Positions 1 to 64,000 of a DNA stretch of 64,000 nucleotides are shown piece by piece. Origin of the DNA: Candidatus Peregrinibacteria bacterium. GTDB lineage: Bacteria; Patescibacteriota; Gracilibacteria; UM-FILTER-43-11; JACRIE01. The notes below the pieces were generated by a model. It was not told the origin of the DNA. It worked only from the letters and a program-made list of their open reading frames with translations, and made no database searches. The stretch spans positions 16,364 through 80,363 of the forward strand of contig JACRIE010000040.1 of assembly GCA_016220165.1 (NCBI GenBank), given 5' to 3'. Both the position numbers and the translations under genes were made by a program. Positions within the stretch are counted from its first letter, which is position 1. Every line of letters starts with the position of its first letter.

Positions 1-148
1 GCGCCTCCTTTGCCAAAGTCGCCGTTGCGAGAACAACCGTATCTCCAAGACGGGCGGTAGCGCTGCCATTACATTGCTTTGCTAGTTTTCCGGTTTCTAT
101 AACGAGCTCCTTGTCTCCGAGCATCAAACGAAATTCCTTTGGCTCCAT
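1..148 (-). CDS. pnp: polyribonucleotide nucleotidyltransferase (PNPase), N-terminal fragment running off the window edge
   Basis: Absent from the ORF track because it has no stop in the window. Reverse-strand translation from the ATG at complement 146-148 reads [49 protein letters not shown]. This carries the ETGKLAKQ...G..GDT.VL pattern of PNPase N-termini. It lies 14 nt downstream of rpsO, matching the conserved rpsO-pnp order. Confidence 0.7.
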
Positions 149-162
149 AAAAAATAAAGAAG

Positions 163-426
163 TTATTTGCGTAGATCAAGAGAGCCGACAACTTCTTCGT
201 AGGCCTTTGGGGATTTCGTTTTAAGATAATTGAGAAGTTTACGACGTTTGCCAACCATTAAAAGGAGGCCGCGGCGGCTATGATTATCCTTTTTATGATC
301 TTTAAGATGCTCAGTAAGCTGTTTAATGCGCTCAGTAAGAATGGCCACTTGAACCTGAGGGGAACCAGTGTCCTTTTCGTGCTTAGCATGTTTCTTAATA
401 ATTTTTTTCTTCTGTTTTCTTTCCAT
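163..426 (-). CDS. rpsO: 30S ribosomal protein S15
   Basis: The 87-aa product MERKQKKK...[49 protein letters not shown] carries the S15 signature (HKKD.HSRRGLL..V..RR.LL.YL). I start it at the second Met of ORF 163..459. Confidence 0.9.
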
Positions 427-465
427 GAGGGGGCTTGCTTTTAAAGAGTCAACATTCAAATGTTA

Positions 466-495
466 GCAAAAAAGACTATGCTTGACAAGTCTTTT
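466..495 (-). terminator. putative intrinsic terminator after the 516..920 gene
   Basis: On the minus strand the sequence reads AAAAGACT-tgtcaagcat-AGTCTTTT, followed by ttttgc. This is an 8-bp stem (470-477 with 488-495) running into a T-run. Confidence 0.4.
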
Positions 496-515
496 ATTGA
501 AAAAGAACATTTTCT

Positions 516-920
516 CTATTTTTTGAAAAAACGACCGATGCGTTCGTTTTGTTTTAAACGTTCTAAGCGGGAATGATATTCCGCTTTAAATTTTATCAAT
601 CGACTAACAACAAAATAAATAAAGAGTAAGCCAAAAATTGCCCACCAAAGACGCATGGAAAGATAAGGAACGCCGGAGATACGGATCAAAACCAAAAGGA
701 TCATAATTCCGCCGAAAACTTCAAAAAAACGGGGGTAATGTCTAAGCATTTTTTTAAGAATTTCATCTTTGATTCCTTTGCGACGATAAATTCTTAACAT
801 AATTCCAGATAGGATCAATAGTCCTCCCAAAATTAAAAATATCACTGCAAAACGAAAATGCGGAGTGGGAACAGGCGAAAAATAATAACGTAAGCCTAGA
901 AATTGACGGAAAAAATCCAT
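516..920 (-). CDS. hypothetical integral membrane protein (about 4 TM helices)
   Basis: 134-aa ORF with several hydrophobic helices (AVIFLILGGLLILSGIML, FGGIMILLVLI, LWWAIFGLLFIYFVV). No family recognised. Confidence 0.6.
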   Translation of the reverse strand: MDFFRQFLGLRYYFSPVPTPHFRFAVIFLILGGLLILSGIMLRIYRRKGIKDEILKKMLRHYPRFFEVFGGIMILLVLIRISGVPYLSMRLWWAIFGLLFIYFVVSRLIKFKAEYHSRLERLKQNERIGRFFKK

Positions 921-940
921 AATAATAAATCATTAATAAA

Positions 941-1462
941 TTATTTTTTAAGCGAAACCTTCATCTTAATTTTTTTGACAGGCTCCTTCTGGATAGAGCC
1001 ACAATAAGGACAAGAATTCCAAGGATCCGGAAAAGACTGATGACATTTATTGCAAGTTTTTTTTAATTTCGCCAAACAATTCGGACAATAAATAAAGGTT
1101 TTATCAAGGATCGTCAAGCATTTTTTGCAGGTTTGACCGTCCTCTCCTTTTTCTTCAAATAAATGTTTTTCCAATTCTTCATAATAACGTTCTACATGGG
1201 TACGTCCTGGTCGTATGATTAAATATAAAATAACTCCTAAAAGTGGAATCGCGATCGTCAAAAGGATTGCAAAAATTTGAAAAGAAAGGCTATTACTCCG
1301 GCTAATCGCATCTCGCGTGACCCAAATAATCAAAGAAAGCCATAAGAGTCCTATATAAACCAAAACAACGATTTGCCAGAGAGTGAAAGAGGGCGAATTA
1401 AGAAATTGAATGATCTCGGTAAGTCCAAATGACATAATCTTTTTTTTAAAAATTAAAAACAA
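941..1462 (-). CDS. membrane protein with a PLD-nuclease-N-like two-TM domain and a C-terminal double zinc ribbon
   Basis: The N-terminus WQIVVLVYIGLLWLSLIIWVTRDAISR...LGVILYLIIRP resembles the cardiolipin-synthase N-terminal (PLDc_N) module. The C-terminus has CKKC..x..CPNC..x..CNKC..x..CPYC. An alternative start lies at Met10 (1435). Confidence 0.6.
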   Translation of the reverse strand: MFLIFKKKIMSFGLTEIIQFLNSPSFTLWQIVVLVYIGLLWLSLIIWVTRDAISRSNSLSFQIFAILLTIAIPLLGVILYLIIRPGRTHVERYYEELEKHLFEEKGEDGQTCKKCLTILDKTFIYCPNCLAKLKKTCNKCHQSFPDPWNSCPYCGSIQKEPVKKIKMKVSLKK

Positions 1463-1466
1463 CTAT

Positions 1467-2222
1467 CTATTCCGAAAGGAATTTTTGAAGAGGAGAGGCA
1501 GCCTGGCCGCAAAAAATAAAACCGCCAAACGCAACAACGGCGAGAAGTGTCGCGTTTGCTTTAAGATAAAACGAAGGAATACCATGTAAAAAATCAAGAC
1601 CAAGAAGCAGTAAACCCATAATCATAATTCCTGCCGTACCAACAATTCCAGGTTGATGATGCCGTTTATTATAACGCATTAAATAACTAAATACAGCAAA
1701 GGCTGCTAGGGCAAGATAAAGCTGCGTAGGATGAATCGGAATGGCAAAAGGAACATCAATATTATTAAATAGGATCCCCCAGGGAAGATCCGTAGGAAGG
1801 CCATAATTACTTCCTTCAAAAAAATTTCCTAAAGAAAGAAAAAAAAGAAAAACAAGGCCTGCTAAAGTAAAAGCGTCTAGCCATGCCCAAAAATTTTCCC
1901 TATTTTTTTTACAATAAATGAATAAAGCGATAAGGCATCCATAAATAACCCCAAAAAAACTAAAATTCAAATCCCATATAAACAAAATTCGCCATGGTTC
2001 AGTCCATAACAAAGAAAAATGTTCTAAAAAAAATAAAATACGCCCTAGGAAAATGCCTATCCCCAAAATAATTAAAAGATTGTTGGACAAAAAGGAAAAA
2101 TTAATTTTTTTTCTGACTGAATATCTCATCAGAAAGAAAATACTGAAAATAAAACCACATGCTAAAAAAATATCAAAAGAACGAAGTGTGAATGGACCAT
2201 ATTGAAACAGAACAGGAAGCAT
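1467..2222 (-). CDS. lgt: prolipoprotein diacylglyceryl transferase
   Basis: Motifs: MLPVLFQYGPFTLRSFDIF at the N-terminus, GRILFFLEH, GLPTDLPWGI and HPTQLYLALAAF (the Lgt HPTQLYE motif). I start it at Met62 of ORF 1467..2405 because the longer form overlaps the upstream gene by 143 nt. Confidence 0.75.
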   Translation of the reverse strand: MLPVLFQYGPFTLRSFDIFLACGFIFSIFFLMRYSVRKKINFSFLSNNLLIILGIGIFLGRILFFLEHFSLLWTEPWRILFIWDLNFSFFGVIYGCLIALFIYCKKNRENFWAWLDAFTLAGLVFLFFLSLGNFFEGSNYGLPTDLPWGILFNNIDVPFAIPIHPTQLYLALAAFAVFSYLMRYNKRHHQPGIVGTAGIMIMGLLLLGLDFLHGIPSFYLKANATLLAVVAFGGFIFCGQAASPLQKFLSE

Positions 2223-2262
2223 AAAAAAAACTAAGGGAAAGATTAAGTCAAAAGAGAGAAAG

Positions 2263-5200
2263 TCAGCGGATCTCTTGGAAAAATTGCTGTTCGGAAGCCG
2301 CGCTAAAACCAGGAGGGGGATTAATTGTAATACGACGATCGTCTTTTTGTATAAAGAAGGGATCCAAAGTCGACTTTTCAAGAGAAATCGTTTCTTTAAT
2401 GCCATCCGCGTCTGTATCGACCAAAGAGATCACCGTCGGAAGACTTCCTAAAGTGCAAACGCCTTGGGAGTCACAACTGCCGCCTCCGCTGAATTTTCCG
2501 TTTCCCGCCACTTTATTCTCGGAAACAGTGAAGCGTCGCAGATAATCAAGATCATAACGTTGGGCGCAATTAAGCTGACTGATATTCGGACATGATTTTC
2601 CGGCAGGCGACTGAAGGCTGACCGCGCCGCCGATGGTATTTTTAGAAGCGATACTTCCCTGCCAAAGCAATTGATTATTGAGCAACTGAGGATTTGCGCC
2701 TCCATAGAAATATGGATAGCCGGAGACCGTAGTATCATCAACATAACTCATCAAACTTCCCTCGGCGTATACAGCGCCGACCATATTCGTAAGATTGGGA
2801 TCGATAAAGAGATTGCCGCCTTCGTCCTTCTCATCTGTCAGAAGAATAATCCCAAAAGAAGAGGAATCGTTGCCGTAAACGAAGTTATTTTTAATATAAA
2901 GATTCGCGCCTCCTTTAATAATAATTGTATAACGCTTTCCATCAGGAACTTTAATGGCATCAGAGGGGTTATCTCCCATTAACGTCAGCTTTTGGTCAGA
3001 AGTTCCTTCATAAAAAGCAATAACCGACGTCTCGTCAGCGTCTATTTTAATACAAGAACCGATTAGGGGAAGCGTCGCGCCGGACAATAGGGAAGAAACG
3101 GAACAGGAAGATAAATTTTGAGTTAAACTAGCCACATTCTTTCGCATGAGGGTCGTAAAATCTTTCGTATCGATTCCCTCAATCCCTTTAATTGCTTTTG
3201 ATTGAAGATCGGGTTGATAAATAGAATTTCCGGCGCCGATTCCTGTATATTCGACACCGATATCTTTAAGGGAAATACCGGGAAGGAGTGGCGTTTTATA
3301 AATAGTAAATTCCGGTTGGTTTTGGAAATGATAAGCAACGTAAGCGTCAATCCCGAAAGAAACATTGGAAATACCGACCGGAAGGATTTTTTCAGCGGTA
3401 AAATCAATCGCCTGAGGAGACAGAGGGGCAAGAATCTTACCCGTAACTGTATCAGGAACGGAAGGAATAAAATCCAATGAACTATTTGAATCGCTACGAT
3501 CGATCAATCCATCGTGCGTGCAGTTTCCCGTGATGGAATCTCTCGGATATTCTTTAGGGATACCAAAATCACAGGAAATCAAGTAGGTACCATCATCTCG
3601 CAAAGAAGTCGAAACTCCCTGATCATATTGTAAGGAAAGCGCAAACGCATTTCTAAAAATAGAGTTAATGCCTGAAAAAGTTGCGCCAGATTGTGAAACT
3701 CCATTATAAAATTCATAACGAGTTTCTCCTTCGAGCGGATCAGACCAGCCAAGATTATCTTCGGAAGAGGACTGACTTTGTATTTTTTGGATTTGCAGGA
3801 AAAGACTATCGCGATTCTCTAAGTTGAACACATGATCAATATCAACATCTTGCAGCAGTTGAGTGCTTAAAGATTTAGCCTGATAAGAAAATTTCGCGGG
3901 AACTCCGATGGTGATCTGATTTTCAATGCCCCCGCTGCTAAGAAGCGGATTCTCAAGAACAAGCGCTGGAATAAAAGAAAACTCCTGAGGAAAATTAACC
4001 GTAATAGGCTGGGCGGCCAGCGAATCAGAAATTTCGATAGAATTTAATTTTAATTTATAAGTATCAACCGTGGGAGCGAAAGAAGTGAATTCCATTCGAT
4101 ACGTTCCAGGCAATAGCGGCGCCGGAGAAAATAGCGAAGGGGCGCCAACCGGAAGATTATTGTTGGGGACAATATCCTTGATACGAACAGGTTGATAAGG
4201 AGAAAGATCAAAAGAAGTTGAATTAAAACGCATGGAGTTATCGAAAGAAGCCGAAAGCGCTACACTCCTTCCCGGACTTCCTGCGTAAGCACGATTAGAA
4301 TTAATAGTAATAATGGGGTTTCCCGCGATATCCTGAAGAGGGAAATTCATAACCGCTGCATCATAACCGTCAGCCATAATTTTATCCGTGTGTCTAAAAG
4401 CCGCTGCAGGAGCGGGACGGAAATAGTCGCCCGCACGCACATAAAAATTCAATGGATTTAAGTGAGGAGTGGTCGGCGAAACAGAGCTGGGTAGCTGTAA
4501 AGCTAGATAATATCGCATGCCGGCGTTATTGGTAATCACCCCGGACAAAGTGTACGAACAAAAACCATAAGGAACTCCTATGATAGAACCGGCTCCTAAA
4601 ATCGATAAATCGATATTGCCATTAGCCGCTGTAACCGCTTTGACCGTTGCAGAGGGGTTATTACAGGCAGGAAGAGACGTTCTTAGTGAAAAATTAGTTT
4701 CAGTAAGTCGGATGCCTGATTCTGGATCAGAAGCAAAATTAGCCCACGTCAAAGCCCCTGTGATGCTATTGACCCCAAACCATGTTTTATCGGTTGCGTT
4801 AAGAATCGGAGGGGAAACATCCGGATACCAATTCGCATAAACGGAAAAATCCGGGAGATCGTCATCTATTGATTCTTTATTAAATTTTATCCATCCTAAT
4901 TTTTGATTCCATGCATAGCCTCGGAGACGATAACCTAGTGTCTCGCCGTTCGTGCCATAAACAGGGGGACCTCCGAAATCAAGATAAACCCCCCACGTGG
5001 TTTGACTTTGCTCAATAACTGAAATTCGGCCAACAGGAAGCGAATCAAAACCAGGATTGCTGAGTCCGATCCATCCCGCCGCGTCGCTCCACGCGTATCC
5101 GATCAGAGCTCCATTTGCCGCGGAAAGACGAGCGTAATTAACTGAAGTAAATCCGCGGACGCGTAAAGTATCTTTAATAAAATTTCCATCGAGAGCAATC

Positions 5201-5430
5201 CATCCTAAGGCGCTGCTCCAGATAAAACCTTTCAAAAAACACCCTTTGGAATCGCACTGGTCAGACACTCTCGGCTGAAATTCAGGATCTAAACTGAGAC
5301 TAAACTCAAAATCGCCCGCTAATTTATTTTTAGCGGTTCCGTTAATCGTGGAATCCGCCAAGCTAAAAGGCGAAAAAAGACCCCAAAAAATGATTACTAA
5401 AACAAAAAAAATGAATTTCCTTTTGGTCAT
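2263..5430 (-). CDS. large secreted protein of unknown function with N-terminal G[YF]xW....GWI repeats
   Basis: 1055-aa ORF with a signal peptide (MTKRKFIFFVLVIIFWGLFSPFSLADS). Three repeats are present: GFIWSSALGWIAL, GYAWSDAAGWIGL and GYAWNQKLGWIKF. Its ATG overlaps the upstream stop (ATGA at 5427-5430). Confidence 0.8.
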   Translation of the reverse strand: MTKRKFIFFVLVIIFWGLFSPFSLADSTINGTAKNKLAGDFEFSLSLDPEFQPRVSDQCDSKGCFLKGFIWSSALGWIALDGNFIKDTLRVRGFTSVNYARLSAANGALIGYAWSDAAGWIGLSNPGFDSLPVGRISVIEQSQTTWGVYLDFGGPPVYGTNGETLGYRLRGYAWNQKLGWIKFNKESIDDDLPDFSVYANWYPDVSPPILNATDKTWFGVNSITGALTWANFASDPESGIRLTETNFSLRTSLPACNNPSATVKAVTAANGNIDLSILGAGSIIGVPYGFCSYTLSGVITNNAGMRYYLALQLPSSVSPTTPHLNPLNFYVRAGDYFRPAPAAAFRHTDKIMADGYDAAVMNFPLQDIAGNPIITINSNRAYAGSPGRSVALSASFDNSMRFNSTSFDLSPYQPVRIKDIVPNNNLPVGAPSLFSPAPLLPGTYRMEFTSFAPTVDTYKLKLNSIEISDSLAAQPITVNFPQEFSFIPALVLENPLLSSGGIENQITIGVPAKFSYQAKSLSTQLLQDVDIDHVFNLENRDSLFLQIQKIQSQSSSEDNLGWSDPLEGETRYEFYNGVSQSGATFSGINSIFRNAFALSLQYDQGVSTSLRDDGTYLISCDFGIPKEYPRDSITGNCTHDGLIDRSDSNSSLDFIPSVPDTVTGKILAPLSPQAIDFTAEKILPVGISNVSFGIDAYVAYHFQNQPEFTIYKTPLLPGISLKDIGVEYTGIGAGNSIYQPDLQSKAIKGIEGIDTKDFTTLMRKNVASLTQNLSSCSVSSLLSGATLPLIGSCIKIDADETSVIAFYEGTSDQKLTLMGDNPSDAIKVPDGKRYTIIIKGGANLYIKNNFVYGNDSSSFGIILLTDEKDEGGNLFIDPNLTNMVGAVYAEGSLMSYVDDTTVSGYPYFYGGANPQLLNNQLLWQGSIASKNTIGGAVSLQSPAGKSCPNISQLNCAQRYDLDYLRRFTVSENKVAGNGKFSGGGSCDSQGVCTLGSLPTVISLVDTDADGIKETISLEKSTLDPFFIQKDDRRITINPPPGFSAASEQQFFQEIR

Positions 5431-6401
5431 GGCTTAATATAATTTAAACAGGTAGTTCGGGCATCCTCCCGAATAATTTTTTGACATAAAGTTGCGTCCT
5501 TTTTTGCGATTGCCAGACGTAAAAAATAACCGTTGATTTTATCTTCCTGATCCATTTGGCATTTATTTTTAAGCGTAGAATCCGTAATGGAATTACAATA
5601 AACCAAATCCTTTTTTTCAAACGCCAATTCATAATTTGCTTCATCTTTGCACTTCAGTTTGTCTGCCTCATTTAGACTTTGACAAGTTTTAAGTTGCCCT
5701 TCAGGAGACAAATCCGGACGAACAGAAGCGGCGGAAGCGGGAATGGATTTTTGCGCTACTACTTTTTTGCAACGTTCCGAAAGGATCGGATCATTAATCT
5801 TTGAACAATCCGACGCCACTCCCTTTTCAATTCCAAGTTGATAATAGTATTGATCGAAACAGACGCTTTTTATGTCTCCGCTCTGGATTTGACCGCAACT
5901 CTCCAATGTTTGATGATTGGCGTTTAAAAGTACGTTAATCTGATCCAGACAATTGGCCTTAAGCGAAGCATCTATTATTTTTTCGCACACAGCCGCATCC
6001 AAACCGTCGACCCCTTTGAGAAAATAAATTTTATCAATACAAAACTGACGCGTTTTCGGGTCAAGTAATTGATCGCATGCTTCGACGTTGCGACGATTGA
6101 TAATGCCTGTAAAATGGATGCCGTCCAGACATTTTTGCTTGAGAGAATCGTCAAATTGAATTTGGTTGCACGCGTCATCGCTCCCTTCTTTTACGGCGGT
6201 CGCAAAGGCCTCATTGTCTTGCTTAATTCGAGTATCGATTGGAATGACTTGGCCTGTTGCCGCGGGCGTCTTTTCCTGGATGGCTTTTTCCGGCTCCGTT
6301 CGTGAAACGGGAGTGCTCAGTCTGTAAAGAAAAATGAGCAACGCACCGATAAGAATCAGGAAAAGGAGCCAAGCCCCCACGCGTACCCGTTGAGAATTCA
6401 T
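5427..6401 (-). CDS. membrane-anchored protein with about eight Cys-x(9-11)-Cys repeats
   Basis: Started at MNSQRVRVGAWLLFLILIGALLIFLY (Met25 of ORF 5427..6473). Repeats include ACNQIQFDDSLKQKC, ACDQLLDPKTRQFC, VCEKIIDASLKANC, SCGQIQSGDIKSVC, DCSKINDPILSERC, TCQSLNEADKLKC, YCNSITDSTLKNKC and LCQKIIREDARTTC. Confidence 0.7.
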   Translation of the reverse strand: MNSQRVRVGAWLLFLILIGALLIFLYRLSTPVSRTEPEKAIQEKTPAATGQVIPIDTRIKQDNEAFATAVKEGSDDACNQIQFDDSLKQKCLDGIHFTGIINRRNVEACDQLLDPKTRQFCIDKIYFLKGVDGLDAAVCEKIIDASLKANCLDQINVLLNANHQTLESCGQIQSGDIKSVCFDQYYYQLGIEKGVASDCSKINDPILSERCKKVVAQKSIPASAASVRPDLSPEGQLKTCQSLNEADKLKCKDEANYELAFEKKDLVYCNSITDSTLKNKCQMDQEDKINGYFLRLAIAKKDATLCQKIIREDARTTCLNYIKP

Positions 6402-6480
6402 ATACAATTTTTTTATTTTAAAGAAAAGGATTTTTACACGGCTTACCATAACAAATACGTAAATGAAAATCAAACGCCTC

Positions 6481-7773
6481 CTAGAGGTTGAATATCAGAA
6501 AAAAATAAAAAACATATCCGAAAAAAATAATCAAAAATTTACCTAAAAACTGTTTCTCGGGCAGATACTTTTGAAGATAAAAAATAAAGTGACTAAAAAA
6601 TAAAAAAATGACGATATTAATAATGAGGGGTGTCTTCAAAGTCCTGAAAACAAATTCGCGGGGCAGTCCGATCGCTTTTTCCAAAGAAAATGCGGCCAAA
6701 AAAAGATAAATAAGATAAAAAATAAGCAACCAGCCGATAAAACTATCTGCTTCTTCCAGAATATAGGCTCCTTTCTTGCGAAGCTCCCAATCAACTTTCT
6801 GAATAGACTCTTGTAGCTGCGGAAACGCTTTTTTCGCTGATTTTCGCTCTCGCCAATATCTTTTAACTCGATCCAGGAAACGAATATTAACAGTAGGGGT
6901 TCCGGGTGGAGATCCCTCTTTATCAAAATTAAAATACGACTTTTTAAAACGGGATATCGAATCAAAAAGCGACTGACTTAATTGTTTAATATTATTGAGC
7001 TGCCATTTTTTCTGAGTCAGAGCGGCATTTTTTTTAATAAGAGTATTTTGCCCCAAAACATTTAACGCTTGCTGAAAACGTTCACGCGTTTCAGCCGGAG
7101 CAGTCTCCAGCTTGTCCGGAGCAAGAATTAAGCCGTAAATCGTATGACACAGTTGCTCGATATGCTTTAAATTATTGCTTTGCCGGACGCGTTCTAATTC
7201 AGCGAGAGAATTTTTGATTTCTAATTGATGATCCGTGCTGAAAAAATCACTATATTCGTTTAACGCTTCTTTGGTTTTTAAAATAACGCGATCTATTTCT
7301 GCAATCATCTGCTGATCAACCGTTTTTTCTTCTTCCTCAGAAGATTCCTCGGGAAGTGTATTCTTTTTAATCGAAACCTCGCATTGACTGATAAGATCTT
7401 TAAAATGCTCAGCGAAAAATTTTTTTTCTTCTTCGCTCGCGGCTTGAGGATAAAGCGCGTGGAGAGTGAATTGATATTCCCGGATCAATCGCTCGCAGGC
7501 ATTTTCAATGGCAGGAGCTTCAATAGTCCCGTCAATTGGCTTCCCCCGATTGTCCGTGGCTTGGAAGCTGAATGTTTTAATTCCCTGAGATTCTTTTGTC
7601 GCTTTTTGCTTCAGGAGCTCATTCTGATAGTCAGCTTCCGCGATTTCCTGAATAGTCACAATAGAAAGCCCCATCTTATGAAGTTCCTCTTTCGCATTAT
7701 CAAGATCGATCGCCTCCAGGAGGCCATTCAGTTGTTTATTGCTTTTGCTGAGAGCGGTATAGCTGAATTTCAT
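6481..7773 (-). CDS. membrane protein with two N-terminal GspF/PilC-N-like modules
   Basis: MKFSYTALSKSNKQLNGLLEAIDLDNAKEELHKMGLSIVTIQEI and FSFQATDNRGKPIDGTIEAPAIENACERLIREYQF resemble the F.Y.A.d..G....G...A.s...A...L...G segment at the start of T2SS/T4P platform proteins. The C-terminus has 3-4 TM helices. It is the first gene of the minus-strand cluster 7773->516. Confidence 0.65.
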   Translation of the reverse strand: MKFSYTALSKSNKQLNGLLEAIDLDNAKEELHKMGLSIVTIQEIAEADYQNELLKQKATKESQGIKTFSFQATDNRGKPIDGTIEAPAIENACERLIREYQFTLHALYPQAASEEEKKFFAEHFKDLISQCEVSIKKNTLPEESSEEEEKTVDQQMIAEIDRVILKTKEALNEYSDFFSTDHQLEIKNSLAELERVRQSNNLKHIEQLCHTIYGLILAPDKLETAPAETRERFQQALNVLGQNTLIKKNAALTQKKWQLNNIKQLSQSLFDSISRFKKSYFNFDKEGSPPGTPTVNIRFLDRVKRYWRERKSAKKAFPQLQESIQKVDWELRKKGAYILEEADSFIGWLLIFYLIYLFLAAFSLEKAIGLPREFVFRTLKTPLIINIVIFLFFSHFIFYLQKYLPEKQFLGKFLIIFFGYVFYFFLIFNL

Positions 7774-7847
7774 CTTTCTTTTTTCTTTTAGAATATCTTA
7801 TGCTTAATCCGTAAAAAAATAAACCCGTAATTACGCAATTAGTATTT

Positions 7848-9509
7848 ATGTTCGCCCAAATCGTTCCATTGGTTCGCGCCGGTAGGTATTTAGCTCCGAC
7901 ATTAACCTATCGCTTTCCTGCGGAGGCGTTAGCCGATCTTTTCGTCGGTTCACTGATCCGGGTTCCGCTGCGAAATCAAAAGGCGACAGGCGTGATCATT
8001 GAGATTCTTTCTGAAAATACAACCGATCTCTCTGATTCAAAAATCAAAACGGTTGATCCGTTCACGCCCTCCGTTCAATTTTCACCGCTCCAAATGGAAT
8101 GGGTGGCGTGGATTCAAAAAACCTATCATGCAACGCCTTCTCAGGCGTGGCGGCTCATGGTGCCCGTTGCTCTTCAAAAAGCCAGAAAAACGAGAACGCC
8201 CAGCCCGTTTCAGGGCGTGATTCAGAATTCCCCTGAAGGCGAAGATCATGATCTTCGCCTTCAGGGGAATTTCCGGAAACCGACCGTGCTCCAGTCGCTT
8301 CCCGGAGTCAGACCATTGGAGTATTTTAAAAAAATCGTTAAAAAAACGATTGAGGAAGGGCGTCAGGCCTTATGGCTAGTCCCGGAAAAAAGCGCGATTC
8401 CTCTGGCCATAGATTGTTTTAAAAAGTCACTGGGTGACCGGATCGCAATTTTTCATTCCGGCCTGACGGAAGCGGAAGAGGGGAGGGAATGGTGGAAAAT
8501 TTATTCTGGCCATGCGTCACTCGTTGTCGGAACGCGCTCCGCTTTGTTCGCCCCCATCCGCCATTTGGGGTGCGTGCTGATCGAGGATGAACACGCGTGG
8601 ACCTATCAGGAAGAACAGGCGCCTTATTATAACGCCCCCACGGCCGCGGCGGCTCTGGCCGAACTTCACAAGGCCCGTCTGGTCTTGAGCAGCGCGACCC
8701 CACGGGCCGAAAGTTTTTATAAAACGGCCGTGACAAAGGAATGGGAATGGGTGTCTGTAGGGACAAGGCATGCCTTGTCCCTACAGACACCGAAAATCCA
8801 TGTCGTAGACATGCGCGAAGAATTGCAAAAACGGAACTTCGGCATTTTTTCCATGCCCCTCCAAAAAAAACTGAGCGAATGTCTTGAGCAAAAAGAGCAG
8901 GCGATCCTTTTCGTGAACCTGAGAGGGGTGGCAGGGGCGATCCTTTGCCGCGATTGCGGCGCGGGGGTGCGATGCCCGAAATGCGATATTTCGCTCACGC
9001 ATCATCGGGATAAAGGGGGCATTCTTTTATGCCATCAATGCGGATATACGGAACCGCTCCCCGCGCTTTGCCCGCGCTGCCGTTCGCCGCGCATCAAAAG
9101 CGTGGGGCTTGGCACGGAACGCGTGGAGCAGGAGGCGAAAAAACTTTTTCCTTCGGCCCGCGTCCTTCGCGTGGATCAAGACACTTCTGAAGGCGAGAAT
9201 CCGCATCTTCTCCTTCAAGACTACGACATTCTGGTCGGCACCCAAAAAATAGCGGGAAGCAAACCCGTCGCGCTGGTCGGCATGGTGCTGGCCGATATCG
9301 GAATCCATGCTCCGGACTTCCGGAGCAGTGAGCGAACCTTCCAGCAGATCATGACCATGGCAGGACTATGCAAAAAATCGGGCGAGCTGATCGTACAGAC
9401 CTACGCCCCCGAACTTCCGGCGATCCGCTTCGCCGCGGAATACAGATATGAAGACTTTATGAATCAGGAATTGGAATTCCGCAAACAATGGAAACGTTCG
9501 CCGTATTAA
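7848..9509 (+). CDS. priA: primosomal protein N' (PriA) homologue lacking a Walker A motif
   Basis: Motifs: ALWLVPEKSAIPL, HSGLTEAEEGREWW, VVGTRSALFAP, IEDEH, LSSATP, the Cys4+Cys4 zinc region CRDCG..CPKCD..CHQCG..CPRCRS, GTERVEQE and PDFRSSERTFQQ. No GxxxxGK[ST] occurs anywhere in the ORF. Confidence 0.85.
   Translation: MFAQIVPLVRAGRYLAPTLTYRFPAEALADLFVGSLIRVPLRNQKATGVIIEILSENTTDLSDSKIKTVDPFTPSVQFSPLQMEWVAWIQKTYHATPSQAWRLMVPVALQKARKTRTPSPFQGVIQNSPEGEDHDLRLQGNFRKPTVLQSLPGVRPLEYFKKIVKKTIEEGRQALWLVPEKSAIPLAIDCFKKSLGDRIAIFHSGLTEAEEGREWWKIYSGHASLVVGTRSALFAPIRHLGCVLIEDEHAWTYQEEQAPYYNAPTAAAALAELHKARLVLSSATPRAESFYKTAVTKEWEWVSVGTRHALSLQTPKIHVVDMREELQKRNFGIFSMPLQKKLSECLEQKEQAILFVNLRGVAGAILCRDCGAGVRCPKCDISLTHHRDKGGILLCHQCGYTEPLPALCPRCRSPRIKSVGLGTERVEQEAKKLFPSARVLRVDQDTSEGENPHLLLQDYDILVGTQKIAGSKPVALVGMVLADIGIHAPDFRSSERTFQQIMTMAGLCKKSGELIVQTYAPELPAIRFAAEYRYEDFMNQELEFRKQWKRSPY
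8227..8270. repeat. perfect 44-bp palindrome inside priA (hairpin repeat family, copy 1)
   Basis: attcccctgaaggcgaagatca / tgatcttcgccttcaggggaat, with the symmetry centre at 8248/8249. Translated in frame as NSPEGEDHDLRLQGN. Confidence 0.9.
9188..9217. repeat. degenerate hairpin-family copy inside priA (uncertain)
   Basis: tgaaggcgagaat-ccgc-atcttctccttca, with 10 of 13 arm positions complementary. Translated as SEGENPHLLLQ. Confidence 0.3.
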
Positions 9510-9515
9510 AACTTC

Positions 9516-12500
9516 TTATTTTTTGTCCTGGGTCGCGGTTTCCATAAAGGTAACCGTTTTTTGACTGATTTCAGGCGTTCCTTCGTTGAAAACTTCAAGG
9601 ATACGAAGGAGTTCGGTATTGGTTTTGCCGCCCATAATGGTGGCCGTGATTTTATCCATATTATCAAAAATCGTATTAAGATTGGCGAATCCTTTCTCTT
9701 TCGAATTTAGCAAACCGTTATTGGTGGCAAAATTATTGTAATGACTATCCAGATAACCGCAGATTCGTTGTACCAACGCATCCGGATCGGAAGTGGCGCT
9801 TCTGGTGTCCCGGATCATCTGAAAAAACGGAGCGTCGATCATGTCCTGAAAAGCCCGTATGCGTTCAAGATTTTTTTGAACATTCCAGTCGCCGTGATTG
9901 GTTTCGCTTGCTTCCCGCGCCGTCGCGTTAAGAATGCTGTTATTCATGCGTTTGTAAATCTGGGTGTCGCGATACGCCACGTTTCCCAGAATACCTTCCA
10001 TCATGGCCATAGAAGCCATATGCCGCGTAAAATTAGCGCGAAAATTCGTTGCATCGGGGTCACGCGCGTTTTCTTCCATGTACTGCAATGTCCCGACGAT
10101 CGTGTTTTCCACGGCTGTATCTTCACGGGCCTGTTCTCCTGATTTTCCGGACAGGAACTGTTTCATGGTGTTGGCGTCCCCCATGCATGAAATGGTGCGC
10201 GCCCAGTCATGATCCCATTTGCGCATAATGACGGCCTTTCGGACGCGCTGGGTCACCATGGAGTCATTCAGAACCTGGGTCCAGTAGAAATTTTTAAACT
10301 CGCCCCGGCATTTCCCGTCTTTGTAGTCCTCGCCGAATTGCTGCTGGCATGTTCTCTTATAATCTTCCCTGGTGAGCGGAGGACGCTTGTTATAAAACCA
10401 CTGGCTGGCCGGCCAGTTATTAAGATACGTGTCGTCCAAAGCCAAAGCGCGATCCTCTTCAAGCAGACCTGAGGCCGTGCCTACCATGAGATAAAACATA
10501 GCCGCTTCCGCGTAGGATTTTCCGTTGAGGATGGCGAATTCGATGGCGGCCTCGTATTCGGCCGGATCCACCTTGCCTCCGGCAACATGCTTTTTATAAA
10601 GCTCTTCCATGCGCCCTGTAAGAACGCTCGCCAATTTTTTGTAGGACTCCTGATATTCCTTCTTATGGCTTTCATAATGGCTTTCATTGGTGCGCTCCAG
10701 CGTGGTGTATTCATCATAATCCCAGATTTCACCCAAAGCCTTGTGGAGCTTGGTGCGGAGCAAATTGGGGGAAAGGGCCATGGAGGTGTCATTCGGATCC
10801 AGAAACACCTTATTCTGGAGGCGATTCAGCACTTTCCATAATTCAGGTTTAGACCAATTGATACGGCCTTTGTCGGCCAGAATCCTCAGGATCGCCTTCA
10901 ATTCATCTTTCTCCGGAGGCAGCGGATTCTCCGCCATACTCACGATTTGCTTTTCCAGATCCCAGGCATCCATATTTTCATACCGCCCCTTCCATTCGTT
11001 CACTTCCTCCTGCTCCGCTTTCTGCATGCGGGCTTTGGATTCCTGGCCCATACTGGTCCCTGCGAACAGCGCGGAGCCCAATTTCGCCGCATGATCCGCC
11101 TTGCGTCGCTTAAAACGGCGTTCCGTGAACTCGAAAAAATCTCTGCCGACCTGGAGGATGTCCTCGACGCACAGAAAGGAGGTTTTAAGCCATAATGCCG
11201 CGAAAGGGTTGAGTATTCCTTTGTCACTGGCGGACGACGCGGATTCCAGCTCCTTCATCACGGTTCCGAACGCGTGTTTTTCAAGAAGCCCGATCCGGCT
11301 TCCAACGGTTTTCCCCAATGCTTTATTTGAAGGATGTTCATCGTATTCTTCATTTATTTTCTCCGTTTCTTCCAGATAGGTAATCATGGTGCTGATCAGC
11401 GCCCCTATTCCGGGGATGCCTCCCGCGAAAGGGGAATGCGATGCCCCGTACAGGGCTTCCTTGAGCCTTTCAAGTTTTTGCCCAAACTCTTTGGCGGAAC
11501 TCGTTCCTTCATCAGTCTCTTTTGCTCCTGTTTCTTTTTCTTCTTCTTCTTCATCCTCTCCTGCGGCCACGGCGCCGGCAATGCTCGCTTTTTCCGAGTC
11601 CGCGATGATCTCCTCCGCCGTGCGCGTGTCGGACGGATTGAAAACTTCAATTCCGCCGATCGCGGAAAAGGCGGTCAGCAAATCGCGGTGCTTAGTATTC
11701 TTGCCCACCGGCATATCCTGCATGGCATAGAGCTCGCTGATGATTTCCCCGTCAGGCCACGTATAGGGCTCTGTGGCGTCCTTTCCCGCCGTGTGCGGCT
11801 TTTTAATGGCACCGATCTCAGCCATAAACCGATCGCGGACTTCCGGCCACTTCTTGTGTCCCAAAACAAGCGCGATGTATTCCCGCCTCTGCTGTTCCGG
11901 CATGCTGTCGAACTCCAGATGACGCATCTCATGGGTCAGATCCGTGCGGAAGGCGCGCGACTCTTCCTGCGTCCGGCTTTCTTCTTCTCCGTCTTTCGGT
12001 TTGCGGATAATGATTTTCCAAACGTGCCCTTTGGTATAAAACACCATGCCGCCATTCGTGTACTGACTATAATCGTCATTAAATTTTTTAAACGGCAAAC
12101 GCTCAACATGATCTTTAAAAAACGGGTCTTTCAGAAATTCATCCGGAGAAGTTTGTGAGTTTTTCAAAACATGGACCAGCCCTTGTACCTTTTGATAGCG
12201 GATATTTTTCTCAAATTCAGGATCTTTCCAGGCGCCGCTCACACGCTCCTCAAAACTTCCCACCGCGTCAAACGTTTTTTTCAGTTGAGCCAATCCGTTC
12301 GTCAGCTCAAGCCGCTGAAGCCGCGTCAGGGCGGCAGGATCGGCCAATAGGGCTTCAAATTCATCGAGCGAACGCTGAGCGCTTCCATCGCGCAACTTTT
12401 GGATGGCTTCGCGCGCCAGCTCGGTGTGTCGCGGCGGATGATCGGGAACAGACACGCCTGTAAGTATCGCGGCTCTACGGGCTTTTTGTGATGGATTCCC

Positions 12501-13586
12501 CAAAGAAGCTTCTAAAAAATTCAAGGTTTCGGGCGTGATGGCGCCGAGCTCTTGCCGCAAAGCAATGATGGACTTTCTGGCTTCGGCAGCTTGTTCGTCT
12601 CCATGAGCGACGGATTCATATAAATCTTTGCCCATATCATGAATATTCCTTTGAATAGTCACGAAGTCTCGAAGAAGTGTCCTATAGGTTTTGGGATCCG
12701 TCCGCGCCTCAGGATCCATAAACTGCCTCTCCATCGCGTCACCCGTTTTTTCAAAACGCCGCTCCGCCTCCCCGCGTTCCTCGGAATCCAGATTTTTAAG
12801 GAATTTTTGCGCCTCGGCATAAAGCGCCTCCTTCTTTTTTCGCAGATAGTCCTGAAGATGTCCGATCTGATACTGACGAATCTCCAGGGTTCGCGCTCGC
12901 TCACGCTCATAATCTTCCGGAATCTCCTCTCGCGCGTTCAAAACCAGATTTTTTCCGACGATCGCCCCTAGTTCTTCCCGAAAACCCCGACGCTGGTTGC
13001 CAACCTCAATGCGATCATTCGAGGGAAGACCGGTCTCCAGGGAATTAATATACGTATTGAGAGAACGAAGCTGATCCATTCGTCCTTCCATATCCTGATC
13101 CGTCGTAATAGGCTGACGAAGGGCTTCCAGCTCATTCAATTCCTGCTGAAACTCCCGCCGTTTTGTCAAATCCAGTTCGCCCTGCAAACGCGCCTGCAGA
13201 CCTACAACCTCGCGGCCGATAATGTCCGTGGGCGCGCCGATATCGGCGCGCGGCTGAAAGGGGATGCCCTTTCCAGCTCTTTTCTGTATTTGCTCATCGA
13301 TTTCCCCAAAATTCGCACCGTTTTCAACAAGATACTCCCGTTCCTTCTGCAATTCTTCCAGAAGGCTCCTCTGCACTTCGGACAATTTCTCCCGCAATGC
13401 CTTCCCCAGGCGTATGTCGCTCTCTCGTTCGATCTGCACAACCAAATCTGCCTCTTCTCTTTCAAGCGAAGCCCTGGCGCCACGAACCATATCAATACCC
13501 CTTTTGGAATCCTTTAAAAACGCGAAAAATTCGCCGAGAAAAGGATTTTTTTCATACAACCCGTGGCAGAAACATTTTAAGTACAT
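9516..13586 (-). CDS. 1356-aa protein of unknown function with a coiled-coil-rich N-terminus, an HExxH motif and an acidic tract
   Basis: Single uninterrupted ORF with no signal peptide. HEMRH occurs in TDLTHEMRHLEFDS, and an acidic run in GEDEEEEEKETGAKETDEG. No P-loop. The conserved leader hairpin sits immediately upstream. Confidence 0.8.
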   Translation of the reverse strand: MYLKCFCHGLYEKNPFLGEFFAFLKDSKRGIDMVRGARASLEREEADLVVQIERESDIRLGKALREKLSEVQRSLLEELQKEREYLVENGANFGEIDEQIQKRAGKGIPFQPRADIGAPTDIIGREVVGLQARLQGELDLTKRREFQQELNELEALRQPITTDQDMEGRMDQLRSLNTYINSLETGLPSNDRIEVGNQRRGFREELGAIVGKNLVLNAREEIPEDYERERARTLEIRQYQIGHLQDYLRKKKEALYAEAQKFLKNLDSEERGEAERRFEKTGDAMERQFMDPEARTDPKTYRTLLRDFVTIQRNIHDMGKDLYESVAHGDEQAAEARKSIIALRQELGAITPETLNFLEASLGNPSQKARRAAILTGVSVPDHPPRHTELAREAIQKLRDGSAQRSLDEFEALLADPAALTRLQRLELTNGLAQLKKTFDAVGSFEERVSGAWKDPEFEKNIRYQKVQGLVHVLKNSQTSPDEFLKDPFFKDHVERLPFKKFNDDYSQYTNGGMVFYTKGHVWKIIIRKPKDGEEESRTQEESRAFRTDLTHEMRHLEFDSMPEQQRREYIALVLGHKKWPEVRDRFMAEIGAIKKPHTAGKDATEPYTWPDGEIISELYAMQDMPVGKNTKHRDLLTAFSAIGGIEVFNPSDTRTAEEIIADSEKASIAGAVAAGEDEEEEEKETGAKETDEGTSSAKEFGQKLERLKEALYGASHSPFAGGIPGIGALISTMITYLEETEKINEEYDEHPSNKALGKTVGSRIGLLEKHAFGTVMKELESASSASDKGILNPFAALWLKTSFLCVEDILQVGRDFFEFTERRFKRRKADHAAKLGSALFAGTSMGQESKARMQKAEQEEVNEWKGRYENMDAWDLEKQIVSMAENPLPPEKDELKAILRILADKGRINWSKPELWKVLNRLQNKVFLDPNDTSMALSPNLLRTKLHKALGEIWDYDEYTTLERTNESHYESHKKEYQESYKKLASVLTGRMEELYKKHVAGGKVDPAEYEAAIEFAILNGKSYAEAAMFYLMVGTASGLLEEDRALALDDTYLNNWPASQWFYNKRPPLTREDYKRTCQQQFGEDYKDGKCRGEFKNFYWTQVLNDSMVTQRVRKAVIMRKWDHDWARTISCMGDANTMKQFLSGKSGEQAREDTAVENTIVGTLQYMEENARDPDATNFRANFTRHMASMAMMEGILGNVAYRDTQIYKRMNNSILNATAREASETNHGDWNVQKNLERIRAFQDMIDAPFFQMIRDTRSATSDPDALVQRICGYLDSHYNNFATNNGLLNSKEKGFANLNTIFDNMDKITATIMGGKTNTELLRILEVFNEGTPEISQKTVTFMETATQDKK

Positions 13587-13665
13587 AATTCAGTGACAAG
13601 TGACGAGTCAATAGAGACGAGTAACGAGTTGCAAGTTTTTTCTCGTCGCTCGTCACTAAAAATAT
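13587..13665 (-). promoter_or_regulatory. structured 5' leader, copy A of a duplicated promoter-leader module
   Basis: In gene orientation: agtgacgagcgacgag-aaaaaacttgcaa-ctcgttactcgtctctattgactcgtcacttgtcactgaatt-ATG. Positions 13610-13647 are 38/38 identical (as reverse complement) to 55070-55107. Confidence 0.7.
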
Positions 13666-13671
13666 CTAATT

Positions 13672-13700
13672 ATTATACCAAAAAATGGCCTTTTTATCAA
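13672..13700 (-). promoter_or_regulatory. sigma70-type promoter (TTGATA-17-TGgTATAAT) for the 1356-aa gene
   Basis: The -35 tatcaa is at 13695-13700 and the -10 attata at 13672-13677 (plus-strand spelling). The TGn extension is at 13678-13680. The layout matches the promoter at 55017-55045. Confidence 0.55.
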
Positions 13701-13782
13701 TGCTTTTCAGCATTTACTCCTCAGGTTTCAGAAAACAGGTTCGGGTCGCTTATTTAGACATCACTAGCCCGATTTTGTGATT

Positions 13783-13810
13783 ATTTTATCATATTATTAA
13801 TAAAAGTCAA
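13783..13810 (-). promoter_or_regulatory. second upstream promoter-like site (TTGACT-16-TGaTAAAAT)
   Basis: Complement of 13805-13810 reads TTGACT and complement of 13783-13788 reads TAAAAT, preceded by TGa. Its -35 is one half of the 13806-13822 palindrome. Confidence 0.4.
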
Positions 13811-13817
13811 TATTATA

Positions 13818-13846
13818 TTGACATATAACTAATTGTATGATATTTA
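13818..13846 (+). promoter_or_regulatory. promoter-like site for the 13876 lipoprotein gene (TTGACA-17-TGaTATTTA)
   Basis: TTGACA at 13818-13823 and a weak -10 TATTTA at 13841-13846 with a TGn extension. Confidence 0.35.
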
Positions 13847-13875
13847 TATATACATACTATTTTTCAAAAAACTTT

Positions 13876-14865
13876 ATGCGATCTCTTTTATCTCTCTTCC
13901 GCACGCCGGAAACAGGCCGTCCGGGAGCGCCAGCCCGTATCTGCGCTGCCGCGCCCGCTCTAGTCCTTGCCTTAGGCACCGGCTGCGCCGCTCTTATGGG
14001 CGATGTAAGGAAAGAATGTGATGCCCTCCTGGAATCTCAGGGCCTGTGTCCAAAAGTATCCGCGTCGCCAGCCGCGCCCGTACCTCCTCCTCCGCCGTCT
14101 CCGGTGGTAATAGCGGCTACGCCGGCAGAAGCGGCGTCAACGCCTTCCGAGCCTGAACCGCCGGAAGGGGAACCGCCGTCAGGGCCTGATCCGGAACTTT
14201 TAAAATCCGTTTTGGGACAGATGCATCAACCCGGAGCCGGGCCGGAAGAAACTCCGTTAAACGACGCCTTAGATAAACTGATCGGACAGGAGCAATGCCA
14301 AAAAATAATCGGAATCCGTGCGGAAGTGGATCGGGACGCCGCTCCTTTTTTAAAGGATTTACCCCAGGAATACCGTAGCCGCTCTTTCCCTTCTTTTTTG
14401 TCAGGTTCAACCCAAAAAGAATTTGAACGTAATCTCCTGACCGCGATGATTGAAATCAACGGACAGATTATCCGGGCGCTTGAAAAAGCGCTGGGGTTTA
14501 AAATCCCGATTCATCCTCTGCGTCTGCCAACGGGACCGGAGCATTTCAAACCGCATTTCGTGCCGAAAACAAGGCGCCAACGCCTATTATTGACTACCGG
14601 AATCGATCCGGCTTTCGCGACACGATTGCTTTATCTTGCTTTGGATTCTGCTGAAACAAACGCTTCATGCGGCACAATAACCGAACCCGAAAAAACGCCT
14701 TCGCCCGACCGCGAACCGATTTCGCCGCGGCCTGAAAATCCATCGAAAATCGGACCAGGGAATCCGTTGGATTTGGATGTTTGTCCGCCCGATACAACTC
14801 TTTTGGATGGCGAATGTTTTCCAAAGGACCTCCCGCCGCTCGATTTACCGCCTCTTCCCGATTAA
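13876..14865 (+). CDS. proline-rich putative lipoprotein or secreted protein, unknown function
   Basis: Started at MRSLLSLF...AAAPALVLALGTGCAAL (signal or lipobox-like sequence ending in Cys). PAAPVPPPPPSPVV and PSEPEPPEGEPPSGPDPE linkers. ORF track start 13837 lies inside the promoter, so Met14 is preferred. GC-rich. Confidence 0.6.
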   Translation: MRSLLSLFRTPETGRPGAPARICAAAPALVLALGTGCAALMGDVRKECDALLESQGLCPKVSASPAAPVPPPPPSPVVIAATPAEAASTPSEPEPPEGEPPSGPDPELLKSVLGQMHQPGAGPEETPLNDALDKLIGQEQCQKIIGIRAEVDRDAAPFLKDLPQEYRSRSFPSFLSGSTQKEFERNLLTAMIEINGQIIRALEKALGFKIPIHPLRLPTGPEHFKPHFVPKTRRQRLLLTTGIDPAFATRLLYLALDSAETNASCGTITEPEKTPSPDREPISPRPENPSKIGPGNPLDLDVCPPDTTLLDGECFPKDLPPLDLPPLPD

Positions 14866-14891
14866 AAATCTGAATTTCTTAAACCGGATCC

Positions 14892-15500
14892 ATGGATCGT
14901 CCAACGGAAGGCCCCTCCCCCGGCGTTTCTTCTGACCGAACCGGAAAAATAATCCAAAAGACCCGGCCTGCGATTTTATTCGCGATCCTTTTTTCAGCCT
15001 GTGTCACGCCGGCGTCCCCCATGCCACCGCCACCGGAAACTCAAGCCTGTAAGCCATGCCCCGTTTGCCCGTCCGCGCAGACAGCCGCCCCGGATACCCC
15101 AAAAAAACCGTCGGTTTTTCCCTACGGACTTTCCATAGAAGCCGTGCGGCAGGCCATACCCGGTTCTTTCAGCATGGATCTTCATCCCGGAGAATCCGAG
15201 CAGAGCGGCTTTGAAAGGCTCCTGCGCGTGCTGGCGATCCGCGTCATCGATTCCCTCCGAATCCCGCCGTCCCATTACCAGGGGGCGTTTGCCACGGTCC
15301 TCCGCACGCTTTTTGAACTTTTTTCCGACGGAAGAACACATCTGCGTGGATCCGGACGGCTTAAAATTACCGTATTGCCTTCGGGCGCGCAGCAATTCAC
15401 GTTTCATATTAAGGGGAAACATTATGAACTCGCTGTGGATTTCCTGCGGGCGGATCTTGTGAAGTGGGACTCTTCCCTTATCAATTCAGAAATAAAATAG
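14892..15500 (+). CDS. putative lipoprotein, unknown function
   Basis: 202-aa ORF. PAILFAILFSAC is followed by a Pro/Cys-rich linker (PMPPPPETQACKPCPVCPS). Its 3' end overlaps the ppsA 3' end by 20 nt (convergent). Confidence 0.6.
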   Translation: MDRPTEGPSPGVSSDRTGKIIQKTRPAILFAILFSACVTPASPMPPPPETQACKPCPVCPSAQTAAPDTPKKPSVFPYGLSIEAVRQAIPGSFSMDLHPGESEQSGFERLLRVLAIRVIDSLRIPPSHYQGAFATVLRTLFELFSDGRTHLRGSGRLKITVLPSGAQQFTFHIKGKHYELAVDFLRADLVKWDSSLINSEIK

Positions 15501-17895
15501 TCTTTACCACGGTGTCCGGGTTGAGCGAAATGCTGTCGATGCCTTCTTTAACAAGGAATTCGGCAAAATCCGGGAAATCGCTCGGCGCCTGGCCGCAGAT
15601 GCCGACTTTGCGTCCGTGCTTCTTGGCGACCCTGATCACGTTCCGGATAAGAGTTTTGACAGCCTCATTCCGTTCGCTGTAGATATGACTCACGAGCTCC
15701 GAATCGCGATCCACCCCGAGCGTCAATTGAGTGAGGTCGTTACTGCCGATAGAGAACCCGTCAAAAATCTTGCAGAACTCTTCGGCTAAAATAACGTTCG
15801 ATGGAATTTCGCACATCACATAAACCTCAAGGCCGTTCACGCCGCGCCTGAGACCGTTTTTAGCCATTTCCGTGAGCACTTTTTGGCCTTCTTCGACTGT
15901 GCGGCAGAAAGGAATCATCACTTTGACATTGGTGAGTCCCATCACTTCGCGCACTTTCCGCATGGCCTTGCATTCCAACGCGAATCCGGCGCGATACTTC
16001 GGATCGTAGTAGCGGCTCGCGCCTCGCCAGCCGATCATGGGGTTGTCTTCTTTGGGTTCAAAGGGCGCGCCGCCGATAAGGTTCGCGTATTCATTCGTCT
16101 TAAAATCGCTCATGCGGACGATCACCGGATTCGGATAAAACGCCGCGCCGATCATGGCAACGCCCTCCGCCAATTTATCCACAAAATAATCCGTTTTACG
16201 GCTGGCGGGATAATGCTCGGTCAGTTCGTCGATTTTATCTTTGGTCACGGGATCCGGGATCGTTGAATAATTGATCAAAGCGAGCGGATGGATCTTAATA
16301 TACGAATTAATAATAAATTCCTCGCGCGCGAGGCCGACCCCGGCATTGGGGATAAACGAAGTTTCAAAAGCGATCTCGGGGGAACCGATGTTCATCATGA
16401 TCGAGGTCTTCGGCATTTTAATATGCTTCAAGTCCGTCTTTTTAATCTCGAACGGTAGAATTCCTTCATAAATTTTGCCTTCTTCTCCTTCGCAGGCCAC
16501 GGTTATTTTTTGCCCTCTTTTGAGCGCTTTGGTTCCTTTCTCAGTTCCTACCACGCAGGGAATACCGAGCTCGCGGGAAATAATGGCCGCGTGGCACGTG
16601 CGGCCGCCGCGATTCGTCACAATGGCGGACGCGATTTTCATGATCGGTTCCCAGTCCGGATCCGTCATATCCGTCACGAGCACTTCGCCTTGCCTAAAAG
16701 CGCCGATTTGGGCGGCGTTTTCGATCACATGGGCTTTTCCAACGCCGATTCTGGCTCCGACAGGGGAACCCGTCACAAGCACCTTTCCTTTTTCTTTCAA
16801 TACATAAGTTTCCAAAACCGACAAATCCTTTCGGGATTGCACGGTTTCAGGGCGCGCCTGAACAATATAGAGCTGATTATCTTTGCCATCCTTGGCCCAT
16901 TCCATATCCATGGGCTTGAAATGCCCCGCTTCCTTAGTGTAGTGATCTTCGATAATAACGGCCCACTTCGCGAGTGTAAGAACTTCTTCATCCGTAACGC
17001 AAAAATGCTTTCTCAATTTCAAATCAACGGGCTGATTCCGGGTGGGGGACTTGCCCTCTTCATGGCTATACACCATGCGAAGCGATTTGCTCCCCAATTT
17101 TTTACTGATGATGGGTTTGAATCCTTGTTTGAGCGTCGGTTTGAAAACATAAAATTCATCCGTGTTGACCGCGCCCTGCACCACGTTCTCACCCAAGCCG
17201 TACGCGCCGGTAATAAGAACCGCGTCGCGGAACCCCGTTTCCGTATCGATCGAAAACATGACGCCGGAACAGGCGAGATCGGAACGAACCATCTTTTGGA
17301 CACCGATCGAAAGACCGATGGAAAAATGATCGAAATGTTTATCTACGCGATAGCTGATGGCGCGATTCGTAAAAAGCGACGCGAAGCAGTTTTTGCAGGC
17401 GCGGATCACAGCCGCGTCGCCGCGGATATTGAGATAGGTTTCCTGTTGTCCGGCAAACGACGCATCGGGGAGGTCTTCCGCCGTCGCGGAACTCCGAACC
17501 GCGACATCGCAATCCTTGCCGTACAATTTTTCCATCTTGTGATAAGACGCGATAATGGCTTGTTCTAGCTCTTTTGGAAAACTCGCGTTTCGGATCAATT
17601 CCCGGACTTGGCGGCCGCGCGTCGCCAGATTGTCCATATTTTTGGTATTCAGGTCGCTCAGAATTTTTTTGATCTGTTGCTTGATGCCCGCTTTTTCCAA
17701 TAAATAGTGATACGCGTAAGCGCTCACGGCAAAACCATTGGGGATCCGCACCCCTTTCCGAGTCAGCTTCTGGTACATCTCCCCTAGAGACGCGTTTTTG
17801 CCGCCCACAAGAGGGACGTCTTTAATGCCGAGTTCCTTAAACCAGAGGATGAACTTCTTGGTTCGATCCTCCTTTTTAAAAAGCTTGCTGAACAT
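15481..17895 (-). CDS. ppsA: phosphoenolpyruvate synthase (pyruvate, water dikinase)
   Basis: 804 aa. N-terminus ...VPLVGGKNASLGEMY...GVRIPNGFAVSAYAY, phospho-His region TNRGGRTCHAAIISRELGIPCVVG, and a C-terminal PEP-utilising TIM barrel (GSNDLTQLTLGVDRD). Confidence 0.92.
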   Translation of the reverse strand: MFSKLFKKEDRTKKFILWFKELGIKDVPLVGGKNASLGEMYQKLTRKGVRIPNGFAVSAYAYHYLLEKAGIKQQIKKILSDLNTKNMDNLATRGRQVRELIRNASFPKELEQAIIASYHKMEKLYGKDCDVAVRSSATAEDLPDASFAGQQETYLNIRGDAAVIRACKNCFASLFTNRAISYRVDKHFDHFSIGLSIGVQKMVRSDLACSGVMFSIDTETGFRDAVLITGAYGLGENVVQGAVNTDEFYVFKPTLKQGFKPIISKKLGSKSLRMVYSHEEGKSPTRNQPVDLKLRKHFCVTDEEVLTLAKWAVIIEDHYTKEAGHFKPMDMEWAKDGKDNQLYIVQARPETVQSRKDLSVLETYVLKEKGKVLVTGSPVGARIGVGKAHVIENAAQIGAFRQGEVLVTDMTDPDWEPIMKIASAIVTNRGGRTCHAAIISRELGIPCVVGTEKGTKALKRGQKITVACEGEEGKIYEGILPFEIKKTDLKHIKMPKTSIMMNIGSPEIAFETSFIPNAGVGLAREEFIINSYIKIHPLALINYSTIPDPVTKDKIDELTEHYPASRKTDYFVDKLAEGVAMIGAAFYPNPVIVRMSDFKTNEYANLIGGAPFEPKEDNPMIGWRGASRYYDPKYRAGFALECKAMRKVREVMGLTNVKVMIPFCRTVEEGQKVLTEMAKNGLRRGVNGLEVYVMCEIPSNVILAEEFCKIFDGFSIGSNDLTQLTLGVDRDSELVSHIYSERNEAVKTLIRNVIRVAKKHGRKVGICGQAPSDFPDFAEFLVKEGIDSISLNPDTVVKTILFLN

Positions 17896-17971
17896 ATTGG
17901 TTTGGGTTATTGGTATTTACCCAAAGGATACCTCAAAGCTTTTTTTGGATCAAGAAAATGCGGCGATTTTT

Positions 17972-20125
17972 CTAGTCTCCGCTATACGTCACCCAATTAT
18001 TCAACTCGATCATCTTCATTCGATAAATAGTTTCAGCCACTTCGGCGCGGGTCATGCCTTTCGCGGGCTCCAGGCGAGGATTATGATCCTCGCCTTCAGT
18101 AAGTGGCATCACGTTTTTCTTGTTGGCAAGAAATGCGTAGGACGCGAACCATGAATCCGTTGGGACATCTTCATAAGGCTTTACCTCTGGAGGAGCGGAA
18201 TCCATATTGTTCGTCTTAAAAAGGATTTTCAGGTATTCCGCCCGGGTCACGATTTGTGACGGTCGGAACGTGCCGTCGGCGTAGCCTCCGACAATATTCT
18301 TTTGAAGTGCCGTTGCCAAAAAAGACGCGTACCAATCGTTATTATTCGTATCCTTGAAATTCAAAGAGGCTCCCTTTTGGGCTTCAATATTAAAAGCAAG
18401 CATCAGCATCTTAAGGGCTTCGGCGCGATTCACGGTTTGATTGGGACGGAAACTTCCATCCGCGTATCCTCCTACGATTCCATTCTCTTTCAGAAATTTA
18501 ATCGATTTGAAATAGGGGTTCGTGGCGCTGATATCCACAAAAAGATTGCCGTTTTCACTGAAGAGTGGATTGCTTTCACCAATGAGCGCGCCGTTTTGCG
18601 CGCGAACCACAATCGTTTCGTCCGTCAGCGCAGTCATGAAAACAGACGCGGCTCCTTCCTTAAAATCTTTGAATTCCAATGCTTCCGGTTTAAAACGGGC
18701 TGAGCCTTGCTTGGCTGTCAATTGGATGATCCCTGTAAAATTATAAACGGGCGTCGGTTTTCCATTGGCGTCGATCGCCTTAATCACGAGCTCCTTGGGA
18801 ACCCCTTTAACGAAATGCCCGTCCTGCTCAATCTTAAAACCGGCAACCGGGTTCGCCTGCTCGATAAAGTTAACTTCATAAGCGCTTTTTCCGATCGTAA
18901 TCAAACTGCGGCCGAGCGTTTCACTGCGAACCGTGAATTGCGCCACGCGATTCACAAAATCGGACGATTTGAGATGTCGGTTACTCACGCGGGCGTCGCC
19001 TTCCACCTGGACATCGACCGTATCGTCAGACTTCCATTGTGAGACTTGATCCTTTTCATCCTCGATGTAGAGATTGATGCTACTCCCCAAAAGCGCGAAG
19101 TGTTCTCCGGTAATTTTAAAAACCGAAAGGTCAAGGGGGTTCGCCGCTTCCACAACCGATGAAGGAGAGGCGATCGGACTGGATTCCGGAGCAGCTGGTT
19201 CCGGAGTCACGCCTTGAGGAGCCACGGTTGTTTCTGAAGGCACTTCCTCGGTAGAAGCAATGCCGGAATAAACGGATTTCAGATATTTATCGAGATAGGG
19301 GAAAGGATCGATCGTATTTCTTTCAGCATTGTCTTTTCCGAGTCCGGCGCTCACCGCGTCAAAAAAACTGAGGCCGGCCTTTTGAGCTTCGTTCCAGGTG
19401 AAAGGCCAATAAGGATGCCAGGGGGCTGAATCGCGGTCGATTTGAAAGTGCAGATGAGGGGTCGTAGCCGTCCCTGTTTTGCCGCTGCGGCCGATCATAT
19501 CGCCCTTTTTCACATTCTGCCCTTCAACGACATTGACATCGCTCATGTGGGCATAAACGGAATAAAGAACAGCGGTCTGCCCGGGATAATCCGGATCCGG
19601 CGTATCCGGGTGACGGACGACGATATGATGGCCGAAACCGCTTTCCTGTACAGTCGACTTAATCACGCGACCGTTGGCAATGGCATAAATAGGCGTTCCT
19701 TCCGGAAGTTTTAAATCAACGGCCAGATGGCTTCCCGAATATTCTTCATGGTTGTTGTTATAAGCCGCCATGTAAACCACGGCGTAAGTGATTTTACTGT
19801 TACGGATTCGATCGCTTTCAGGGTCTTTCCAAAGCAATTTACTGTCCGGATAGCGCAAATCGGAAAGCGTGTAAGGCGGCAGATCGATCAGCTGATTTTC
19901 AGGAATCTTTTGATACGTCGGCATAGCGCTGCCGGTGACAAGAAATTTATTCCAATCCGGCACTTTTTGAACCGGATACGTGGTGCCGTTAAAAGGCTGT
20001 GGCGGCTCTAAAAGCGTTGCGCGAAACCATTCACTCGTTTTCTCCCCATAATAAACAATCACCAAAAAAAACAAAGTTCCTGTGATGAGTCCTGCGTATT
20101 TAAGGAGTTTTTTGTTTTTGAACAT
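17972..20125 (-). CDS. M23 family metallopeptidase with three C-terminal SLH domains
   Basis: M23 motifs: HLAVDLK..GTPIYAIANGRV, GHHIVVRH, YAHMSDV and GKTGTATTPHLHFQI. SLH repeats: ATNPYFKSIKFLKENGIVGGYADGSFRPNQTVNRAEAL, then two more. Started at MFKNKKLL (20125) so that it does not overlap recF. Confidence 0.85.
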   Translation of the reverse strand: MFKNKKLLKYAGLITGTLFFLVIVYYGEKTSEWFRATLLEPPQPFNGTTYPVQKVPDWNKFLVTGSAMPTYQKIPENQLIDLPPYTLSDLRYPDSKLLWKDPESDRIRNSKITYAVVYMAAYNNNHEEYSGSHLAVDLKLPEGTPIYAIANGRVIKSTVQESGFGHHIVVRHPDTPDPDYPGQTAVLYSVYAHMSDVNVVEGQNVKKGDMIGRSGKTGTATTPHLHFQIDRDSAPWHPYWPFTWNEAQKAGLSFFDAVSAGLGKDNAERNTIDPFPYLDKYLKSVYSGIASTEEVPSETTVAPQGVTPEPAAPESSPIASPSSVVEAANPLDLSVFKITGEHFALLGSSINLYIEDEKDQVSQWKSDDTVDVQVEGDARVSNRHLKSSDFVNRVAQFTVRSETLGRSLITIGKSAYEVNFIEQANPVAGFKIEQDGHFVKGVPKELVIKAIDANGKPTPVYNFTGIIQLTAKQGSARFKPEALEFKDFKEGAASVFMTALTDETIVVRAQNGALIGESNPLFSENGNLFVDISATNPYFKSIKFLKENGIVGGYADGSFRPNQTVNRAEALKMLMLAFNIEAQKGASLNFKDTNNNDWYASFLATALQKNIVGGYADGTFRPSQIVTRAEYLKILFKTNNMDSAPPEVKPYEDVPTDSWFASYAFLANKKNVMPLTEGEDHNPRLEPAKGMTRAEVAETIYRMKMIELNNWVTYSGD
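18070..18099. repeat. hairpin repeat family copy inside the M23/SLH peptidase gene
   Basis: ccAGGCGAGGAT-tatg-ATCCTCGCCTtcag. Read on the minus strand as TEGEDHNPRLEP. Confidence 0.8.
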
Positions 20126-20192
20126 AGTTGTTTTATACTCATCATGATTAATCTGAATATTATACCAATTTTTAAGCCAAAAATCAATCCTC

Positions 20193-21317
20193 ATGCGTCT
20201 TAAAACCCTGATCATTTCAGGATTTCGCAATCTGAAGCCTCTTAAACTCAATTTTTCAGACGAAAAAAACCTGAATGTCTTTATCGGAGCGAATGGACAG
20301 GGAAAAACTAATCTTTTGGAAGCAATTTACCTGTTGGCTTTCAGTAAATCGTTTCGAACCTCAGAGAATCAGGATTTGATCGGTTTCTCCGAAGACTTCT
20401 GCTCCGTGGAAGGGGAGTTCTCGGCAAAAACGAAAGAATCACCTGAAGGCGCGAATCGCGATTCGCGCCTTCAGGTGATTGTCACAAAAAATCCCCCGGA
20501 AAAAGGACTTAAAATCAACGGAGTCTCCAGTAGATCCGTAGACTTTATAGGACACCTTAAAGCGGTCTTTTTCAATCCGGATGACCTCGAGATGATCCAT
20601 GGCGCCCCTCGGCTCAGGCGACGATATCTGGATCTTCTTTTGCTTCAGCTGAACCATCGGTATCTCGTGGATCTAATGGACTACAACGCCTTAATAAAAC
20701 AACGCAATGCGCTGCTGCGTCAGATCAAGGCAGGGGAGAGTTCCGCCAACCATCTGAGCGTATGGGATGAAAAATGCGTGCCCCTGGGGTACAGCATCGT
20801 AAAACGGCGCCTGGAAGCCCTTTCTCAAATCAAAAAAAAGGTTCATCAATTTTACACTCAAATAAGTCAGACAAAAGAGGCAATCGATGTGGAATACCGA
20901 TTTTCCACAACGGATTTTCCGGCCAACGAACAGAAATTTGCCAGGATGATGCAGGATTCCCGGTCGCGGGACATTGAAATGCGTGCGACAACCATAGGAC
21001 CGCATCGCGACGATCTTCTATTCCTATTAGACAAAAAACCATTTCGAAATTTCGGTTCTCGCGGGCAATGGCGAAGTCTTGTATTGGCTTTAAAATTCAC
21101 GGAGATTGAATTGCTCCAGGAACAGTCAAAAACAGAACCGCTCCTCCTGCTGGACGATGTTTTTTCGGAGCTGGACGAATCGCACCAAAGACACCTCTTT
21201 GAAGCGGCCGTCGGAATTCAAACGCTGGTGACAACCACGCATGATTCCTTTTTGGACCTAATCAAGGACGAAAAATCAGTCTTTAAAGTTCAAAATGGGG
21301 CGATCACGATTCAATAG
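20193..21317 (+). CDS. recF: DNA replication and repair protein RecF
   Basis: MRLKTLIISGFRNLKPLKLNF...FIGANGQGKTNLLEAIYLLA (Walker A), GPHRDDL, GSRGQWRSLVLALK and LLLDDVFSELD. Confidence 0.92.
   Translation: MRLKTLIISGFRNLKPLKLNFSDEKNLNVFIGANGQGKTNLLEAIYLLAFSKSFRTSENQDLIGFSEDFCSVEGEFSAKTKESPEGANRDSRLQVIVTKNPPEKGLKINGVSSRSVDFIGHLKAVFFNPDDLEMIHGAPRLRRRYLDLLLLQLNHRYLVDLMDYNALIKQRNALLRQIKAGESSANHLSVWDEKCVPLGYSIVKRRLEALSQIKKKVHQFYTQISQTKEAIDVEYRFSTTDFPANEQKFARMMQDSRSRDIEMRATTIGPHRDDLLFLLDKKPFRNFGSRGQWRSLVLALKFTEIELLQEQSKTEPLLLLDDVFSELDESHQRHLFEAAVGIQTLVTTTHDSFLDLIKDEKSVFKVQNGAITIQ
20438..20477. repeat. perfect 40-bp palindrome inside recF (hairpin repeat family)
   Basis: tcacctgaaggcgcgaatcg / cgattcgcgccttcaggtga. 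Translated as SPEGANRDSRLQV. Confidence 0.9.
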
Positions 21318-21329
21318 GTTGAAAATAGC

Positions 21330-21357
21330 TTGCCTTTTTGTCAAAGAACGGTAAAAT
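21330..21357 (+). promoter_or_regulatory. promoter-like site for rpsA (TTGCCT-16-TAAAAT)
   Basis: The -35 is at 21330-21335 and the -10 at 21352-21357. This would give a leader of about 75 nt containing nested hairpins (atgcttt...aaagcat). Confidence 0.4.
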
Positions 21358-21436
21358 AATCATGCTTTTGTGACGTTTCCTGAGCAGAGGAAGCCAATCG
21401 AAAGCATTTCATTTTTTAACTTCTGCTCCTTTTTTT

Positions 21437-22732
21437 ATGTTTAAAATCATCGATTCCAACTTAACCATGGAAGACCTTTTGAAAGAGTCTTCTCCGCTCA
21501 TAAAGCCCCCCCTGGGAGCCGTAATCGAAGGAACAATCATCAGTAAAGCCAAAAACCAAATCATAGTGGATCTCAACGGCATCGCGGTCGGCCTCATCTC
21601 AGGCCGTGAAAGCCATGACAGCTTGGGCACTTCCCGGGATCTTAAAGAAGGCGATATCGTAAAGGCCGTCGTTGTGGAACGCGAAAACGCGGATGGAATG
21701 GTCGTTCTTTCCCTTCGTCGTGCCTCTCAGGCCAACACCTGGGATCGTTTCGAAAAAGCCTTTAAAGACGGCGAAGTAATCGAAGTCATGGTGAACGAAG
21801 CCAATAAGGGTGGCCTTTTGCTCGATTTGGACGGTATTAAGGGCTTCATTCCCGTTTCTCAGCTCGCTCCCGCTCACTACCCGCGCGTGGACGACGCCAA
21901 TGCCAACGAAATCTACAACCGTCTCCAAAAGCTTATCGGTCAGCGCTTCAAGGTAAAAGTGATCAGCATCGATCGCGAGGTCGGCAAAATGATTCTTTCC
22001 GAACGCGCCGCGCAGCATGTGATGTCCAAAAAAATCCTCTCCAAACTCCATGTGGGCGATGTAGTGGACGGCCAGATCAGCGGCGTGGTCAAATTCGGTA
22101 TTTTTGTCACGTTTGAAGGATTGGAAGGCCTCGTTCATATTTCAGAAATCGCGTGGGGACATGTCAGCAATCCTCATCAATATGGGAAAGTGGGAGATAC
22201 GGTCAAAATCCAGATCATTGGCATTGAGGGAGACAAATTGTCGCTCAGCATGAAACGTCTGACGCCTGATCCTTGGGAGGACATCGCCAAGCGCTATACC
22301 ATTGGTTCCCGCGTGAAAGGAACCATCGATCGCTTCTCTCAGTTCGGCGCCTTTGTGAAGCTTGGGGACGGACTGAACGGCCTCATTCATCTTTCCGAAA
22401 TTTCAGCGGACAAAGTGGAAGACCCGCGTGATTACGTAACTATCGGCGACGTTGTAGAAGCCGAAGTCATCAATATCGATCGCGAAGAGCATCGTATCGG
22501 CTTAAGCATTAAGGAGTTGAAATTATCCAAAAAAGCCAAAGCTGAAGCTGTTTCCGGAGAAAAAGTTCCCAAGGAAGAGAAAGAAATCAAAGAGACTCCT
22601 AAAAAAGCGAAAAAAGCCAAAGAGGCTGCCGAAGAAAAGTCTGAAAAAAACGAGGATTCTAAAAAAGAAAAAGCTCCGAAAAAGACGGTTAAAAAAACAG
22701 TCGCTAAAAAAGCGGAGAAGGCCGCGGAATGA
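21437..22732 (+). CDS. rpsA: 30S ribosomal protein S1 (four S1 domains and a Lys-rich tail)
   Basis: Repeated S1 OB-fold motifs: G.V.KAVV, GEVIEVMVNEANKGGLLLDLDGIKGFIP, GDVVDGQISGVVKFGIFV and GSRVKGTIDRFSQFGAFV. C-terminus is KKAK-rich. Confidence 0.88.
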   Translation: MFKIIDSNLTMEDLLKESSPLIKPPLGAVIEGTIISKAKNQIIVDLNGIAVGLISGRESHDSLGTSRDLKEGDIVKAVVVERENADGMVVLSLRRASQANTWDRFEKAFKDGEVIEVMVNEANKGGLLLDLDGIKGFIPVSQLAPAHYPRVDDANANEIYNRLQKLIGQRFKVKVISIDREVGKMILSERAAQHVMSKKILSKLHVGDVVDGQISGVVKFGIFVTFEGLEGLVHISEIAWGHVSNPHQYGKVGDTVKIQIIGIEGDKLSLSMKRLTPDPWEDIAKRYTIGSRVKGTIDRFSQFGAFVKLGDGLNGLIHLSEISADKVEDPRDYVTIGDVVEAEVINIDREEHRIGLSIKELKLSKKAKAEAVSGEKVPKEEKEIKETPKKAKKAKEAAEEKSEKNEDSKKEKAPKKTVKKTVAKKAEKAAE

Positions 22733-22753
22733 TAGCTTTGACTCCCTGTTTCC

Positions 22754-23002
22754 ATGAATCCGATTCGCACTTGTATTGCCTGTAGAACCCGAATTCCTCA
22801 ACAGGAATTGGTGCGTTTTGAGATAAAAGGGGGAAAAATAGAAATAAAAAATAAAGGGAAGGGGAGAGGCGCTTATCTTTGCCCGAAAACGTCGTGTCTC
22901 GAAAAGCTCTTAAAAAATCCTAAATTAATGAAACATTTTCTGCATGCTTCGACGCTTCCCGACGATTTAATCGCTCAATTAAAACAAGTGTGCACCCATT
23001 AA
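22754..23002 (+). CDS. ylxR: YlxR family (DUF448) RNA-binding protein
   Basis: RTCIACRTRIPQQELVRF......GRGAYLCP...C is the YlxR signature. Confidence 0.8.
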   Translation: MNPIRTCIACRTRIPQQELVRFEIKGGKIEIKNKGKGRGAYLCPKTSCLEKLLKNPKLMKHFLHASTLPDDLIAQLKQVCTH

Positions 23003-25935
23003 ACGCCCAACAGCAAGCGGCAGTGCGGCACCGCAACGGACCTTTGCTCGTGGTCGCGGGAGCGGGCACAGGGAAAACAAGCGTGATCACGCATCGGATC
23101 GCTCATATTTTAAACGAGGGATGGTGCAGACACGACGAAATTCTGGCGCTCACGTTCACGGATAAAGCGACTCAGGAAATTGAGGAACGGGTCGATCAGC
23201 TCATGCCGCTGGGGTATGAAGCCATCACCATTCGGACCTTTCATGGTTTTTGCGACGATCTCTTGCGCGAATTTGGGATCGACATCGGCATCAATCCGAA
23301 TTTTCGGATCTTACAGGGAGTGGCGCACTGGCTATTCCTTAAAGAGCGCCTATTTGAATTCGATTTGGATTATTATCGTCCTTTGGGAAATCCAACCGCG
23401 TTTATTGACGCCTTCATTAAGGCGTTTGCGCGATTCAAAGAAGAATTAAATACGCCGGAAGACGCGCTGGCATTTGCCGAAAAGAAGACTGCCGAAGCCA
23501 AAACCGACGAAGAAAAAATAGAGGCCAAACGGCTTGTGGAATTGACTACGGCATACGGACGATATCAGGAATTGCTCACGGAAAACGATTGTCTGGATTT
23601 CGCGGATCTCCAAATAAAAACGCTGGAGCTATTCGAAAAACGACCCAATATCCTTGCCCATCTGCAAAAGCGGTATCGCTACATTCTTGTAGATGAATAT
23701 CAGGACACCAACATCGCGCAAAACACGATCGTGGATCGTTTAGTCGAAAAACACCGTAATCTGACCGTGGTGGGGGATGATGATCAGTCCATTTATAAAT
23801 TCCGCGGCGCGGCCATTTCAAATATCCTCCAATTCCAGGAGCGGTATCCCGACCTCACGAAAATCGTGCTCACGGAAAATTATCGCTCCGGCCAATCTAT
23901 CCTCGATTTCGCGTACGCGTCCATTCAGCACAACAATCCCGATCGCCTTGAGATCAAATCAGGCGTGGATAAACGCCTGAAAGGCCGGCGCCCCAGCACG
24001 CCGGATTCCATTCATTTAATTCACTCAACGACGCTGGACCAAGAGGTCGAAACCGTGATTTCGGAAATCCAGAATTTGGTAGGGACGTGCCACGGCACGT
24101 CCTCCCTAATATCCCTATCCGAAATCGCGGTGTTGTCTCGCACCAACGCTCAACTGCAGGCCTTTACCGAAGGATTCCAAAAGGCAGGCATTCCTTACAA
24201 TTTTATCTCAGAACGCGGACTCTATCGCAAAGAAGAAATCCGCGATCTCGTGACGCTCCTGCGCGTGCTCGCGAATCCAACGGACGACATCAGCTTCTAT
24301 CGCGTGCTACGGATGCCATTCTGGAAACTTTCCATGGAACTAATCATGACGCTCATCGCGGAAGGAAGTAAGAACTATAAAGGTATCTATCAGCAGATTA
24401 AAGCTAAAGAAGAATGTCGTCTTTTAAGCGATACCTTCCGCGATCTGCTGGAATTTTCAAAAAATCATACCGCTGGCGAAACGCTTTATCGGTTCACGGA
24501 AACCGTACAGCTGTATCAACAGCTATTGGCTCAGGGAACCATTGAAACGGAAGAGCAAATTCTGAATATCGCCACGTTTTTTAATAAAATCCGCGAATTT
24601 GAACAAAATTCGGAAAACAAAACAATACTCGACTTTGTGGAATATCTTGATCTGGCCGAAGAAGCCGGCGAGAACCCAGCGGCCAGTTTTGAACTTCAAA
24701 ATCGCGAGGGCGTTTTCATATCCACCGTGCACGGCGCCAAAGGACTGGAATTCCACACGGTTTTTTTGACGAATCTCACGAACGATCGCTTTCCCGGATC
24801 CCGTCGCGGCGATTCAATTGAAATTCCGGACGAATTCGTGCACGAAATTCTGACGCATTCGGACACGCATCTTCAGGAAGAACGGAGGCTTTTTTATGTC
24901 GCGGTCACGCGCGCCAAAGAACGCCTGTATTTGCTTCACAGCGACTTTTACGGTCAGAGCTTTTCAAAAAATCCGCGTAAGAAAAAACGCTCGCGCTTCA
25001 TCGACGAAATTTTCTCCCCTGAAGGCGAGGATCATAATCTTCGCCTTCATATCAACGCGATCGAAAAAACCGCGGAAGGAATTGGGCAATTCATAAAGCC
25101 CTCTTCAAAAAATTCCCCTGAAGGCGAGGATCCCCATCCTCGCCTGGACCAAGAGCCCCTTCGAACCATCACCCAATTCAGCTATTCCCAATTAATGCAA
25201 TTCCAAACGTGCCCGCGCCAATACGAATACCAATACGTGCTGAAAATCCCGCAGCCCATGAGCGCGAACTTGAGCTTTGGCTCCACCATGCATACGACCT
25301 TGCAGAAGTTTTACAAGCACGTCTTGCAGCAAAAACAAACATCGCTTTTTCAGGAATTTGAGCCAAAGACGTCTCTCGAAGAACTTCTGAAAATTTACGA
25401 CGAAAACTGGATCGCCCAGGGATACGAGAGTAAAGCCCACATAGAGGTTAGAAAAACCCGCGGTCGCGAAATTTTGACTCAATTCCACGAACATTTTAAA
25501 GAAGACGTGTCTCACGTCCGATTCTTGGAAAAAAGCTTCAAGCTCAAAATCGGAAACTACACGCTCAGCGGTCGCATCGACCGCGCGGATGATTTGCCGG
25601 ACGGAACCCTCGAAATCATCGACTACAAAACCGGTCGGACGCGCACGGAAAAAGAGGTGGAAAACGATCTTCAGCTCTTCCTCTATGCCATCGCGGCGCA
25701 CGACTGTTTTAGCCTTAAGGCCTCACGCCTGACGCTTTATTTCCTCGACGAAGACGTAAAAATTTCCACCGCGCCGGATGAGGCTAAATTCGAGCAAGTC
25801 AAACGCGACGTCTCGGACATCGCGGACGCCGTCAACCGCTCCGACTTCTCTCCGACCCCAAGCCAATTCAAATGCCGTCAATGCCCTTACAACAAAATCT
25901 GCGAATCTTCTTTAGGTTTTATGGTCTTCAGGTAG
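22990..25935 (+). CDS. UvrD/PcrA-type superfamily 1 helicase fused to a C-terminal PD-(D/E)xK (Cas4/AddB-like) nuclease domain
   Basis: GTG start. Helicase motifs: LNAQQQAAV, VAGAGTGKTSV, TFHGFC, ILVDEYQDTN, VVGDDDQSIYKFRGA, TENYRS, TVHGAKGLEF, YVAVTRAKERL and SRFIDEI. The C-terminus has CPRQYEY...IDRAD..IIDYKTG...CRQCPYNKIC. Confidence 0.88.
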   Translation: MHPLNAQQQAAVRHRNGPLLVVAGAGTGKTSVITHRIAHILNEGWCRHDEILALTFTDKATQEIEERVDQLMPLGYEAITIRTFHGFCDDLLREFGIDIGINPNFRILQGVAHWLFLKERLFEFDLDYYRPLGNPTAFIDAFIKAFARFKEELNTPEDALAFAEKKTAEAKTDEEKIEAKRLVELTTAYGRYQELLTENDCLDFADLQIKTLELFEKRPNILAHLQKRYRYILVDEYQDTNIAQNTIVDRLVEKHRNLTVVGDDDQSIYKFRGAAISNILQFQERYPDLTKIVLTENYRSGQSILDFAYASIQHNNPDRLEIKSGVDKRLKGRRPSTPDSIHLIHSTTLDQEVETVISEIQNLVGTCHGTSSLISLSEIAVLSRTNAQLQAFTEGFQKAGIPYNFISERGLYRKEEIRDLVTLLRVLANPTDDISFYRVLRMPFWKLSMELIMTLIAEGSKNYKGIYQQIKAKEECRLLSDTFRDLLEFSKNHTAGETLYRFTETVQLYQQLLAQGTIETEEQILNIATFFNKIREFEQNSENKTILDFVEYLDLAEEAGENPAASFELQNREGVFISTVHGAKGLEFHTVFLTNLTNDRFPGSRRGDSIEIPDEFVHEILTHSDTHLQEERRLFYVAVTRAKERLYLLHSDFYGQSFSKNPRKKKRSRFIDEIFSPEGEDHNLRLHINAIEKTAEGIGQFIKPSSKNSPEGEDPHPRLDQEPLRTITQFSYSQLMQFQTCPRQYEYQYVLKIPQPMSANLSFGSTMHTTLQKFYKHVLQQKQTSLFQEFEPKTSLEELLKIYDENWIAQGYESKAHIEVRKTRGREILTQFHEHFKEDVSHVRFLEKSFKLKIGNYTLSGRIDRADDLPDGTLEIIDYKTGRTRTEKEVENDLQLFLYAIAAHDCFSLKASRLTLYFLDEDVKISTAPDEAKFEQVKRDVSDIADAVNRSDFSPTPSQFKCRQCPYNKICESSLGFMVFR
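25019..25049. repeat. hairpin repeat family copy inside the helicase-nuclease gene (first of two)
   Basis: tgaaggcgaggat-cata-atcttcgccttca, with one G.T position. Translated as SPEGEDHNLRLH. Confidence 0.8.
25122..25145. repeat. hairpin repeat family copy inside the helicase-nuclease gene (second of two)
   Basis: AGGCGAGGAT-cccc-ATCCTCGCCT, preceded by cccctga. Translated as SPEGEDPHPRLD. Confidence 0.8.
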
Positions 25936-26016
25936 AAACCAACCCGAATTGATATAAAATCGATTACAGATTCAGATCGTTTTAGACTATAATTTTTGCT
26001 GTAATCACTTTTTTAT

Positions 26017-27177
26017 ATGACTTTGATCACTATTCTCATTCTTATAGGTTTGGCAGCCATTGGCTTTTTAGTATATCAGCTCACGCAGGAATTTAAGCGT
26101 GCGCAACAGGGCAAAACCGAAGACAAAAGCCTTCTCATGCTCCAGCAGCAGCTCGATTCGCTCCGCAAGACGTTCCAGGAGGGGATGAAGAATCAGGACA
26201 AAACGCTCAACGAGCAACTCAATCGTTCGCAGGAAGCCCTTTCCAAACAGTTCGCGGCAAGCTCCCAGATCGTCAAAGAAGTGACGAACAATGTAAAAAG
26301 CGTGACGGAAAAGCTGACCCAGCTAAGCGAAACCAATAAACAGGTCGTGGGCTTCGCGGAACAGCTCAAAACGCTCGAAAACACGCTGAGGAACCCCAAA
26401 CAGCGTGGCATTTTAGGTGAATTTTTCCTTGAGAACATGCTGTCCAACGTGCTTCCGCCCAGCAGTTTCCAGATGCAATACGCGTTCCCCGGTGGCGAAA
26501 TCGTGGACGCCGCCATTTTCGTGAAGGATAAAATCATCCCCGTGGACGCCAAATTCTCGCTCGAAAACTACAATCGCATCATGGAAGAAAAAGACGACGC
26601 CTCCCGTGACAATCTGCAGAAGGAATTCAAATCCGACCTCAAAAAACGCATCGACGAGACCTCCAAATACGTCCGTCCGGAGAAAGGGACTACCGATTTC
26701 GCCTTCATGTTCATTCCGGCGGATGGCGTTTTCTATAATCTTCTCACGCACAAAGTGGGCGCGCTGGAAGTGAATACGACCGATTTGATCGATTACGCCT
26801 TCAAAAAACGGGTGATTCTGGTCTCGCCCATGACATTTTACGCCTATCTACAGACTGTCATGCATGCCCTTCGCGCGCTCGTCATCGAAGAGTCGGCCAA
26901 AGAGATCCAAAAGCGGGTGGGGGATTTAGGCCGCCATTTAAACGCGTACCAGGACTATTTCAAACGATTGGGCGGACATTTAGGAACCACGGTCAATACC
27001 TACAATAACGCCGGCAAGGAACTGGGGAAAATAGACAAGGACGTAGTCAAAATCACCGAAGGCGCCGTGGGCGGCGCCATTGAAATCCCCCTCATCGAGA
27101 AGCCTGAAGCGGATGAAGAAACGGAAATGAAAGTAACGTTAAAAGAAGCAAAAATCAAAACAACAAGAGACGAGTGA
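26017..27177 (+). CDS. rmuC: DNA recombination protein RmuC
   Basis: N-terminal TM helix, coiled coil, then the RmuC core (LRNPKQRGILGEFFLENMLSNVLP, IPVDAKFSLENY, FMFIPADGVFY, ILVSPMTFYAYL). Confidence 0.88.
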   Translation: MTLITILILIGLAAIGFLVYQLTQEFKRAQQGKTEDKSLLMLQQQLDSLRKTFQEGMKNQDKTLNEQLNRSQEALSKQFAASSQIVKEVTNNVKSVTEKLTQLSETNKQVVGFAEQLKTLENTLRNPKQRGILGEFFLENMLSNVLPPSSFQMQYAFPGGEIVDAAIFVKDKIIPVDAKFSLENYNRIMEEKDDASRDNLQKEFKSDLKKRIDETSKYVRPEKGTTDFAFMFIPADGVFYNLLTHKVGALEVNTTDLIDYAFKKRVILVSPMTFYAYLQTVMHALRALVIEESAKEIQKRVGDLGRHLNAYQDYFKRLGGHLGTTVNTYNNAGKELGKIDKDVVKITEGAVGGAIEIPLIEKPEADEETEMKVTLKEAKIKTTRDE

Positions 27178-27215
27178 CTAGTGACGAGTAAATGCGTTTC
27201 TCGTCTCTCGTCTCT
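27166..27215 (+). promoter_or_regulatory. GACGAG-type hairpin (copy C), overlapping the rmuC stop and upstream of the pilin-like operon
   Basis: AGAGACGAG-tgactagt-GACGAG-taaatgcgttt-CTCGTC-t-CTCGTCTCT. It shares AGTGACnAGTGACGAG ... CTCGTnnCTCGTCTCT with the leaders at 13587-13665 and 55052-55139, but the loop differs. Confidence 0.6.
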
Positions 27216-27222
27216 AATCCGC

Positions 27223-27251
27223 TGGTTTTTTGGCTTTAGAAATGGTATAAT
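27223..27251 (+). promoter_or_regulatory. extended -10 promoter for the pilin-like operon (TGgTATAAT)
   Basis: TGG at 27243-27245 and TATAAT at 27246-27251, with a weak -35 tggttt at 27223-27228. Confidence 0.5.
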
Positions 27252-27274
27252 AAATAGATTTAATCTATCTTTTG

Positions 27275-27688
27275 ATGGTACATAAAATTATTGCAGGATC
27301 GGCGCTCCTCTTTGTACTTATCTTGGTTGTGCCGGCTTTTTCATTTGCCCAGGATACGGTTTCTCCGTTAAATGACAGCGATTTCACATTCGATTTGAAC
27401 GCGATCACTCATCAAAAAATCAAACAGGATCGCTGGATCGATCAGGGCGTCAATTACGTGATTCAGCGCGTCATCACGCTGACCGCCCAAACAATCGGCG
27501 TGATCTCGATTTTAGGATTCAGCGCGGGCGGACTTTTGATTCTCATGTCCGCCGGCAGCGACGAATTAATCACCAAAGGAAAAAATTTAATGAAATACTC
27601 CCTGCTGGGCCTCGTTTTTGTGCTGTCCGCCTATCTGCTTGTCATGACTATCCAAACACTCGTAACGAGTATCTTTAAAGGTTTTTAA
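27275..27688 (+). CDS. TrbC/VirB2-like (T4SS-type) mini-pilin, paralogue 1
   Basis: Signal peptide (AGSALLFVLILVVPAFSFAQ) and a C-terminal helix-loop-helix: ISILGFSAGGLLILMSAGSDELITKGKNLMKYSLLGLVFVLSAYLLV. ATG at 27275; the track uses the TTG at 27272. Confidence 0.65.
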   Translation: MVHKIIAGSALLFVLILVVPAFSFAQDTVSPLNDSDFTFDLNAITHQKIKQDRWIDQGVNYVIQRVITLTAQTIGVISILGFSAGGLLILMSAGSDELITKGKNLMKYSLLGLVFVLSAYLLVMTIQTLVTSIFKGF

Positions 27689-27695
27689 CCGTATC

Positions 27696-28319
27696 TTGAA
27701 ACGTTATCTTTTTTCAATCACCGCTTTTTTATTCCTGATGATCGGGCTGGTTGGCCCTGTCAGCTTAACTTATGCACTTGGCGCCCCCGAACAGGGCGAA
27801 TTGAAAGTGGCTGATACGGTCAGCGGATGTGAAGGAATTATCTACGGAGGAGGAAATAAAAAAAATTCGATGCCCATCAATTGCCTTTTTCTGGATGAAC
27901 CCATCGGCGGCAAGCCGGGTTATGATTTATTTTCAAGGGAGTGCAAAAAGGCCGACAAAAATAAGCAGCCGGCCGAACCCTCCCAGTGCGAATATAAACT
28001 ATGGACCGGAGGCTCCATTGACCCGGGCAAAGGCCCTTTTCAGGCCATACTTTCCTACACGCCGGGCAAAGAGGCGCAGGGGTCGCTTCAGCTTTTGTAT
28101 AACTACGTGGGGCTGATCTACAAATATCTTTCCGGCGTCATTGTCGGCGTCACGGTCTTGATGACCGTGGTCGGGGGAATCCAGATCATCACGTCGCATG
28201 GATCCGAAGGAAAAACCGCCGGCACGGACCGCATCCTCCATTCCTTGCTGGGCATGGTACTGTGGTTTTTGGCGTCCCTGATCCTTTACACGATTAACCC
28301 GACCTTCTTCCGGTTTTAA
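27696..28319 (+). CDS. TrbC/VirB2-like mini-pilin, paralogue 2, with a Cys-containing insert
   Basis: TTG start, signal peptide, 4-Cys middle region, and C-terminus VLMTVVGGIQIITSHGSEGKTAGTDRILHSLLGMVLWFLASLILY. Confidence 0.6.
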   Translation: MKRYLFSITAFLFLMIGLVGPVSLTYALGAPEQGELKVADTVSGCEGIIYGGGNKKNSMPINCLFLDEPIGGKPGYDLFSRECKKADKNKQPAEPSQCEYKLWTGGSIDPGKGPFQAILSYTPGKEAQGSLQLLYNYVGLIYKYLSGVIVGVTVLMTVVGGIQIITSHGSEGKTAGTDRILHSLLGMVLWFLASLILYTINPTFFRF

Positions 28320-28322
28320 AAA

Positions 28323-28724
28323 ATGGTGATTATGAAAAAATATTACATGGTTCTCATCGGCGTTTTAATTAATTTTTCTCAGGCATTAGCGCTTGCGACA
28401 AATGAGACTCAAATCACCGAACCGTTGGGCGGCGACACCCTTTTGGGAAAAACATTGTTTCAGAAAGACGTTGGAACTGGCATTCAGGGTAGTTTTATTT
28501 TTAGTAAACTTATTCCTTTTTTAATCAGATATGGCATTCAGCTCGCGGTGGCGCTCGCCGTCATCGCGATCATCGCGGGAGGTTTCCAATTCATCATCGC
28601 GTTCGGAAATACCGAAAAGCGCGAAGCAGCTCAAAAAACCATTATTTATGCCGTTATCGGCCTAGTCATCGCGTTAACCGCGTATGGAATCGTCAAAATT
28701 ATCACCGGCATTAATCTCGTCTAA
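28323..28724 (+). CDS. TrbC/VirB2-like mini-pilin, paralogue 3
   Basis: Signal peptide and AIIAGGFQFIIAFGNTEKREAAQKTIIYAVIGLVIALTAYGIVKII. Confidence 0.65.
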   Translation: MVIMKKYYMVLIGVLINFSQALALATNETQITEPLGGDTLLGKTLFQKDVGTGIQGSFIFSKLIPFLIRYGIQLAVALAVIAIIAGGFQFIIAFGNTEKREAAQKTIIYAVIGLVIALTAYGIVKIITGINLV

Positions 28725-29351
28725 ATGAGCCTCTTCATTTCTTTAAAAAAAGGCGTTCCATTGTTCACTCTCTTTGTTCTTTTCGTTATTTTACTATCCC
28801 CTGGACGACTACTGGCGGACCGCACACCGCGCGATATCATGAAAGACGAGCTGGCTCGAATCAGCCAGACGATCGACAGGACTGATCTGGACGACACCAT
28901 TAAGATAGAAAACGACAAAACTCAAAAGCAGATCATCGGGGAACTTCTGGACATCGCTGAAAACAAAGTTAATGACGATCCAACTAAGACGAGTGACGAT
29001 GACGCGCGATCGGCGATTCAGGCCGTCCAGCAGGCGTTAGTCAATCCGCATCTATTTAAAAATGCGATAAATGATAAAAAGGAAGTCACCCAAGTCGCAT
29101 TGGATGTCCTGAAAGGCGACATTTTCGAGGATCTGGTGCCTCAACTCATCAAACTCGCCTTCAAAGTGGCCTGGGTCGTCATCTTTATCTCGTTTTTGGT
29201 CTCCGGCATCCTCATGATCCTGTCCATGGACAGCGAAGACCGTCTGGTTAAGGCCAAAGCCATTCTCTATTATTCGTTGATCGGCTTTACAATGATAACG
29301 CTGGCGTTCGCCATCGTGAAGGCCCTAACCAATATCAATTTTTTCAGTTAA
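28725..29351 (+). CDS. TrbC/VirB2-like mini-pilin, paralogue 4, with an extended N-terminal domain
   Basis: Starts on the base after the previous stop. Signal peptide, charged helical region, and C-terminus FLVSGILMILSMDSEDRLVKAKAILYYSLIGFTMITLAFAIV. Confidence 0.6.
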   Translation: MSLFISLKKGVPLFTLFVLFVILLSPGRLLADRTPRDIMKDELARISQTIDRTDLDDTIKIENDKTQKQIIGELLDIAENKVNDDPTKTSDDDARSAIQAVQQALVNPHLFKNAINDKKEVTQVALDVLKGDIFEDLVPQLIKLAFKVAWVVIFISFLVSGILMILSMDSEDRLVKAKAILYYSLIGFTMITLAFAIVKALTNINFFS

Positions 29352-29753
29352 ATGAACCAGAAAAAAAACATCATCAATGGTATTTTCGCTGCATTTCTTT
29401 CGTTTTTTCTAAAAGCTCACAAAGCGGCTGCTTTTGGGATCAACGATTTCCGGAGCGAGCTGTTCAAGCCCATCAATTTGACGGGCATCAAAAGCACGAC
29501 GCTCGGCGCCGCGGCCAAAATCACAGTAGCCGCCAATTTTTTTATCAATTTAATCCTTTACGCTTCGGGTGGACTTGCGGTATTGTTGCTCATCATCGGA
29601 GCCATCCAATACATTTCCAGTTTCGGCCAACAGGAGGGAATGGACAGAGGTAAAAAAACGATCCAATACGCTTTGCTGGGCCTCCTCGCAGTTATCACGG
29701 CCTATTTTATAGTCACTAATCTCATTAAAATTCTTTACAGTACCGCAGGATAA
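29352..29753 (+). CDS. TrbC/VirB2-like mini-pilin, paralogue 5
   Basis: Starts on the base after the previous stop. LLIIGAIQYISSFGQQEGMDRGKKTIQYALLGLLAVITAYFIV. Confidence 0.65.
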   Translation: MNQKKNIINGIFAAFLSFFLKAHKAAAFGINDFRSELFKPINLTGIKSTTLGAAAKITVAANFFINLILYASGGLAVLLLIIGAIQYISSFGQQEGMDRGKKTIQYALLGLLAVITAYFIVTNLIKILYSTAG

Positions 29754-29784
29754 CGAAAACTATTAAATAAAAAATAAAAAATAT

Positions 29785-29808
29785 CCAAAATTCCAAAATT
29801 CCAAAATT
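29785..29808 (+). repeat. three tandem CCAAAATT octamers abutting a -35 box
   Basis: ccaaaatt ccaaaatt ccaaaatt runs directly into TTGACA (29808-29813). Confidence 0.8.
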
Positions 29809-29835
29809 TGACATTTAAATTATTACTGATAAAAT
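29808..29835 (+). promoter_or_regulatory. strong sigma70-type promoter (TTGACA-16-TAAAAT) for the riboswitch-controlled operon
   Basis: TTGACA at 29808-29813 and TAAAAT at 29830-29835. Confidence 0.6.
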
Positions 29836-29848
29836 AAAGTCAAATTCA

Positions 29849-29986
29849 TTATCAAGAGTCCGCTGAGGGAACGGCCCTATGAAGCGGCAGCAACCGCCTT
29901 CTGAGGCGCCATGAACCGCCTGGTTCAGGGCCCTACAAGATGGCAAGGTGCTAACTCCGTCCTGCCTTAAGCGGGAAAGATAAGTT
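29849..29986 (+). promoter_or_regulatory. SAM-I (S-box) riboswitch aptamer
   Basis: TTATCAAGAG-tccgc-TGAGGGAacGGCCCtATGAAgcggCaGCAACC...(long P3 insert)...GGTGCTAActCC-gtcctgccttaagcggga-AAGATAAG. All conserved S-box blocks are present, and P1 is TTATC/GATAA. Confidence 0.85.
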
Positions 29987-29992
29987 AACAGT

Positions 29993-30026
29993 CTTTCTTC
30001 CTTCAGGAGGCAAGATTTTTTTATTT
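29993..30026 (+). terminator. riboswitch expression-platform terminator
   Basis: Imperfect stem tctttcttcc-ttca-ggaggcaaga followed by tttttttatttt, ending 9 nt before the ATG at 30035. Confidence 0.55.
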
Positions 30027-30034
30027 TACAACCT

Positions 30035-30874
30035 ATGCCCCCTCTCGATTTATCGCGTCTAGAATGTCCTTCATTCGCTTTTCGCCCTGATGAGTGGACG
30101 GAAGCCTTTCAGACAGGCTTACAAAAAGATGGCCTGACAGGACAGGAAGTATTTGAAGTAGGCGTCGGAACAGGCGTCAATGCACACTTTGCGCTTAGTC
30201 GGCTTCAGGTAACCAGATTTTTTGGCGCGGATCTTGACGAACGGCTACTTCCTGTCGCGAGACGAAACGTTGACCGCGCATTGTCGCCGGAGCTTGCCGC
30301 GCGCTTTTCTGCGATCGAAGGATCCACTGATCTTCTGACTTCGGAAGCGGCTATTGCCATTGTCCGCGAAAGAGTCCGGGTCGTGATCGCCTGCATCCCG
30401 CAAGCGCTTAGACCGAAAGGCGTCCCCGAACATCCTGATGACATAGCTCATTATTACCCCGAGGAACCTTTCAGGAAATATCCTTTTAATCGATTCGCTT
30501 TAGGACTCAACGAAGCTCTGCTCCGACAATTTTATGAGTTAATTCAACAGGCTCAAGATCCCTCTTCAAAATACATTATCCTCAATTTAGGCGGGCGTGT
30601 CGGAAGAAAAGTTTTACTCGATCTTTTTAGGACAAATGGGCTGGTGCCGCACATCCTCCATGAACAAATGATTCCCCAATGCCCGACAACTCATCTCGAT
30701 TTTTTCGTTAAATTGGAACGCACGGGAACTCCCTGCGAATTTTTTTCCGATGCCGAAGGACAGCTCCCCATTACAGCGGCAACGGCCGAAGCTCGACGTC
30801 TGGAAGAACAAAGTGTCTTTCATAAAATTTATGTAATAAAAGGAACACTGAAAACGCAATCTGACATTTCATAA
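30035..30874 (+). CDS. SAM-dependent methyltransferase resembling methionine S-methyltransferase (plant MMT N-terminal domain / bacterial MmtN)
   Basis: FRPDEW..AF..GL......VFEVGVGTGVN (motif I), FGADLD, then RVVIACIPQAL.P, FALGLNE and ILNLGGRVG. I recall these blocks from MMT/MmtN as CIPQIL.P, FGLGLIA and IFNMGGRPG. The comparison is from memory only, with no alignment run. Confidence 0.55.
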   Translation: MPPLDLSRLECPSFAFRPDEWTEAFQTGLQKDGLTGQEVFEVGVGTGVNAHFALSRLQVTRFFGADLDERLLPVARRNVDRALSPELAARFSAIEGSTDLLTSEAAIAIVRERVRVVIACIPQALRPKGVPEHPDDIAHYYPEEPFRKYPFNRFALGLNEALLRQFYELIQQAQDPSSKYIILNLGGRVGRKVLLDLFRTNGLVPHILHEQMIPQCPTTHLDFFVKLERTGTPCEFFSDAEGQLPITAATAEARRLEEQSVFHKIYVIKGTLKTQSDIS

Positions 30875-30886
30875 TTTCTTTAATTT

Positions 30887-31777
30887 ATGGCCTCATTCAC
30901 TGATTTTATCGCTTCCAAAAAATATGTCATTTTAAGCGGCGCTATGGGCACTGAATTGCAACGCCGTGGGTACGAAACGCGTCTGCCGCTATGGTCTGCC
31001 CAAGCTAACCTTGATGCTCCTGAACTCGTCAGACAAATTCATGAAGACTACATTAAAGCGGGCACGGACCTCCTCACGACCAACACCTTTCGTACTCAGC
31101 CCTATACATTCCAAAAAGTGAGGCGACGCCCACTCGCCTCTGAAGCGACTAAAAACGCGGTACAGGCAATTCTCCGGGCCAAAAAAAGCGCTGACAGGGA
31201 TGTGTTCGCGGGAGGTGAATTGGCTCCTTTGGAAGATTGTTATTTACCAGATCTTATTCCGGAAGATTCTATCCTGGAAGAAGAACATTTTTCTCAGGCG
31301 AAGTTGCTCGCGTCGCTGGGAGTTGATTTTCTTTTTTGCGAAACGATTAACTCAATTCGGGAAGCCTTAATAATGATACGCGCGGCAAAGTCAACAGGGC
31401 TTCCTTTTATGATCAGCTTTTTAGTCAATCCTCAAGGCGATCTTTTAAACGGAGAATCATTAAAAAAAGTTATCGATCGCGTGGCAGTCTTCCATCCGGT
31501 AGGCATCCTCCTTAATTGCCGTCCCATTGACATTATAAATCAGGGAATCGATTCTCTATGCCGGTATTATTCCGGAGTGAAGGGAGTTTATCCTAATGGC
31601 ATAGGTAAGCCTGCTGACGATCTCGGTTGGACGTTCTCAGGTGAAGGAGATAATATTGTAAAATTTGTGGAATTCTGTGAGCGTTGGTATAAGCAGGGAG
31701 TCAAAATTCTAGGCGGCTGCTGTGGAACTACTCCCGAGTACATTAAGGCTTTGAGTAAACGAATGGCAATGCTTTAA
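30887..31777 (+). CDS. mmuM: homocysteine S-methyltransferase
   Basis: ILSGAMGTELQRRGY...LPLWSAQANL..PELVRQIHEDYIKAGTDLLTTNTFRT and the C-terminal zinc-ligand pair ILGGCCGTTPEYI. Confidence 0.85.
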   Translation: MASFTDFIASKKYVILSGAMGTELQRRGYETRLPLWSAQANLDAPELVRQIHEDYIKAGTDLLTTNTFRTQPYTFQKVRRRPLASEATKNAVQAILRAKKSADRDVFAGGELAPLEDCYLPDLIPEDSILEEEHFSQAKLLASLGVDFLFCETINSIREALIMIRAAKSTGLPFMISFLVNPQGDLLNGESLKKVIDRVAVFHPVGILLNCRPIDIINQGIDSLCRYYSGVKGVYPNGIGKPADDLGWTFSGEGDNIVKFVEFCERWYKQGVKILGGCCGTTPEYIKALSKRMAML

Positions 31778-31832
31778 AGATTTACAGGCGATGGCGCAAC
31801 CGTTACAATCGTTGTGCTTTATCTCTTTCCTT

Positions 31833-33347
31833 ATGCCTTCCGAAAAATCGTTTTACGTCACCACGGCCATCGCGTATGTGAATGGCGATCCGCACATCGG
31901 TTTTGCCATGGAATGCATCCAGGCCGACGCCATCGCGCGCTACAAACGATTGATGGGTTTTGACGTTCATTTCTTAACCGGCACGGATGAGAATGGAACC
32001 AAAAATTACGAAAGCGCTCAAAAAGAGGGGATTCCGCCTCAGGAATTCGTGGATCGGCAATCTAAAAAATTCCAAGGACTCAAAACGCTTCTCAATCTCA
32101 GCAATGATGATTTTATCCGCACCACGGACCAAAAACGTCACTGGCCGGCATGCCAAAAACTTTGGAAAAAAATGGTTGAGAAAGGAGACATCTATAAAAA
32201 AGAATATGAAGGTCGCTATTGCACAGGCTGCGAACGTTTTATGACTGAACGCGACCTTGTGAACGGAAAATGTGTTCTTCACAAACGCGCCCCGGAGATT
32301 CTCAAAGAGGAAAACTATTTTTTTAAACTCTCACGTTATTCAAAACAGATCATAAAACTCTTAGAATCCAACACGGTTTGTATCGTTCCGCAATTTCGCA
32401 AAAACGAAATCCTTAATTTGACGAAAGAAGGTCTCCATGACGTAAGCTTTTCGCGCCCCTGCAACGTGCTTCCGTGGGGCGTTCCGGTTCCCGGCGACGA
32501 CACTCAGATGATGTATGTCTGGTGCGACGCGCTTACAAATTACATTTCAGCCATTGATTATACCGGAGAGGGAAGTCTATTTAAAAAATTCTGGCCCGCG
32601 GACGTCCATGTGATTGGCAAAGACATTGTTCGCTTTCATGCGGGCATATGGATTGGAATGCTTCTTTCGGCTGAAATAGCGCTTCCAAAGGCTGAATTCA
32701 TTCATGGATTTATCACACATAATGGCGAAAAGATGAGTAAAAGCCTGGGAAATGTAGTAGACCCGCAAGAAGTAATCGCTGACTACGGTACTGATGCATT
32801 ACGCTATTATCTCTTAAAAGAAATTCCTCTCGGGAATGATGGTGATTTTACATATGAATTGTTCAAGGCAAGGCATAACGCTGATTTAGCCAACAATCTT
32901 GGGAATCTCGTGAATCGAGTCCATACATTAGTTTCGAAGGGCGGCTTCACGGATTTTACGGTTGGAAATGAAGCTAATCCCTGCAGAACCAAAGTGGAGG
33001 AGACCTGGGGGAAATATGAAAAAACCATGGACGTTTATTCACTTCACGAAGGCATTGAAACCGTGTGGGCCTTGGTTGACTTTGCGAATCAGGAAATGGA
33101 GCGGACCAAGCCATGGGCTCTCAAAAACCAGCCGGAAGAGCAAAAAAAGGTTCTTTGCAGCCAACTCGAGATGATCCGTCATATTTCGGTTTTGCTTAGC
33201 CCTTTCCTACCAAAAACATCACAAATCATCCGGGGACAGATCGGCCTTTCTCCTGAAATGAACCGCGAGACACAACAAAAATGGGGGGCGCTTACTTCGT
33301 GGAAGAAGCTGGGGGAACGAGCTATCCTATTCCAGCGCAGAGAATAA
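31833..33347 (+). CDS. metG: methionine--tRNA ligase
   Basis: FYVTTAIAYVNGDPHIGF (HIGH-type motif), CTGCERF...C zinc knuckle, KMSKSLGN (KMSKS motif) and the anticodon-binding helices. Started at MPSEKSF; the ORF track start 31791 is possible. Confidence 0.9.
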   Translation: MPSEKSFYVTTAIAYVNGDPHIGFAMECIQADAIARYKRLMGFDVHFLTGTDENGTKNYESAQKEGIPPQEFVDRQSKKFQGLKTLLNLSNDDFIRTTDQKRHWPACQKLWKKMVEKGDIYKKEYEGRYCTGCERFMTERDLVNGKCVLHKRAPEILKEENYFFKLSRYSKQIIKLLESNTVCIVPQFRKNEILNLTKEGLHDVSFSRPCNVLPWGVPVPGDDTQMMYVWCDALTNYISAIDYTGEGSLFKKFWPADVHVIGKDIVRFHAGIWIGMLLSAEIALPKAEFIHGFITHNGEKMSKSLGNVVDPQEVIADYGTDALRYYLLKEIPLGNDGDFTYELFKARHNADLANNLGNLVNRVHTLVSKGGFTDFTVGNEANPCRTKVEETWGKYEKTMDVYSLHEGIETVWALVDFANQEMERTKPWALKNQPEEQKKVLCSQLEMIRHISVLLSPFLPKTSQIIRGQIGLSPEMNRETQQKWGALTSWKKLGERAILFQRRE

Positions 33348-33414
33348 ACCGTGAAAAGAGTCAAAAATATTGACATTTATAACAAAATAGTATATTTTTA
33401 TTATATATAATTTC

Positions 33415-33443
33415 TTGAAAATAATCGGTTTTTTTGTTATAAT
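33415..33443 (+). promoter_or_regulatory. extended -10 promoter (TTGAAA-17-TGtTATAAT) upstream of the sortase gene
   Basis: TTGAAA at 33415-33420, TGT at 33435-33437 and TATAAT at 33438-33443. Confidence 0.55.
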
Positions 33444-33454
33444 TAAGGGCTATT

Positions 33455-34255
33455 ATGCATCATGTTCATATTCATTTTCCATCGGCTGACAAGGAAGGGG
33501 AGTGCCGTTCAATTTTTATGAACGAAAGGGTGTCGTTTCCCCTGTACGAAAAATTATGGCAATTGATTCGCTTTGCCGTAGTAACAGGCATCATTTTTAT
33601 TGGTATCTTTAGTCTCATCAATTTTTCAGCGTATAAACAAATTGTTCTCGACACCCTCAATCCTCAGGCTCAAAAAACCGCGCAAGTGGCTCTGGAAAAA
33701 GTAGTAGGAGCTGATTCCTCAGCGAGTCTTTCGCTACTTCCGATCCTTTCTGTTAAAAAAAAAGAGAGCCAAAAACATTTTTCTTACGATTTCCCGGTGA
33801 CACCCACAGATCATCGATTGATTATACCTAAACTTGGTAAAAATATTCCCGTGGTTGAAATGGATACCGGAGCCTTGAATGGTGAAGACTGGCCCGCGTT
33901 AGAAAAACAAATTCAATCCGGACTTCAAAAAGGGGTTGTCCATTATCCCGGAACCGCCAAACCAAATGAATTCGGGAACGTTTTTATCACAGGCCATAGT
34001 TCCTTTTATCCTTGGGATCCTGGAAAATTCAAAGACGTCTTTGCCCGCTTAGGCAAATTAGAGATCGGTGAAGAATTTTATCTTTATTACGATCAGAAGC
34101 GTTATGCCTATCAAATCATCGGAAAAAAAGAAGTGCCCCCGACGGATGTCTCTGTTTTGAAACAACCGAGAGATAAGAAGATTCTTACGCTCATGACCTG
34201 CGTGCCCGTTGGAACTACTTTGCGTCGCCTTATCATCACCGCCGCACAGGTTTAA
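33455..34255 (+). CDS. sortase family transpeptidase
   Basis: N-terminal TM anchor, catalytic His in VFITGHSS, TLMTC catalytic Cys motif, and a downstream Arg (TLRRLII). An alternative start lies at Met22 (33518). Confidence 0.8.
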   Translation: MHHVHIHFPSADKEGECRSIFMNERVSFPLYEKLWQLIRFAVVTGIIFIGIFSLINFSAYKQIVLDTLNPQAQKTAQVALEKVVGADSSASLSLLPILSVKKKESQKHFSYDFPVTPTDHRLIIPKLGKNIPVVEMDTGALNGEDWPALEKQIQSGLQKGVVHYPGTAKPNEFGNVFITGHSSFYPWDPGKFKDVFARLGKLEIGEEFYLYYDQKRYAYQIIGKKEVPPTDVSVLKQPRDKKILTLMTCVPVGTTLRRLIITAAQV

Positions 34256-34278
34256 AAAATTTGCTAACGGCGATTATT

Positions 34279-34308
34279 AATCCCGTATAAGATATATTGT
34301 ACGGGATT
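34279..34308. terminator. hairpin between convergent sortase and ftsA-like genes
   Basis: aatcccgta-taagatatattg-tacgggatt: a 9-bp stem with a 12-nt loop in a convergent intergenic region. Confidence 0.45.
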
Positions 34309-34376
34309 CTTTAAAAGACTTTTAAAACAAAAAAATATTAAAAACTACTCCCCTTGTCACGATCTTTACTCATTTT

Positions 34377-35660
34377 TCATATTTTCATAATCCCAATGAC
34401 CTTTTTTAAAACCTTTTGCATGATCGCCTCTTCTTCTAAAAGTTCTAATCCGCTATTGACTAAAGACAAAGGAATGATATCTTCATTATTTTTCAATTGT
34501 CGCGTCTCATCAATAAGATTATTCGTTAAATGACTTGGAGTAATAAACGCGATCTCCGGCTTTTCGTAAAAAGGTAATTTTTGATACCACTTAGTTTGAG
34601 TTAGCGCTTCTTTAATCTCAGATAAATAAGCCCCGCCGCCACACAAAAGAATTTTGGAAGGCAATACTTTAATCTGTTGGAAATCAGATAAAGCTAAAAT
34701 AAGCCCTGAAAGCCAGACTGAAATGTCCTCTACAATAATTTTTTCAATCCACTTTTTCGATTTTTTTTCTAATTTATCGGATGTATAAGCCAATTTTATT
34801 TTTTCCGCCTCTTCGAGTGAAATATTAAGTTCGGTAGCAATTCGCTTAGTGATCGTATGACTTCCAATGCTAAAAATCTTAGTACCGCTCAGCACTCCCT
34901 TCTCAAGCAACGTCAAATCCGTTGAGAAACCCCCTACATCAATTAAAATAACAGATTTTTCGCTGCTATACTCATTGAGACAGCGTGAAAGGGCGTAAGG
35001 TTCCGAAACAATTCCAAGAGATTCTAAATTAATCTCACTGACGATCGCTTGCAAAGCTTCAAAATGGACTAAAGGAGCAAAAGCATTAAAAATTGAAAGC
35101 TGTATAGTCTTTCCTTGAAATCCTAAAGGATTGGACACCTTGTAGCCATCAATAGCGATATCAACAATAGCGCTTTCAATAAGCTTAATATCAATTTCAG
35201 GATAACCCATCTCTTCACTCAAAGCCTTTCTGGATTCGCCAAAAGCCTTCCATTGAAGTTTGTGGACAATATTTTGAAGTTCGGAAAGATCAATTTTTGT
35301 TTCTTTCCCCTCTTCTCGCTTATATTCCATCACCATAGTAATACCCCGGACAAACTCTCCTCCAACGCCCATAATAAATTTTTGCGGCACAAGCCGTGGA
35401 ATTTTCACAATAGCCTCTAAAATAGCCCTTTTCGCGCTATTAGCGACACTGGCTACATCAGTGATAGCAGTATTATGAATATCATTTAAAAAATGGCTAA
35501 CCTTTCCCATGCCCTGAATAATTGCCCGCTTCCCGATCTGCTCTCCTTTTTTATTGTATTTTTGTTCCACGGTAAAAATAAGTGCCTTAATCACAGTTGT
35601 TCCTATATCAAGAGCGACAAATGCGGCTTCTTTTTTTTGTCGATGAAAGAAATTAAACAT
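34377..35660 (-). CDS. ftsA: FtsA-like actin-family cell division ATPase
   Basis: VALDIGTTVIKALIF (phosphate 1), LIDVGGFSTDLTL (phosphate 2), LCGGGAYL, and a C-terminal amphipathic helix (MQKVLKKVIGIMKI). Confidence 0.6.
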   Translation of the reverse strand: MFNFFHRQKKEAAFVALDIGTTVIKALIFTVEQKYNKKGEQIGKRAIIQGMGKVSHFLNDIHNTAITDVASVANSAKRAILEAIVKIPRLVPQKFIMGVGGEFVRGITMVMEYKREEGKETKIDLSELQNIVHKLQWKAFGESRKALSEEMGYPEIDIKLIESAIVDIAIDGYKVSNPLGFQGKTIQLSIFNAFAPLVHFEALQAIVSEINLESLGIVSEPYALSRCLNEYSSEKSVILIDVGGFSTDLTLLEKGVLSGTKIFSIGSHTITKRIATELNISLEEAEKIKLAYTSDKLEKKSKKWIEKIIVEDISVWLSGLILALSDFQQIKVLPSKILLCGGGAYLSEIKEALTQTKWYQKLPFYEKPEIAFITPSHLTNNLIDETRQLKNNEDIIPLSLVNSGLELLEEEAIMQKVLKKVIGIMKI

Positions 35661-35662
35661 AA

Positions 35663-36964
35663 TTAACGTACAATCATCTGCTCCCGATCTGCCCCGACTC
35701 CTATAAATTGAATAGGCGTTCCTAAAAGTTCTTCAAGTTTAAGAACATAATTCTGACAAAGTTTCGGCAAATCCTTGAATTTTTCTTTAGTTGAAATATC
35801 CTGCTTCCACCCCGGCATTTCTAAATATTCTACGTCAACTTTTCTAAGCTCTTCTACCGTAGCCGGAATAAAAGAAATAGGCTTATTTTCCAATAAATAC
35901 CGTGTTCCGATTTTAATAGTCTCAAAACCTGAAAAAACATCTAATTTAGTAAGATTAAGTGTCGAAATCCCACTTGTAACAATGGCATTTCTAACAACCG
36001 TTACGTCAAACCATCCGCAACGACGAGGTCGACCGGTAGTAGCTCCATATTCTTTCCCCGCCTCTCTTAATAAGTCACCTTCGATAGGAGGAAGTTCTGT
36101 CGGGAAAGGGCCGCTGCCTACTCGAGTGGTATAAGCTTTGGCAATTCCAATAACTGTTTCAAGCCGATTCGGCGCAAGACCCAACCCAATACAAGCGCCT
36201 CCGGATGAAGTGTTAGAAGAAGTAACATAAGGATAAGTTCCTAAATCAATATCCAAATGTGCTCCCTGCGCCCCTTCAATCAAAATTCTTTTTCCTTGTC
36301 GATAAGCCAAATCAATAAATTCAGTAGTATTGACAATATAAGGCGATAAAATCTCCGCGATATCCTTATAACGAACTATTTCCTGCTCAATATCTAAATT
36401 GCAGTGATACATCTTCGCAACCCATTCCATATTAGCCCTCAACTTTTCTGCAAATAAATTAAAATTTTTAAGATCAGCCAATCGTATGCCTCGACGTGAA
36501 ATCTTATCAGCATAAGCAGGCCCGATCCCTCTTTTCGTAGTGCCCACTTTATTCCCTCCTCTCCCCTGCTCCTGAATAGCGTCAATCTCTTGATGATAAT
36601 CAAAAAGAAGATGGGCGCGATCACTAAGCAGTAAACGATTTTCAAGCGCAATTCCGTCCTCTCTTAACATTTCCATCTCTTCAAGAAGCGTTGGAACATG
36701 AACCACCATTCCATTCCCAATGATACATATTTTATCAGCATGAAGAGCACCGCTAGGAATCAGATGAAAAATAATTTTTTTCTTTTTACCTCCAACATTC
36801 GTACAAATCGTATGCCCTGCGTTGGCTCCTCCCGTCGCTCGTGCGATAATATCGCACTCCTCTGCCAGGATATCAACCAATTTCCCTTTGCCTTCATCCC
36901 CCCATTGAGTACCTGCAATATAAATAACCTGGCCGAGATTTTTAAGGATTGAATCGTAGGACAT
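35663..36964 (-). CDS. purA: adenylosuccinate synthase
   Basis: IAGTQWGDEGKGKLVD, GGANAGHT, VGTTKRGIGPAY, GAQG..LDID.GTYPYVTSS and GATTGRPRRCGW. Started at MSYDSIL (36964); the longer track form adds a hydrophobic N-terminus. Confidence 0.92.
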   Translation of the reverse strand: MSYDSILKNLGQVIYIAGTQWGDEGKGKLVDILAEECDIIARATGGANAGHTICTNVGGKKKKIIFHLIPSGALHADKICIIGNGMVVHVPTLLEEMEMLREDGIALENRLLLSDRAHLLFDYHQEIDAIQEQGRGGNKVGTTKRGIGPAYADKISRRGIRLADLKNFNLFAEKLRANMEWVAKMYHCNLDIEQEIVRYKDIAEILSPYIVNTTEFIDLAYRQGKRILIEGAQGAHLDIDLGTYPYVTSSNTSSGGACIGLGLAPNRLETVIGIAKAYTTRVGSGPFPTELPPIEGDLLREAGKEYGATTGRPRRCGWFDVTVVRNAIVTSGISTLNLTKLDVFSGFETIKIGTRYLLENKPISFIPATVEELRKVDVEYLEMPGWKQDISTKEKFKDLPKLCQNYVLKLEELLGTPIQFIGVGADREQMIVR

Positions 36965-37043
36965 AACCAAAATTAAGAGAACCAGGAGGATAGTAACAGA
37001 CACTGTTTTTAAAAGCAATTTTTGCGATTGTGATCTGTTCTTC

Positions 37044-37628
37044 TTATGAATTACAAACCATTTTTTTAATAAATTCTAGAAAAAACGCAGGGAACCCTAT
37101 CACATTCCAATAATCTCCCTGAATTCGTCTAACAAAAACGCTCCCGGCTCCTTCAAGAGTCATGGCGCCGGAGCGCCCCTTCCACTCCCCTGTCTTAAGA
37201 TAAGCTTCACAAGTCTTACGACTAATCTTTCGAAAAAAAAGCCTTGTTTTTTCCGCTTCAAAAATGCGCCTCTTTTTACACTTATTAATAAGCGCTACCC
37301 CCGAATAAACATCACAATATTTTCCGCTGAAATTTTGGATTATTTTCTTAGCTTCTTCGCGATCTTTCGGCTTTCCTATCTGCCTATTTTTATCAAAAAA
37401 AACCAAAGTGTCAACTCCGATCACCCAATGATTCGGATAATGACTAGCCACACTTTCTGCTTTTCTTTTTGCGATTTCTCTTACGATAGCGGAAGGAATT
37501 TTTCTTGAACCCCATGTTTCAGAAACTCCTGAAGAAATCGCCTTAAAAGGGATCCCCCATTTTTTCAAAATAGCCTTCCGTTGCGGGCTTTTTGAAGCCA
37601 ATATCCACTGACTACATTCCGTTGCCAT
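37044..37628 (-). CDS. maf: Maf-like nucleoside triphosphate pyrophosphatase
   Basis: ILASKSPQRKAILKKWGIPF.., VIGVDTLV, GKP.DREEA and SGAMTLEGAG. Confidence 0.85.
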   Translation of the reverse strand: MATECSQWILASKSPQRKAILKKWGIPFKAISSGVSETWGSRKIPSAIVREIAKRKAESVASHYPNHWVIGVDTLVFFDKNRQIGKPKDREEAKKIIQNFSGKYCDVYSGVALINKCKKRRIFEAEKTRLFFRKISRKTCEAYLKTGEWKGRSGAMTLEGAGSVFVRRIQGDYWNVIGFPAFFLEFIKKMVCNS

Positions 37629-39312
37629 GGATCATATTATTTAACTCTTTGAGCGCTCGCTCCATTTGGGCGTCAAAATCTTCTTCCGTATTTTTGACTA
37701 TGATATCCGGAGTAATCCCCTTTCCATTAATACTCTTTCCAAGAGAAGTAAGCCATTCGGCAACGGTAAGCTTTAAGCTGGAGTTGTCTTCAAAAAAATT
37801 GATTTCTTGCACTGTCCCTTTACCGAAACTAATCTCCCCTATCAATTTCCCGATTTTCAGATCTTGAATAGCTCCCGCAGTAATTTCTGAAGCGGAAGCG
37901 CTCCCCTTATTCACAAGAACAACCAGGGGATAACGACTCAATTCACCTTTCCCGTTAGTATATTGGATAAAATCAAAACGAGGATATTTAATATTAACTG
38001 CTACAGATTCCGGAGGAAGAAAATAACTCAAAACACCGATGGCCGTGTCTAAAAAACCTCCCGGATTATCGCGAAGATCAAGAACGACCCCTTTTATTTC
38101 AATATTTTTCACAATTTTTTCTACCGCGTCCGCCAATTCTTTCATAGTTTGTTTTCCAAATTGACTCAGTTTGATAGTGGCGATTTCCCCATTAACTTCA
38201 AGCGTAACCGAAACAATGGTTATTAAGTCACGAACTACTTTCAAATTCACTATTTCCTCCTGACGAAGGAGCGAGAGGCTCACTTCGGTGCCACGTTTTC
38301 CTTTAATCCGACTGGCGACCTCGGGCAGAGACATTCCTTCCGTATTCACGCTATCAACAGATCTGATAATGTCGCCTGCTTTTATACCGGCTCGCTCTGC
38401 AGGAGAGCCCCTAATCGGGGCCACAATTACAATTTTATCTCCTTGAATCTCAAGATAGGCTCCAATACCTTCTATCTCTCCGTTAAGATCGTCCGATAAC
38501 GATTTATTTTCATTAGGATTCAAATAAACGGAATAAGTGTCACCAAGTGTTTTTGTCATTTCTTTAAGCGCAGCATTGATCATCTTCGCATCATCGATTT
38601 TAGACGAGTGGAGATAATTTTTATGGATTAAATTCCATATCTGAAGGAATTTAACTAATTGTGGATTATCGATTTTTTCCTGAGATCCTGCCGAAGAAAT
38701 TGTCAAATCAATAGTCGCGAGCTCCATTTGATAAATCATTTGAACGGCTTCTCCTCGAGTAAGATTATTACGTATTCCAAAATATTTTTCATTTTTAGGT
38801 TTAACCAATTTTAATTCCATAGCCCGAACGACCAAGGGTAATTCCGCGCTTTCCCCGGGAAGATCTCGATAAGGCAATACAACAGGAGTTGTACGCGGAA
38901 TAGGGATACTTTTAGAATGAAAAAGGAGCGTTATTGCTTCTATCGTATTTAATTTCCCGTAAGGAGCCAATGACCGCTTTTCAGAATCTAATATGCCTAA
39001 ATCGATTGCTTCTTGGACATAGGGGGCATACCACGCGTTATCGGAAGTGTCCGTGAAAGGAAGGTTTATTTTCAAAGGAAGAGGCCGATTGGGTGCATTA
39101 AGCTTTACAAGATATTTAATAAACTCTGCTTTTAAAATCGGAAGGTTCGGCTGAAACTTCTTCACTTTCAGAAAAATATTTTTCTGATTCAAATAATTAA
39201 CACTGTAATAATAGGGAGAATCATTGGGGATATCGTCAAAAGCGGCGCACCACGGAATCATGAAAACCATGACTAAAAACATAGATGCCATAATTCGGCT
39301 TAAATTTTTCAT
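37612..39312 (-). CDS. S41 carboxy-terminal processing protease with N-terminal SLH-like repeats and a PDZ domain
   Basis: Signal peptide. FDDIPNDSPYYYSVNYL and FTDTSDNAWYAPYVQEAIDLGIL (SLH-like). PDZ motif GSPAERAGIKAGDII. S41 core GVVLDLRDNPGGFLD and LVNKGSASASEI. Confidence 0.85.
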   Translation of the reverse strand: MKNLSRIMASMFLVMVFMIPWCAAFDDIPNDSPYYYSVNYLNQKNIFLKVKKFQPNLPILKAEFIKYLVKLNAPNRPLPLKINLPFTDTSDNAWYAPYVQEAIDLGILDSEKRSLAPYGKLNTIEAITLLFHSKSIPIPRTTPVVLPYRDLPGESAELPLVVRAMELKLVKPKNEKYFGIRNNLTRGEAVQMIYQMELATIDLTISSAGSQEKIDNPQLVKFLQIWNLIHKNYLHSSKIDDAKMINAALKEMTKTLGDTYSVYLNPNENKSLSDDLNGEIEGIGAYLEIQGDKIVIVAPIRGSPAERAGIKAGDIIRSVDSVNTEGMSLPEVASRIKGKRGTEVSLSLLRQEEIVNLKVVRDLITIVSVTLEVNGEIATIKLSQFGKQTMKELADAVEKIVKNIEIKGVVLDLRDNPGGFLDTAIGVLSYFLPPESVAVNIKYPRFDFIQYTNGKGELSRYPLVVLVNKGSASASEITAGAIQDLKIGKLIGEISFGKGTVQEINFFEDNSSLKLTVAEWLTSLGKSINGKGITPDIIVKNTEEDFDAQMERALKELNNMIHGNGM

Positions 39313-39348
39313 AAGACAAAATAATGTTTAAATAAAGAACCTCATTGG

Positions 39349-40605
39349 TTAATTTATTCCAGGAATTGGAAAGCGAGAGCAGAGCGTTTTCACTGCTCCA
39401 TGAAGCTCTCTCAGACGCTTCTCATTTCCTATATTTTTGACCGCCTCAATCATCCAGCCGACAATCCTTTCCATTTCCTTTTCTTTCATGCCTCGCGTGG
39501 TAATAGCAGGAGTTCCCAAACGAACACCCGATGGATCCATGGGGGAACGAGTATCGTCCGCAATCATATTCTTATTCAGCGTGATACCAATCAAATCCAA
39601 TACTTTTTCCACTTCTTGCCCTGATTTTCCGAAAGAACGAACCGTATCCATGAGCATCATATGATTATCCGTTCCGTTAGTGATAAGTTTGCATCCTTTT
39701 TTCATCAAGGTATCTGCCATCGTTTTCGCGTTGCGAATAATTTGAGCAGCGTATTCTTTAAATTCTGGCTTCATTGCTTCGCCTAGGGCAACGGCTTTGG
39801 CCGCCGTATTATTCATATGAGGACCACCTTGAAAACCTGGGAACACGGCTTTGTCAATTTTTTGAGCGAGTTCTTTTTTGCATAAAATCATTCCGCCTCG
39901 TGGTCCGCGTAAGGTCTTATGAGTAGTAGTCGTGACTACGTCAAAACCAAAATCAACCGGATTGATAAGCTGTTTCCCCGCGATAAGGCCTGCGATATGA
40001 GCCATATCCATCATGGCATAAGCCCCCACTTCATCCGCGATCTCACGAAATTTGGCATAATTAAGTTCTCGGGGATAAGCGGAAAAACCTGCCAAAATAA
40101 GTTTTGGTTTTACTTCTTTCGCCGTTCGTCGCAACTCTTCAAAATCGATTTCGCCCGTTTCCACATCTTTCATTTTATAACGGACAAAACGATAAATTTT
40201 CGCCATAAAAGTGACGGGGTGCCCATGAGTCAAATGCCCTCCATGAGACAAGTCCATTCCCATGATCGTATCCCCGGGTTCCAAAAGCGCTGAATAAACA
40301 GCGATATTTGCCGGAGCTCCAGAATGAGGCTGAACATTAACATGCTCCGCATTGAATAACTTTTTAGCGCGTTCAATCGCCAATGATTCAACGACGTCCG
40401 TGTACTCCTGTCCTCCATAATATCGTTTGCCAGGATAGCCTTCTGAATATTTATTAGTGAATACGCTTCCAAGCGCCTCCAAAACAGCCGGAGAAACATA
40501 ATTTTCCGAAGCAATGAGTTCCATTCCATCATTCTGTCGCTTGAATTCCCCTTGAAGAGCGGAATAAACTTCAGAATCCTCTTTTTGGATATAGTTTGAT
40601 GACAT
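39349..40605 (-). CDS. glyA: serine hydroxymethyltransferase
   Basis: ELIASENYVS, NKYSEGYPGKRYYGG, HLTHG and VTTTTHKTLRGPRGGMIL (PLP lysine). Confidence 0.95.
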   Translation of the reverse strand: MSSNYIQKEDSEVYSALQGEFKRQNDGMELIASENYVSPAVLEALGSVFTNKYSEGYPGKRYYGGQEYTDVVESLAIERAKKLFNAEHVNVQPHSGAPANIAVYSALLEPGDTIMGMDLSHGGHLTHGHPVTFMAKIYRFVRYKMKDVETGEIDFEELRRTAKEVKPKLILAGFSAYPRELNYAKFREIADEVGAYAMMDMAHIAGLIAGKQLINPVDFGFDVVTTTTHKTLRGPRGGMILCKKELAQKIDKAVFPGFQGGPHMNNTAAKAVALGEAMKPEFKEYAAQIIRNAKTMADTLMKKGCKLITNGTDNHMMLMDTVRSFGKSGQEVEKVLDLIGITLNKNMIADDTRSPMDPSGVRLGTPAITTRGMKEKEMERIVGWMIEAVKNIGNEKRLRELHGAVKTLCSRFPIPGIN

Positions 40606-40633
40606 TCTGAAATTTTATGAAATAAAATCTATT

Positions 40634-41218
40634 TTAGGGCTTAGATGACACAAAATAAATTCTTTGATCTGTAATAACAACATTCATAGCCACATCATAC
40701 GGATCATGAGGAATAGAATCAACCACTTGCTCAAAAAATGCTAATCCGATTTTCAATGTCTTCGAATATCTTTTTAAAAAATGGTCGTAAAAACCTTTAC
40801 CAAAACCAAGACGGTTGCCTTTCACATCAAAAGCCACTCCGGGAACAATAATTAAATCCAATGGCCCCGAATCCCCTTCTTCAACCCCCATCTCATTCTT
40901 CTGGAACTTAATCGGTTCTGGAATTCCAGCGTATCCTGAATGCAAATAAGGTTCGCCATAAAATCGCGCTGGCTCTATAAAGCCTTTTACCATCTGAGGA
41001 AGAAATAGATTCTTTGTTTTATAATAATTATTCAAAAGGACAATCGTATCCACTTCACTCGAAAAAGAATGGTAAAAAAGAATATTCTTTGCCTCTTGAA
41101 AATAAGACAATTGCTCTAATGATTTTGCGATGAGGCGGCTTTTGGCCTGACGTATTCCTTCGGAAAGATTATTCCTAAATTTAACGGCTTTTTGTCGAAT
41201 TTTTTCTTTCTGATTCAC
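40634..41218 (-). CDS. 5-formyltetrahydrofolate cyclo-ligase
   Basis: LDLIIVPGVAFDVKGNRLGFGKGFYDHFL is the family signature. It lies next to glyA. Confidence 0.85.
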   Translation of the reverse strand: MNQKEKIRQKAVKFRNNLSEGIRQAKSRLIAKSLEQLSYFQEAKNILFYHSFSSEVDTIVLLNNYYKTKNLFLPQMVKGFIEPARFYGEPYLHSGYAGIPEPIKFQKNEMGVEEGDSGPLDLIIVPGVAFDVKGNRLGFGKGFYDHFLKRYSKTLKIGLAFFEQVVDSIPHDPYDVAMNVVITDQRIYFVSSKP

Positions 41219-41239
41219 GTCTTTTGCTCATTTAATAAG

Positions 41240-42718
41240 CTATTTTTTAATTCCAAATACTTCTTCTGCCATTTCAATCATGGTAGGCGCCACGGCAACT
41301 TCTTCTTTTTTAGACTGAATTGGCTTAAGATCAATTTTCTTAAGCTCTAACTTTAATTTAATTTTAGTAGAAAATAAATTTTCAAAAACTTTAATAATAA
41401 CCGTCTGATTCGCCGGATTTGAAATTTTTTCGCGGAACGATTCCGAATTAAAATAGAGTGTTAAAATATTTCTTTCTAATTTGACAGGTTCACTATCCGA
41501 AAAAGACATCCGGATAAAAGGAGTTTCAATTCGTTCCAAAATTCGTTGCCATTGCTTTCGAACATTCTCTAAGCTCAACTCTCCCGTAGTTGCAGCAGAA
41601 TAGGCTGCTGCTGCCTCTCCGACTGTCTTCTCCGTTCTAAGAGATTTAAACTCTTCTTGAGTCCTTGGCATATCCGATATAATCTCGCGACTCTTATCCT
41701 GCTTTTTTGGGATCTGACAAACTTTAATAACGGCAATTTCGAGTGGCAATTGAGAAATCGACGCCTTGCTGATAGCAAGTTTAGCCTCCATAAAAATCTC
41801 AATAGTATTAATAATCCAACTGACATCTTCTTCTTTTTGTATTCCTAATAACATTTTTTCGCGCAAAAAATCGATCCATTCAGTAGCAAATTGTTGTAAA
41901 CTTTGTCCTTCCGCGTTGATTTCATTAATAATCTCAATCGCTCGTTTCGCGTTTTTCTGAATTAAAATACTAAAAAAATCTTCTATCAATTTTTGTCCGG
42001 TCAGTCCTAAATTCTTCAAAACTTCTGTATAAATCACTTCATGATTAATATTCATTTGCTCCAAAAGACCAATCGCGTCTCTAAGGCCTCCTGAAGATTG
42101 TCTGGCAATTAATTTAAGGGATTCTAAATCGGCTTTAATCGATTCCTCGGATGCGATAGTTTCTAAGCGCGAAACAATGTCATCCGTTGAGATTCTCTGA
42201 AAATTAAATTGTTGGCAGCGCGAAAGAATAGTCTCAGGAATTTTATGAAGTTCCGTAGTCGCTAGAATAAAATAAGCATGAGAAGGAGGTTCTTCCAAAG
42301 TTTTAAGGAGAGCGTTAAAAGCCTCCTTAGTCAGCATATGAACCTCATCAATAATATAGATTTTCTTTTTCGCCTGCGTAGGGGCAAATTGAATTTTCTC
42401 ACGCAATTCTCGTATCTCATCAATACCACGATTACTGGCGGCATCAATTTCAATAAGATCGACCAAGCGCCCCTCTCTGATATTTTGACAAATAGAACAT
42501 TCATCGCAAGGTTCCACTCCGCCCTTTAAATTAAGGCAATTAATCGCTTTGGCAATAATTCTGGCAAGAGAAGTTTTTCCAGTGCCTCGTGGACCGCTAA
42601 AAAGATACGCATGATGTACCGTATTATGCTTAAGAGCATTCTGAATACTGCGAATAACATGTTCTTGCCCTACGACACTTCCAAACCCCTGTGGTCTATA
42701 TTTAAGATAGAGAGACAT
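41240..42718 (-). CDS. dnaX: DNA polymerase III subunit gamma/tau
   Basis: LYLKYRPQGFGSVVGQEHV, HAYLFSGPRGTGKTS, zinc module C..CDECSIC, IIDEVHML and ILSRCQ. Confidence 0.92.
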   Translation of the reverse strand: MSLYLKYRPQGFGSVVGQEHVIRSIQNALKHNTVHHAYLFSGPRGTGKTSLARIIAKAINCLNLKGGVEPCDECSICQNIREGRLVDLIEIDAASNRGIDEIRELREKIQFAPTQAKKKIYIIDEVHMLTKEAFNALLKTLEEPPSHAYFILATTELHKIPETILSRCQQFNFQRISTDDIVSRLETIASEESIKADLESLKLIARQSSGGLRDAIGLLEQMNINHEVIYTEVLKNLGLTGQKLIEDFFSILIQKNAKRAIEIINEINAEGQSLQQFATEWIDFLREKMLLGIQKEEDVSWIINTIEIFMEAKLAISKASISQLPLEIAVIKVCQIPKKQDKSREIISDMPRTQEEFKSLRTEKTVGEAAAAYSAATTGELSLENVRKQWQRILERIETPFIRMSFSDSEPVKLERNILTLYFNSESFREKISNPANQTVIIKVFENLFSTKIKLKLELKKIDLKPIQSKKEEVAVAPTMIEMAEEVFGIKK

Positions 42719-42799
42719 AAAAATAGCTTGTAAAAATTAGACTATCGGATTTCTATTATAAAGTTTGTACCTGGCTATCTACAAGCTAAAACCTACAAG

Positions 42800-44176
42800 C
42801 TAATTCCTCTCTTGCTTTTCGCGGAATTCAAGCTTAATACTCGTGCCCATAAAACCAAATTTTTCTCTAAGTCGATTTTCCAGATAACGCCAATAAGAGA
42901 AATGAAAATTTTTCTTTTTATTCACAAAAATGACGAAAGAAGGAGGATTCGTTTCTACCTGAGTCATATAATAAATTTTTGGGAAAGTAGTTTTAGTTCC
43001 GGAAGGAAGATGTTGGGCGGTGATTTCTTCTACGAATTGATTCAACTGATGAGTTTCGATGCGTTTTTTCCGCTCGCATTCGATCTCGTCAAAAATTTCA
43101 AAAATTTTCGTCATCTCTTTTCGCGTAAGAGCTGAAGTAAAAATGACAGGTACCCATGGCAAAAAAACGAATTTTCTTTTTAAATAAAGAAAAAAAGTTG
43201 TTCGCCTTTCTTCTTCTGACATTTTTGGATCAACCTTGATGTCCCATTTATTAGCCAAAATCACGAGTCCTTTGCCTGCTTTAAGAATCAGCCCGGCAAT
43301 TTGCTGATCTTGATGGCTGACCGTTTGGCTGCTATCAATGACCAGCAGAGCGATGTCGCATCGTTCAATGGCCAGAAGCGTTCTCATGGTGCTCCATGAT
43401 TCAACTCCTTTGCCAACTCGCCCTGCCTTTCGTATGCCTGCCGTATCGATAAGAACATAACGACTTTTTTGAACCTGAAGAGTCGTATCAATAGCATCAC
43501 GAGTCGTCCCAGGCACTGCGCTGACGATAAGACGGTTCTTATTGAGCCACGCGTTAATAAGCGATGATTTTCCTACATTGGGCCTCCCTACTACGGCAAT
43601 CTGCGGCATGGCCTCCTCTTCAGTTTGGAGTAATGAATAATCAAAATCCTTTTTGCTTAAAAAATGTAATTCCAAACATGCTTCTGCAATTTTCTTTTCT
43701 AGCTCTTTAAGTCCCTTTTTATGAAGCGCTGAAACAGGAATCGCTTCCCCTAAACCCAATTGAAAATAATTAGCGAACTCTCCTTCTCTGATCGGAGTAT
43801 CGCATTTATTGATTACAAGGATAACGGGCTTCTTTTTTACCTTTTTCCTAAAAAATTGAGCGATTTCTTTATCGTCTTCAAAAAAAACGCTCTTATCTTC
43901 GGTAACAAAAAGAATAATATCTGCCTCCTCAATAGCTACTGCAGCTTGATTAAAAACGTCCGCTTCAATCGTCTCTTCCTTTTTTCCAAAAACGATCCCG
44001 CCCGTATCTATCAAAAAAAAATCAATCAGCGATGTACTTATTTTTCGAATAATACGATCACGAGTCGTGCCTGCTTCATGGGCTGTAAGCGCTGTTCTTG
44101 TCCCGCTTATAGCGTTAAATAAGCTAGACTTCCCAACATTGGGCCGACCAATGATGGCGACACTTGGAATTTTCAT
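42800..44176 (-). CDS. der: ribosome-associated GTPase Der (EngA)
   Basis: Two tandem G domains (IIGRPNVGKSSLFN and VVGRPNVGKSSLIN, DTGG/DTAG, NKCD/NKWD) and a KH-like C-terminus. Confidence 0.92.
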   Translation of the reverse strand: MKIPSVAIIGRPNVGKSSLFNAISGTRTALTAHEAGTTRDRIIRKISTSLIDFFLIDTGGIVFGKKEETIEADVFNQAAVAIEEADIILFVTEDKSVFFEDDKEIAQFFRKKVKKKPVILVINKCDTPIREGEFANYFQLGLGEAIPVSALHKKGLKELEKKIAEACLELHFLSKKDFDYSLLQTEEEAMPQIAVVGRPNVGKSSLINAWLNKNRLIVSAVPGTTRDAIDTTLQVQKSRYVLIDTAGIRKAGRVGKGVESWSTMRTLLAIERCDIALLVIDSSQTVSHQDQQIAGLILKAGKGLVILANKWDIKVDPKMSEEERRTTFFLYLKRKFVFLPWVPVIFTSALTRKEMTKIFEIFDEIECERKKRIETHQLNQFVEEITAQHLPSGTKTTFPKIYYMTQVETNPPSFVIFVNKKKNFHFSYWRYLENRLREKFGFMGTSIKLEFREKQERN

Positions 44177-44856
44177 TGTTTACGTATATCACGACTCCAT
44201 TCAGGACGGGAGTGATGCATTCGATCTAAAATATGCACAAAATCTTCCTGCAGAAAAAGATAATCCGCCTCCTGAAAAGGGCTCAAACTAAGTTGACGGT
44301 CGATTCGTTTGGCTCGTATGACCTCATCAACGATTCTTCGGAAGTCACTGGGAGTCAATTTTTGATTGCGCTCAGAACGAACGGCAGCTTCAATGGAATC
44401 AGTGAGAAAAACGATGGTTTCTTCGCGAGTAGACGGCTTTTTACCAGTATACCGCACTTTAATCTCTTTATTGGGATTAGGGGCGACCGAAGTACCGTGA
44501 TGAGATCGGATAATATTGCAAAGTGGCTTTGGAAAATGAAAACTTTTCGCAAGAAGATATCCTTTTTCGACATGAGAAAGTATGGCTTCTGCGTCGAAAT
44601 CAGTATTACTAATCGTATCCTGATTTTCTGCGAAAGCCTCTGGAACCGCTATTTTCCCGATATCATGATAAAGACCTCCAAAATACACAAGTAGAGGATC
44701 CGTATTCTCCATGACTCGCGCAATAGAGTAGCCCATTTCCGCTACTAGGTGACTATGAAAATAGGTACCCAGCGCTTTTTCCCTTAATTTTTGAAGTAAA
44801 GGGAAGCGAGGGTCGAGATACCTAAGATAAAAGTCGCCCTCCATAAGATTATCCAA
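44173..44856 (-). CDS. HDIG-domain phosphohydrolase (PgpH-type HD domain without the 7TM part)
   Basis: HSHLVAEM, LYHDIGKI and IIRSHHG. Overlaps the der start by 4 nt. Confidence 0.7.
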   Translation of the reverse strand: MDNLMEGDFYLRYLDPRFPLLQKLREKALGTYFHSHLVAEMGYSIARVMENTDPLLVYFGGLYHDIGKIAVPEAFAENQDTISNTDFDAEAILSHVEKGYLLAKSFHFPKPLCNIIRSHHGTSVAPNPNKEIKVRYTGKKPSTREETIVFLTDSIEAAVRSERNQKLTPSDFRRIVDEVIRAKRIDRQLSLSPFQEADYLFLQEDFVHILDRMHHSRPEWSRDIRKQ

Positions 44857-44903
44857 AATTATTATTCAAGATCCGCTACTGGCTCAAGATCTATTAATTT
44901 TAA

Positions 44904-45110
44904 TTAACTGTAATATTGCTCAAGAGCGCGTCGTGCACGATGTCCTGCTGCAATGATCGCCGCCTTTCGAATTTCTCTTTGAGTGATCGTGGGAATATGG
45001 AAACGCTTCTTTTTTCCATCAATAATAATGCGACTTCGTTGAACTAATTTTTTAAAACGATTGATCAAACGTTCGTTTGACTCATTCTTCTTCTTGAACG
45101 CATAAAGCAT
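44904..45110 (-). CDS. rpsU: 30S ribosomal protein S21
   Basis: MLYAFKKKNESNERLINRFKKLVQRSRII..GKKKRFHIP parallels the S21 pattern ..V.KNES.E.AL.RFKR.V.K.G...E.R.R..YEKP. Started at Met13 of ORF 44904..45146. Confidence 0.7.
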   Translation of the reverse strand: MLYAFKKKNESNERLINRFKKLVQRSRIIIDGKKKRFHIPTITQREIRKAAIIAAGHRARRALEQYYS

Positions 45111-45269
45111 AGTGTGTGTACCTCCTTTAAAAAAATTAATGCTCACCTTTTATACCCGAATTTTATGATAAAATCAAGGACTCTATGCCGCAAAATTTAA
45201 GTTGTAAATTACAAACGTTTTATTTTATGGTATATAAAGAAGGATATTTTAATTTTTAAATAAAAATGT

Positions 45270-45557
45270 ATGGGGTTCTTTGATAAAGCGAAAAATTTAT
45301 ACAGCCTTCAAAAACAGGCAAAACAGATTAAAAATGAGCTTAAAACAATCCATGTTGAAGCGGAAACGGATGGGATAAAAATCGTAGTCGATGGCGAACA
45401 GGAATTCCAAAGTGTTGAGATACCTGAAAGTATGGCCGGCGATACGAAAAGAGTCTCTAAAGCCTTCATAGACGCTTCTAATAAAGCTATCAAAAAATCC
45501 CAACAAATCGGAGCTGAAAAAATGAAAGGAGTGATGGGGAACATGTTTGGAGCCTAA
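45270..45557 (+). CDS. ybaB: YbaB/EbfC family nucleoid-associated protein
   Basis: 95 aa. LQKQAKQIKNELKTIHVEAETDGIKIVVDGEQEFQSVEI and a C-terminal helix, which is the typical YbaB layout. Confidence 0.8.
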   Translation: MGFFDKAKNLYSLQKQAKQIKNELKTIHVEAETDGIKIVVDGEQEFQSVEIPESMAGDTKRVSKAFIDASNKAIKKSQQIGAEKMKGVMGNMFGA

Positions 45558-45558
45558 T

Positions 45559-46533
45559 ATGAAAAAAACTGTTTTCCTATTATCATTCTCTATCCTCTTC
45601 CTATTGTCTCTTTATGGTGGGTTTGCCTTCTTTTTCGTATCACCAGGTCAGCGTGTCCTTTTTGAAATTCCAAAAGGCGCTTCTGCCACGGAGATAGCTG
45701 AATCTCTTGAAAAAAATCGACTGATTCAAAGCTCTCTTCTTTTTAAATTTTATTTAAAAAAACAAGGATTAAGCGAAAAAATTAAGGCGGGACGCTATAT
45801 TATTCCTGCGAAAACACGTCTCGCAGATCTTGCCGACCTTTTAGTCAGTGGAAAAAATGCAGAAATGCCAATCACTTTTCCTGAAGGCTTCACGGCGAAT
45901 GAAATGGCTTTGCTCTTGGAACAACAAGGATTAACAACGCACAAGACATTTTTAGCATGTCTTGTCAATTGTGCCTTCTCTTTCAATTTTCTGCCTTCAC
46001 AAAGCGGATTGGAAGGCTATCTATTTCCGGATACTTACTTTATAAATATCGCTGACTACGATAATCAAACCTTCATCAATCGCATGCTTCGGACATTTCA
46101 AAAGCGTCTTTCAGCGGAAGACTGGAAAACAATTAGCGAATCCTCCCATTCACTGGAAGAAATTATTAAAATAGCTTCTATCGTGGAAGCGGAAGAATCT
46201 TCTGAAACGAATCGTCCGATAGTGGCTGGCATTTTATGGAAACGTTTTGATCACGGGATAGGATTAGGAGCTGATGCAACGATCCGCTATGCCATCAAAA
46301 AAAGAACCGGCGCTCTCTCAAAAGATGATCTCGCCACCAATTCCATCTATAACACACGAAAATATAGAGGATTGCCGCCTACTGCCATTGGAAATCCGGG
46401 CATTTCCAGTATACGGGCAGCTCTTTATCCTGTCGCCTCGGATTTTCTTTATTATCTCCACGATTCGGATGGCGTAATTCATTACGCCAAAACACTCGAA
46501 GAACACAATCGTAATAAAGCGCTCTATCTCTAA
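45559..46533 (+). CDS. mltG: endolytic murein transglycosylase MltG (YceG family)
   Basis: N-terminal TM helix, GRYIIPAKTRLADL, FPEGFTANEM, LEGYLFPDTY, ASIVEAEE and YNTRKYRGLPPTAIGNPG. Confidence 0.88.
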   Translation: MKKTVFLLSFSILFLLSLYGGFAFFFVSPGQRVLFEIPKGASATEIAESLEKNRLIQSSLLFKFYLKKQGLSEKIKAGRYIIPAKTRLADLADLLVSGKNAEMPITFPEGFTANEMALLLEQQGLTTHKTFLACLVNCAFSFNFLPSQSGLEGYLFPDTYFINIADYDNQTFINRMLRTFQKRLSAEDWKTISESSHSLEEIIKIASIVEAEESSETNRPIVAGILWKRFDHGIGLGADATIRYAIKKRTGALSKDDLATNSIYNTRKYRGLPPTAIGNPGISSIRAALYPVASDFLYYLHDSDGVIHYAKTLEEHNRNKALYL

Positions 46534-46538
46534 AAAAT

Positions 46539-46570
46539 AAGAAGACGAGGATATATATCCTCGTCTTCTT
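46539..46570. terminator. bidirectional terminator hairpin, AT-shifted member of the hairpin repeat family
   Basis: aagaagacgaggatat / atatcctcgtcttctt, a perfect 32-bp palindrome between convergent mltG and the 688-aa gene, flanked by A-run and T-run. It differs from the 51511 copy by a compensatory G>A / C>T pair. Confidence 0.7.
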
Positions 46571-48636
46571 TAATAATATTTGATCGTAATTTTTGCGACA
46601 CCGCTTTTTTGCTCGCCTTGGGTTGCGTACACGCGGAAAACGTTATCCCCGGGAGTAAGCGTGACGGATTTGCGCCACTTTCCTGACTTGTCTTCGTAAT
46701 TGATTTTTTCTCCGTTAAGATAGACTTCTTCAGCAACGGCATTGACGGTTCCTCCAATCGTGATGACATTCAGATTCGTGCTGTAACTATTTTTATCGGT
46801 TGGGATCGTGATAACAGGCGCGGATAATTTTTCAGAAACGAGAATAATGGTCAAAGAAGCTTCTCCCAGCTTATCCCCTTTCGCATCATAAGCAACCACC
46901 GTGAAATAATTTTTCTGATCAGGCTTCAAATTACCAAGCTGGACTGAAGCACGGTATTTCCATTCCGCATTACCTAGCTGATAAGCGCTTAATTTATAAT
47001 CATTAACAAAAATACCGGACGTATTGGCAGGAGCTGTCCCTTTAATCTCAAAAAAAGTTTCTGACGTCGTTAAATCCTTTCCCCCATTTGGGTCAGTGAT
47101 AACAACACCGGCTCCGGTGGACGACGCGCCTTGAAGTGGCACTGGAGGCTGAGATGATCCATTTTTATCTGTCGTTGGCGTTGCAGTAGGTGTCTCGGCA
47201 TCTCCGATTGCCTTTGAATCCAATACTAATGTAATAATCGCCGATCCGCTCAAATTTCCTGCTTTGTCTTCAGCAAAAATTTGATATTGATTTTCTCCTG
47301 ACATTAAATTGCCGTAAGCCACTTTAGCGTAATAACTGAATTCTTTACTGCCTGGCACATATTTTCCGAGAGCATAATCGTTAACAATGACTTTCTGAGT
47401 ATCTGCGCTCACGATCCCTTTAATAATTTGTTCCGTCAATTGAATCGGGACAACCGCGCCAGTCAGTCCTGGTTCAATAATAATAGGAACGACTGGCGGC
47501 GTTTTATCATAAATAATATTAAAATCATCTAACTTAATTTTCGCTCCTTTAAGATCTGTGGCGCTGATCTGAAAAGTATTAATCCCTTCTTTGGAAAATT
47601 TTATTTTTTGGACTTCCCACGTGCTTGTTTCCTGGGAAAGAACAGCCTTAAGATCGTCCACAAAAATAGCAGCCGCTATTTTAGGATCGTAGTGCCCCTT
47701 CATATCAAAAAAATCTTTATTGGTTGCAGTCTGTAAAGAAGGAGAAAGAACATAGACTACTTTTGAGATCACCCCTTGATCCTGCGCCACAATGGCTGGG
47801 GAAGCCGTTGGAGTAATAATAGACGAATCAGCGCTCTTGGTCGTACTCGTCGCAGGATTCGCCTTTTCCGCTGGAATATTGGCCTTATCCGATTCCTCAT
47901 AAGCGGAAATAGTCCCATCCTTCTGACTATTCCAAAGATACCAATCGCTTTTAGTAAAATCTTCGATCCAGGCATTAACAAGCTCAACCTTTCCTCCTGA
48001 ATTAAGTTTACTGATATCTTCCTCGGAAATATTGAGCTCTTGTCCGATTCCGAGAGTGACTGCTTTGATAACAGCGTCATCGTATTTAATCCCCACATCA
48101 ACGGTTCCCTTGATGACTCGAACAAGTCCCGGAGCTACGATAGAAACAATCGCATCTTCTGAATCGATATTTAATAAAGAAGTATCTATCGCGAAAGAAG
48201 AACCGGAGTCGCCAAGAGGCCCGATTTTTGCCCACGCCTCCCCCTGATTAAGAGTCGTCTTAATAATAACGGTAGATTTATTCTTTTTAAGCACATTAAG
48301 CCGGATTTCACTATTATTATTGAGACGCATGATACTCTGATCGAAATAAGTCAGCGTGATACGGGAATCGGCACCTGTTTTAGCCTGCTCTCCCTGATAG
48401 AGATAAATCTTATCAGGAGCATTTTGCCATTGGCTTAATTCAGCCGTCATGGCCTTAGCGCTCCCCTGCTCGATATTCAGGAAGACTCGTTCATTCTGAG
48501 TGGTGGCGGCAGAAGTTCCAAAAAAAATATTCAACATTTTCCACCCCAAAATCACCATTAAAAAAATGGCGATAATAACCACAAGAGGCATGATATAAGA
48601 AAAGACGCTCTTGCGAATAGGACGACGCTGGTACAT
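46570..48636 (-). CDS. membrane-anchored extracytoplasmic protein with a FecR-like N-terminal region and Ig-like repeats
   Basis: 688 aa with an N-terminal TM helix (IMPLVVIIAIFLMVILGW). A beta-rich repetitive body contains several units of about 100 aa ending in ...Y.I.A.D..GN.S.. / ...F.V.A.D..G.K. motifs. Confidence 0.7.
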   Translation of the reverse strand: MYQRRPIRKSVFSYIMPLVVIIAIFLMVILGWKMLNIFFGTSAATTQNERVFLNIEQGSAKAMTAELSQWQNAPDKIYLYQGEQAKTGADSRITLTYFDQSIMRLNNNSEIRLNVLKKNKSTVIIKTTLNQGEAWAKIGPLGDSGSSFAIDTSLLNIDSEDAIVSIVAPGLVRVIKGTVDVGIKYDDAVIKAVTLGIGQELNISEEDISKLNSGGKVELVNAWIEDFTKSDWYLWNSQKDGTISAYEESDKANIPAEKANPATSTTKSADSSIITPTASPAIVAQDQGVISKVVYVLSPSLQTATNKDFFDMKGHYDPKIAAAIFVDDLKAVLSQETSTWEVQKIKFSKEGINTFQISATDLKGAKIKLDDFNIIYDKTPPVVPIIIEPGLTGAVVPIQLTEQIIKGIVSADTQKVIVNDYALGKYVPGSKEFSYYAKVAYGNLMSGENQYQIFAEDKAGNLSGSAIITLVLDSKAIGDAETPTATPTTDKNGSSQPPVPLQGASSTGAGVVITDPNGGKDLTTSETFFEIKGTAPANTSGIFVNDYKLSAYQLGNAEWKYRASVQLGNLKPDQKNYFTVVAYDAKGDKLGEASLTIILVSEKLSAPVITIPTDKNSYSTNLNVITIGGTVNAVAEEVYLNGEKINYEDKSGKWRKSVTLTPGDNVFRVYATQGEQKSGVAKITIKYY

Positions 48637-48708
48637 ATAAAAAATTTTCTTTGTAAATCTTACAACTTACAATTTACAATTTTCGCTATTCAATGTAAAG
48701 ATCCATAA

Positions 48709-48737
48709 TTGTCAATTCTAAGAGCTTACGCTATACT
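48709..48737 (+). promoter_or_regulatory. promoter for secA (TTGTCA-17-TATACT)
   Basis: TTGTCA at 48709-48714 and TATACT at 48732-48737. The ORF-track TTG start at 48709 is this -35 box. Confidence 0.5.
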
Positions 48738-48768
48738 ATCCGCGCTTTACGTCATACTATCCGAACCT

Positions 48769-51441
48769 ATGTTCATTCACAATTTTATCAACAAAATTAT
48801 TGGCGATTATAATGCCAAGGAAATCAAAAAAATCGAACCCCTGATCCGCGAAATAAATCGTCTTGAAGAATCCTATCAGGCGCTAAGCGAAGAGGAACTT
48901 AAAGGTCATACGAGACAATTTCGCGAACGTATTCAAAAAGGAGAATCCCTCAATTCGATTCTTCCTGAAGCTTTTGCCACAGTTAAAAATGCCTGCCGCC
49001 GTCTCGTAGGTAAAAAATTCATATTGGGAAAAGAAGAACAAACATGGTCTATTGTCCCTTACGATTGCCAGCTCATTGGAGGCGTTATTCTGCATCGTGG
49101 CCGAATCGCTGAAATGAAAACAGGTGAAGGTAAAACGCTCGTAGCGACACTCCCTCTTTATCTAAACGCGCTCACGGGAAAAGGGGCCCATCTGGTGACA
49201 GTCAATGATTATCTCGCGAAACGTGACGCTGCTTGGATGGGGGTGATTTATCAATACCTAGGTCTTTCCGTAGGAGTGATTGTCCATGGGCTCTCTACGG
49301 AACAGCGCCAGGAGGCCTACGCGGCGGATATTACCTATGGAACGAATAATGAATTCGGATTCGATTATCTGCGCGACAATATGGCGACTCAGCTTCAGCA
49401 TCGCGTTCAGCGCAAACTGCATTATGCCATCGTGGATGAAGTTGATTCGATTTTAATCGACGAGGCGCGGACGCCTCTCATTATTTCGGCCCAAGCCGAG
49501 GAATCGACGGATAAATATCGAAAATACGCTCATCTGATTCGTCAGCTCAAGTCCGATGAAGACTATGTGATTGATGAAAAAAAACGGACCGCCACGCTGA
49601 CCGAGGCCGGTATCGCCTCAATGGAAAGACTGTTGGGAATAGAGAATATTTACACGGAAGCGGGATTTATTGAAGTTCATCATATCGAGCAATCGCTCAA
49701 GGCGGAGGCTATATTCAAACGGGATATTGACTACGTCATTAAAGAGGATGAAATTTTAATCGTTGATGAATTCACCGGACGCTTAATGCCGGGACGCCGC
49801 TACAGCGACGGCCTGCATCAAGCCATAGAAGCGAAGGAAAACGTTGAAGTCAAACGGGAAAGCCGCACGCTCGCGACCATCACTTTCCAAAACTATTTCC
49901 GTTTATTCGAAAAATTGGCGGGCATGACAGGCACTGCGGCAACCGAAGCGGAAGAATTTGAAAAAATTTACGGACTGCAAACCTTCGTGATTCCGACCGC
50001 GAAGTCCATGATCCGCGCGGACAAAGGGGATGTGATTTATAAAACGGTGAAAGGTAAATTGTTGAGTGTCATGAATGTAATCAAAGAAAAGCATGCGAAA
50101 GGACAGCCGGTCCTCGTGGGCACCATTTCGGTCGAAAAATCTGAACAACTTTCTCAGCTTCTGAAACTTCATGGGGTTCCTCATAATGTCCTCAACGCTA
50201 AAAATCACGAAAAAGAGGCTGAAATCGTGGCACAGGCCGGTCAAAAAGGCGCGGTAACGATCGCCACCAATATGGCAGGCCGTGGAACGGATATTAAGTT
50301 AGGGCCTGACGTCGTGGAGCTGGGGGGGCTCGCCATTCTCGGCACGGAAAGGCACGAATCCCGGCGTATCGACAATCAATTGCGAGGCCGCTCCGGACGC
50401 CAGGGGGATCCGGGAGAATCTCAATTTTTTGTTTCCATGGAGGACGATTTAATGCGGCTTTTTGGAGCCGATAGAATCAAGTCCATGATGGATCGTTTGG
50501 GACTGCTGGAAGACATGCCGATCGAAAACCGCATGATCAGCCGGAGCATCGAAAGCGCCCAAAAACGCGTGGAAGGCCATCACTTTGATATTCGTAAACA
50601 CTTATTGGAATACGATGATGTGATGAATAAACACCGTCAGATCATTTATGTGCGTCGCCTGAAGGCTCTCGAACAGGAAAGCCTCAGGGAAGACATCGTC
50701 GGCATGATGCGGGCCGAAGCCAAAGCGCTGGCGCAAGAATACACGGAAAACGTGGATGCCCTGGAATGGAATTTTAAGACGATGGCGGAAGCCATTAATG
50801 CTTTTTTGACTCATCCTGTGGCCGAGATTGCCGCCCTTGAAAAATGCGCCACTCCTCAACAAATTGAAAATTATATGTTCAATGCTTTTTCTTCAGAGTA
50901 CGAGAAAAAAGAGCAAGGGCTTCCCGATCCTACGTTGTGGAGGCAAGTGGAAAAAGGCGTATCGTTACGAGTCATCGATACCTTATGGATGGAGCATATC
51001 GACCTTATGACTCATTTACGGGAAAGCGTTTCTTTGAGCGGCTACGGCCAGCGTGACCCTTTAATCGAATACAAACGCGAAGCATTTGCTTACTTCCAAC
51101 AGTTGCTCGCTAATATCCAACATAATACGTTAGCCACGCTTCTAAAACTTCAGGTCAATATTGAGCTCCCTCAGGAAGCGATTCCTGCGCCTGAACCCGA
51201 TCTTCTCCATCTGCAGACCAACGAGGATCAGATTGAACAAGCGGTAACGACTTCCTCTCTCAAACAATCCGCGACAGCTTCGCCCGAAACAGCCGTCGCT
51301 CAACGCATCAGCGCTGAAATCAAAAAAACACCCCCGAAGGGAGCCCCTTCGGGGCCCCTCGCGGCCGCCCTGGGCACGGAACGAAATGAGCCGTGCCCCT
51401 GCAAAAGCGGCAAAAAATATAAAAAATGTTGCGGAAAATAA
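48769..51441 (+). CDS. secA: preprotein translocase ATPase SecA
   Basis: MKTGEGKTLVATLP, TVNDYLA.RD, VDEVDSILIDEARTPLIIS, GMTGTA, TNMAGRGTDIKLG, RIDNQLRGRSGRQGDPG and the C-terminal zinc finger CPCKSGKKYKKCCG. Started at MFIHNFINKIIG. Confidence 0.95.
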   Translation: MFIHNFINKIIGDYNAKEIKKIEPLIREINRLEESYQALSEEELKGHTRQFRERIQKGESLNSILPEAFATVKNACRRLVGKKFILGKEEQTWSIVPYDCQLIGGVILHRGRIAEMKTGEGKTLVATLPLYLNALTGKGAHLVTVNDYLAKRDAAWMGVIYQYLGLSVGVIVHGLSTEQRQEAYAADITYGTNNEFGFDYLRDNMATQLQHRVQRKLHYAIVDEVDSILIDEARTPLIISAQAEESTDKYRKYAHLIRQLKSDEDYVIDEKKRTATLTEAGIASMERLLGIENIYTEAGFIEVHHIEQSLKAEAIFKRDIDYVIKEDEILIVDEFTGRLMPGRRYSDGLHQAIEAKENVEVKRESRTLATITFQNYFRLFEKLAGMTGTAATEAEEFEKIYGLQTFVIPTAKSMIRADKGDVIYKTVKGKLLSVMNVIKEKHAKGQPVLVGTISVEKSEQLSQLLKLHGVPHNVLNAKNHEKEAEIVAQAGQKGAVTIATNMAGRGTDIKLGPDVVELGGLAILGTERHESRRIDNQLRGRSGRQGDPGESQFFVSMEDDLMRLFGADRIKSMMDRLGLLEDMPIENRMISRSIESAQKRVEGHHFDIRKHLLEYDDVMNKHRQIIYVRRLKALEQESLREDIVGMMRAEAKALAQEYTENVDALEWNFKTMAEAINAFLTHPVAEIAALEKCATPQQIENYMFNAFSSEYEKKEQGLPDPTLWRQVEKGVSLRVIDTLWMEHIDLMTHLRESVSLSGYGQRDPLIEYKREAFAYFQQLLANIQHNTLATLLKLQVNIELPQEAIPAPEPDLLHLQTNEDQIEQAVTTSSLKQSATASPETAVAQRISAEIKKTPPKGAPSGPLAAALGTERNEPCPCKSGKKYKKCCGK

Positions 51442-51510
51442 TTAAATTATAAAATAAACTGATTCGCATTCTAAACTATTTTTGAATTGAATGCCGGGCT
51501 GTGATCCTTT

Positions 51511-51548
51511 AAGATGAAGGCGAGGATATATATCCTCGCCTTCATCTT
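51511..51548. terminator. terminator hairpin after secA, member of the hairpin repeat family
   Basis: aagatgaaggcgaggatat / atatcctcgccttcatctt, a perfect 38-bp palindrome followed by tttttatt. ORF-track start 51514 for hrcA lies inside it and is rejected. Confidence 0.7.
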
Positions 51549-51555
51549 TTTATTC

Positions 51556-52260
51556 ATGAATCTCCGTCAGGAACGTATCTTGCAGGCGATTATCGACTCT
51601 TTTTTAAAAACGGCTTCCCCCATAGGCTCGCATTACCTTTATGAAGCCTATGATTTCGATGTCTCCCCTGCCACCATCCGCAACGACATGACCGCGCTGG
51701 AGGACGAAGGGCTCATTTATCAACCCCATACGTCCGCGGGACGGGTTCCCACCGGTCATGCGTACCGCGCGTTCGTGGATCGCCTTTCCGTCGACGCTGG
51801 AACGACCCGGCGCGTCCATCGCGAAGTGACTGACGCCTATCTCAGACATCATCTAAAAAAATTAAAAGAGCGCTTATTCGATCTGGTGGCGGTTCTCGCC
51901 GAAGTGACGGGGGAAATTAGCTTCGCGACGCTTCCGGACAAAAAACGTGTTTTCTACATCGGAGTCGGGCGGGCGCTGCGCCAACCCGAATTCATGGAAT
52001 TTCCGGAACGCGCGAGCCGAGTGATCGAAGTGCTTGAAAATGATCTTTATGAACTTTTACAGGAATTGGAAATTCAGGACGAAGTCATTGTCTCGATCGG
52101 TGAAGAAAATTTAATTTCAGCCATGCGCACGTGCTCCCTGCTCGCCATCCGCTACGAAGATCATGGATACAGCGGCATTATGGGAATTCTCGGGCCTACC
52201 CGCATGAATTACGCTTACAATATCGCGGCTTTAAAAGAGATCCTCAGACTCCTCCAATAG
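51556..52260 (+). CDS. hrcA: heat-inducible transcription repressor HrcA (compact, about 234 aa)
   Basis: LRQERILQAIIDSFLKTASPIGS...VSPATIRNDMTALEDEGLIYQPHTSAGRVPT (wHTH) and the C-terminal GILGPTRMNYAYNIAAL. Confidence 0.8.
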   Translation: MNLRQERILQAIIDSFLKTASPIGSHYLYEAYDFDVSPATIRNDMTALEDEGLIYQPHTSAGRVPTGHAYRAFVDRLSVDAGTTRRVHREVTDAYLRHHLKKLKERLFDLVAVLAEVTGEISFATLPDKKRVFYIGVGRALRQPEFMEFPERASRVIEVLENDLYELLQELEIQDEVIVSIGEENLISAMRTCSLLAIRYEDHGYSGIMGILGPTRMNYAYNIAALKEILRLLQ

Positions 52261-52271
52261 CTTTCGATTTT

Positions 52272-52757
52272 ATGGAGATTTTTTTAGGAATCGATCCGGG
52301 ACTGGCAACCGTAGGATTTGGCGTCATCCAAAAAGAAGGAAACCAACTTCGTCATGTCGGCCATGGCACTATCCGAACTCCTTCGGCATTGCCGGCAGGC
52401 GAACGGCTTCGGCTGATCAAAACGGATCTGGTTTCGCTTTTTCAGGAATACAACCCCTGTTCCGTAGGGATTGAAAAACTCTTTTTCTCACAAAACACTA
52501 AAACAGCTCTTCAGGTGGCCGAAGCGCGCGGTGTCATTGTGGAGACTGTTTTTTCACACCATCTGCCATTTTTTGAAATGACGCCCCTTCAGATTAAAAA
52601 CGATGTCTGTGGAGATGGCGGAGCGGATAAAATACAGATCCAACGCATGGTGAAACAGCTCCTTTCTCTCGCCTCCCCTCCCCGATCCGACGACGCGGCC
52701 GACGCGCTGGCTATAGCGATTTATACAAGCCGCGTCTATAAAGCAAAAAATATTTAA
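52272..52757 (+). CDS. ruvC: crossover junction endodeoxyribonuclease RuvC
   Basis: LGIDPGLATVGFGVI, VGIEKLFF.QN, EMTPLQIK and DAADALAIAI. Started at the ATG at 52272; the track extension overlaps hrcA. Confidence 0.88.
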   Translation: MEIFLGIDPGLATVGFGVIQKEGNQLRHVGHGTIRTPSALPAGERLRLIKTDLVSLFQEYNPCSVGIEKLFFSQNTKTALQVAEARGVIVETVFSHHLPFFEMTPLQIKNDVCGDGGADKIQIQRMVKQLLSLASPPRSDDAADALAIAIYTSRVYKAKNI

Positions 52758-53653
52758 TGATCATTTTTATGGACACGAATGCCGAACTTCTTAGTCCTGC
52801 CATTAAGAAAAAAATTGAAACATTTCAGCAGGCCGAAATTACGGAACAATTTGTGTATAAAACGCTGGCTTCCGCCACGCCCGATCCTGACGACCATTCT
52901 ATACTGGAAGACATCGCTCGCGAGGAGCAAACTCATTACGATTTTTGGAAACAATACACAAATAAGGATTTTAAACCCAACCCCTGGAAAGCCCGTCAGT
53001 ACTTAATGCTTGCTAAACTTTTCGGCCTTTCATTCGCGCTAAAACTTATGGAAAGCGGAGAAGGGATAGCCCAAAAAGAATATAAGGAAATAATCCCTAT
53101 CATTCCCGAGGCCGATTCTATACTTCAGGACGAAATAAAACATGAAGCGGAGCTTTTGGCCCTGATTAACGTTGCGTCGCTAAAATACATCAGCTCTATT
53201 GTTCTGGGGCTCAATGACGCCCTGGTTGAGCTCACGGGAGCGCTCGCGGGGCTCACACTGGCGCTCGCGGATACTCATTTGATCGCGCTCACCGGACTCA
53301 TCACGGGCATCGCGGCCTCGCTTTCCATGGGCGCCTCGGAATACTTATCGCTGAGGGCGGAAAAATCAACCAACGCCTTACGGGCATCCCTTTACACGGG
53401 AATGACCTATTTTATAACGGTTCTTATTCTGGTAGCCCCTTATTTCATCTTATCTGATTTTTATTTCGCCCTCCTTTTCACGGTTATTAACGCGCTTCTG
53501 ATCATCTTGGCCTTCACCTTTTATACATCCGTCATAGAAAACGCCTCCTTTCGGAGGCGTTTTCTGGAAATGGCTATTTTGAGCTTTTCAGTGATGACAA
53601 TCACCTTTCTGATCGGATTCCTGGTCAATAAATTCTGGGGGGTCCGGATCTAA
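52757..53653 (+). CDS. VIT1/CCC1-family iron/manganese transporter with an N-terminal ferritin-like (erythrin) domain
   Basis: E..FVY..LA...D......LE.IAREEQTHYDFW (di-iron-like helices) followed by LGLNDALVELTGALAG and five TM helices. Confidence 0.75.
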   Translation: MIIFMDTNAELLSPAIKKKIETFQQAEITEQFVYKTLASATPDPDDHSILEDIAREEQTHYDFWKQYTNKDFKPNPWKARQYLMLAKLFGLSFALKLMESGEGIAQKEYKEIIPIIPEADSILQDEIKHEAELLALINVASLKYISSIVLGLNDALVELTGALAGLTLALADTHLIALTGLITGIAASLSMGASEYLSLRAEKSTNALRASLYTGMTYFITVLILVAPYFILSDFYFALLFTVINALLIILAFTFYTSVIENASFRRRFLEMAILSFSVMTITFLIGFLVNKFWGVRI

Positions 53654-53655
53654 GA

Positions 53656-54930
53656 TCATTGTTTCGGAAGATAAAAACTGGATGGCGCTTCCTCATCCGG
53701 AGTCGATTCTTCTTCGGACGTATTCTCGTCAGCGTTTTCCGTATCCTCCCCGGATGCGCCGCCGGAACAAACCTTGTCTTCCAGCCATTCCAGCTCACTC
53801 TGGAACGCGCTGATCATAGTCGCTTTGGATTCTTTATTTTTGGTGTCCAGCACACGCCAGAGAGAAACGTTGTCCCGAATCTTGAGGGGCGACCGGCTGA
53901 CGAGATCGGCGCAATGGGCGCGCGTCGTCGAATTGCACACCATGGTTTCACATGTCTTTTTAATGTCGGCAATCATCTGCGGAGCGTATCTAGTGCGGAT
54001 CGCGCCCGGCAGAAGACGCCATGAATCCCACCGCCCGAGCCCTTCCAGCATCTGCGTAACAGGATTGCCTGTCATAGTGACGGGCGCCGGCGGTTCCTGA
54101 TCGAGAGGACGGTCGGAACCTCCGTACATGTCCTCGAAACGGTCGTTCAGATAGCCGATTTCTGAGTTCAGGATGCTGAAAATCTCGGTTCGGCCTTTTT
54201 TCAGTCTGGAATTCAGGGATGCCGCCTTCTGCAATTCCTTCACTTCCTCGCAGGCAAACGTGGCCCGCGCCCGTACGCTCCGTTGGGTCGGAACGTCATC
54301 CGGACCGCGTACTTCCAGTTTCTCGCAATAAGAATTAATAAGATTCATTATCATGGGGATCCCCACCCGCCGATCGGATCGGATAACACGGGTTTTAAAA
54401 GCCCCTTCTTTCAGCCAATTTACCCAATCCAGAATTTCCTCGATCGGATTGAATAAAGCTCTTTCTTTACGTTCCGGGTAGCGGGTGACATTGTATTGAT
54501 CGCTGGGAAGATCCGGCTCGGCCACCTCTTCATTTTCATCGCCGCCGTATAGCGCTTGGAATTGGGAAGACATCGACTCCAGATCCTCTGACGCCTTTTC
54601 CTTAAAATTGTCCAGCGCTCCCTCTGTGTCCCCGCGGGAAGCCCGAGTCGCCTCGTTCAGCGCCGATTTGATGGCTTTATATTCGTCGGGGCAGCCCTTC
54701 ATGTCGTTGAGTTCCAGCTCTTTGCAGTTTTTAAGAATCTGCGGAAGCAAAGCGCGCGCCTGTCCAACCGACGTCAGGGCGCTCACTTTTTCTAAAAAGG
54801 CTTCAAACGGATCGCTCAGCACTCTCAATGAATCCGTTGAGACAGGGGCCGGAGCCGCATTCGACAGCAAGGGTAAAAGCAAAAACGCCCCAACGACTGC
54901 CAATAAACGTGGAAACCATTTTATTTTCAT
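53656..54930 (-). CDS. secreted protein of unknown function built from three related modules
   Basis: Started at MKIKWFPRLLAVVGAFLLLPLLSNAAPAP (signal peptide). Recurrent module ends: SSQFQALYGGDENEE, LNDRFEDMYGGSDRPLD and FQSELEWLEDKVCSGGASGED. Acidic C-terminus. Confidence 0.65.
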   Translation of the reverse strand: MKIKWFPRLLAVVGAFLLLPLLSNAAPAPVSTDSLRVLSDPFEAFLEKVSALTSVGQARALLPQILKNCKELELNDMKGCPDEYKAIKSALNEATRASRGDTEGALDNFKEKASEDLESMSSQFQALYGGDENEEVAEPDLPSDQYNVTRYPERKERALFNPIEEILDWVNWLKEGAFKTRVIRSDRRVGIPMIMNLINSYCEKLEVRGPDDVPTQRSVRARATFACEEVKELQKAASLNSRLKKGRTEIFSILNSEIGYLNDRFEDMYGGSDRPLDQEPPAPVTMTGNPVTQMLEGLGRWDSWRLLPGAIRTRYAPQMIADIKKTCETMVCNSTTRAHCADLVSRSPLKIRDNVSLWRVLDTKNKESKATMISAFQSELEWLEDKVCSGGASGEDTENADENTSEEESTPDEEAPSSFYLPKQ

Positions 54931-55016
54931 AAACTCAAAGTTAAGATTAATTTTTTTAAATTTAACACAAGATTCTACCCCGCGCAAATGGATTGTACGG
55001 TTCACACCGTAAACCC

Positions 55017-55045
55017 TTGAGTTTTAGGCTTATTTTTGCTATAAT
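55017..55045 (+). promoter_or_regulatory. sigma70-type promoter (TTGAGT-17-TGcTATAAT) for the 55140-60141 operon
   Basis: The -35 is at 55017-55022, TGc at 55037-55039 and TATAAT at 55040-55045. Its architecture and spacer resemble 13672-13700 on the other strand. Confidence 0.6.
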
Positions 55046-55051
55046 AATCAG

Positions 55052-55139
55052 ATAAATCAAGTGACGAGTGACGAGAAAAAACTTGCAACTCGTTACTCGT
55101 CTCTATTAGTTCGTCACTGGTCACTCGTCACTAAGTAAA
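55052..55139 (+). promoter_or_regulatory. structured 5' leader, copy B of the duplicated promoter-leader module
   Basis: agtgacgagtgacgag-aaaaaacttgcaa-ctcgttactcgtctctattagttcgtcactggtcactcgtcactaagtaaa-ATG. Hairpin 55063-55075/55089-55101 (13 bp including one G.U) competes with the perfect 13-bp pairing 55060-55072/55120-55132. Confidence 0.7.
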
Positions 55140-55640
55140 ATGGATATGAACGATCTCGAAATTGCAGAAAATCAGGATCCGGTGCTACTCGCCTGGCAGG
55201 CGCCGGAATTCATCAGCCATCCACGGGGGAAATTATGGTACACAGTCGTGGGCCTTCTGACCGCTGGAATCGTTGTTTATTCGCTCATAACGCAATCGGT
55301 CACGACAGCCATTGTGTTTTTGCTGCTGGCCACGGTTTACGTGCTGACCCGTAATCAGAAGCCAAGGACAATCGATATCAAAATCACGCAGCTGGGAATT
55401 TGGGTTCATCGGACGTTCTATCCCTACAACATGATCCGTTCCTTTTGGGTGGTATACACTCCGCCGTTTGTTCAGACGCTCAACCTTGAAATCGCCAAAA
55501 AATCCCTTCCGCACGTCGCGATTCAGCTCAACGGTCAGGAACCCGTTCCGATCCATGAGATTTTAAGCAAAAAAATCCCTGAAGCCGAAGGGCGCGAGGA
55601 AAGCCTCATGGAAATCGTCACCAGACTTTTCCGACTTTAA
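55140..55640 (+). CDS. small two-TM membrane protein, unknown function
   Basis: 166 aa. W.APEF..H.R...WY is followed by two TM helices (VVGLLTAGIVVYSLI and AIVFLLLATVYVL) and a beta-rich C-terminal domain. Confidence 0.7.
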   Translation: MDMNDLEIAENQDPVLLAWQAPEFISHPRGKLWYTVVGLLTAGIVVYSLITQSVTTAIVFLLLATVYVLTRNQKPRTIDIKITQLGIWVHRTFYPYNMIRSFWVVYTPPFVQTLNLEIAKKSLPHVAIQLNGQEPVPIHEILSKKIPEAEGREESLMEIVTRLFRL

Positions 55641-55654
55641 CAGTTTAATTCATT

Positions 55655-57853
55655 ATGACAGCGTCTGTTCCTGAAACAGCGGTGATAGAAGCGCAAAAGG
55701 CATTTGAAGTCACTCTTTTCCCTGAAAGCGTTTCCGCGGATAACTTAGCCGCCCAATTTGCCGAACGCTACGATCCAAAAAAATACGAAGACGCGATCCG
55801 GACATACGTTGACACGATCACCGCGAAAGATGAAAAAAGCGCCAGTCTTACGGCTGAATCCGTAAGAGCTTATGAAGTATTTTATCAAAAAAATATGGGC
55901 GATCTTCTGAAAGACGCCAAAGCCGAAATGAGTCGCTATCAGGAAGCCCAAAAAGCCATCCGCGACTGGACACGGAATGAGCTTGGCCTCTTAAGAGCGC
56001 AAGTGGAGGCGGCGCGGCGCGTAGCGCCTGCGACCGAAGCGGCCAAAAAGGCCCCGACGGCCAAATATGCGGAAAAAAACAACCTTTTGGGACTTTTCGC
56101 ATCAGCGGACTATAAAACCTATTCCGAAAGCAAAGATAAAACATCCGATCTCTTTGAAAACTACCTAAAAACTTTGAACGATCAGTACCTCGATCTTCCG
56201 CGCCAAAAACGGAATCTCATCGATGAGTTCGGCAAAAAAGAGGGCGGAGATCGCTTTGGGCGTTATAAGGCCATGGCTGACACGTTCAGGGAAGGGATGA
56301 GGGCGCGCGTCGTCGGTAAAATTGACCTTATTTTCTACGAAGGGGCCGCTCCTGAAAAAATCGCGGCGCTTCAGGAAGAAATTCAAAAGGCCTACGCGGA
56401 TTTCGCCAAAAACGATGATGAGATCGGGTTTGAGGATTTAACCGCGCTGGATCGAACCGCCGCGTTTGGAATCGATTTGAACTTATTGGTAAATGGCACA
56501 GGCAGCCGTCAGGCGATTCTCGATCAACTGGAGACGCAGCATTCCATGCGACCCGAGGTCTGGGAAAAAACGGCCGGGGGATTCACGAAGCGCCTCATCG
56601 AAAACGCGATTAACAATGGTCAATCCGGGGCGATTATTACGTTCGTGAAACAATATTGCGTAAAAATCGGACGGCCAAACGATACGCTTGATTTGAAAGG
56701 CGCCTGCAAAGAACTCGTGGCCATGACGGAACGCGCGGCCAAAGCGGGAATCAGGGAAACGCTTGCCTTATGGGAAGGAGAAAACGGACTCGATACGATT
56801 GTCAACGGGCCTCTGAAAAAATCGGCGAATCAAACGGATCAGCGCATCCGCGCGACAGCCATCCTGGAGCGCGCGCAATTATTGACCGAGGAAGTGTGGC
56901 CCAAGAACGAGCCGGATCGGGCCGTAGTCACATTCATTCGCTCTGATTTTGAAGGACGCGGCGAGATCCTGAATAATCCGGGCCGTCTATCGGAGCTCCT
57001 GGAAGGCGTCAAAATCGCAACCGTGGATTACGCCAAAGCGCTGAAGGGATATCTACCCGCCGGCAGTCGGAAATTGGAGGGAAGGGCGGCCCGCGATCCC
57101 GCTCGTCTGCAGGCGCTGATACTGCTGGGGCAGGAGGCGGAAACGATCATTATAAACTTCGGACAGAAGGAAAAATATGAAAAAATTAAAACCGAACACG
57201 AAAAAGACGCGCCCTATCCCGTCGATCTTAAATTCGGCAGTCTTAAAGACCGGCCGGACAATCGTTACATTTCCAATGTCGCGTTGGGCGGATTCAGCGG
57301 TATAGGATTAGGCGGCACGCTCCTTCAGGTGCTGGCGGGGGCAACCCTGGTCGCGAACGTGATGTCCTCCGGATCGGATGCCTGGAAAAACCCGTACGTA
57401 GCGGCTTCGGTGGGCGTTCTTACCGGCTTTCATTACAACAATCGCATGCCGGGCGGGCTTGCCGGCTATCCAATGGCCAGTGAAGCGGAACGCCAGCTTA
57501 AGATGACCCATCTGCACCTAAACACGTTGTGTCTGAATCGCGATTTTAAGAAGGATGCGGTAGTAAAATTTTGCCATACCTCTGCCGAATTCAACGCGAT
57601 CCGGGCGCTCGTTCGTGAGCCATCCAGGATAAAAAAACTAGTTGAAGACGCAGTCAAAAAACCGAATGACCCCAAATATCCAGTGATAAAAGCCGCGGAT
57701 CTGAAAAAGGCGGGAATCGATGAAAAACTGACCGGCGTAACGGACGATCCTCGTCAGTCCCGCCTGCGGTATGAATTTTATAAAACCTTCCTGCTCGGCC
57801 AAAAAAGCGTCAATGTCACGAAACTGCGGGAAGACTGTCGTTTATTCAACTAA
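55655..57853 (+). CDS. 732-aa protein of unknown function with a hydrophobic Gly-rich hairpin near residues 560-610
   Basis: Long helical N-terminal part with no signal peptide. VALGGFSGIGLGGTLLQVLAGATLVANV and YVAASVGVLTGF are predicted membrane segments. No recognised catalytic motif. Confidence 0.75.
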   Translation: MTASVPETAVIEAQKAFEVTLFPESVSADNLAAQFAERYDPKKYEDAIRTYVDTITAKDEKSASLTAESVRAYEVFYQKNMGDLLKDAKAEMSRYQEAQKAIRDWTRNELGLLRAQVEAARRVAPATEAAKKAPTAKYAEKNNLLGLFASADYKTYSESKDKTSDLFENYLKTLNDQYLDLPRQKRNLIDEFGKKEGGDRFGRYKAMADTFREGMRARVVGKIDLIFYEGAAPEKIAALQEEIQKAYADFAKNDDEIGFEDLTALDRTAAFGIDLNLLVNGTGSRQAILDQLETQHSMRPEVWEKTAGGFTKRLIENAINNGQSGAIITFVKQYCVKIGRPNDTLDLKGACKELVAMTERAAKAGIRETLALWEGENGLDTIVNGPLKKSANQTDQRIRATAILERAQLLTEEVWPKNEPDRAVVTFIRSDFEGRGEILNNPGRLSELLEGVKIATVDYAKALKGYLPAGSRKLEGRAARDPARLQALILLGQEAETIIINFGQKEKYEKIKTEHEKDAPYPVDLKFGSLKDRPDNRYISNVALGGFSGIGLGGTLLQVLAGATLVANVMSSGSDAWKNPYVAASVGVLTGFHYNNRMPGGLAGYPMASEAERQLKMTHLHLNTLCLNRDFKKDAVVKFCHTSAEFNAIRALVREPSRIKKLVEDAVKKPNDPKYPVIKAADLKKAGIDEKLTGVTDDPRQSRLRYEFYKTFLLGQKSVNVTKLREDCRLFN

Positions 57854-57864
57854 AAAATCGATCC

Positions 57865-58125
57865 GTGTCCATCGAACAAACCGACATCATTGACCGCCAG
57901 GCGAACCAGGCCCAAATCAACCGGCACCGCGAAGAAGAGGAAACGGACTCCCAGCAATCCGCCTCAGGCGGGCGGCAGCGGAAACAACGACAGTCCGACC
58001 CCTCCCCTGCCTCGGGCATGGCCAAAGCCGCCATCGGCGGCATGAAAAAAAAATTACTGATCGCGGTCGGGGCCACCGGCGGCGTCGCGGGAATAGGCTC
58101 CCTGATTAATTATCTTATCGGCTAG
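57865..58125 (+). CDS. small tail-anchored membrane protein
   Basis: GTG start, a charged N-terminus, and a C-terminal TM helix (LLIAVGATGGVAGIGSLINYLIG). Tightly packed between its neighbours (11-nt and 3-nt gaps). Confidence 0.45.
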   Translation: MSIEQTDIIDRQANQAQINRHREEEETDSQQSASGGRQRKQRQSDPSPASGMAKAAIGGMKKKLLIAVGATGGVAGIGSLINYLIG

Positions 58126-58128
58126 CCC

Positions 58129-60141
58129 ATGGAACGATTTCAAAAAATCATCGTCACAGCGCTCCTCTGCATCTCGCTCGCGTTGACGCTGGCGGGCGTG
58201 AGCGGGCAAGGCAAAGTTTACGCAAAACCGCCCGCCGACCCCGGAACAATTTCTTCTGACTCTGGCGGCGCGCCCGCTAGTCCGGCGGCAACCCCCTCAA
58301 AAAAACCCGAGACCGATCCTGTGACGTTTCAGGAGCTGGTAAAAAAAACCCTGCAGGCTTCCACAACGGTTAACCGGATTTTCAGTCCCATGATTCACTT
58401 CTTGGTCTTCCAGATCGGAAATTTTTTGGGAAACGACTACATTTATGGCGGCGATATGGGCACGATGCTCCACACCATTTGGGTCATCATGCGGAACATC
58501 GTTAACGTCATCTTCGCGCTGATCTTATTAGCAATCGCCCTGATGAACGTGATCCGGCCAGAAGGCGATTCGAATTTCGCCATCAAAAAAACGCTCCCGA
58601 AATTGGTGCTGGTGCTCATCGCGGTCAACTTTTCATGGATGGCGAGCCGCGTGATTCTGGACGCGGCCAACGTGGCCACTAATATCATTTTCCAGATTCC
58701 CGCCGGAGTCCAATCCGTCGGCAGGCCGGATCCAAAAGACTGCACCGTCGACTCGACGAAAAATACGTATGAAGGCGATTGCGCCCCTTATAAGATATAT
58801 TTTCCTTTTGACGGAAAAGAAGCGGATTACAACAAAGAGAATTGCCCCCCTGAAGATGAAATCGATAAAGCTTACGCTTACAAAGTAACAGACAGTAGCG
58901 CATCGGATATGGGTCCGGAAAAACAAGCGTATGATAAGTACTTTGGCAAACGCATTTTCTGCTGGCAGACCATGGATTTTACAAAATACAACCAGAACAC
59001 GGCTTCCCTGTTTTTGTCGTACGGCATGGTCAAAGTCCAGAAAATCGGCCAAATGAGTCAGGCGATCAAAGAAGGCGACACGATCAAAGCGATCGATAAA
59101 ACCTTCATCGGCACCGTCTTCGCTCTTGCCATCCAAATCGTTTATCTGGCAACCTTTCTGGCCCTGTGGCTCGGCCTGCTGGCCCGCACCGCGGCGCTGT
59201 GGCTGCTCGTAGCCTTTTCGCCGATACTGCTTCTGGCGCTCGCCGCCAAAGAGGCCGGCGTCAATCTTCTTCCGGAACAGCTCTCGTTCAATTCATTCAT
59301 CGATTACGCCTTCATTCCCGCCAAAGTCGGAGCCGTGCTTTCGATCGGCTTCATCATGATCGCGGCAGGCCAGACGATGGGCGATTTCTCCTCGAATTCC
59401 ACGGGAAAAATCCTCGAAATAACCAATTTTGCCGGCATGGAAACTCTGCAGCAGTTCATCTGGCTCGTCATGGTCATCGTCGTGGTCTGGATGGGAGTGT
59501 TCGCGATCCTCGGCAAGACCCCCGGAGTTTCTCATCTCACGGGCTGGATCGGCGAGCTGGGCAACCGCGCCGGGAAGTTTATTTCCACCGCGCCCAAATG
59601 GGCCCCCATTATTCCTTTGGGTGTTGACAAACAAACAGGCAAGGCCAAATGGAGGAGCGCTGAAACGATTGACAGGGAGGTGAGCGATAAATTCCACGAC
59701 GCCCTCCGTGAATTCCAGGGAATCAGGGGAACGAGTCAGAACGAAGCGGATAAACTGGCTGAAATGCTGAGAAAGGATGAAAGGGCCCGGCAGGAGCTCG
59801 TCAAAACGACCGATCACAAAGACATCGTCACAAAAATAAACGCGACGCTGAAAATAGACAGGGAGAAACTGAGAGACGTGACCCGGGATAATAAATTGAC
59901 CGGCCTCCTGACGAGCGGAGGAATAGACGCGACCAATGCCGAACGCATAACCGCCGCCGTCCGCCAGGAACTGGATCTGAATCCAGCTGCCGCAGGGTCT
60001 GCGGTATCCGCTCCCGTTCAGCCAGCCGCCGCACCGCCACTACCTCCTGCGCCGCCAGCGCCTCCTGCAACAGTCCCCCCTGCCGCTCCCGCTGGATCTG
60101 GTGCACCTAATGGTGGAACTGGAACCGCCGCCAGACCATAA
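58129..60141 (+). CDS. polytopic membrane protein, possibly TrbL/VirB6-like, with a Cys-containing extracytoplasmic loop and a Pro-rich tail
   Basis: 670 aa. Signal peptide, about 6 TM helices, a loop of about 150 aa with 4 Cys (DCTVD..GDCAPY..ENCPPED..IFCWQ), a cytoplasmic coiled-coil, and a PAAAPPLPPAPPAPPATVPPAAP tail. The VirB6 assignment rests on topology only. Confidence 0.75.
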   Translation: MERFQKIIVTALLCISLALTLAGVSGQGKVYAKPPADPGTISSDSGGAPASPAATPSKKPETDPVTFQELVKKTLQASTTVNRIFSPMIHFLVFQIGNFLGNDYIYGGDMGTMLHTIWVIMRNIVNVIFALILLAIALMNVIRPEGDSNFAIKKTLPKLVLVLIAVNFSWMASRVILDAANVATNIIFQIPAGVQSVGRPDPKDCTVDSTKNTYEGDCAPYKIYFPFDGKEADYNKENCPPEDEIDKAYAYKVTDSSASDMGPEKQAYDKYFGKRIFCWQTMDFTKYNQNTASLFLSYGMVKVQKIGQMSQAIKEGDTIKAIDKTFIGTVFALAIQIVYLATFLALWLGLLARTAALWLLVAFSPILLLALAAKEAGVNLLPEQLSFNSFIDYAFIPAKVGAVLSIGFIMIAAGQTMGDFSSNSTGKILEITNFAGMETLQQFIWLVMVIVVVWMGVFAILGKTPGVSHLTGWIGELGNRAGKFISTAPKWAPIIPLGVDKQTGKAKWRSAETIDREVSDKFHDALREFQGIRGTSQNEADKLAEMLRKDERARQELVKTTDHKDIVTKINATLKIDREKLRDVTRDNKLTGLLTSGGIDATNAERITAAVRQELDLNPAAAGSAVSAPVQPAAAPPLPPAPPAPPATVPPAAPAGSGAPNGGTGTAARP

Positions 60142-60741
60142 TCAATATTCCTGTCGCCCTTCCAGCGCGCGGCGGATCGTCTGACTGTCCGCGTACTCAA
60201 GATTGCCGCCCACGGGAAGCCCGCGCGCGATACGCGTCACGCGGCATTCAAGCGGCTTGAGGGCACGCATCAGATAAGCGGCCGTGGCTTCGCCTTCGAT
60301 GGAATGATTGAGCGCGAAAATGATTTCTTTAGGCGGTATCTTTTTGATCCGTTCGACCAGCTCCGCGATCTTGAGGTCGTCCGGCCCCACGCCGTCCATG
60401 GGCGAAATAACCCCGTGGAGCACGTGGTACACGCCTTTGTATTCGTTCGTTTTTTCGATCGCGATGAGATCAAGGAGCTCTTCCACGATACAGATGACGA
60501 ACCGATCGCGTTCCGGATTACTGCAAAGCTCGCAGGGATTTTTAGCGCTCAGATTGCAGCAAATACTGCAATACCCCAACCCGTCCTTCAGATGCAGGAT
60601 CGCGTCCGACAAAACCGCGAGATCCTGCTCCGGCTTCCGGAGTAAATAAAACGCGAGCCGTTCCGCGGTTTTCGGACCGATGCCGGGCAACCGGTTCAGC
60701 GCTTCAACGAGCCGTTGGATATTTTCGGGAAGGAGAGACAT
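60142..60741 (-). CDS. recR: recombination protein RecR
   Basis: LVEALNRLPGIGPKTAERLAFYLL (HhH), the C4 finger CSICCN..CELC, and the Toprim ICIVEELLDLIAIE. Its stop abuts the stop of the convergent 670-aa gene. Confidence 0.92.
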   Translation of the reverse strand: MSLLPENIQRLVEALNRLPGIGPKTAERLAFYLLRKPEQDLAVLSDAILHLKDGLGYCSICCNLSAKNPCELCSNPERDRFVICIVEELLDLIAIEKTNEYKGVYHVLHGVISPMDGVGPDDLKIAELVERIKKIPPKEIIFALNHSIEGEATAAYLMRALKPLECRVTRIARGLPVGGNLEYADSQTIRRALEGRQEY

Positions 60742-60749
60742 TTTTCAAT

Positions 60750-60847
60750 TTCTAATTTCTAATATCTAATTTCTAAATAAATTCTTTTTTTCTTTTTTAT
60801 TCTTAAAATTTGGGGTTTTATTAGAAATTAGTAATTAGATATTAGGC
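60750..60847. repeat. inverted arrays of tandem heptamers (4 x TTCTAAT ... 4 x ATTAGnn) in the suhB-recR intergenic region
   Basis: 60750-60777 reads TTCTAAT TTCTAAT ATCTAAT TTCTAAA. A 42-nt T-rich spacer follows. 60820-60847 reads ATTAGAA ATTAGTA ATTAGAT ATTAGGC. Confidence 0.75.
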
Positions 60848-61636
60848 ATTAATGACCGATAAAATCCGTTCATGCAGCGCCGTGCCATTGCTCGCCAGAA
60901 CGTCTGTCTTGCCCAAGTCAGCCGGGGGCGCCCACGGTTCTCCTATAAAAGTGGTTACTTTTCCGCCCGCCTCCCGGACGAGGAGCGCGCCCGCGGCCGC
61001 GTCCCATAGCGGCGCGCGATCAAGGAAATACGCTTCCGCGCGGCCGCTGGCCATCATGGCCATTTCGCATCCCGCGGAGCGGAATCGGATCAGATTGCTG
61101 AATTCGGTTCGCAAAAGCGCCAAACGTCTGGCCGAGGACGCCACGGGATCCGACGCCCTTCCATGGCAATAAAGAATGGAGGCTTCGGACGAAACGCCGA
61201 TGGAAGAAACTTGAATGGCTTCATTATTACAAAAACTTCCTTTGCCTTTTATAGCGGTGTATAAATCCCCTGTTATAGGCTCAAAAATCAGTCCCATAAC
61301 CGGCATATTCTTCTGAACCAAAGAAAGCATGGTGCAGAAAAACGGGATGCCGCGCACGTAATTCGTGGTTCCGTCCAAAGGATCGATAACCCAGTGGAAT
61401 TCCGATTGGGCGCGCTTATTTTCACCTTCTTCGCCCAAGATTCCATGAGTCGGAAACCGTTGCCGAATCGCTATCGCGTAAAATTTTTCAACAGCCCTGT
61501 CTAGATCCGTGACCAGATCATTAGGACCTTTCTTTTGATAAATTTGAGTCGCTTTCAGGCGTCGAAAATTTTCTTTTAAAAGCCTTCCTCCTTCGCGTAC
61601 CAGTTCTTCAGCCCATGACAGCATTTCCTGATTCAT
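60842..61636 (-). CDS. suhB: inositol monophosphatase family protein (SuhB-like)
   Basis: LVTDLDRAVE, GEEG, WVIDPLDGTTNY and WDAAAGALLVREAGG. Confidence 0.85.
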   Translation of the reverse strand: MNQEMLSWAEELVREGGRLLKENFRRLKATQIYQKKGPNDLVTDLDRAVEKFYAIAIRQRFPTHGILGEEGENKRAQSEFHWVIDPLDGTTNYVRGIPFFCTMLSLVQKNMPVMGLIFEPITGDLYTAIKGKGSFCNNEAIQVSSIGVSSEASILYCHGRASDPVASSARRLALLRTEFSNLIRFRSAGCEMAMMASGRAEAYFLDRAPLWDAAAGALLVREAGGKVTTFIGEPWAPPADLGKTDVLASNGTALHERILSVINA

Positions 61637-61639
61637 AGT

Positions 61640-62098
61640 TTAATAATGTTTTAAGACGCGCTGGATATCGCGTTTCATGCTTCGTTCCTTGATTTTTTCG
61701 CGTTTGTCGAACGCCTTTTTTCCGCGCGCCACCGCGATTTTAACTTTCGCGAACCGATTTTGCAAAAAAACGGACAGGGGTACCATGGTAACCCCCTCGG
61801 TGTTCAGACTGGCCTCAATTTTATTCAATTCCCGTTTTTTAAGCAGTAGCTCGCGATCCCGAAAGGGGTCATACATCGCATCGCTGTCGTATTGATAGCG
61901 ACTGATATTCGCTTTTTTAAGCCAAATCCGTCCGCCGCTCATACCGACGTACGCGCTTTTCAGGTGAATGCCGCCGCCGCGGATCGACTTGATTTCGGGT
62001 CCCGTCAAAATCATTCCTGCCACGAATTCTTCTAAAATTTCATAGTCGAAGTAAACCTTCTTATTGCGGATAATTTCCTTGTCCAATGGATTATTCAA
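61640..62098 (-). CDS. smpB: SsrA-binding protein SmpB
   Basis: NKKVYFDYEILEEFVAGMILTGPEIKSIR, LKKANISRY, RDRELLLKKRE and a basic C-terminal tail. Apparent TTG start. Confidence 0.9.
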   Translation of the reverse strand: MNNPLDKEIIRNKKVYFDYEILEEFVAGMILTGPEIKSIRGGGIHLKSAYVGMSGGRIWLKKANISRYQYDSDAMYDPFRDRELLLKKRELNKIEASLNTEGVTMVPLSVFLQNRFAKVKIAVARGKKAFDKREKIKERSMKRDIQRVLKHY

Positions 62099-62106
62099 AT
62101 TACAAG

Positions 62107-62134
62107 TTACGAATTACGATTTTAATTGTATAAT
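62107..62134 (+). promoter_or_regulatory. promoter-like site for tRNA-Ser (TTACGA-16-TATAAT)
   Basis: TTACGA at 62107-62112 and TATAAT at 62129-62134, 34 nt upstream of the tRNA. Confidence 0.4.
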
Positions 62135-62167
62135 GGAACGGATTTTTTATACACCTTCATTTTATAA

Positions 62168-62259
62168 GGAGAGATGGCCGAGTGGCTGAAGGCGCCGCTC
62201 TCGAAAAGCGGTTCCCGGTTTATATCGGGACGAGGGTTCGAATCCCTCTCTCTCCGCCA
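62168..62259 (+). tRNA. tRNA-Ser (anticodon CGA) with a long variable arm and encoded CCA
   Basis: Acceptor GGAGAGA/TCTCTCC, D-arm GCCGAGTGGCTGAAGGC, anticodon stem-loop CCGCT-CTCGAAA-AGCGG, a variable arm of about 20 nt, T-arm GAGGG-TTCGAATC-CCTC, discriminator G, and CCA. Confidence 0.9.
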
Positions 62260-62311
62260 TGAACCAGTCGAGGACTCCGGTTCATGGCGTCGCCCGTCTT
62301 CATCGTCAACC

Positions 62312-64000
62312 ATGCATTTTATCAATTCCATTCTGCCGGCCTTGGAGCATTTTCACGGATTGGGATATTGGGCTCTTTTTTTAGTCTCTTTTATTGAATC
62401 GCTCGCGTTCATCGGTTTTTTGGTGCCGGGAACGGCCTTGGTTCTTTTACTTATTAGCTTTCTTGTTTCTCAGGAAATCATGAACATTCCCCTGTTAATC
62501 GGTTTCGCGGCCGCGGGAGCTATTTTAGGCGATAGCGTCAGCTTTTATTTGGGGGCTAAAGGAGGCCGTTTTTTCAAAACCAAAGGCCGCGGTTTGAAAA
62601 AAGAATTCCTTGAAAAAGGCCGCCGATTTTTAAACCGCCATGGAAATAAAAGCATCCTTTTGGCCCGATTTATAGGCCCCCTTCGTCCGATCATCCCTTT
62701 TGCCGCCGGTTTTCTTAAAATGGACGCCGGAGAATTCCTTTTTTGGAATATTTCGAGCGGAATTTTTTGGGCGATCATTTTTGTTTCCTTGGGATTCTTT
62801 TTCGGCCAAACATGGCGAGTCATTGAAGCATGGGGATCGCGGGCTGGCATTTTTTTGATCGTTCTTTTCCTCCTCTTCTTTTTTCTCTACCTTCTTAAAA
62901 AACTTTTTACCGAAAAAGGGAAATCTTTATTAATCGCTTTTGGAATCTTTTGTTCTTCTATGATTCAATCCGTCACGGCCTCCCCCTTCGCTCATTCTTT
63001 AATCGCGCGATATCCCGGATTCTTTGATTTTTTAAAACACAGGCTTGATTCTAAAAAATTTTCCGGAAAGCCAATCACGCTCGCCAGTCTTGTATTTATC
63101 GGCTTCCTCTTTCTTTTTTGGGGAGCGACTGCACAATCCGCTTCGATCGTAGCCACAGACATACGGCTGGCCAACCTCTTTTTAGCATTTCGAACTCCTT
63201 TTTTAACAAACATTTTTTTGTGGATCACCTTTTTGGGAAGCGCTTACGCCCTCATCAGTTTCGCGTTTTCCTTCTCTCTCATTTTATGGATTCGGAATAG
63301 GGCGCGTTTCATTCTTCCTTTATGGCTCACGCTTCTGGGAAGTGAAATGACAGCGCTATTCCTTAAATCGACTCTCAATAATCTGCAACCGATTATCAAT
63401 AAGCATTGGCAAGACTTTTTTTCCTTCTCCTTCGTCCACACAACAGGGACGATAGCCTTTTACGGATTCATCACCTACCTCCTCGTTCGTCGCACCACAC
63501 GGCAAGAATGGAAAACCAAAATCAATTTCCTTTTCGGCGGATCAATATTTGTATTTTTAGTCGGAATCAGCCGCCTTTATTTAGGAGCCTATTTCTTCAC
63601 CGATATTCTGGGAGGGTATCTTCTGGGAATTTTATGGCTCGTCATCGGTATTATGCTCGCGGAATGGTCGCGCTGGAAACATCCCCTGCCCTCTTTGCGC
63701 CGTTTACGGCCTATAGCCATGGCCATAATTACCTTGTTTCTCATTACGCTGCCGGTGGCAGGAATCTTCTCGATTGCCTATCGCTACAATCCTTCTTTGG
63801 TATTTCCGCCTGCCCCCATCTACGAAACCATTCGACTCCCTTCTCCCGATGTCACGCTCGCCATTTTTGACATTTATCAGCTTCCCCGTACGGTTGAAAA
63901 TATCACGGGGAGGCCGCGCGAAGCTTTGAATTTTATCATAGTGACGTCCCAAAAAGAAGATCTGATTCATATTTTTAAACAAGCAGGGTGGAATGAGGCG
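62312..64000 (+). CDS. DedA family / PAP2-like / LssY_C-like fusion membrane protein (3' end outside the window)
   Basis: Absent from the ORF track because it has no stop in the window. Translation from the ATG at 62312 is open for 563 codons. DedA part: WALFLVSFIESLAFIGFLVPG...ILLARFIGPLRPIIPFAAG. PAP2-like part: KSTLNNLQP, SFSFVHT and SRLYLGAYFFTD. C-terminus: ...IVTSQKEDLIHIFKQAGW. Confidence 0.75.
   Translation, partial: MHFINSILPALEHFHGLGYWALFLVSFIESLAFIGFLVPGTALVLLLISFLVSQEIMNIPLLIGFAAAGAILGDSVSFYLGAKGGRFFKTKGRGLKKEFLEKGRRFLNRHGNKSILLARFIGPLRPIIPFAAGFLKMDAGEFLFWNISSGIFWAIIFVSLGFFFGQTWRVIEAWGSRAGIFLIVLFLLFFFLYLLKKLFTEKGKSLLIAFGIFCSSMIQSVTASPFAHSLIARYPGFFDFLKHRLDSKKFSGKPITLASLVFIGFLFLFWGATAQSASIVATDIRLANLFLAFRTPFLTNIFLWITFLGSAYALISFAFSFSLILWIRNRARFILPLWLTLLGSEMTALFLKSTLNNLQPIINKHWQDFFSFSFVHTTGTIAFYGFITYLLVRRTTRQEWKTKINFLFGGSIFVFLVGISRLYLGAYFFTDILGGYLLGILWLVIGIMLAEWSRWKHPLPSLRRLRPIAMAIITLFLITLPVAGIFSIAYRYNPSLVFPPAPIYETIRLPSPDVTLAIFDIYQLPRTVENITGRPREALNFIIVTSQKEDLIHIFKQAGWNEA

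Follow-up and report, generated by a model that had tools for sequence, protein, structure and literature searches.

Peng et al. 2022 (Nat Commun 13:2947; PMC9135737) described active Group II MmtN enzymes from CPR bacteria, among them a Peregrinibacterium. Clusters of the MmtN-HMT(-MetRS) type occur in CPR bacteria as well as DPANN archaea; MmtN there has a homocysteine S-methyltransferase (HMT) as its neighbour, joined twice by MetRS, and an S-methylmethionine (SMM) cycle was predicted. The same paper proposes a plant-like SAM/Met homeostasis and speculates that MetRS charges SMM; it mentions neither a riboswitch nor an attenuator ('riboswitch' has no occurrences in it). The plant cycle consists of MMT and HMT and is linked to the control of SAM and to the movement of SMM through the phloem. 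E. coli instead pairs an SMM permease with the HMT MmuM (mmuPM), under the control of MetJ.

The locus analysed here lies within a 64,000-nucleotide stretch of DNA (the window) and comprises a SAM-I leader followed by mmtN, hmt and metG (Table 1). It shares with the published clusters the enzyme family, the mmtN-HMT order, the groundwater habitat and the adjacency of MetRS ('a Peregrinibacterium'), and departs from the published proposal in that the operon is predicted to be SAM-repressed and its MetRS looks canonical. Neither the cluster nor its core interpretation is new (PMC9135737); what is added is regulation by shortage. The earlier note had treated the SMM cycle as a plant pathway and MmtN as otherwise known from DMSP producers, a premise outdated by that paper. 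With the cluster already published, the window brings little that is new in pathway terms, and its value lies in regulation.

As in plants, both reactions of the cycle are represented, with SAM converted overall to Met and adenosine after SAH hydrolysis. Plant MMT is, however, a protein of ~115 kDa with a C-terminal aminotransferase-like domain (PMC9135737), far from the short protein encoded here, and expression in the window is predicted to be triggered by low SAM. The leader resembles those of the Firmicutes S-box regulon in its aptamer class, its OFF logic and the competition of terminator and antiterminator through the 3' strand of P1, and differs in the genes controlled, the CPR host and the insertion in P3. 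No S-box leader preceding a methionine S-methyltransferase gene is known to us, nor did the open-access literature searched describe one.

Table 1. Features of the mmtN-hmt-metG locus (window coordinates).
Feature	Position	Strand	Basis and remarks
Promoter-like site, TTGACA-16 nt-TAAAAT with TG extension	29808..29835	+	11/12, sigma-70-like; consensus match only
SAM-I (S-box) aptamer, P3 extended by 38 nt	29846..29986	+	Rfam RF00162
Antiterminator helix, GGGAAAGAU (29973-29981) pairing with GUCUUUCUU (29991-29999)	29973..29999	+	predicted fold
Intrinsic terminator, 11-bp interrupted stem (29990-30017) and 7-U run (30016-30022)	29990..30022	+	predicted fold
mmtN, Group II MmtN-type SAM:methionine S-methyltransferase, 279 aa	30035..30874	+	homology
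hmt, homocysteine S-methyltransferase, 296 aa	30887..31777	+	PF02574
Possible metG internal promoter, TTTACA-17-TACAAT	31781..31809	+	10/12, consensus match only; uncertain
metG, methionine-tRNA ligase, 518 aa as listed	31791..33347	+	TIGR00398

Enzymes encoded by the operon

By homology, the first gene product is an MmtN-family methionine S-methyltransferase. Its best match in the PDB is Roseovarius indicus MmtN (7VVV; E = 1.2e-50 over residues 11-271), with the runner-up at E = 2.5e-3, and it shares 46% identity at 98% coverage with the nearest of the assayed enzymes, the Peregrinibacteria protein OGJ51966.1, which was tested in vitro and S-methylates methionine (PMC9135737). The blocks ACIPQALRP, FALGLNEA, ILNLGGRVG and CEFF..PITAATA, from which the earlier note had recognised an MmtN-like protein, do align with conserved MmtN blocks. 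All residues invariant in the family are present, including the family-specific motifs HYYP, GLGLNE, CIPQ and P150/R164. Scores against rRNA and protein methyltransferases (PrmA, PrmC) fell far under the cut-offs, so that the better fit to another methyltransferase family, which the earlier note had named as refuting its assignment, was not seen. Composition gave no signal of acquisition by horizontal transfer.

Comparison with 7VVV places these residues within the fold. The GxGxG motif is conserved as G43-V-G45-T-G47, and the SAM contacts D66, L100 and C120 correspond to D69, L102 and C121 of the structure; a further contact, Ser101, is replaced by Asp99 here and by Asn in the active OGJ51966.1. 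The MmtN-specific gating loop (His158-Tyr162 in 7VVV) appears as H139-Y140-Y141-P142, of which H139-Y140-Y141 match H158-Y160, and the trimer ion pocket (Pro169 and Arg183) as P150 and R164. The Met-binding residues of the Group I enzyme, Glu127, Arg132 and Glu250, are not conserved: the first is replaced by Arg126 and the other two fall inside insertions found only in Group I. OGJ51966.1 has the same pattern and is active, and the three residues are dispensable for catalysis. The affinity of R. indicus MmtN for SAM is low (Kd 0.8 mM), so the enzyme might carry little forward flux when SAM is scarce, a counterpoint to a role in Met shortage.

The second gene matches Pfam PF02574 (E = 7e-53; 180.7 bits against a gathering score of 22) and, in alignment, E. 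coli MmuM (5DML; E = 3.6e-24), whose zinc-site motifs LNC and GGCC it shares. It is thus homologous to MmuM but scores under the NCBIfam equivalog cut-off for that enzyme (NF007020; 150.9 versus 215 bits). Like mmuPM it would be expressed at Met limitation; unlike mmuPM it shares an operon with the SMM-forming enzyme, and no permease was found within the window. The third gene encodes MetRS, scoring 477.8 bits against TIGR00398 (cut-off 336.35) and E = 2.6e-126 against Brucella MetRS (4DLP), with a KMSKS motif, a PF19303 anticodon domain and a HIGH motif that reads HIGF (final His to Phe). Since every alignment starts at residue 17-18, the true start is probably Met15, at 31833. An unusual MetRS that charges SMM finds no support in this sequence save for the HIGF variant, the protein being close to ordinary bacterial MetRS. 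Gaps of 12-13 nt separate the three genes (12 nt between mmtN and hmt), and the internal promoter, if real, would give basal metG expression free of riboswitch control.

The assignments of the second and third genes agree with those of the earlier note, as does its remark that the window holds no de novo Met or SAM synthesis genes: a Pfam search of ~40 further ORFs across the 64 kb found no metK, ahcY, pfs, luxS, metE, metH or metF. Of the parts of an SMM cycle, MMT and HMT are there, and neither SAM synthetase nor the enzymes leading from SAH to homocysteine were found in the window. A further counterpoint to the Met-shortage role is that MetK and SAH hydrolase (or Pfs/LuxS), required for closure of the cycle, are absent from it.

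Leader RNA and predicted switch

A terminator-bearing SAM-I riboswitch precedes mmtN, and folding predicts that SAM turns expression off. An S-box aptamer and terminator had been noticed earlier from the sequence, and covariance search bears the former out: the aptamer scores 69.4 bits (E = 3.8e-14) against RF00162, whose gathering score is 44.4 bits, covers the complete four-helix model untruncated (model positions 1-108) and is the sole riboswitch match by Rfam in the window. It begins 10 nt after the promoter-like site. Downstream, the U run of the terminator is followed by an A and then UUUU, and 12 nt lie between the end of the terminator and the ATG of mmtN at 30035.

The expression platform is predicted to work by alternative pairing that competes with P1. 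The segment GGGAAAGAU comprises the 3' side of P4 and the beginning of the 3' strand of P1, while GUCUUUCUU is the 5' arm of the terminator, a hairpin of -10.1 kcal/mol by itself. The leader with both P1 and the terminator formed has a predicted energy of -62.8 kcal/mol; blocking the P1 5' strand gives a minimum-energy fold with the antiterminator helix, at -62.7 kcal/mol, so the two states are nearly isoenergetic. With SAM bound, P1 would close, the terminator would form and transcription would halt ahead of mmtN. At low SAM, the 5' arm of the terminator would instead be taken up by the 3' side of P4 and P1, letting transcription run through all three genes. The sequence was present in one groundwater DNA run and no RNA run contained a match.

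Regulation across related mmtN loci

Profile scans yielded 2 related loci from genome contigs and 48 from metagenomes, and comparison was made across 22 distinct CPR-type mmtN loci, 20 of which are mmtN-HMT modules or lie on contigs that end right after mmtN. Wherever the contig is long enough, HMT lies directly 3' of mmtN in all CPR-type loci except L037 and L055. SAM-I aptamers precede mmtN at five of the 22. That of L044 scores 72.1 bits and folds with the same antiterminator design as the window; those of L030 and L031 (40.0 and 37.9 bits; E = 6e-6 and 2.5e-5, from a laxer search) and L062 (E ~6e-5, with a home-made model) are weaker calls, and Rfam at the gathering threshold reported SAM-I in L044 only among 53 loci. 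An alignment of four aptamers (MAFFT and RNAalifold) recovered only P1, part of P2 and P4 and is not counted as evidence.

A further 12 of the 22 loci have, ahead of mmtN, a short leader ORF with a run of Met codons, accompanied by terminator/antiterminator pairs. These leaders of relatives (the window has none) resemble the trp, his, leu, thr, ilv and phe attenuators in combining a short ORF that carries a run of the regulatory codon with a segment at or after the end of the ORF that is able to form a helix with the 5' terminator arm, followed by a U run; they differ in that the regulatory codon is AUG. No Rfam family matches them, and no Met-specific leader-peptide attenuator was found described in the open-access literature searched. 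The case for Met-codon attenuation is carried mainly by enrichment and position: 744 kb (both strands counted) contain only 19 Met-run ORFs, 10 of which share the orientation of mmtN and lie no more than ~300 nt 5' of it. Duplex-energy z-scores for the putative antiterminators, calculated with crude arm definitions, were clear for L035, L039a, L001b, L038, L034, L051 and L039b and not significant for L002, L053, L032, L033 and L036 (L036 borderline). Among four further mmtN-HMT loci fetched as a test, three carried one or the other kind of leader, Met-run ORF or SAM-I-like aptamer. By comparison, ~20 Group I mmtN loci had neither type of leader, and in none of them was mmtN directly followed by HMT.

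Since the attenuators of relatives would sense the charging of Met-tRNA, their physiological trigger would be the same as that of the riboswitch in the window. MetK adjoins the module in L061 only, and no transporter is conserved beside it, the downstream genes being variable and unrelated (OMP decarboxylase, DNA glycosylase, GNAT and others). Only in this window, among the loci compared, is metG part of the operon.

Possible roles of the module

We consider it probable that the window carries the SAM-repressed mmtN-hmt-metG operon of a groundwater CPR (Peregrinibacteria-like) bacterium, and that this operon responds to Met shortage in favour of translation instead of burning surplus SAM. By homology, MmtN would convert SAM and Met to SMM, HMT would use SMM to methylate homocysteine, giving two Met, and MetRS would charge tRNA-Met. 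Together with SAH breakdown the net reaction would be SAM to Met and adenosine, thereby moving the Met skeleton from the SAM pool to free Met. MmtN itself uses up SAM, and as a counterpoint its induction at low SAM would not be SAM-homeostatic.

The same two enzymes define the plant-style cycle, and for organisms with Group II MmtN the published prediction is that MmtN and HMT run as a futile cycle which caps SAM build-up and buffers the Met:SAM ratio (PMC9135737). A remover of surplus SAM should, however, be on at high SAM, and the switch predicted here is off with SAM; at 12 related loci, moreover, the module is predicted to be induced by ribosomes that stall at Met codons when Met is short. 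A module that is on at SAM or Met shortage fits poorly with plant-like dissipation of surplus SAM, which we regard as quite unlikely. The earlier note had joined the first two genes into an SMM cycle; the enzyme identities stand and the cycle would follow from gene content, but a plant-style SAM-limiting role does not fit a SAM-repressed operon. Both sensor types would suit an operon for using imported SMM at SAM or Met shortage, on at low SAM or low charged Met-tRNA, in which HMT makes two Met from SMM and homocysteine and MmtN runs in reverse. In this unlikely reading, reverse MmtN would turn SMM and SAH into SAM and Met, rebuilding SAM without ATP and removing inhibitory SAH. Methyl transfer from sulfonium to sulfonium should on chemical grounds be near thermoneutral, the affinity of MmtN for SAM is weak, L002 has an MFS transporter gene after HMT, and SMM scavenging has a precedent in mmuPM of E. 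coli. Against this, the module lacks a conserved transporter, the forward reaction was observed for CPR enzymes (PMC9135737) and no report of a reverse MMT reaction was found in the open-access text searched.

Were mmtN a passenger, the riboswitch would serve mainly metG and hmt as a generic Met-shortage S-box regulon, with HMT taking its methyl group directly from SAM. HMT-family enzymes do accept SAM besides SMM (PMC5979542), and metG joins the operon in this window only; yet what is conserved under SAM or Met control, across 17 loci, is mmtN-HMT, always with mmtN first and metG absent, which makes this very improbable. Marginally less credible still is that gene 1 methylates another target (a thioether, thiol, protein or RNA) and is linked to HMT and MetRS through a shared S-box regulon only. 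It has generic Pfam methyltransferase matches, weak similarity to PrmA and PrmC and none of the three Group I Met contacts; but the gulf between MmtN and the next solved methyltransferase, the family-specific motifs, the activity of a relative with the same residue pattern and the near-constant neighbouring HMT, whose substrate is SMM, all argue for methionine.

The module most likely either returns Met from SAM to translation or makes use of imported SMM. Our judgement is evenly balanced on a broader proposal, in which CPR mmtN-HMT forms a Met-starvation regulon whose sensor has been swapped repeatedly between the SAM-I riboswitch and an undescribed class of Met-codon attenuator; the module would not dissipate SAM as in plants and would reclaim Met for translation or run MmtN backwards on imported SMM, rebuilding SAM from SAH without ATP.

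To our knowledge, gene regulation in the CPR lineage is almost unstudied. The SAM OFF switch, together with the Met-codon attenuators of relatives, would be the first evidence of when CPR bacteria use MmtN and HMT, namely at Met or SAM shortage, and such control contradicts the simplest carry-over of the plant 'SAM homeostasis' model. Function also becomes testable, in termination, in the direction and equilibrium of MmtN and in which methyl donor HMT prefers. Were the Met-codon attenuators confirmed, methionine would join the few amino acids known to be sensed through ribosome-mediated attenuation.

The SAM-I leader and its three genes

The earlier note placed an S-box aptamer and a terminator ahead of three genes, and both are found there. 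A full-length SAM-I (S-box) aptamer occupies positions 29846–29986 of the + strand (69.4 bits; gathering threshold 44.4) and is the sole riboswitch match in Rfam across the 64 kb. For the entire leader, folding prediction returns the aptamer together with the terminator, at -62.8 kcal/mol. If P1 is denied its 5' strand, the terminator 5' arm (29991–29999) is instead captured by GGGAAAGAU (29973–29981, from the 3' strands of P4 and P1), giving an antiterminator fold with a predicted energy of -62.7 kcal/mol. Such a pair of mutually exclusive states of almost equal energy is how transcriptional OFF switches are classically built. A SAM-I OFF switch is shown computationally to precede mmtN, hmt and metG (genes 1–3, separated by 12–13 nt), with SAM binding and termination both predicted.

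Features of the window operon and Met-run leaders of three related loci (L-numbers; coordinates of each locus's own sequence)
Feature	Coordinates	Strand	Evidence or relation	Sequence
Promoter-like site	29808–29835	+	Near-consensus match, 10 nt 5' of the aptamer	TTGACA-16-TAAAAT
Terminator hairpin, interrupted, 11 bp	29990–30017	+	Seven U at its 3' end	
Gene 1 (mmtN), MmtN-type, 279 aa	30035–30874	+	Structure matches and homologue OGJ51966.1	
Gene 2 (hmt), homocysteine S-methyltransferase	30887–31777	+	PF02574, E 7e-53	
Promoter-like site near metG start	31781–31809	+	Consensus match	
Gene 3 (metG), methionine-tRNA ligase	31791–33347	+	TIGR00398, 477.8 bits (cut-off 336)	
Met-run leader, L051	238–412		MmtN 57% identical to that of the window	MNLKFQTNRLSSAPSSMMMGMMMRLRRSRGDLR
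Met-run leader, L053	61–240		MmtN 50% identical to that of the window	MKIAMSNLLLNNMMSMIMRPRRRPAADIMLFE
Met-run leader, L002	3821–3985		MmtN 46% identical to that of the window	MNLARQQIKFLINKSMMQMMMRFSMWKL

All three gene assignments proposed from the sequence hold. For the gene 1 product, Pfam and NCBIfam return only generic methyltransferase matches; among solved structures it aligns to MmtN of R. indicus (7VVV/7VVW/7VVX; E 1.2e-50), with the runner-up at E 2.5e-3. Its closest named homologue, OGJ51966.1 of Candidatus Peregrinibacteria RIFOXYB2_FULL_32_7 (46% identity over 98% of the length), is among the CPR enzymes synthesised by Peng et al. 2022 and is an active methionine S-methyltransferase (PMC9135737). 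Mapping onto 7VVV, a Group I enzyme, shows that the GxGxG motif is kept, as are D66, L100 and C120 (7VVV D69, L102 and C121), the gating loop H139–Y141 (H158–Y160) and the trimer pocket P150/R164 (P169/R183). Ser101 and Glu127 of 7VVV are replaced by Asp99 and Arg126, and Arg132 and Glu250 sit in insertions confined to Group I enzymes, which gene 1 lacks. This residue pattern is common to the active OGJ51966.1, and the three Met-contacting residues of the Group I enzyme (Glu127, Arg132 and Glu250) are dispensable for catalysis. GC content gave no sign of recent transfer of gene 1.

The gene 2 product also aligns with E. coli MmuM (5DML, E 3.6e-24), including the zinc-site motifs. Gene 3 is, by its sequence, a canonical methionine-tRNA ligase (MetRS; E 2.6e-126 to the Brucella enzyme). 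Every MetRS alignment begins at residue 17–18, so that the listed start adds 14–17 residues without counterpart in homologues and the true start is probably Met15 (ATG at 31833). The HIGH signature reads HIGF, the final His being replaced by Phe (31791–31880). The promoter-like site near the metG start could give this gene expression of its own.

RNA leaders of the mmtN-HMT module

The central idea of the earlier note, a cycle through S-methylmethionine (SMM), is supported but not new, because Peng et al. 2022 had reported Group II MmtN with homocysteine S-methyltransferase (HMT) and predicted an SMM cycle that would set the levels of Met and SAM in the way known from plants (PMC9135737). Group II, defined there, has members in CPR bacteria, one Woesearchaeon and a rotifer, and seven of the enzymes were shown to be active; mmtN often lies beside an HMT gene, and the Woesearchaeon and 'a Peregrinibacterium' are the two cases in which it adjoins MetRS (PMC9135737). 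The view that the cycle is found in plants only and MmtN in DMSP producers only is outdated. The word 'riboswitch' is absent from PMC9135737, and searches of open-access text found no paper tying riboswitches to Peregrinibacteria, nor one linking SAM riboswitches to MmtN or SMM in CPR bacteria.

Across 62 related loci (L-numbers), HMT lies directly 3' of mmtN in the CPR-type clades wherever the contig is long enough, the exceptions being L037 and L055, while in the roughly 20 loci of Group I type, which come from marine and soil settings, mmtN is not directly followed by HMT. Genes 3' of HMT are unrelated and variable, and MetRS adjacency is seen only in the window among the collected loci; the conserved module is therefore mmtN-HMT. 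The CPR-type contig L061 carries the SAM synthetase gene metK (1009–2139) immediately 5' of its Met-leader-mmtN-HMT unit (leader 2277–2348). This organism, at any rate, makes SAM itself.

In L044, too, the module is preceded by a SAM-I aptamer (72.1 bits) and a terminator, with the antiterminator design of the window. L030 and L031 have SAM-I matches below the Rfam cut-off (40.0 bits, E 6e-6, and 37.9 bits, E 2.5e-5, respectively) in the correct placement and orientation. In L062, where Rfam reports no aptamer at E<0.1, a model trained on the four remaining aptamers finds a variant SAM-I (34.8 bits, E ~6e-5), its only non-training match in 300 kb. In these three loci a terminator again lies between aptamer and module.

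The three closest relatives of the window MmtN having upstream sequence (L051, L053 and L002) have no aptamer. Each of their leaders begins with a short ORF in which Met codons are clustered; next come a segment able to pair with the 5' arm of a hairpin, a U run and, directly after it, mmtN. The same anatomy recurs in L032, L033, L034, L035, L036, L038, L039, L059 (two in tandem) and L061. The runs hold 3–7 Met codons (e.g. SSMMMGMMMR). Small ORFs with at least four Met in eight codons number 19 in 744 kb on both strands, and 10 of the 19 lie on the same strand as mmtN and within ~300 nt of its 5' side. Between the Mets the leaders differ in codon (G, S, Q, A, E, C, Y, T) but preserve the reading frame, a sign of selection on translation and not on an RNA motif. 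With crudely defined arms, the complementarity of ORF end and terminator arm clearly exceeds that of shuffled sequences in seven cases; the others show no such excess. No Rfam family matches these leaders and no paper describing them was found in open-access text; they look like Met-specific ribosome-mediated attenuators.

Similar leaders occur beside other genes. In L001, a Candidatus Peribacteria contig, mmtN lacks a leader. On the 3' side of mmtN-HMT lies another, divergent HMT-like gene (6027–7115; PF02574, E 9e-19), which has its own Met-run leader (…NLMTMMMEMMMPSERLG…; 5820–5936) and a strong terminator (-20.6 kcal/mol). L039 has a further Met-run leader and terminator (2450–2512) just 5' of the one controlling mmtN, with a 65-aa Cys-rich, zinc-ribbon-like ORF behind it (2684–2881), which hints at a wider Met-attenuator regulon.

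Among 22 distinct CPR-type mmtN loci, SAM-I is present in five and Met leaders in 12 (for two of these, L033 and L051, the contig is too short to show whether HMT follows); three have HMT and no clear element (L001, L052 and L057) and two have neither (L037 and L055). On a rough NJ tree, each of the two CPR clades contains both sensor types. Of four more mmtN-HMT loci fetched as a test, three have one of the two elements, either a leader with a Met run or an aptamer resembling SAM-I.

Organism and surroundings of the operon

The window sequence is held by a single public run, a groundwater metagenome, and its nearest relatives are Peregrinibacteria and Peribacteria. Gene content is CPR-typical, with T4SS-pilin-like small membrane proteins, sortase, SLH-domain proteins and housekeeping genes. 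Five small predicted membrane proteins lie in a row directly 5' of the riboswitch (27272–29753); of the four that were scanned (all but 28323–28724), two match pilin family PF18895, and the row resembles the arrays of pilin genes typical of CPR genomes. Large ORFs of 1055, 1356, 449, 732 and 670 aa (2263–5430, 9516–13586, 53656–60141) match no Pfam family at E<1e-5, and the only tRNA gene is an ordinary tRNA-Ser (CGA; 62168–62259). As the earlier note had it, the window shows no genes for de novo Met or SAM synthesis: metK, metE, metH and metF are absent from the 64 kb, as are ahcY, pfs, luxS and any folate-dependent methionine synthase. Genes for SHMT and 5-formyl-THF cyclo-ligase (39349–41218) show that the organism has folate one-carbon metabolism.

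Role of the operon

By homology, MmtN would convert SAM and Met into SMM and SAH, and HMT would convert SMM and homocysteine into two Met. With SAH breakdown the net stoichiometry would be SAM to Met plus adenosine, gaining no Met equivalents unless SMM is supplied from outside. Moving the methionine skeleton from SAM back to Met would be useful when Met-tRNA charging is limiting, which is exactly what a Met-codon attenuator would sense, and SAM is, in S-box logic, a proxy for methionine sufficiency. On these grounds we read the mmtN-hmt-metG operon as a methionine-shortage response, a role that would also fit the co-transcribed MetRS. A plant-style role in which mmtN-HMT burns surplus SAM is at odds with the control, since it would need induction at high SAM, whereas the predicted switch is OFF with SAM. 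A tension remains in the methionine-shortage reading, in that MmtN uses up SAM yet would be induced when SAM is low, and the Group I enzyme of R. indicus binds SAM weakly (Kd 0.8 mM).

Both sensor types are also compatible with use of imported SMM, from which HMT would make Met while MmtN, running in reverse, would regenerate SAM from SAH. This proposal stays speculative because no transporter conserved with the module was found, nor, in open-access text, any data on reversibility of the MmtN reaction. In the operon of a Rifle Peregrinibacterium (L002), an MFS transporter gene (5800–7119) overlaps the end of HMT and is a candidate SMM or Met carrier, not conserved in the other loci.

The window contributes a further riboswitch of known class on a known gene cluster. 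The possibly new point is broader: nearly every mmtN-HMT module of CPR bacteria is under the control of an RNA that senses SAM or Met, and these RNAs apparently include Met-specific leader-peptide attenuators.

Follow-up and report, generated by a model that had tools for sequence, protein, structure and literature searches.

What do four tightly packed genes of a Candidatus Peregrinibacteria bacterium build together, and does the product belong to type IV secretion? The genes lie in a 64-kb stretch of DNA (64,000 nucleotides, hereafter the window) from a lineage placed in the class Gracilibacteria by GTDB. For this class a 2025 survey reported that VirB6 homologues are absent and that VirB3 and TrsD are not near virB4, “suggesting extreme sequence divergence” (PMC12102498). 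A type IV secretion system (T4SS) is essential for epibiotic growth in the one genetically tested, cultivated patescibacterium (PMC10633639, PMC11665869). An initial annotation of the window, made from the letters alone, had read the four genes as part of a T4SS-like apparatus, and here we follow up this reading with homology searches, structure models and a comparison of related loci.

An ORF check of the window returned the four packed reading frames of the initial annotation, each at the coordinates and of the length given there, with intergenic gaps of 14, 11 and 3 nt for orf1/orf2, orf2/orf3 and orf3/orf4, respectively:

55140..55640, + strand: orf1, 166 aa, with a W-x-APEF motif in its N-terminal part, a hairpin of transmembrane helices (aa 32-72) and, C-terminal to it, a conserved domain of ~90 aa
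55655..57853, + strand: orf2, 732 aa, all-alpha and without a signal peptide, with a hydrophobic helical hairpin at aa ~541-597
57865..58125, + strand: orf3, 86 aa from a GTG start, hydrophilic and of low complexity, with a C-terminal Gly-rich membrane anchor
58129..60141, + strand: orf4, 670 aa, with a signal peptide, transmembrane helices, a 4-Cys loop and a helical C-terminal domain that runs into a poly-Pro tail

The stop codon of orf4 abuts that of the convergent recR gene (60142). Syntenic homologues with E-values of 1e-32 to 1e-140 identify orf1-4 as real genes and not chance ORFs. Such homologues of orf1, orf2 and orf4 occur in ~30 Peregrinibacteria species, with the order orf1-orf2-(orf3)-orf4 kept, and the orf4 family extends to at least 123 GTDB species, with all of the 80 loci kept coming from Peregrinibacteria or Peribacteria. 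The sole hint that the frames might be spurious, or the remnant of a mobile element or prophage outside the core genome, is the absence of annotated homologues. This explanation, to which we assign a negligible probability, is already refuted by the conservation data, in that dozens of species keep the homologues in the same chromosomal context, at E-values as low as 1e-140. Furthermore, the AF2 models of orf2 and orf4 are confident, no integrase, transposase or phage genes were found near the operon, and its GC content (~0.49-0.53) is like that of the adjacent flanks.

The four genes are a conserved operon without an assignable family, in agreement with the statement made from the sequence that none of the proteins has an assignable motif. 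Pfam and NCBIfam scans of every member of the orf1-4 families gave nothing above threshold, and PDB sequence and profile searches with orf1, orf2, orf4 and a 1356-aa protein encoded elsewhere in the window gave nothing significant. Searches directed at known T4SS subunits were also negative: phmmer with Gram-positive VirB3, VirB4, VirB6, VirB8 and type IV coupling proteins (T4CP) gave 0 matches among all ORFs of 88 loci, and hhalign gave none with PrgH and PrgI of pCF10 or Orf15 and Orf17 of Tn916.

Of the four products, orf4 had been singled out for a TrbL/VirB6-like topology. It starts with a signal peptide and a Pro/Ser linker, followed by two transmembrane helices, an extracytoplasmic beta-rich loop (aa 194-317), ~3 more transmembrane helices (~5-6 in total) and a helical, K/R-rich C-terminal domain that ends in the poly-Pro tail. 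The external loop with its four cysteines and the poly-Pro tail are present as first described, and C205, C218, C239 and C278 of the loop are invariant in 47 homologues. The topology of A. tumefaciens VirB6 is the basis of the comparison. Judged by AF2 secondary structure, hydropathy and K/R distribution, the topology of orf4 agrees with the VirB6 type, which has five or more membrane helices, a large loop on the extracytoplasmic side and its C-terminus in the cytoplasm. The C-terminal domain is probably cytoplasmic, by the positive-inside rule alone. With the extended-VirB6 proteins (PMC12857230) and Gram-positive members of the VirB6/TrbL family such as PrgH, Tn916 Orf15, ConG and TcpH, orf4 shares a polytopic design in the cytoplasmic membrane, with ~5 helices and the N-terminus outside; the second helix leads into a large extracytoplasmic loop, and the C-terminal domain is long and hydrophilic. 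However, the invariant loop cysteines, the cleavable signal peptide and the poly-Pro tail set orf4 apart, and no similarity in sequence, profile or structure was detected. TrbL was not matched in a Pfam scan of all 47 members of the orf4 family at E <= 1, and hhalign of the family gave E = 0.32 with pCF10 PrgH and E = 0.54 with Tn916 Orf15, both being single-sequence templates of low power. The orf4 model is usable (pLDDT 75.9); Foldseek against the PDB returned no match at E <= 0.001, and the solved VirB6 (TrwI of R388, 8RT9; 8rt9_F) ranked 44 at E = 7.2 (TM-scores 0.17 and 0.32). The resemblance to VirB6 is thus confined to topology.

The membrane helices of orf4 also carry invariant polar residues (R122, N126, N167, D178 and R353), as in transporters and membrane enzymes. 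These support an alternative in which orf4 is such a protein in a lineage-specific complex for envelope biogenesis or transport, unrelated to type IV secretion. The Foldseek search with the orf4 model speaks against this alternative, in that no fold of the transporter, flippase or glycosyltransferase kind was returned.

The two-TM character assigned to orf1 was borne out, with two hydrophobic helices forming a hairpin at aa 32-72. The orf1 family has 25 members that are 29-55% identical, and matches below threshold were to DUF6232 (15/25), VirB3 (9/25), DUF5673 (5/25) and bPH_7 (3/25). The VirB3 profile PF05101 reached at best 21.0 bits (E = 4e-4) against a gathering score of 23.9 bits, but its nine matches share a consistent register at profile positions 20-71. 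Their recurrence argues against a complex unrelated to type IV secretion. Orf1 resembles VirB3/PrgI in that a cytoplasmic N-terminal stretch precedes a membrane hairpin of two helices; it differs in length (166 aa, compared with ~100 aa for VirB3), in neither adjoining nor being fused with VirB4, and in carrying the extra conserved C-terminal domain of ~90 aa, on which the DUF5673 matches fall (DUF5673/bPH-like, below threshold). In addition, its hairpin segment matches other hairpin families (DUF6232, DUF4131 and EMC6_arch); the best E-value for DUF6232 was 1.3e-4, and the scores shown for DUF6232, DUF5673 and bPH_7 were all below their gathering scores.

For orf3, the predicted tail anchor was located at aa 63-82. 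An ORF of 70-194 aa occupies the orf3 position in 16 of the 22 related loci that have orf2 and orf4 matches; its hydrophobic K..ALP..G-rich tail is conserved and the rest of its sequence varies. The equivalent in the loci that we label group B is an acidic, tail-anchored protein of ~315 aa.

The largest product of the operon, orf2, has an all-alpha AF2 model (pLDDT 87.6, pTM 0.77) and a single hydrophobic segment, the Gly-rich helical hairpin at aa 541-597 that had been noted before, with the conserved motif GGFNG...NP. An exhaustive search of 1.84 billion representatives yielded a family of 84 members, and word-index searches with the single sequence and with a 4-sequence profile returned the query alone. 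In the family the hairpin is borderline hydrophobic (median maximum Kyte-Doolittle value of 1.53 in a 19-aa window, at least 1.6 in 22 of 58 members). Colicins and type III translocators are likewise all-alpha proteins with a single hydrophobic helical hairpin. This suggests a further alternative, in which orf4, orf1 and orf3 form an export channel and the two large all-alpha proteins, the soluble-looking orf2 and the 1356-aa protein, are its cargo, resembling translocators or pore formers whose hairpin enters the membrane of the host bacterium. The fast evolution of orf2 fits such a role (~25% identity between species with ATPases, described below, that are more than 73% identical), as does the retention of only the hairpin region in the group B counterpart. 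The closest structural neighbours, phage tape-measure proteins and colicin Ia, point the same way, but none of the structural matches is significant, and Foldseek searches of the PDB and BFVD with the orf2 model gave nothing significant. Moreover, orf2 has neither a signal peptide nor a known T4SS export signal, the hairpin consensus includes charged residues, and in each of the operons orf2 has orf1 and orf3 as its neighbours, a fixed position that suits a structural subunit better. We regard the cargo role as distinctly improbable.

A gene that adjoins the operon in relatives bears on its function. In all 20 group A loci with enough flanking DNA, a convergent gene for an ATPase of ~850 aa lies right after orf4, and the same ATPase type is found downstream of the operon on two further contigs. 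The protein carries a P-loop (~aa 430) behind an N-terminal transmembrane helix; its profile matches are TrwB_AAD_bind, T4SS-DNA_transf, TraG-D_C, TraD and the CD1115 VirD4-like family, and its PDB matches are TrwB and DotL. T4CP families are favoured over VirB4 families (2.5e-11 for SXT TraD vs 2e-4 for VirB4_plasma). With proteins of pCF10 (PrgH, PrgI, PrgJ and PcfC) and Tn916 (Orf15, Orf16 and Orf17), hhalign gave only a weak P-loop alignment, for the ATPase. Between species the ATPase is 73-95% identical and the orf4 proteins beside it ~35-45%. The initial annotation had envisaged a possible T4SS-like system without the usual ATPases in the window. Neither VirB4 nor T4CP was found in the 64 kb, and the T4CP-type ATPase of the 20 related loci and two contigs agrees with this idea; homology of the operon to T4SS subunits was not detected. 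The T4SS-like reading of the operon is thus partly supported.

The adjacency itself can be read in two ways. Synteny is broad around the operon in group A, where RF-1 adjoins in 14 loci, so the position of the ATPase is suggestive, not proof, and may be inherited gene order. RF-1, PfkB and an MFS transporter, the last two beyond the ATPase, are also conserved neighbours, and in the window itself the adjacency is lost. Ribosomal and translation genes surround the orf4 homologue in ~45 Peribacteria loci, where it is either single or accompanied by an unrelated ~400-aa protein. These observations, together with the lack of detected T4SS homology, favour the envelope complex introduced above, for which the neighbouring ATPase would be mere inherited synteny. 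Against it, the adjacency persists in the complete genome CP064978 despite a different left flank. Immediately ahead of the operon, this genome carries the UvrD-RmuC-pilin block that is also present in the window. On balance we consider an envelope complex unrelated to type IV secretion rather unlikely. For the reading as a T4SS platform, it counts as a difficulty that the adjacent ATPase is T4CP-like and not the signature VirB4, which also separates orf4 from VirB6/TrbL proteins, although in relatives orf4 does adjoin a T4SS-type ATPase. Further difficulties are that no ATPase was found within 10 kb in group B loci and that group C loci are also without an adjacent T4CP-type ATPase. Patescibacteria T4CP homologues are mostly unlinked to virB4, and that of S. 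epibionticum is dispensable (PMC12102498).

The initial annotation had further joined the operon, the gene of the 1356-aa protein and an array of pilin genes into one regulon for a surface or host-contact apparatus. The features concerned are:

55017..55045, + strand: promoter of the operon, near-consensus sigma-70 (TTGAGT, 17 nt, TG-n-TATAAT)
55054..55139, + strand: leader of the operon, structured and ~85 nt long, situated between the -10 element and the start codon (ATG) and near-identical to the leader of the 1356-aa gene
9516..13586, - strand: gene of the 1356-aa protein, with a conserved part at aa ~800-1250, whose homologue follows orf4 in relatives
13587..13690, - strand: promoter-leader of the 1356-aa gene, paralogous to that of the operon
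27272..29753, + strand: five VirB2-like pilin genes with PF18895 T4SS_pilin matches, given as context, 26 kb from the operon

The promoter of the operon scores 10/12 and has an extended -10 element. A TTGATTTTT...TTTGCTATAATAAnAAGATT promoter is also found upstream of orf1 in most related loci, and the promoter common to the operon and the 1356-aa gene is close to the consensus strong promoter of the lineage. The leader contains GTGACGAG repeats with two alternative pairings possible (fold z = -4.3). The promoter-leader reported to be common to both genes is real, with 38 identical nt (55070-55107 on the + strand, 13610-13647 on the - strand); 0 matches of this kind are expected by chance. In relatives only ~25 nt separate the -10 element from the ATG, i.e. 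the leader is absent, and metagenome searches for further copies gave 0 matches with a 32-mer and one unrelated match, within a coding region, with a 22-mer. In seven related species the gene that comes next after orf4, in the same orientation and operon, encodes a homologue of the 1356-aa protein (E-values of 5e-18 to 4e-44). The shared leader and this co-operonic arrangement are strong evidence for a link between the 1356-aa protein and the operon, and co-regulation or co-transcription with a large protein that does not look enzymatic is a further point against an envelope complex. The protein has no Pfam or PDB match. Its reading as an HExxH metalloprotease was dropped, given that the motif (HEMRH at aa 552) is not conserved in the homologues.

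The TrbC/VirB2-like pilin array is likewise real: all five tandem ORFs match PF18895 T4SS_pilin, three of them above the gathering score. Its link to the operon is weak. Among the flanks examined, only that of CP064978 has pilin genes, at a distance of 6 kb upstream from the operon, and pilins, operon and ATPase are all within ~14 kb there. The hairpin family held to connect the array to the operon proved to be a generic intergenic hairpin: the GACGAG...CTCGTC hairpin of the pilin locus recurs at 46544 between unrelated convergent genes, relatives have species-specific analogues, and it was rejected as a regulon marker. Of the proposed three-locus regulon, the link to the 1356-aa gene holds, whereas that to the pilins is reduced to one related genome.

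Taken together, we tentatively favour a reading in which the operon encodes a Peregrinibacteria-specific platform in the cytoplasmic membrane that works with the T4CP-type (VirD4/TraD-like) hexameric ATPase and would be the membrane translocon of a type IV-like secretion or uptake apparatus of the lineage. What the data show are the four genes and how they are conserved, the folds and topology predicted for their products, the genes around them and the leader in common; we infer that the four proteins assemble, that they partner the ATPase and that they serve transport. Orf4 would be a polytopic channel or stator subunit of “extended VirB6”-like topology with a disulfide-stabilised external loop, and orf1 a small hairpin-anchored subunit that corresponds to VirB3 in position and shape but has a small domain in addition. 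Orf3 may act as a tail-anchored linker of variable length, and orf2 as a large cytoplasmic all-alpha scaffold whose hairpin dips into the membrane and which bridges channel and ATPase. The 1356-aa protein could be an accessory component or a substrate, co-regulated with the operon and in some species co-transcribed with it.

A close described counterpart of this platform is the MPF-FATA-derived T4SS of Patescibacteria (SEML1_0006-0019 in Southlakia epibionticum; PMC10633639, PMC12102498), with which it shares its setting in a monoderm CPR organism. In both, the genes are chromosomal, the VirB2-like pilins form arrays of divergent sequence (five in the window), no relaxase is nearby, and the gene of the T4CP homologue is separate from those of other components. 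However, Saccharimonadia cluster recognisable VirB3, VirB4, VirB6 and TrsD, none of which is recognisable here; the candidate membrane genes make up an operon of four of their own, and the two large all-alpha proteins have no counterpart in described T4SSs. The core of type VIIb secretion (EssC, EsaA and EssA/EssB) offers another parallel, with a membrane-anchored ATPase of the FtsK/HerA superfamily beside an operon for one large polytopic and several small bitopic proteins in a monoderm. The ATPase has an FtsK-type trace in the form of a weak P-loop match to EccCb (E = 0.0017), but it matches T4CP families, no WXG100 gene was detected, and Pfam and NCBIfam found no type VII core domain (FtsK_SpoIIIE, EssB or EsaA) in the operon or the ATPase.

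A bolder form of the platform reading is that Peregrinibacteria have replaced the canonical VirB3/VirB6/VirB8 core with the non-homologous orf1-4 module and the 1356-aa family, which would couple the T4CP-like ATPase to VirB2-like pili. We consider this improbable at present; if true, it would amount to a new class of ATPase-driven, envelope-spanning machine for host contact in ultrasmall bacteria.

The work adds two large all-alpha families, orf2 and the 1356-aa protein, with confident or conserved folds and no known relatives, and the operon supplies conserved candidate genes for the missing T4SS membrane core in Peregrinibacteria. Should the link to the T4CP-like ATPase fail, orf1-4 would stay well-defined, lineage-restricted families without an assigned function. 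If it holds, the membrane subunits of T4SSs can diverge past recognition or be replaced outright, and the operon would define targets for structural, metatranscriptomic and proteomic work.

The four tightly spaced open reading frames that the initial annotation had described as a membrane operon were recovered at exactly the same coordinates, with intergenic gaps of 14, 11 and 3 nt. Homologue names and locus titles assign the window to Candidatus Peregrinibacteria (candidate phyla radiation/Patescibacteria), which we take to fall in the GTDB class Gracilibacteria.

Features of the operon and its upstream neighbour in the window
53656-55005 (-), immediate upstream neighbour of the operon, transcribed divergently; encodes a 449-aa secreted protein (several Cys, acidic tail)
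55017-55045 (+), near-consensus operon promoter, TTGAGT, 17 nt, TGcTATAAT
55140-55640 (+), orf1, 166 aa
55655-57853 (+), orf2, 732 aa
57865-58125 (+), orf3, 86 aa, GTG start
58129-60141 (+), orf4, 670 aa

The flanks are housekeeping genes, with SecA, HrcA, RuvC and a VIT1 protein upstream and RecR, inositol monophosphatase, SmpB and tRNA-Ser downstream, where the convergent recR stop directly abuts that of orf4. For the 449-aa protein, neither a Pfam match nor a homologue was found, the latter across all related loci examined. When one genome per GTDB species was scanned, orf4 relatives turned up in 123 species, and the 80 loci kept all belong to Peregrinibacteria or Peribacteria. This conservation refutes spurious or mobile DNA, an explanation that we consider vanishingly improbable. 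Searching all ORFs of the kept loci with HMMs defined three contexts. Group A (~27 loci, the closest relatives) has the order orf1-orf2-(orf3)-orf4, followed by a convergent gene for a ~850-aa ATPase wherever the sequence extends far enough (20 of 20 loci) and on two further contigs. Group B (7 loci) encodes orf1, a 505-aa protein with weak similarity to orf2 in the hairpin region only, an acidic, tail-anchored 315-aa protein and orf4, then on the same strand a homologue (E 5e-18 to 4e-44) of the 1356-aa protein encoded elsewhere in the window. Group C (~45 Peribacteria loci) has an orf4 homologue among translation genes, either solitary or with an unrelated ~400-aa protein. The latter is conserved behind the solitary orf4 homologue in ~17 of these loci (L006 11800-13011, L007 11766-12926 and ~15 others), has no Pfam match and is unrelated to orf1-3.

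The initial annotation could assign no motif to the four proteins, and this still stands: no Pfam family recurs among 47 members for orf4, and none is above threshold in 25 members for orf1. The orf4 protein begins with a signal peptide and a Pro/Ser linker; a beta-rich loop then separates two membrane helices from about three more, and a K/R-rich helical C-terminal domain is followed by a poly-Pro tail. Across 47 homologues the loop cysteines C205, C218, C239 and C278 are invariant, as are R122, N126, N167, D178 and R353 in the membrane helices. Its proposed TrbL/VirB6-like character is borne out as a resemblance in topology but not in structure, given that the AF2 model (pLDDT 75.9) has no significant PDB neighbour by Foldseek, the solved VirB6 structure (8rt9_F) ranking no higher than 44th (E = 7.2). 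The same check, suggested in the initial annotation, gave no significant match for orf2 either, in the PDB (best E = 0.04, TM ~0.1) or in BFVD, where phage tail proteins came closest at E = 0.1. This protein is confidently predicted to be all-alpha (pLDDT 87.6, pTM 0.77, 58-sequence alignment), lacks a signal peptide and has only 84 relatives among 1.84 billion representative proteins. Hydrophobicity is confined to one conserved helical hairpin (GGFNG...NP, aa ~541-597), for which membrane insertion is borderline across the family. An arrangement in which a channel exports a helical cargo seems to us distinctly improbable.

In orf1, a conserved N-terminal W-x-APEF motif precedes a two-helix membrane hairpin and a conserved ~90-aa C-terminal domain. 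Sub-threshold matches recur among the 25 members to DUF6232 (15), VirB3 PF05101 (9), DUF5673 (5) and bPH_7 (3). The VirB3 match always covers the hairpin in the same register and reaches at best 21 bits against a cut-off of 23.9; as other hairpin families match the same segment, we treat it as a lead, not a result. The hydrophilic, tail-anchored orf3 has a counterpart of 70-194 aa at the corresponding position, with the same K..ALP..Gly-rich hydrophobic C-terminus, in 16 of the 22 related loci that have orf2 and orf4 matches. A Gly-rich GGxxGIGxLI-like segment is common to orf3 (aa 72-85), orf2 (aa 545-556) and the 1356-aa protein (aa 719-735); since homologues of the last do not retain it, the likeness may be coincidental or specific to this species.

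The usual T4SS ATPases are indeed absent from the window, as the initial annotation had remarked, and the ATPase of relatives was not found there; in group A, however, this T4CP-type protein adjoins the operon. It has an N-terminal membrane helix, a ~400-aa N-terminal domain classed as Pfam DUF8128 (precomputed matches) and a P-loop at ~aa 430, and it matches TrwB_AAD_bind, T4SS-DNA_transf, TraG-D_C and DUF87/HerA, with TrwB and DotL as PDB matches. Among NCBIfam families it scores 2.5e-11 with SXT TraD and 4e-9 with the CD1115 VirD4-like family but only 2e-4 with VirB4_plasma, and thus looks like a coupling protein, not VirB4. Most coupling-protein homologues in Patescibacteria show no linkage to virB4, and that of S. 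epibionticum is dispensable (PMC12102498). The ATPase (L001 12370-14904, L003 11577-14180 and 11 other loci) is 73-95% identical among species in which orf4 is ~35-45% and orf2 ~25% identical, which indicates much stronger constraint on it than on the operon. Gene neighbourhood, the sole basis for a functional link in these uncultivated organisms, suggests that the two work together. The weight of this adjacency is limited because the protein resembles a coupling protein rather than VirB4 and because group A is broadly syntenic: in 14 loci the upstream neighbour is RF-1, and beyond the ATPase lie PfkB and an MFS transporter. An unrelated envelope or transport complex, with the ATPase adjacent through inherited synteny, is an alternative, if a rather unlikely one.

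A second link is indicated by the promoter-leader that the operon was said to share with the 1356-aa protein gene (9516-13586, -). The two promoter-leaders are paralogous, with 38 nt identical within ~100 nt aligned, and both leaders fold stably (z about -4). On our reading of sequences and fold, two downstream segments are alternative pairing partners for the first GTGACGAG repeat, which would allow a putative switch. In relatives only ~25 nt separate the -10 element from the ATG; the leader is therefore confined to this genome. The paralogous promoter-leaders and the group B operons together link the operon firmly to the 1356-aa protein. The label "HExxH protein" does not survive, as the HEMRH motif is not conserved; the conserved part is aa ~800-1250.

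The link to the array of five pilin ORFs, all of which match PF18895 as expected, is weaker. The complete related genome CP064978 carries a UvrD-RmuC-pilin block (22990-29753 in the window) directly upstream of the operon and the ATPase directly downstream, and no pilins were found in any other flank. An extended promoter motif, TGnTATAATAnnnAGAT, has four occurrences in the window where 0.09 would be expected: ahead of the operon, the pilin array, the 1356-aa gene and an M23+SLH peptidase gene. It closely resembles the consensus of strong promoters in the lineage. The GACGAG...CTCGTC hairpin does not tie operon to pilins as had been proposed, since one of its four copies, at 46544, lies between unrelated convergent genes and relatives have species-specific versions in the same places (ACCAGNG, AACGAGAT, AGGAATC; upstream of orf1 in L001, L004, L009 and L021). 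Such hairpins may form a class of elements, terminator- or REP-like, that extends across the lineage.

Further elements in the window
13616, 27169, 46544 and 55063, intergenic hairpins of tandem 6-7-mers and their complement (GTGACGAG type)
17972-20144 (-), M23 peptidase with SLH domains, extended promoter motif upstream
29846-29986 (+), SAM riboswitch RF00162 (69 bits), directly after the pilin array; methyltransferase, homocysteine S-methyltransferase and MetRS downstream
2263-7773 (-), three tightly spaced genes (1055, 348 and 430 aa), no Pfam match; first product with an N-terminal membrane helix

The M23 peptidase, which could be the cell-wall hydrolase of the system in a VirB1-like role, probably starts at an ATG at ~20144 or 20124, not at the listed TTG at 20251. 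A sortase (33455-34255) and two SLH-domain proteins, an S41 protease (37612-39312) and this peptidase (17972-20251), suggest that the cell wall of this organism carries surface proteins anchored by SLH domains. GC is 0.37-0.41 at 34000-46000 against ~0.47-0.53 in most surrounding sequence, yet the genes there are housekeeping (PurA, Maf, SHMT, DnaX, Der).

The T4SS-like apparatus envisaged in the initial annotation is partly supported. All homology tests that could be run on the operon proteins were negative or sub-threshold, and for this reason we refrain from classing orf4 as VirB6 and orf1 as VirB3. The best-supported reading, which we hold tentatively, is a lineage-specific cytoplasmic-membrane platform working with the T4CP-type ATPase. 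Conservation, folds, topology, neighbourhoods and leader are direct results of the analysis; assembly and transport activity are inferred. In such a platform, orf4 would be a polytopic channel or stator of VirB6-like topology, orf1 a hairpin subunit like VirB3 that carries an extra domain, orf3 a tail-anchored linker and orf2 a cytoplasmic scaffold, with the 1356-aa protein as accessory component or substrate. In function-like terms, the operon comes nearest to the Patescibacteria T4SS and to the inner-membrane complex of the T4SS in monoderms. The membrane-platform reading fits a published gap in Gracilibacteria, for which absence of VirB6 and a lack of linkage between VirB3/TrsD and virB4 have been reported and ascribed to extreme divergence (PMC12102498). 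It is unlikely that the operon has replaced the T4SS membrane core with non-homologous parts; if it has, it would in effect be a new machine. The protein families are new and conserved, their structures are well predicted, and they touch on an unsettled question of CPR biology.
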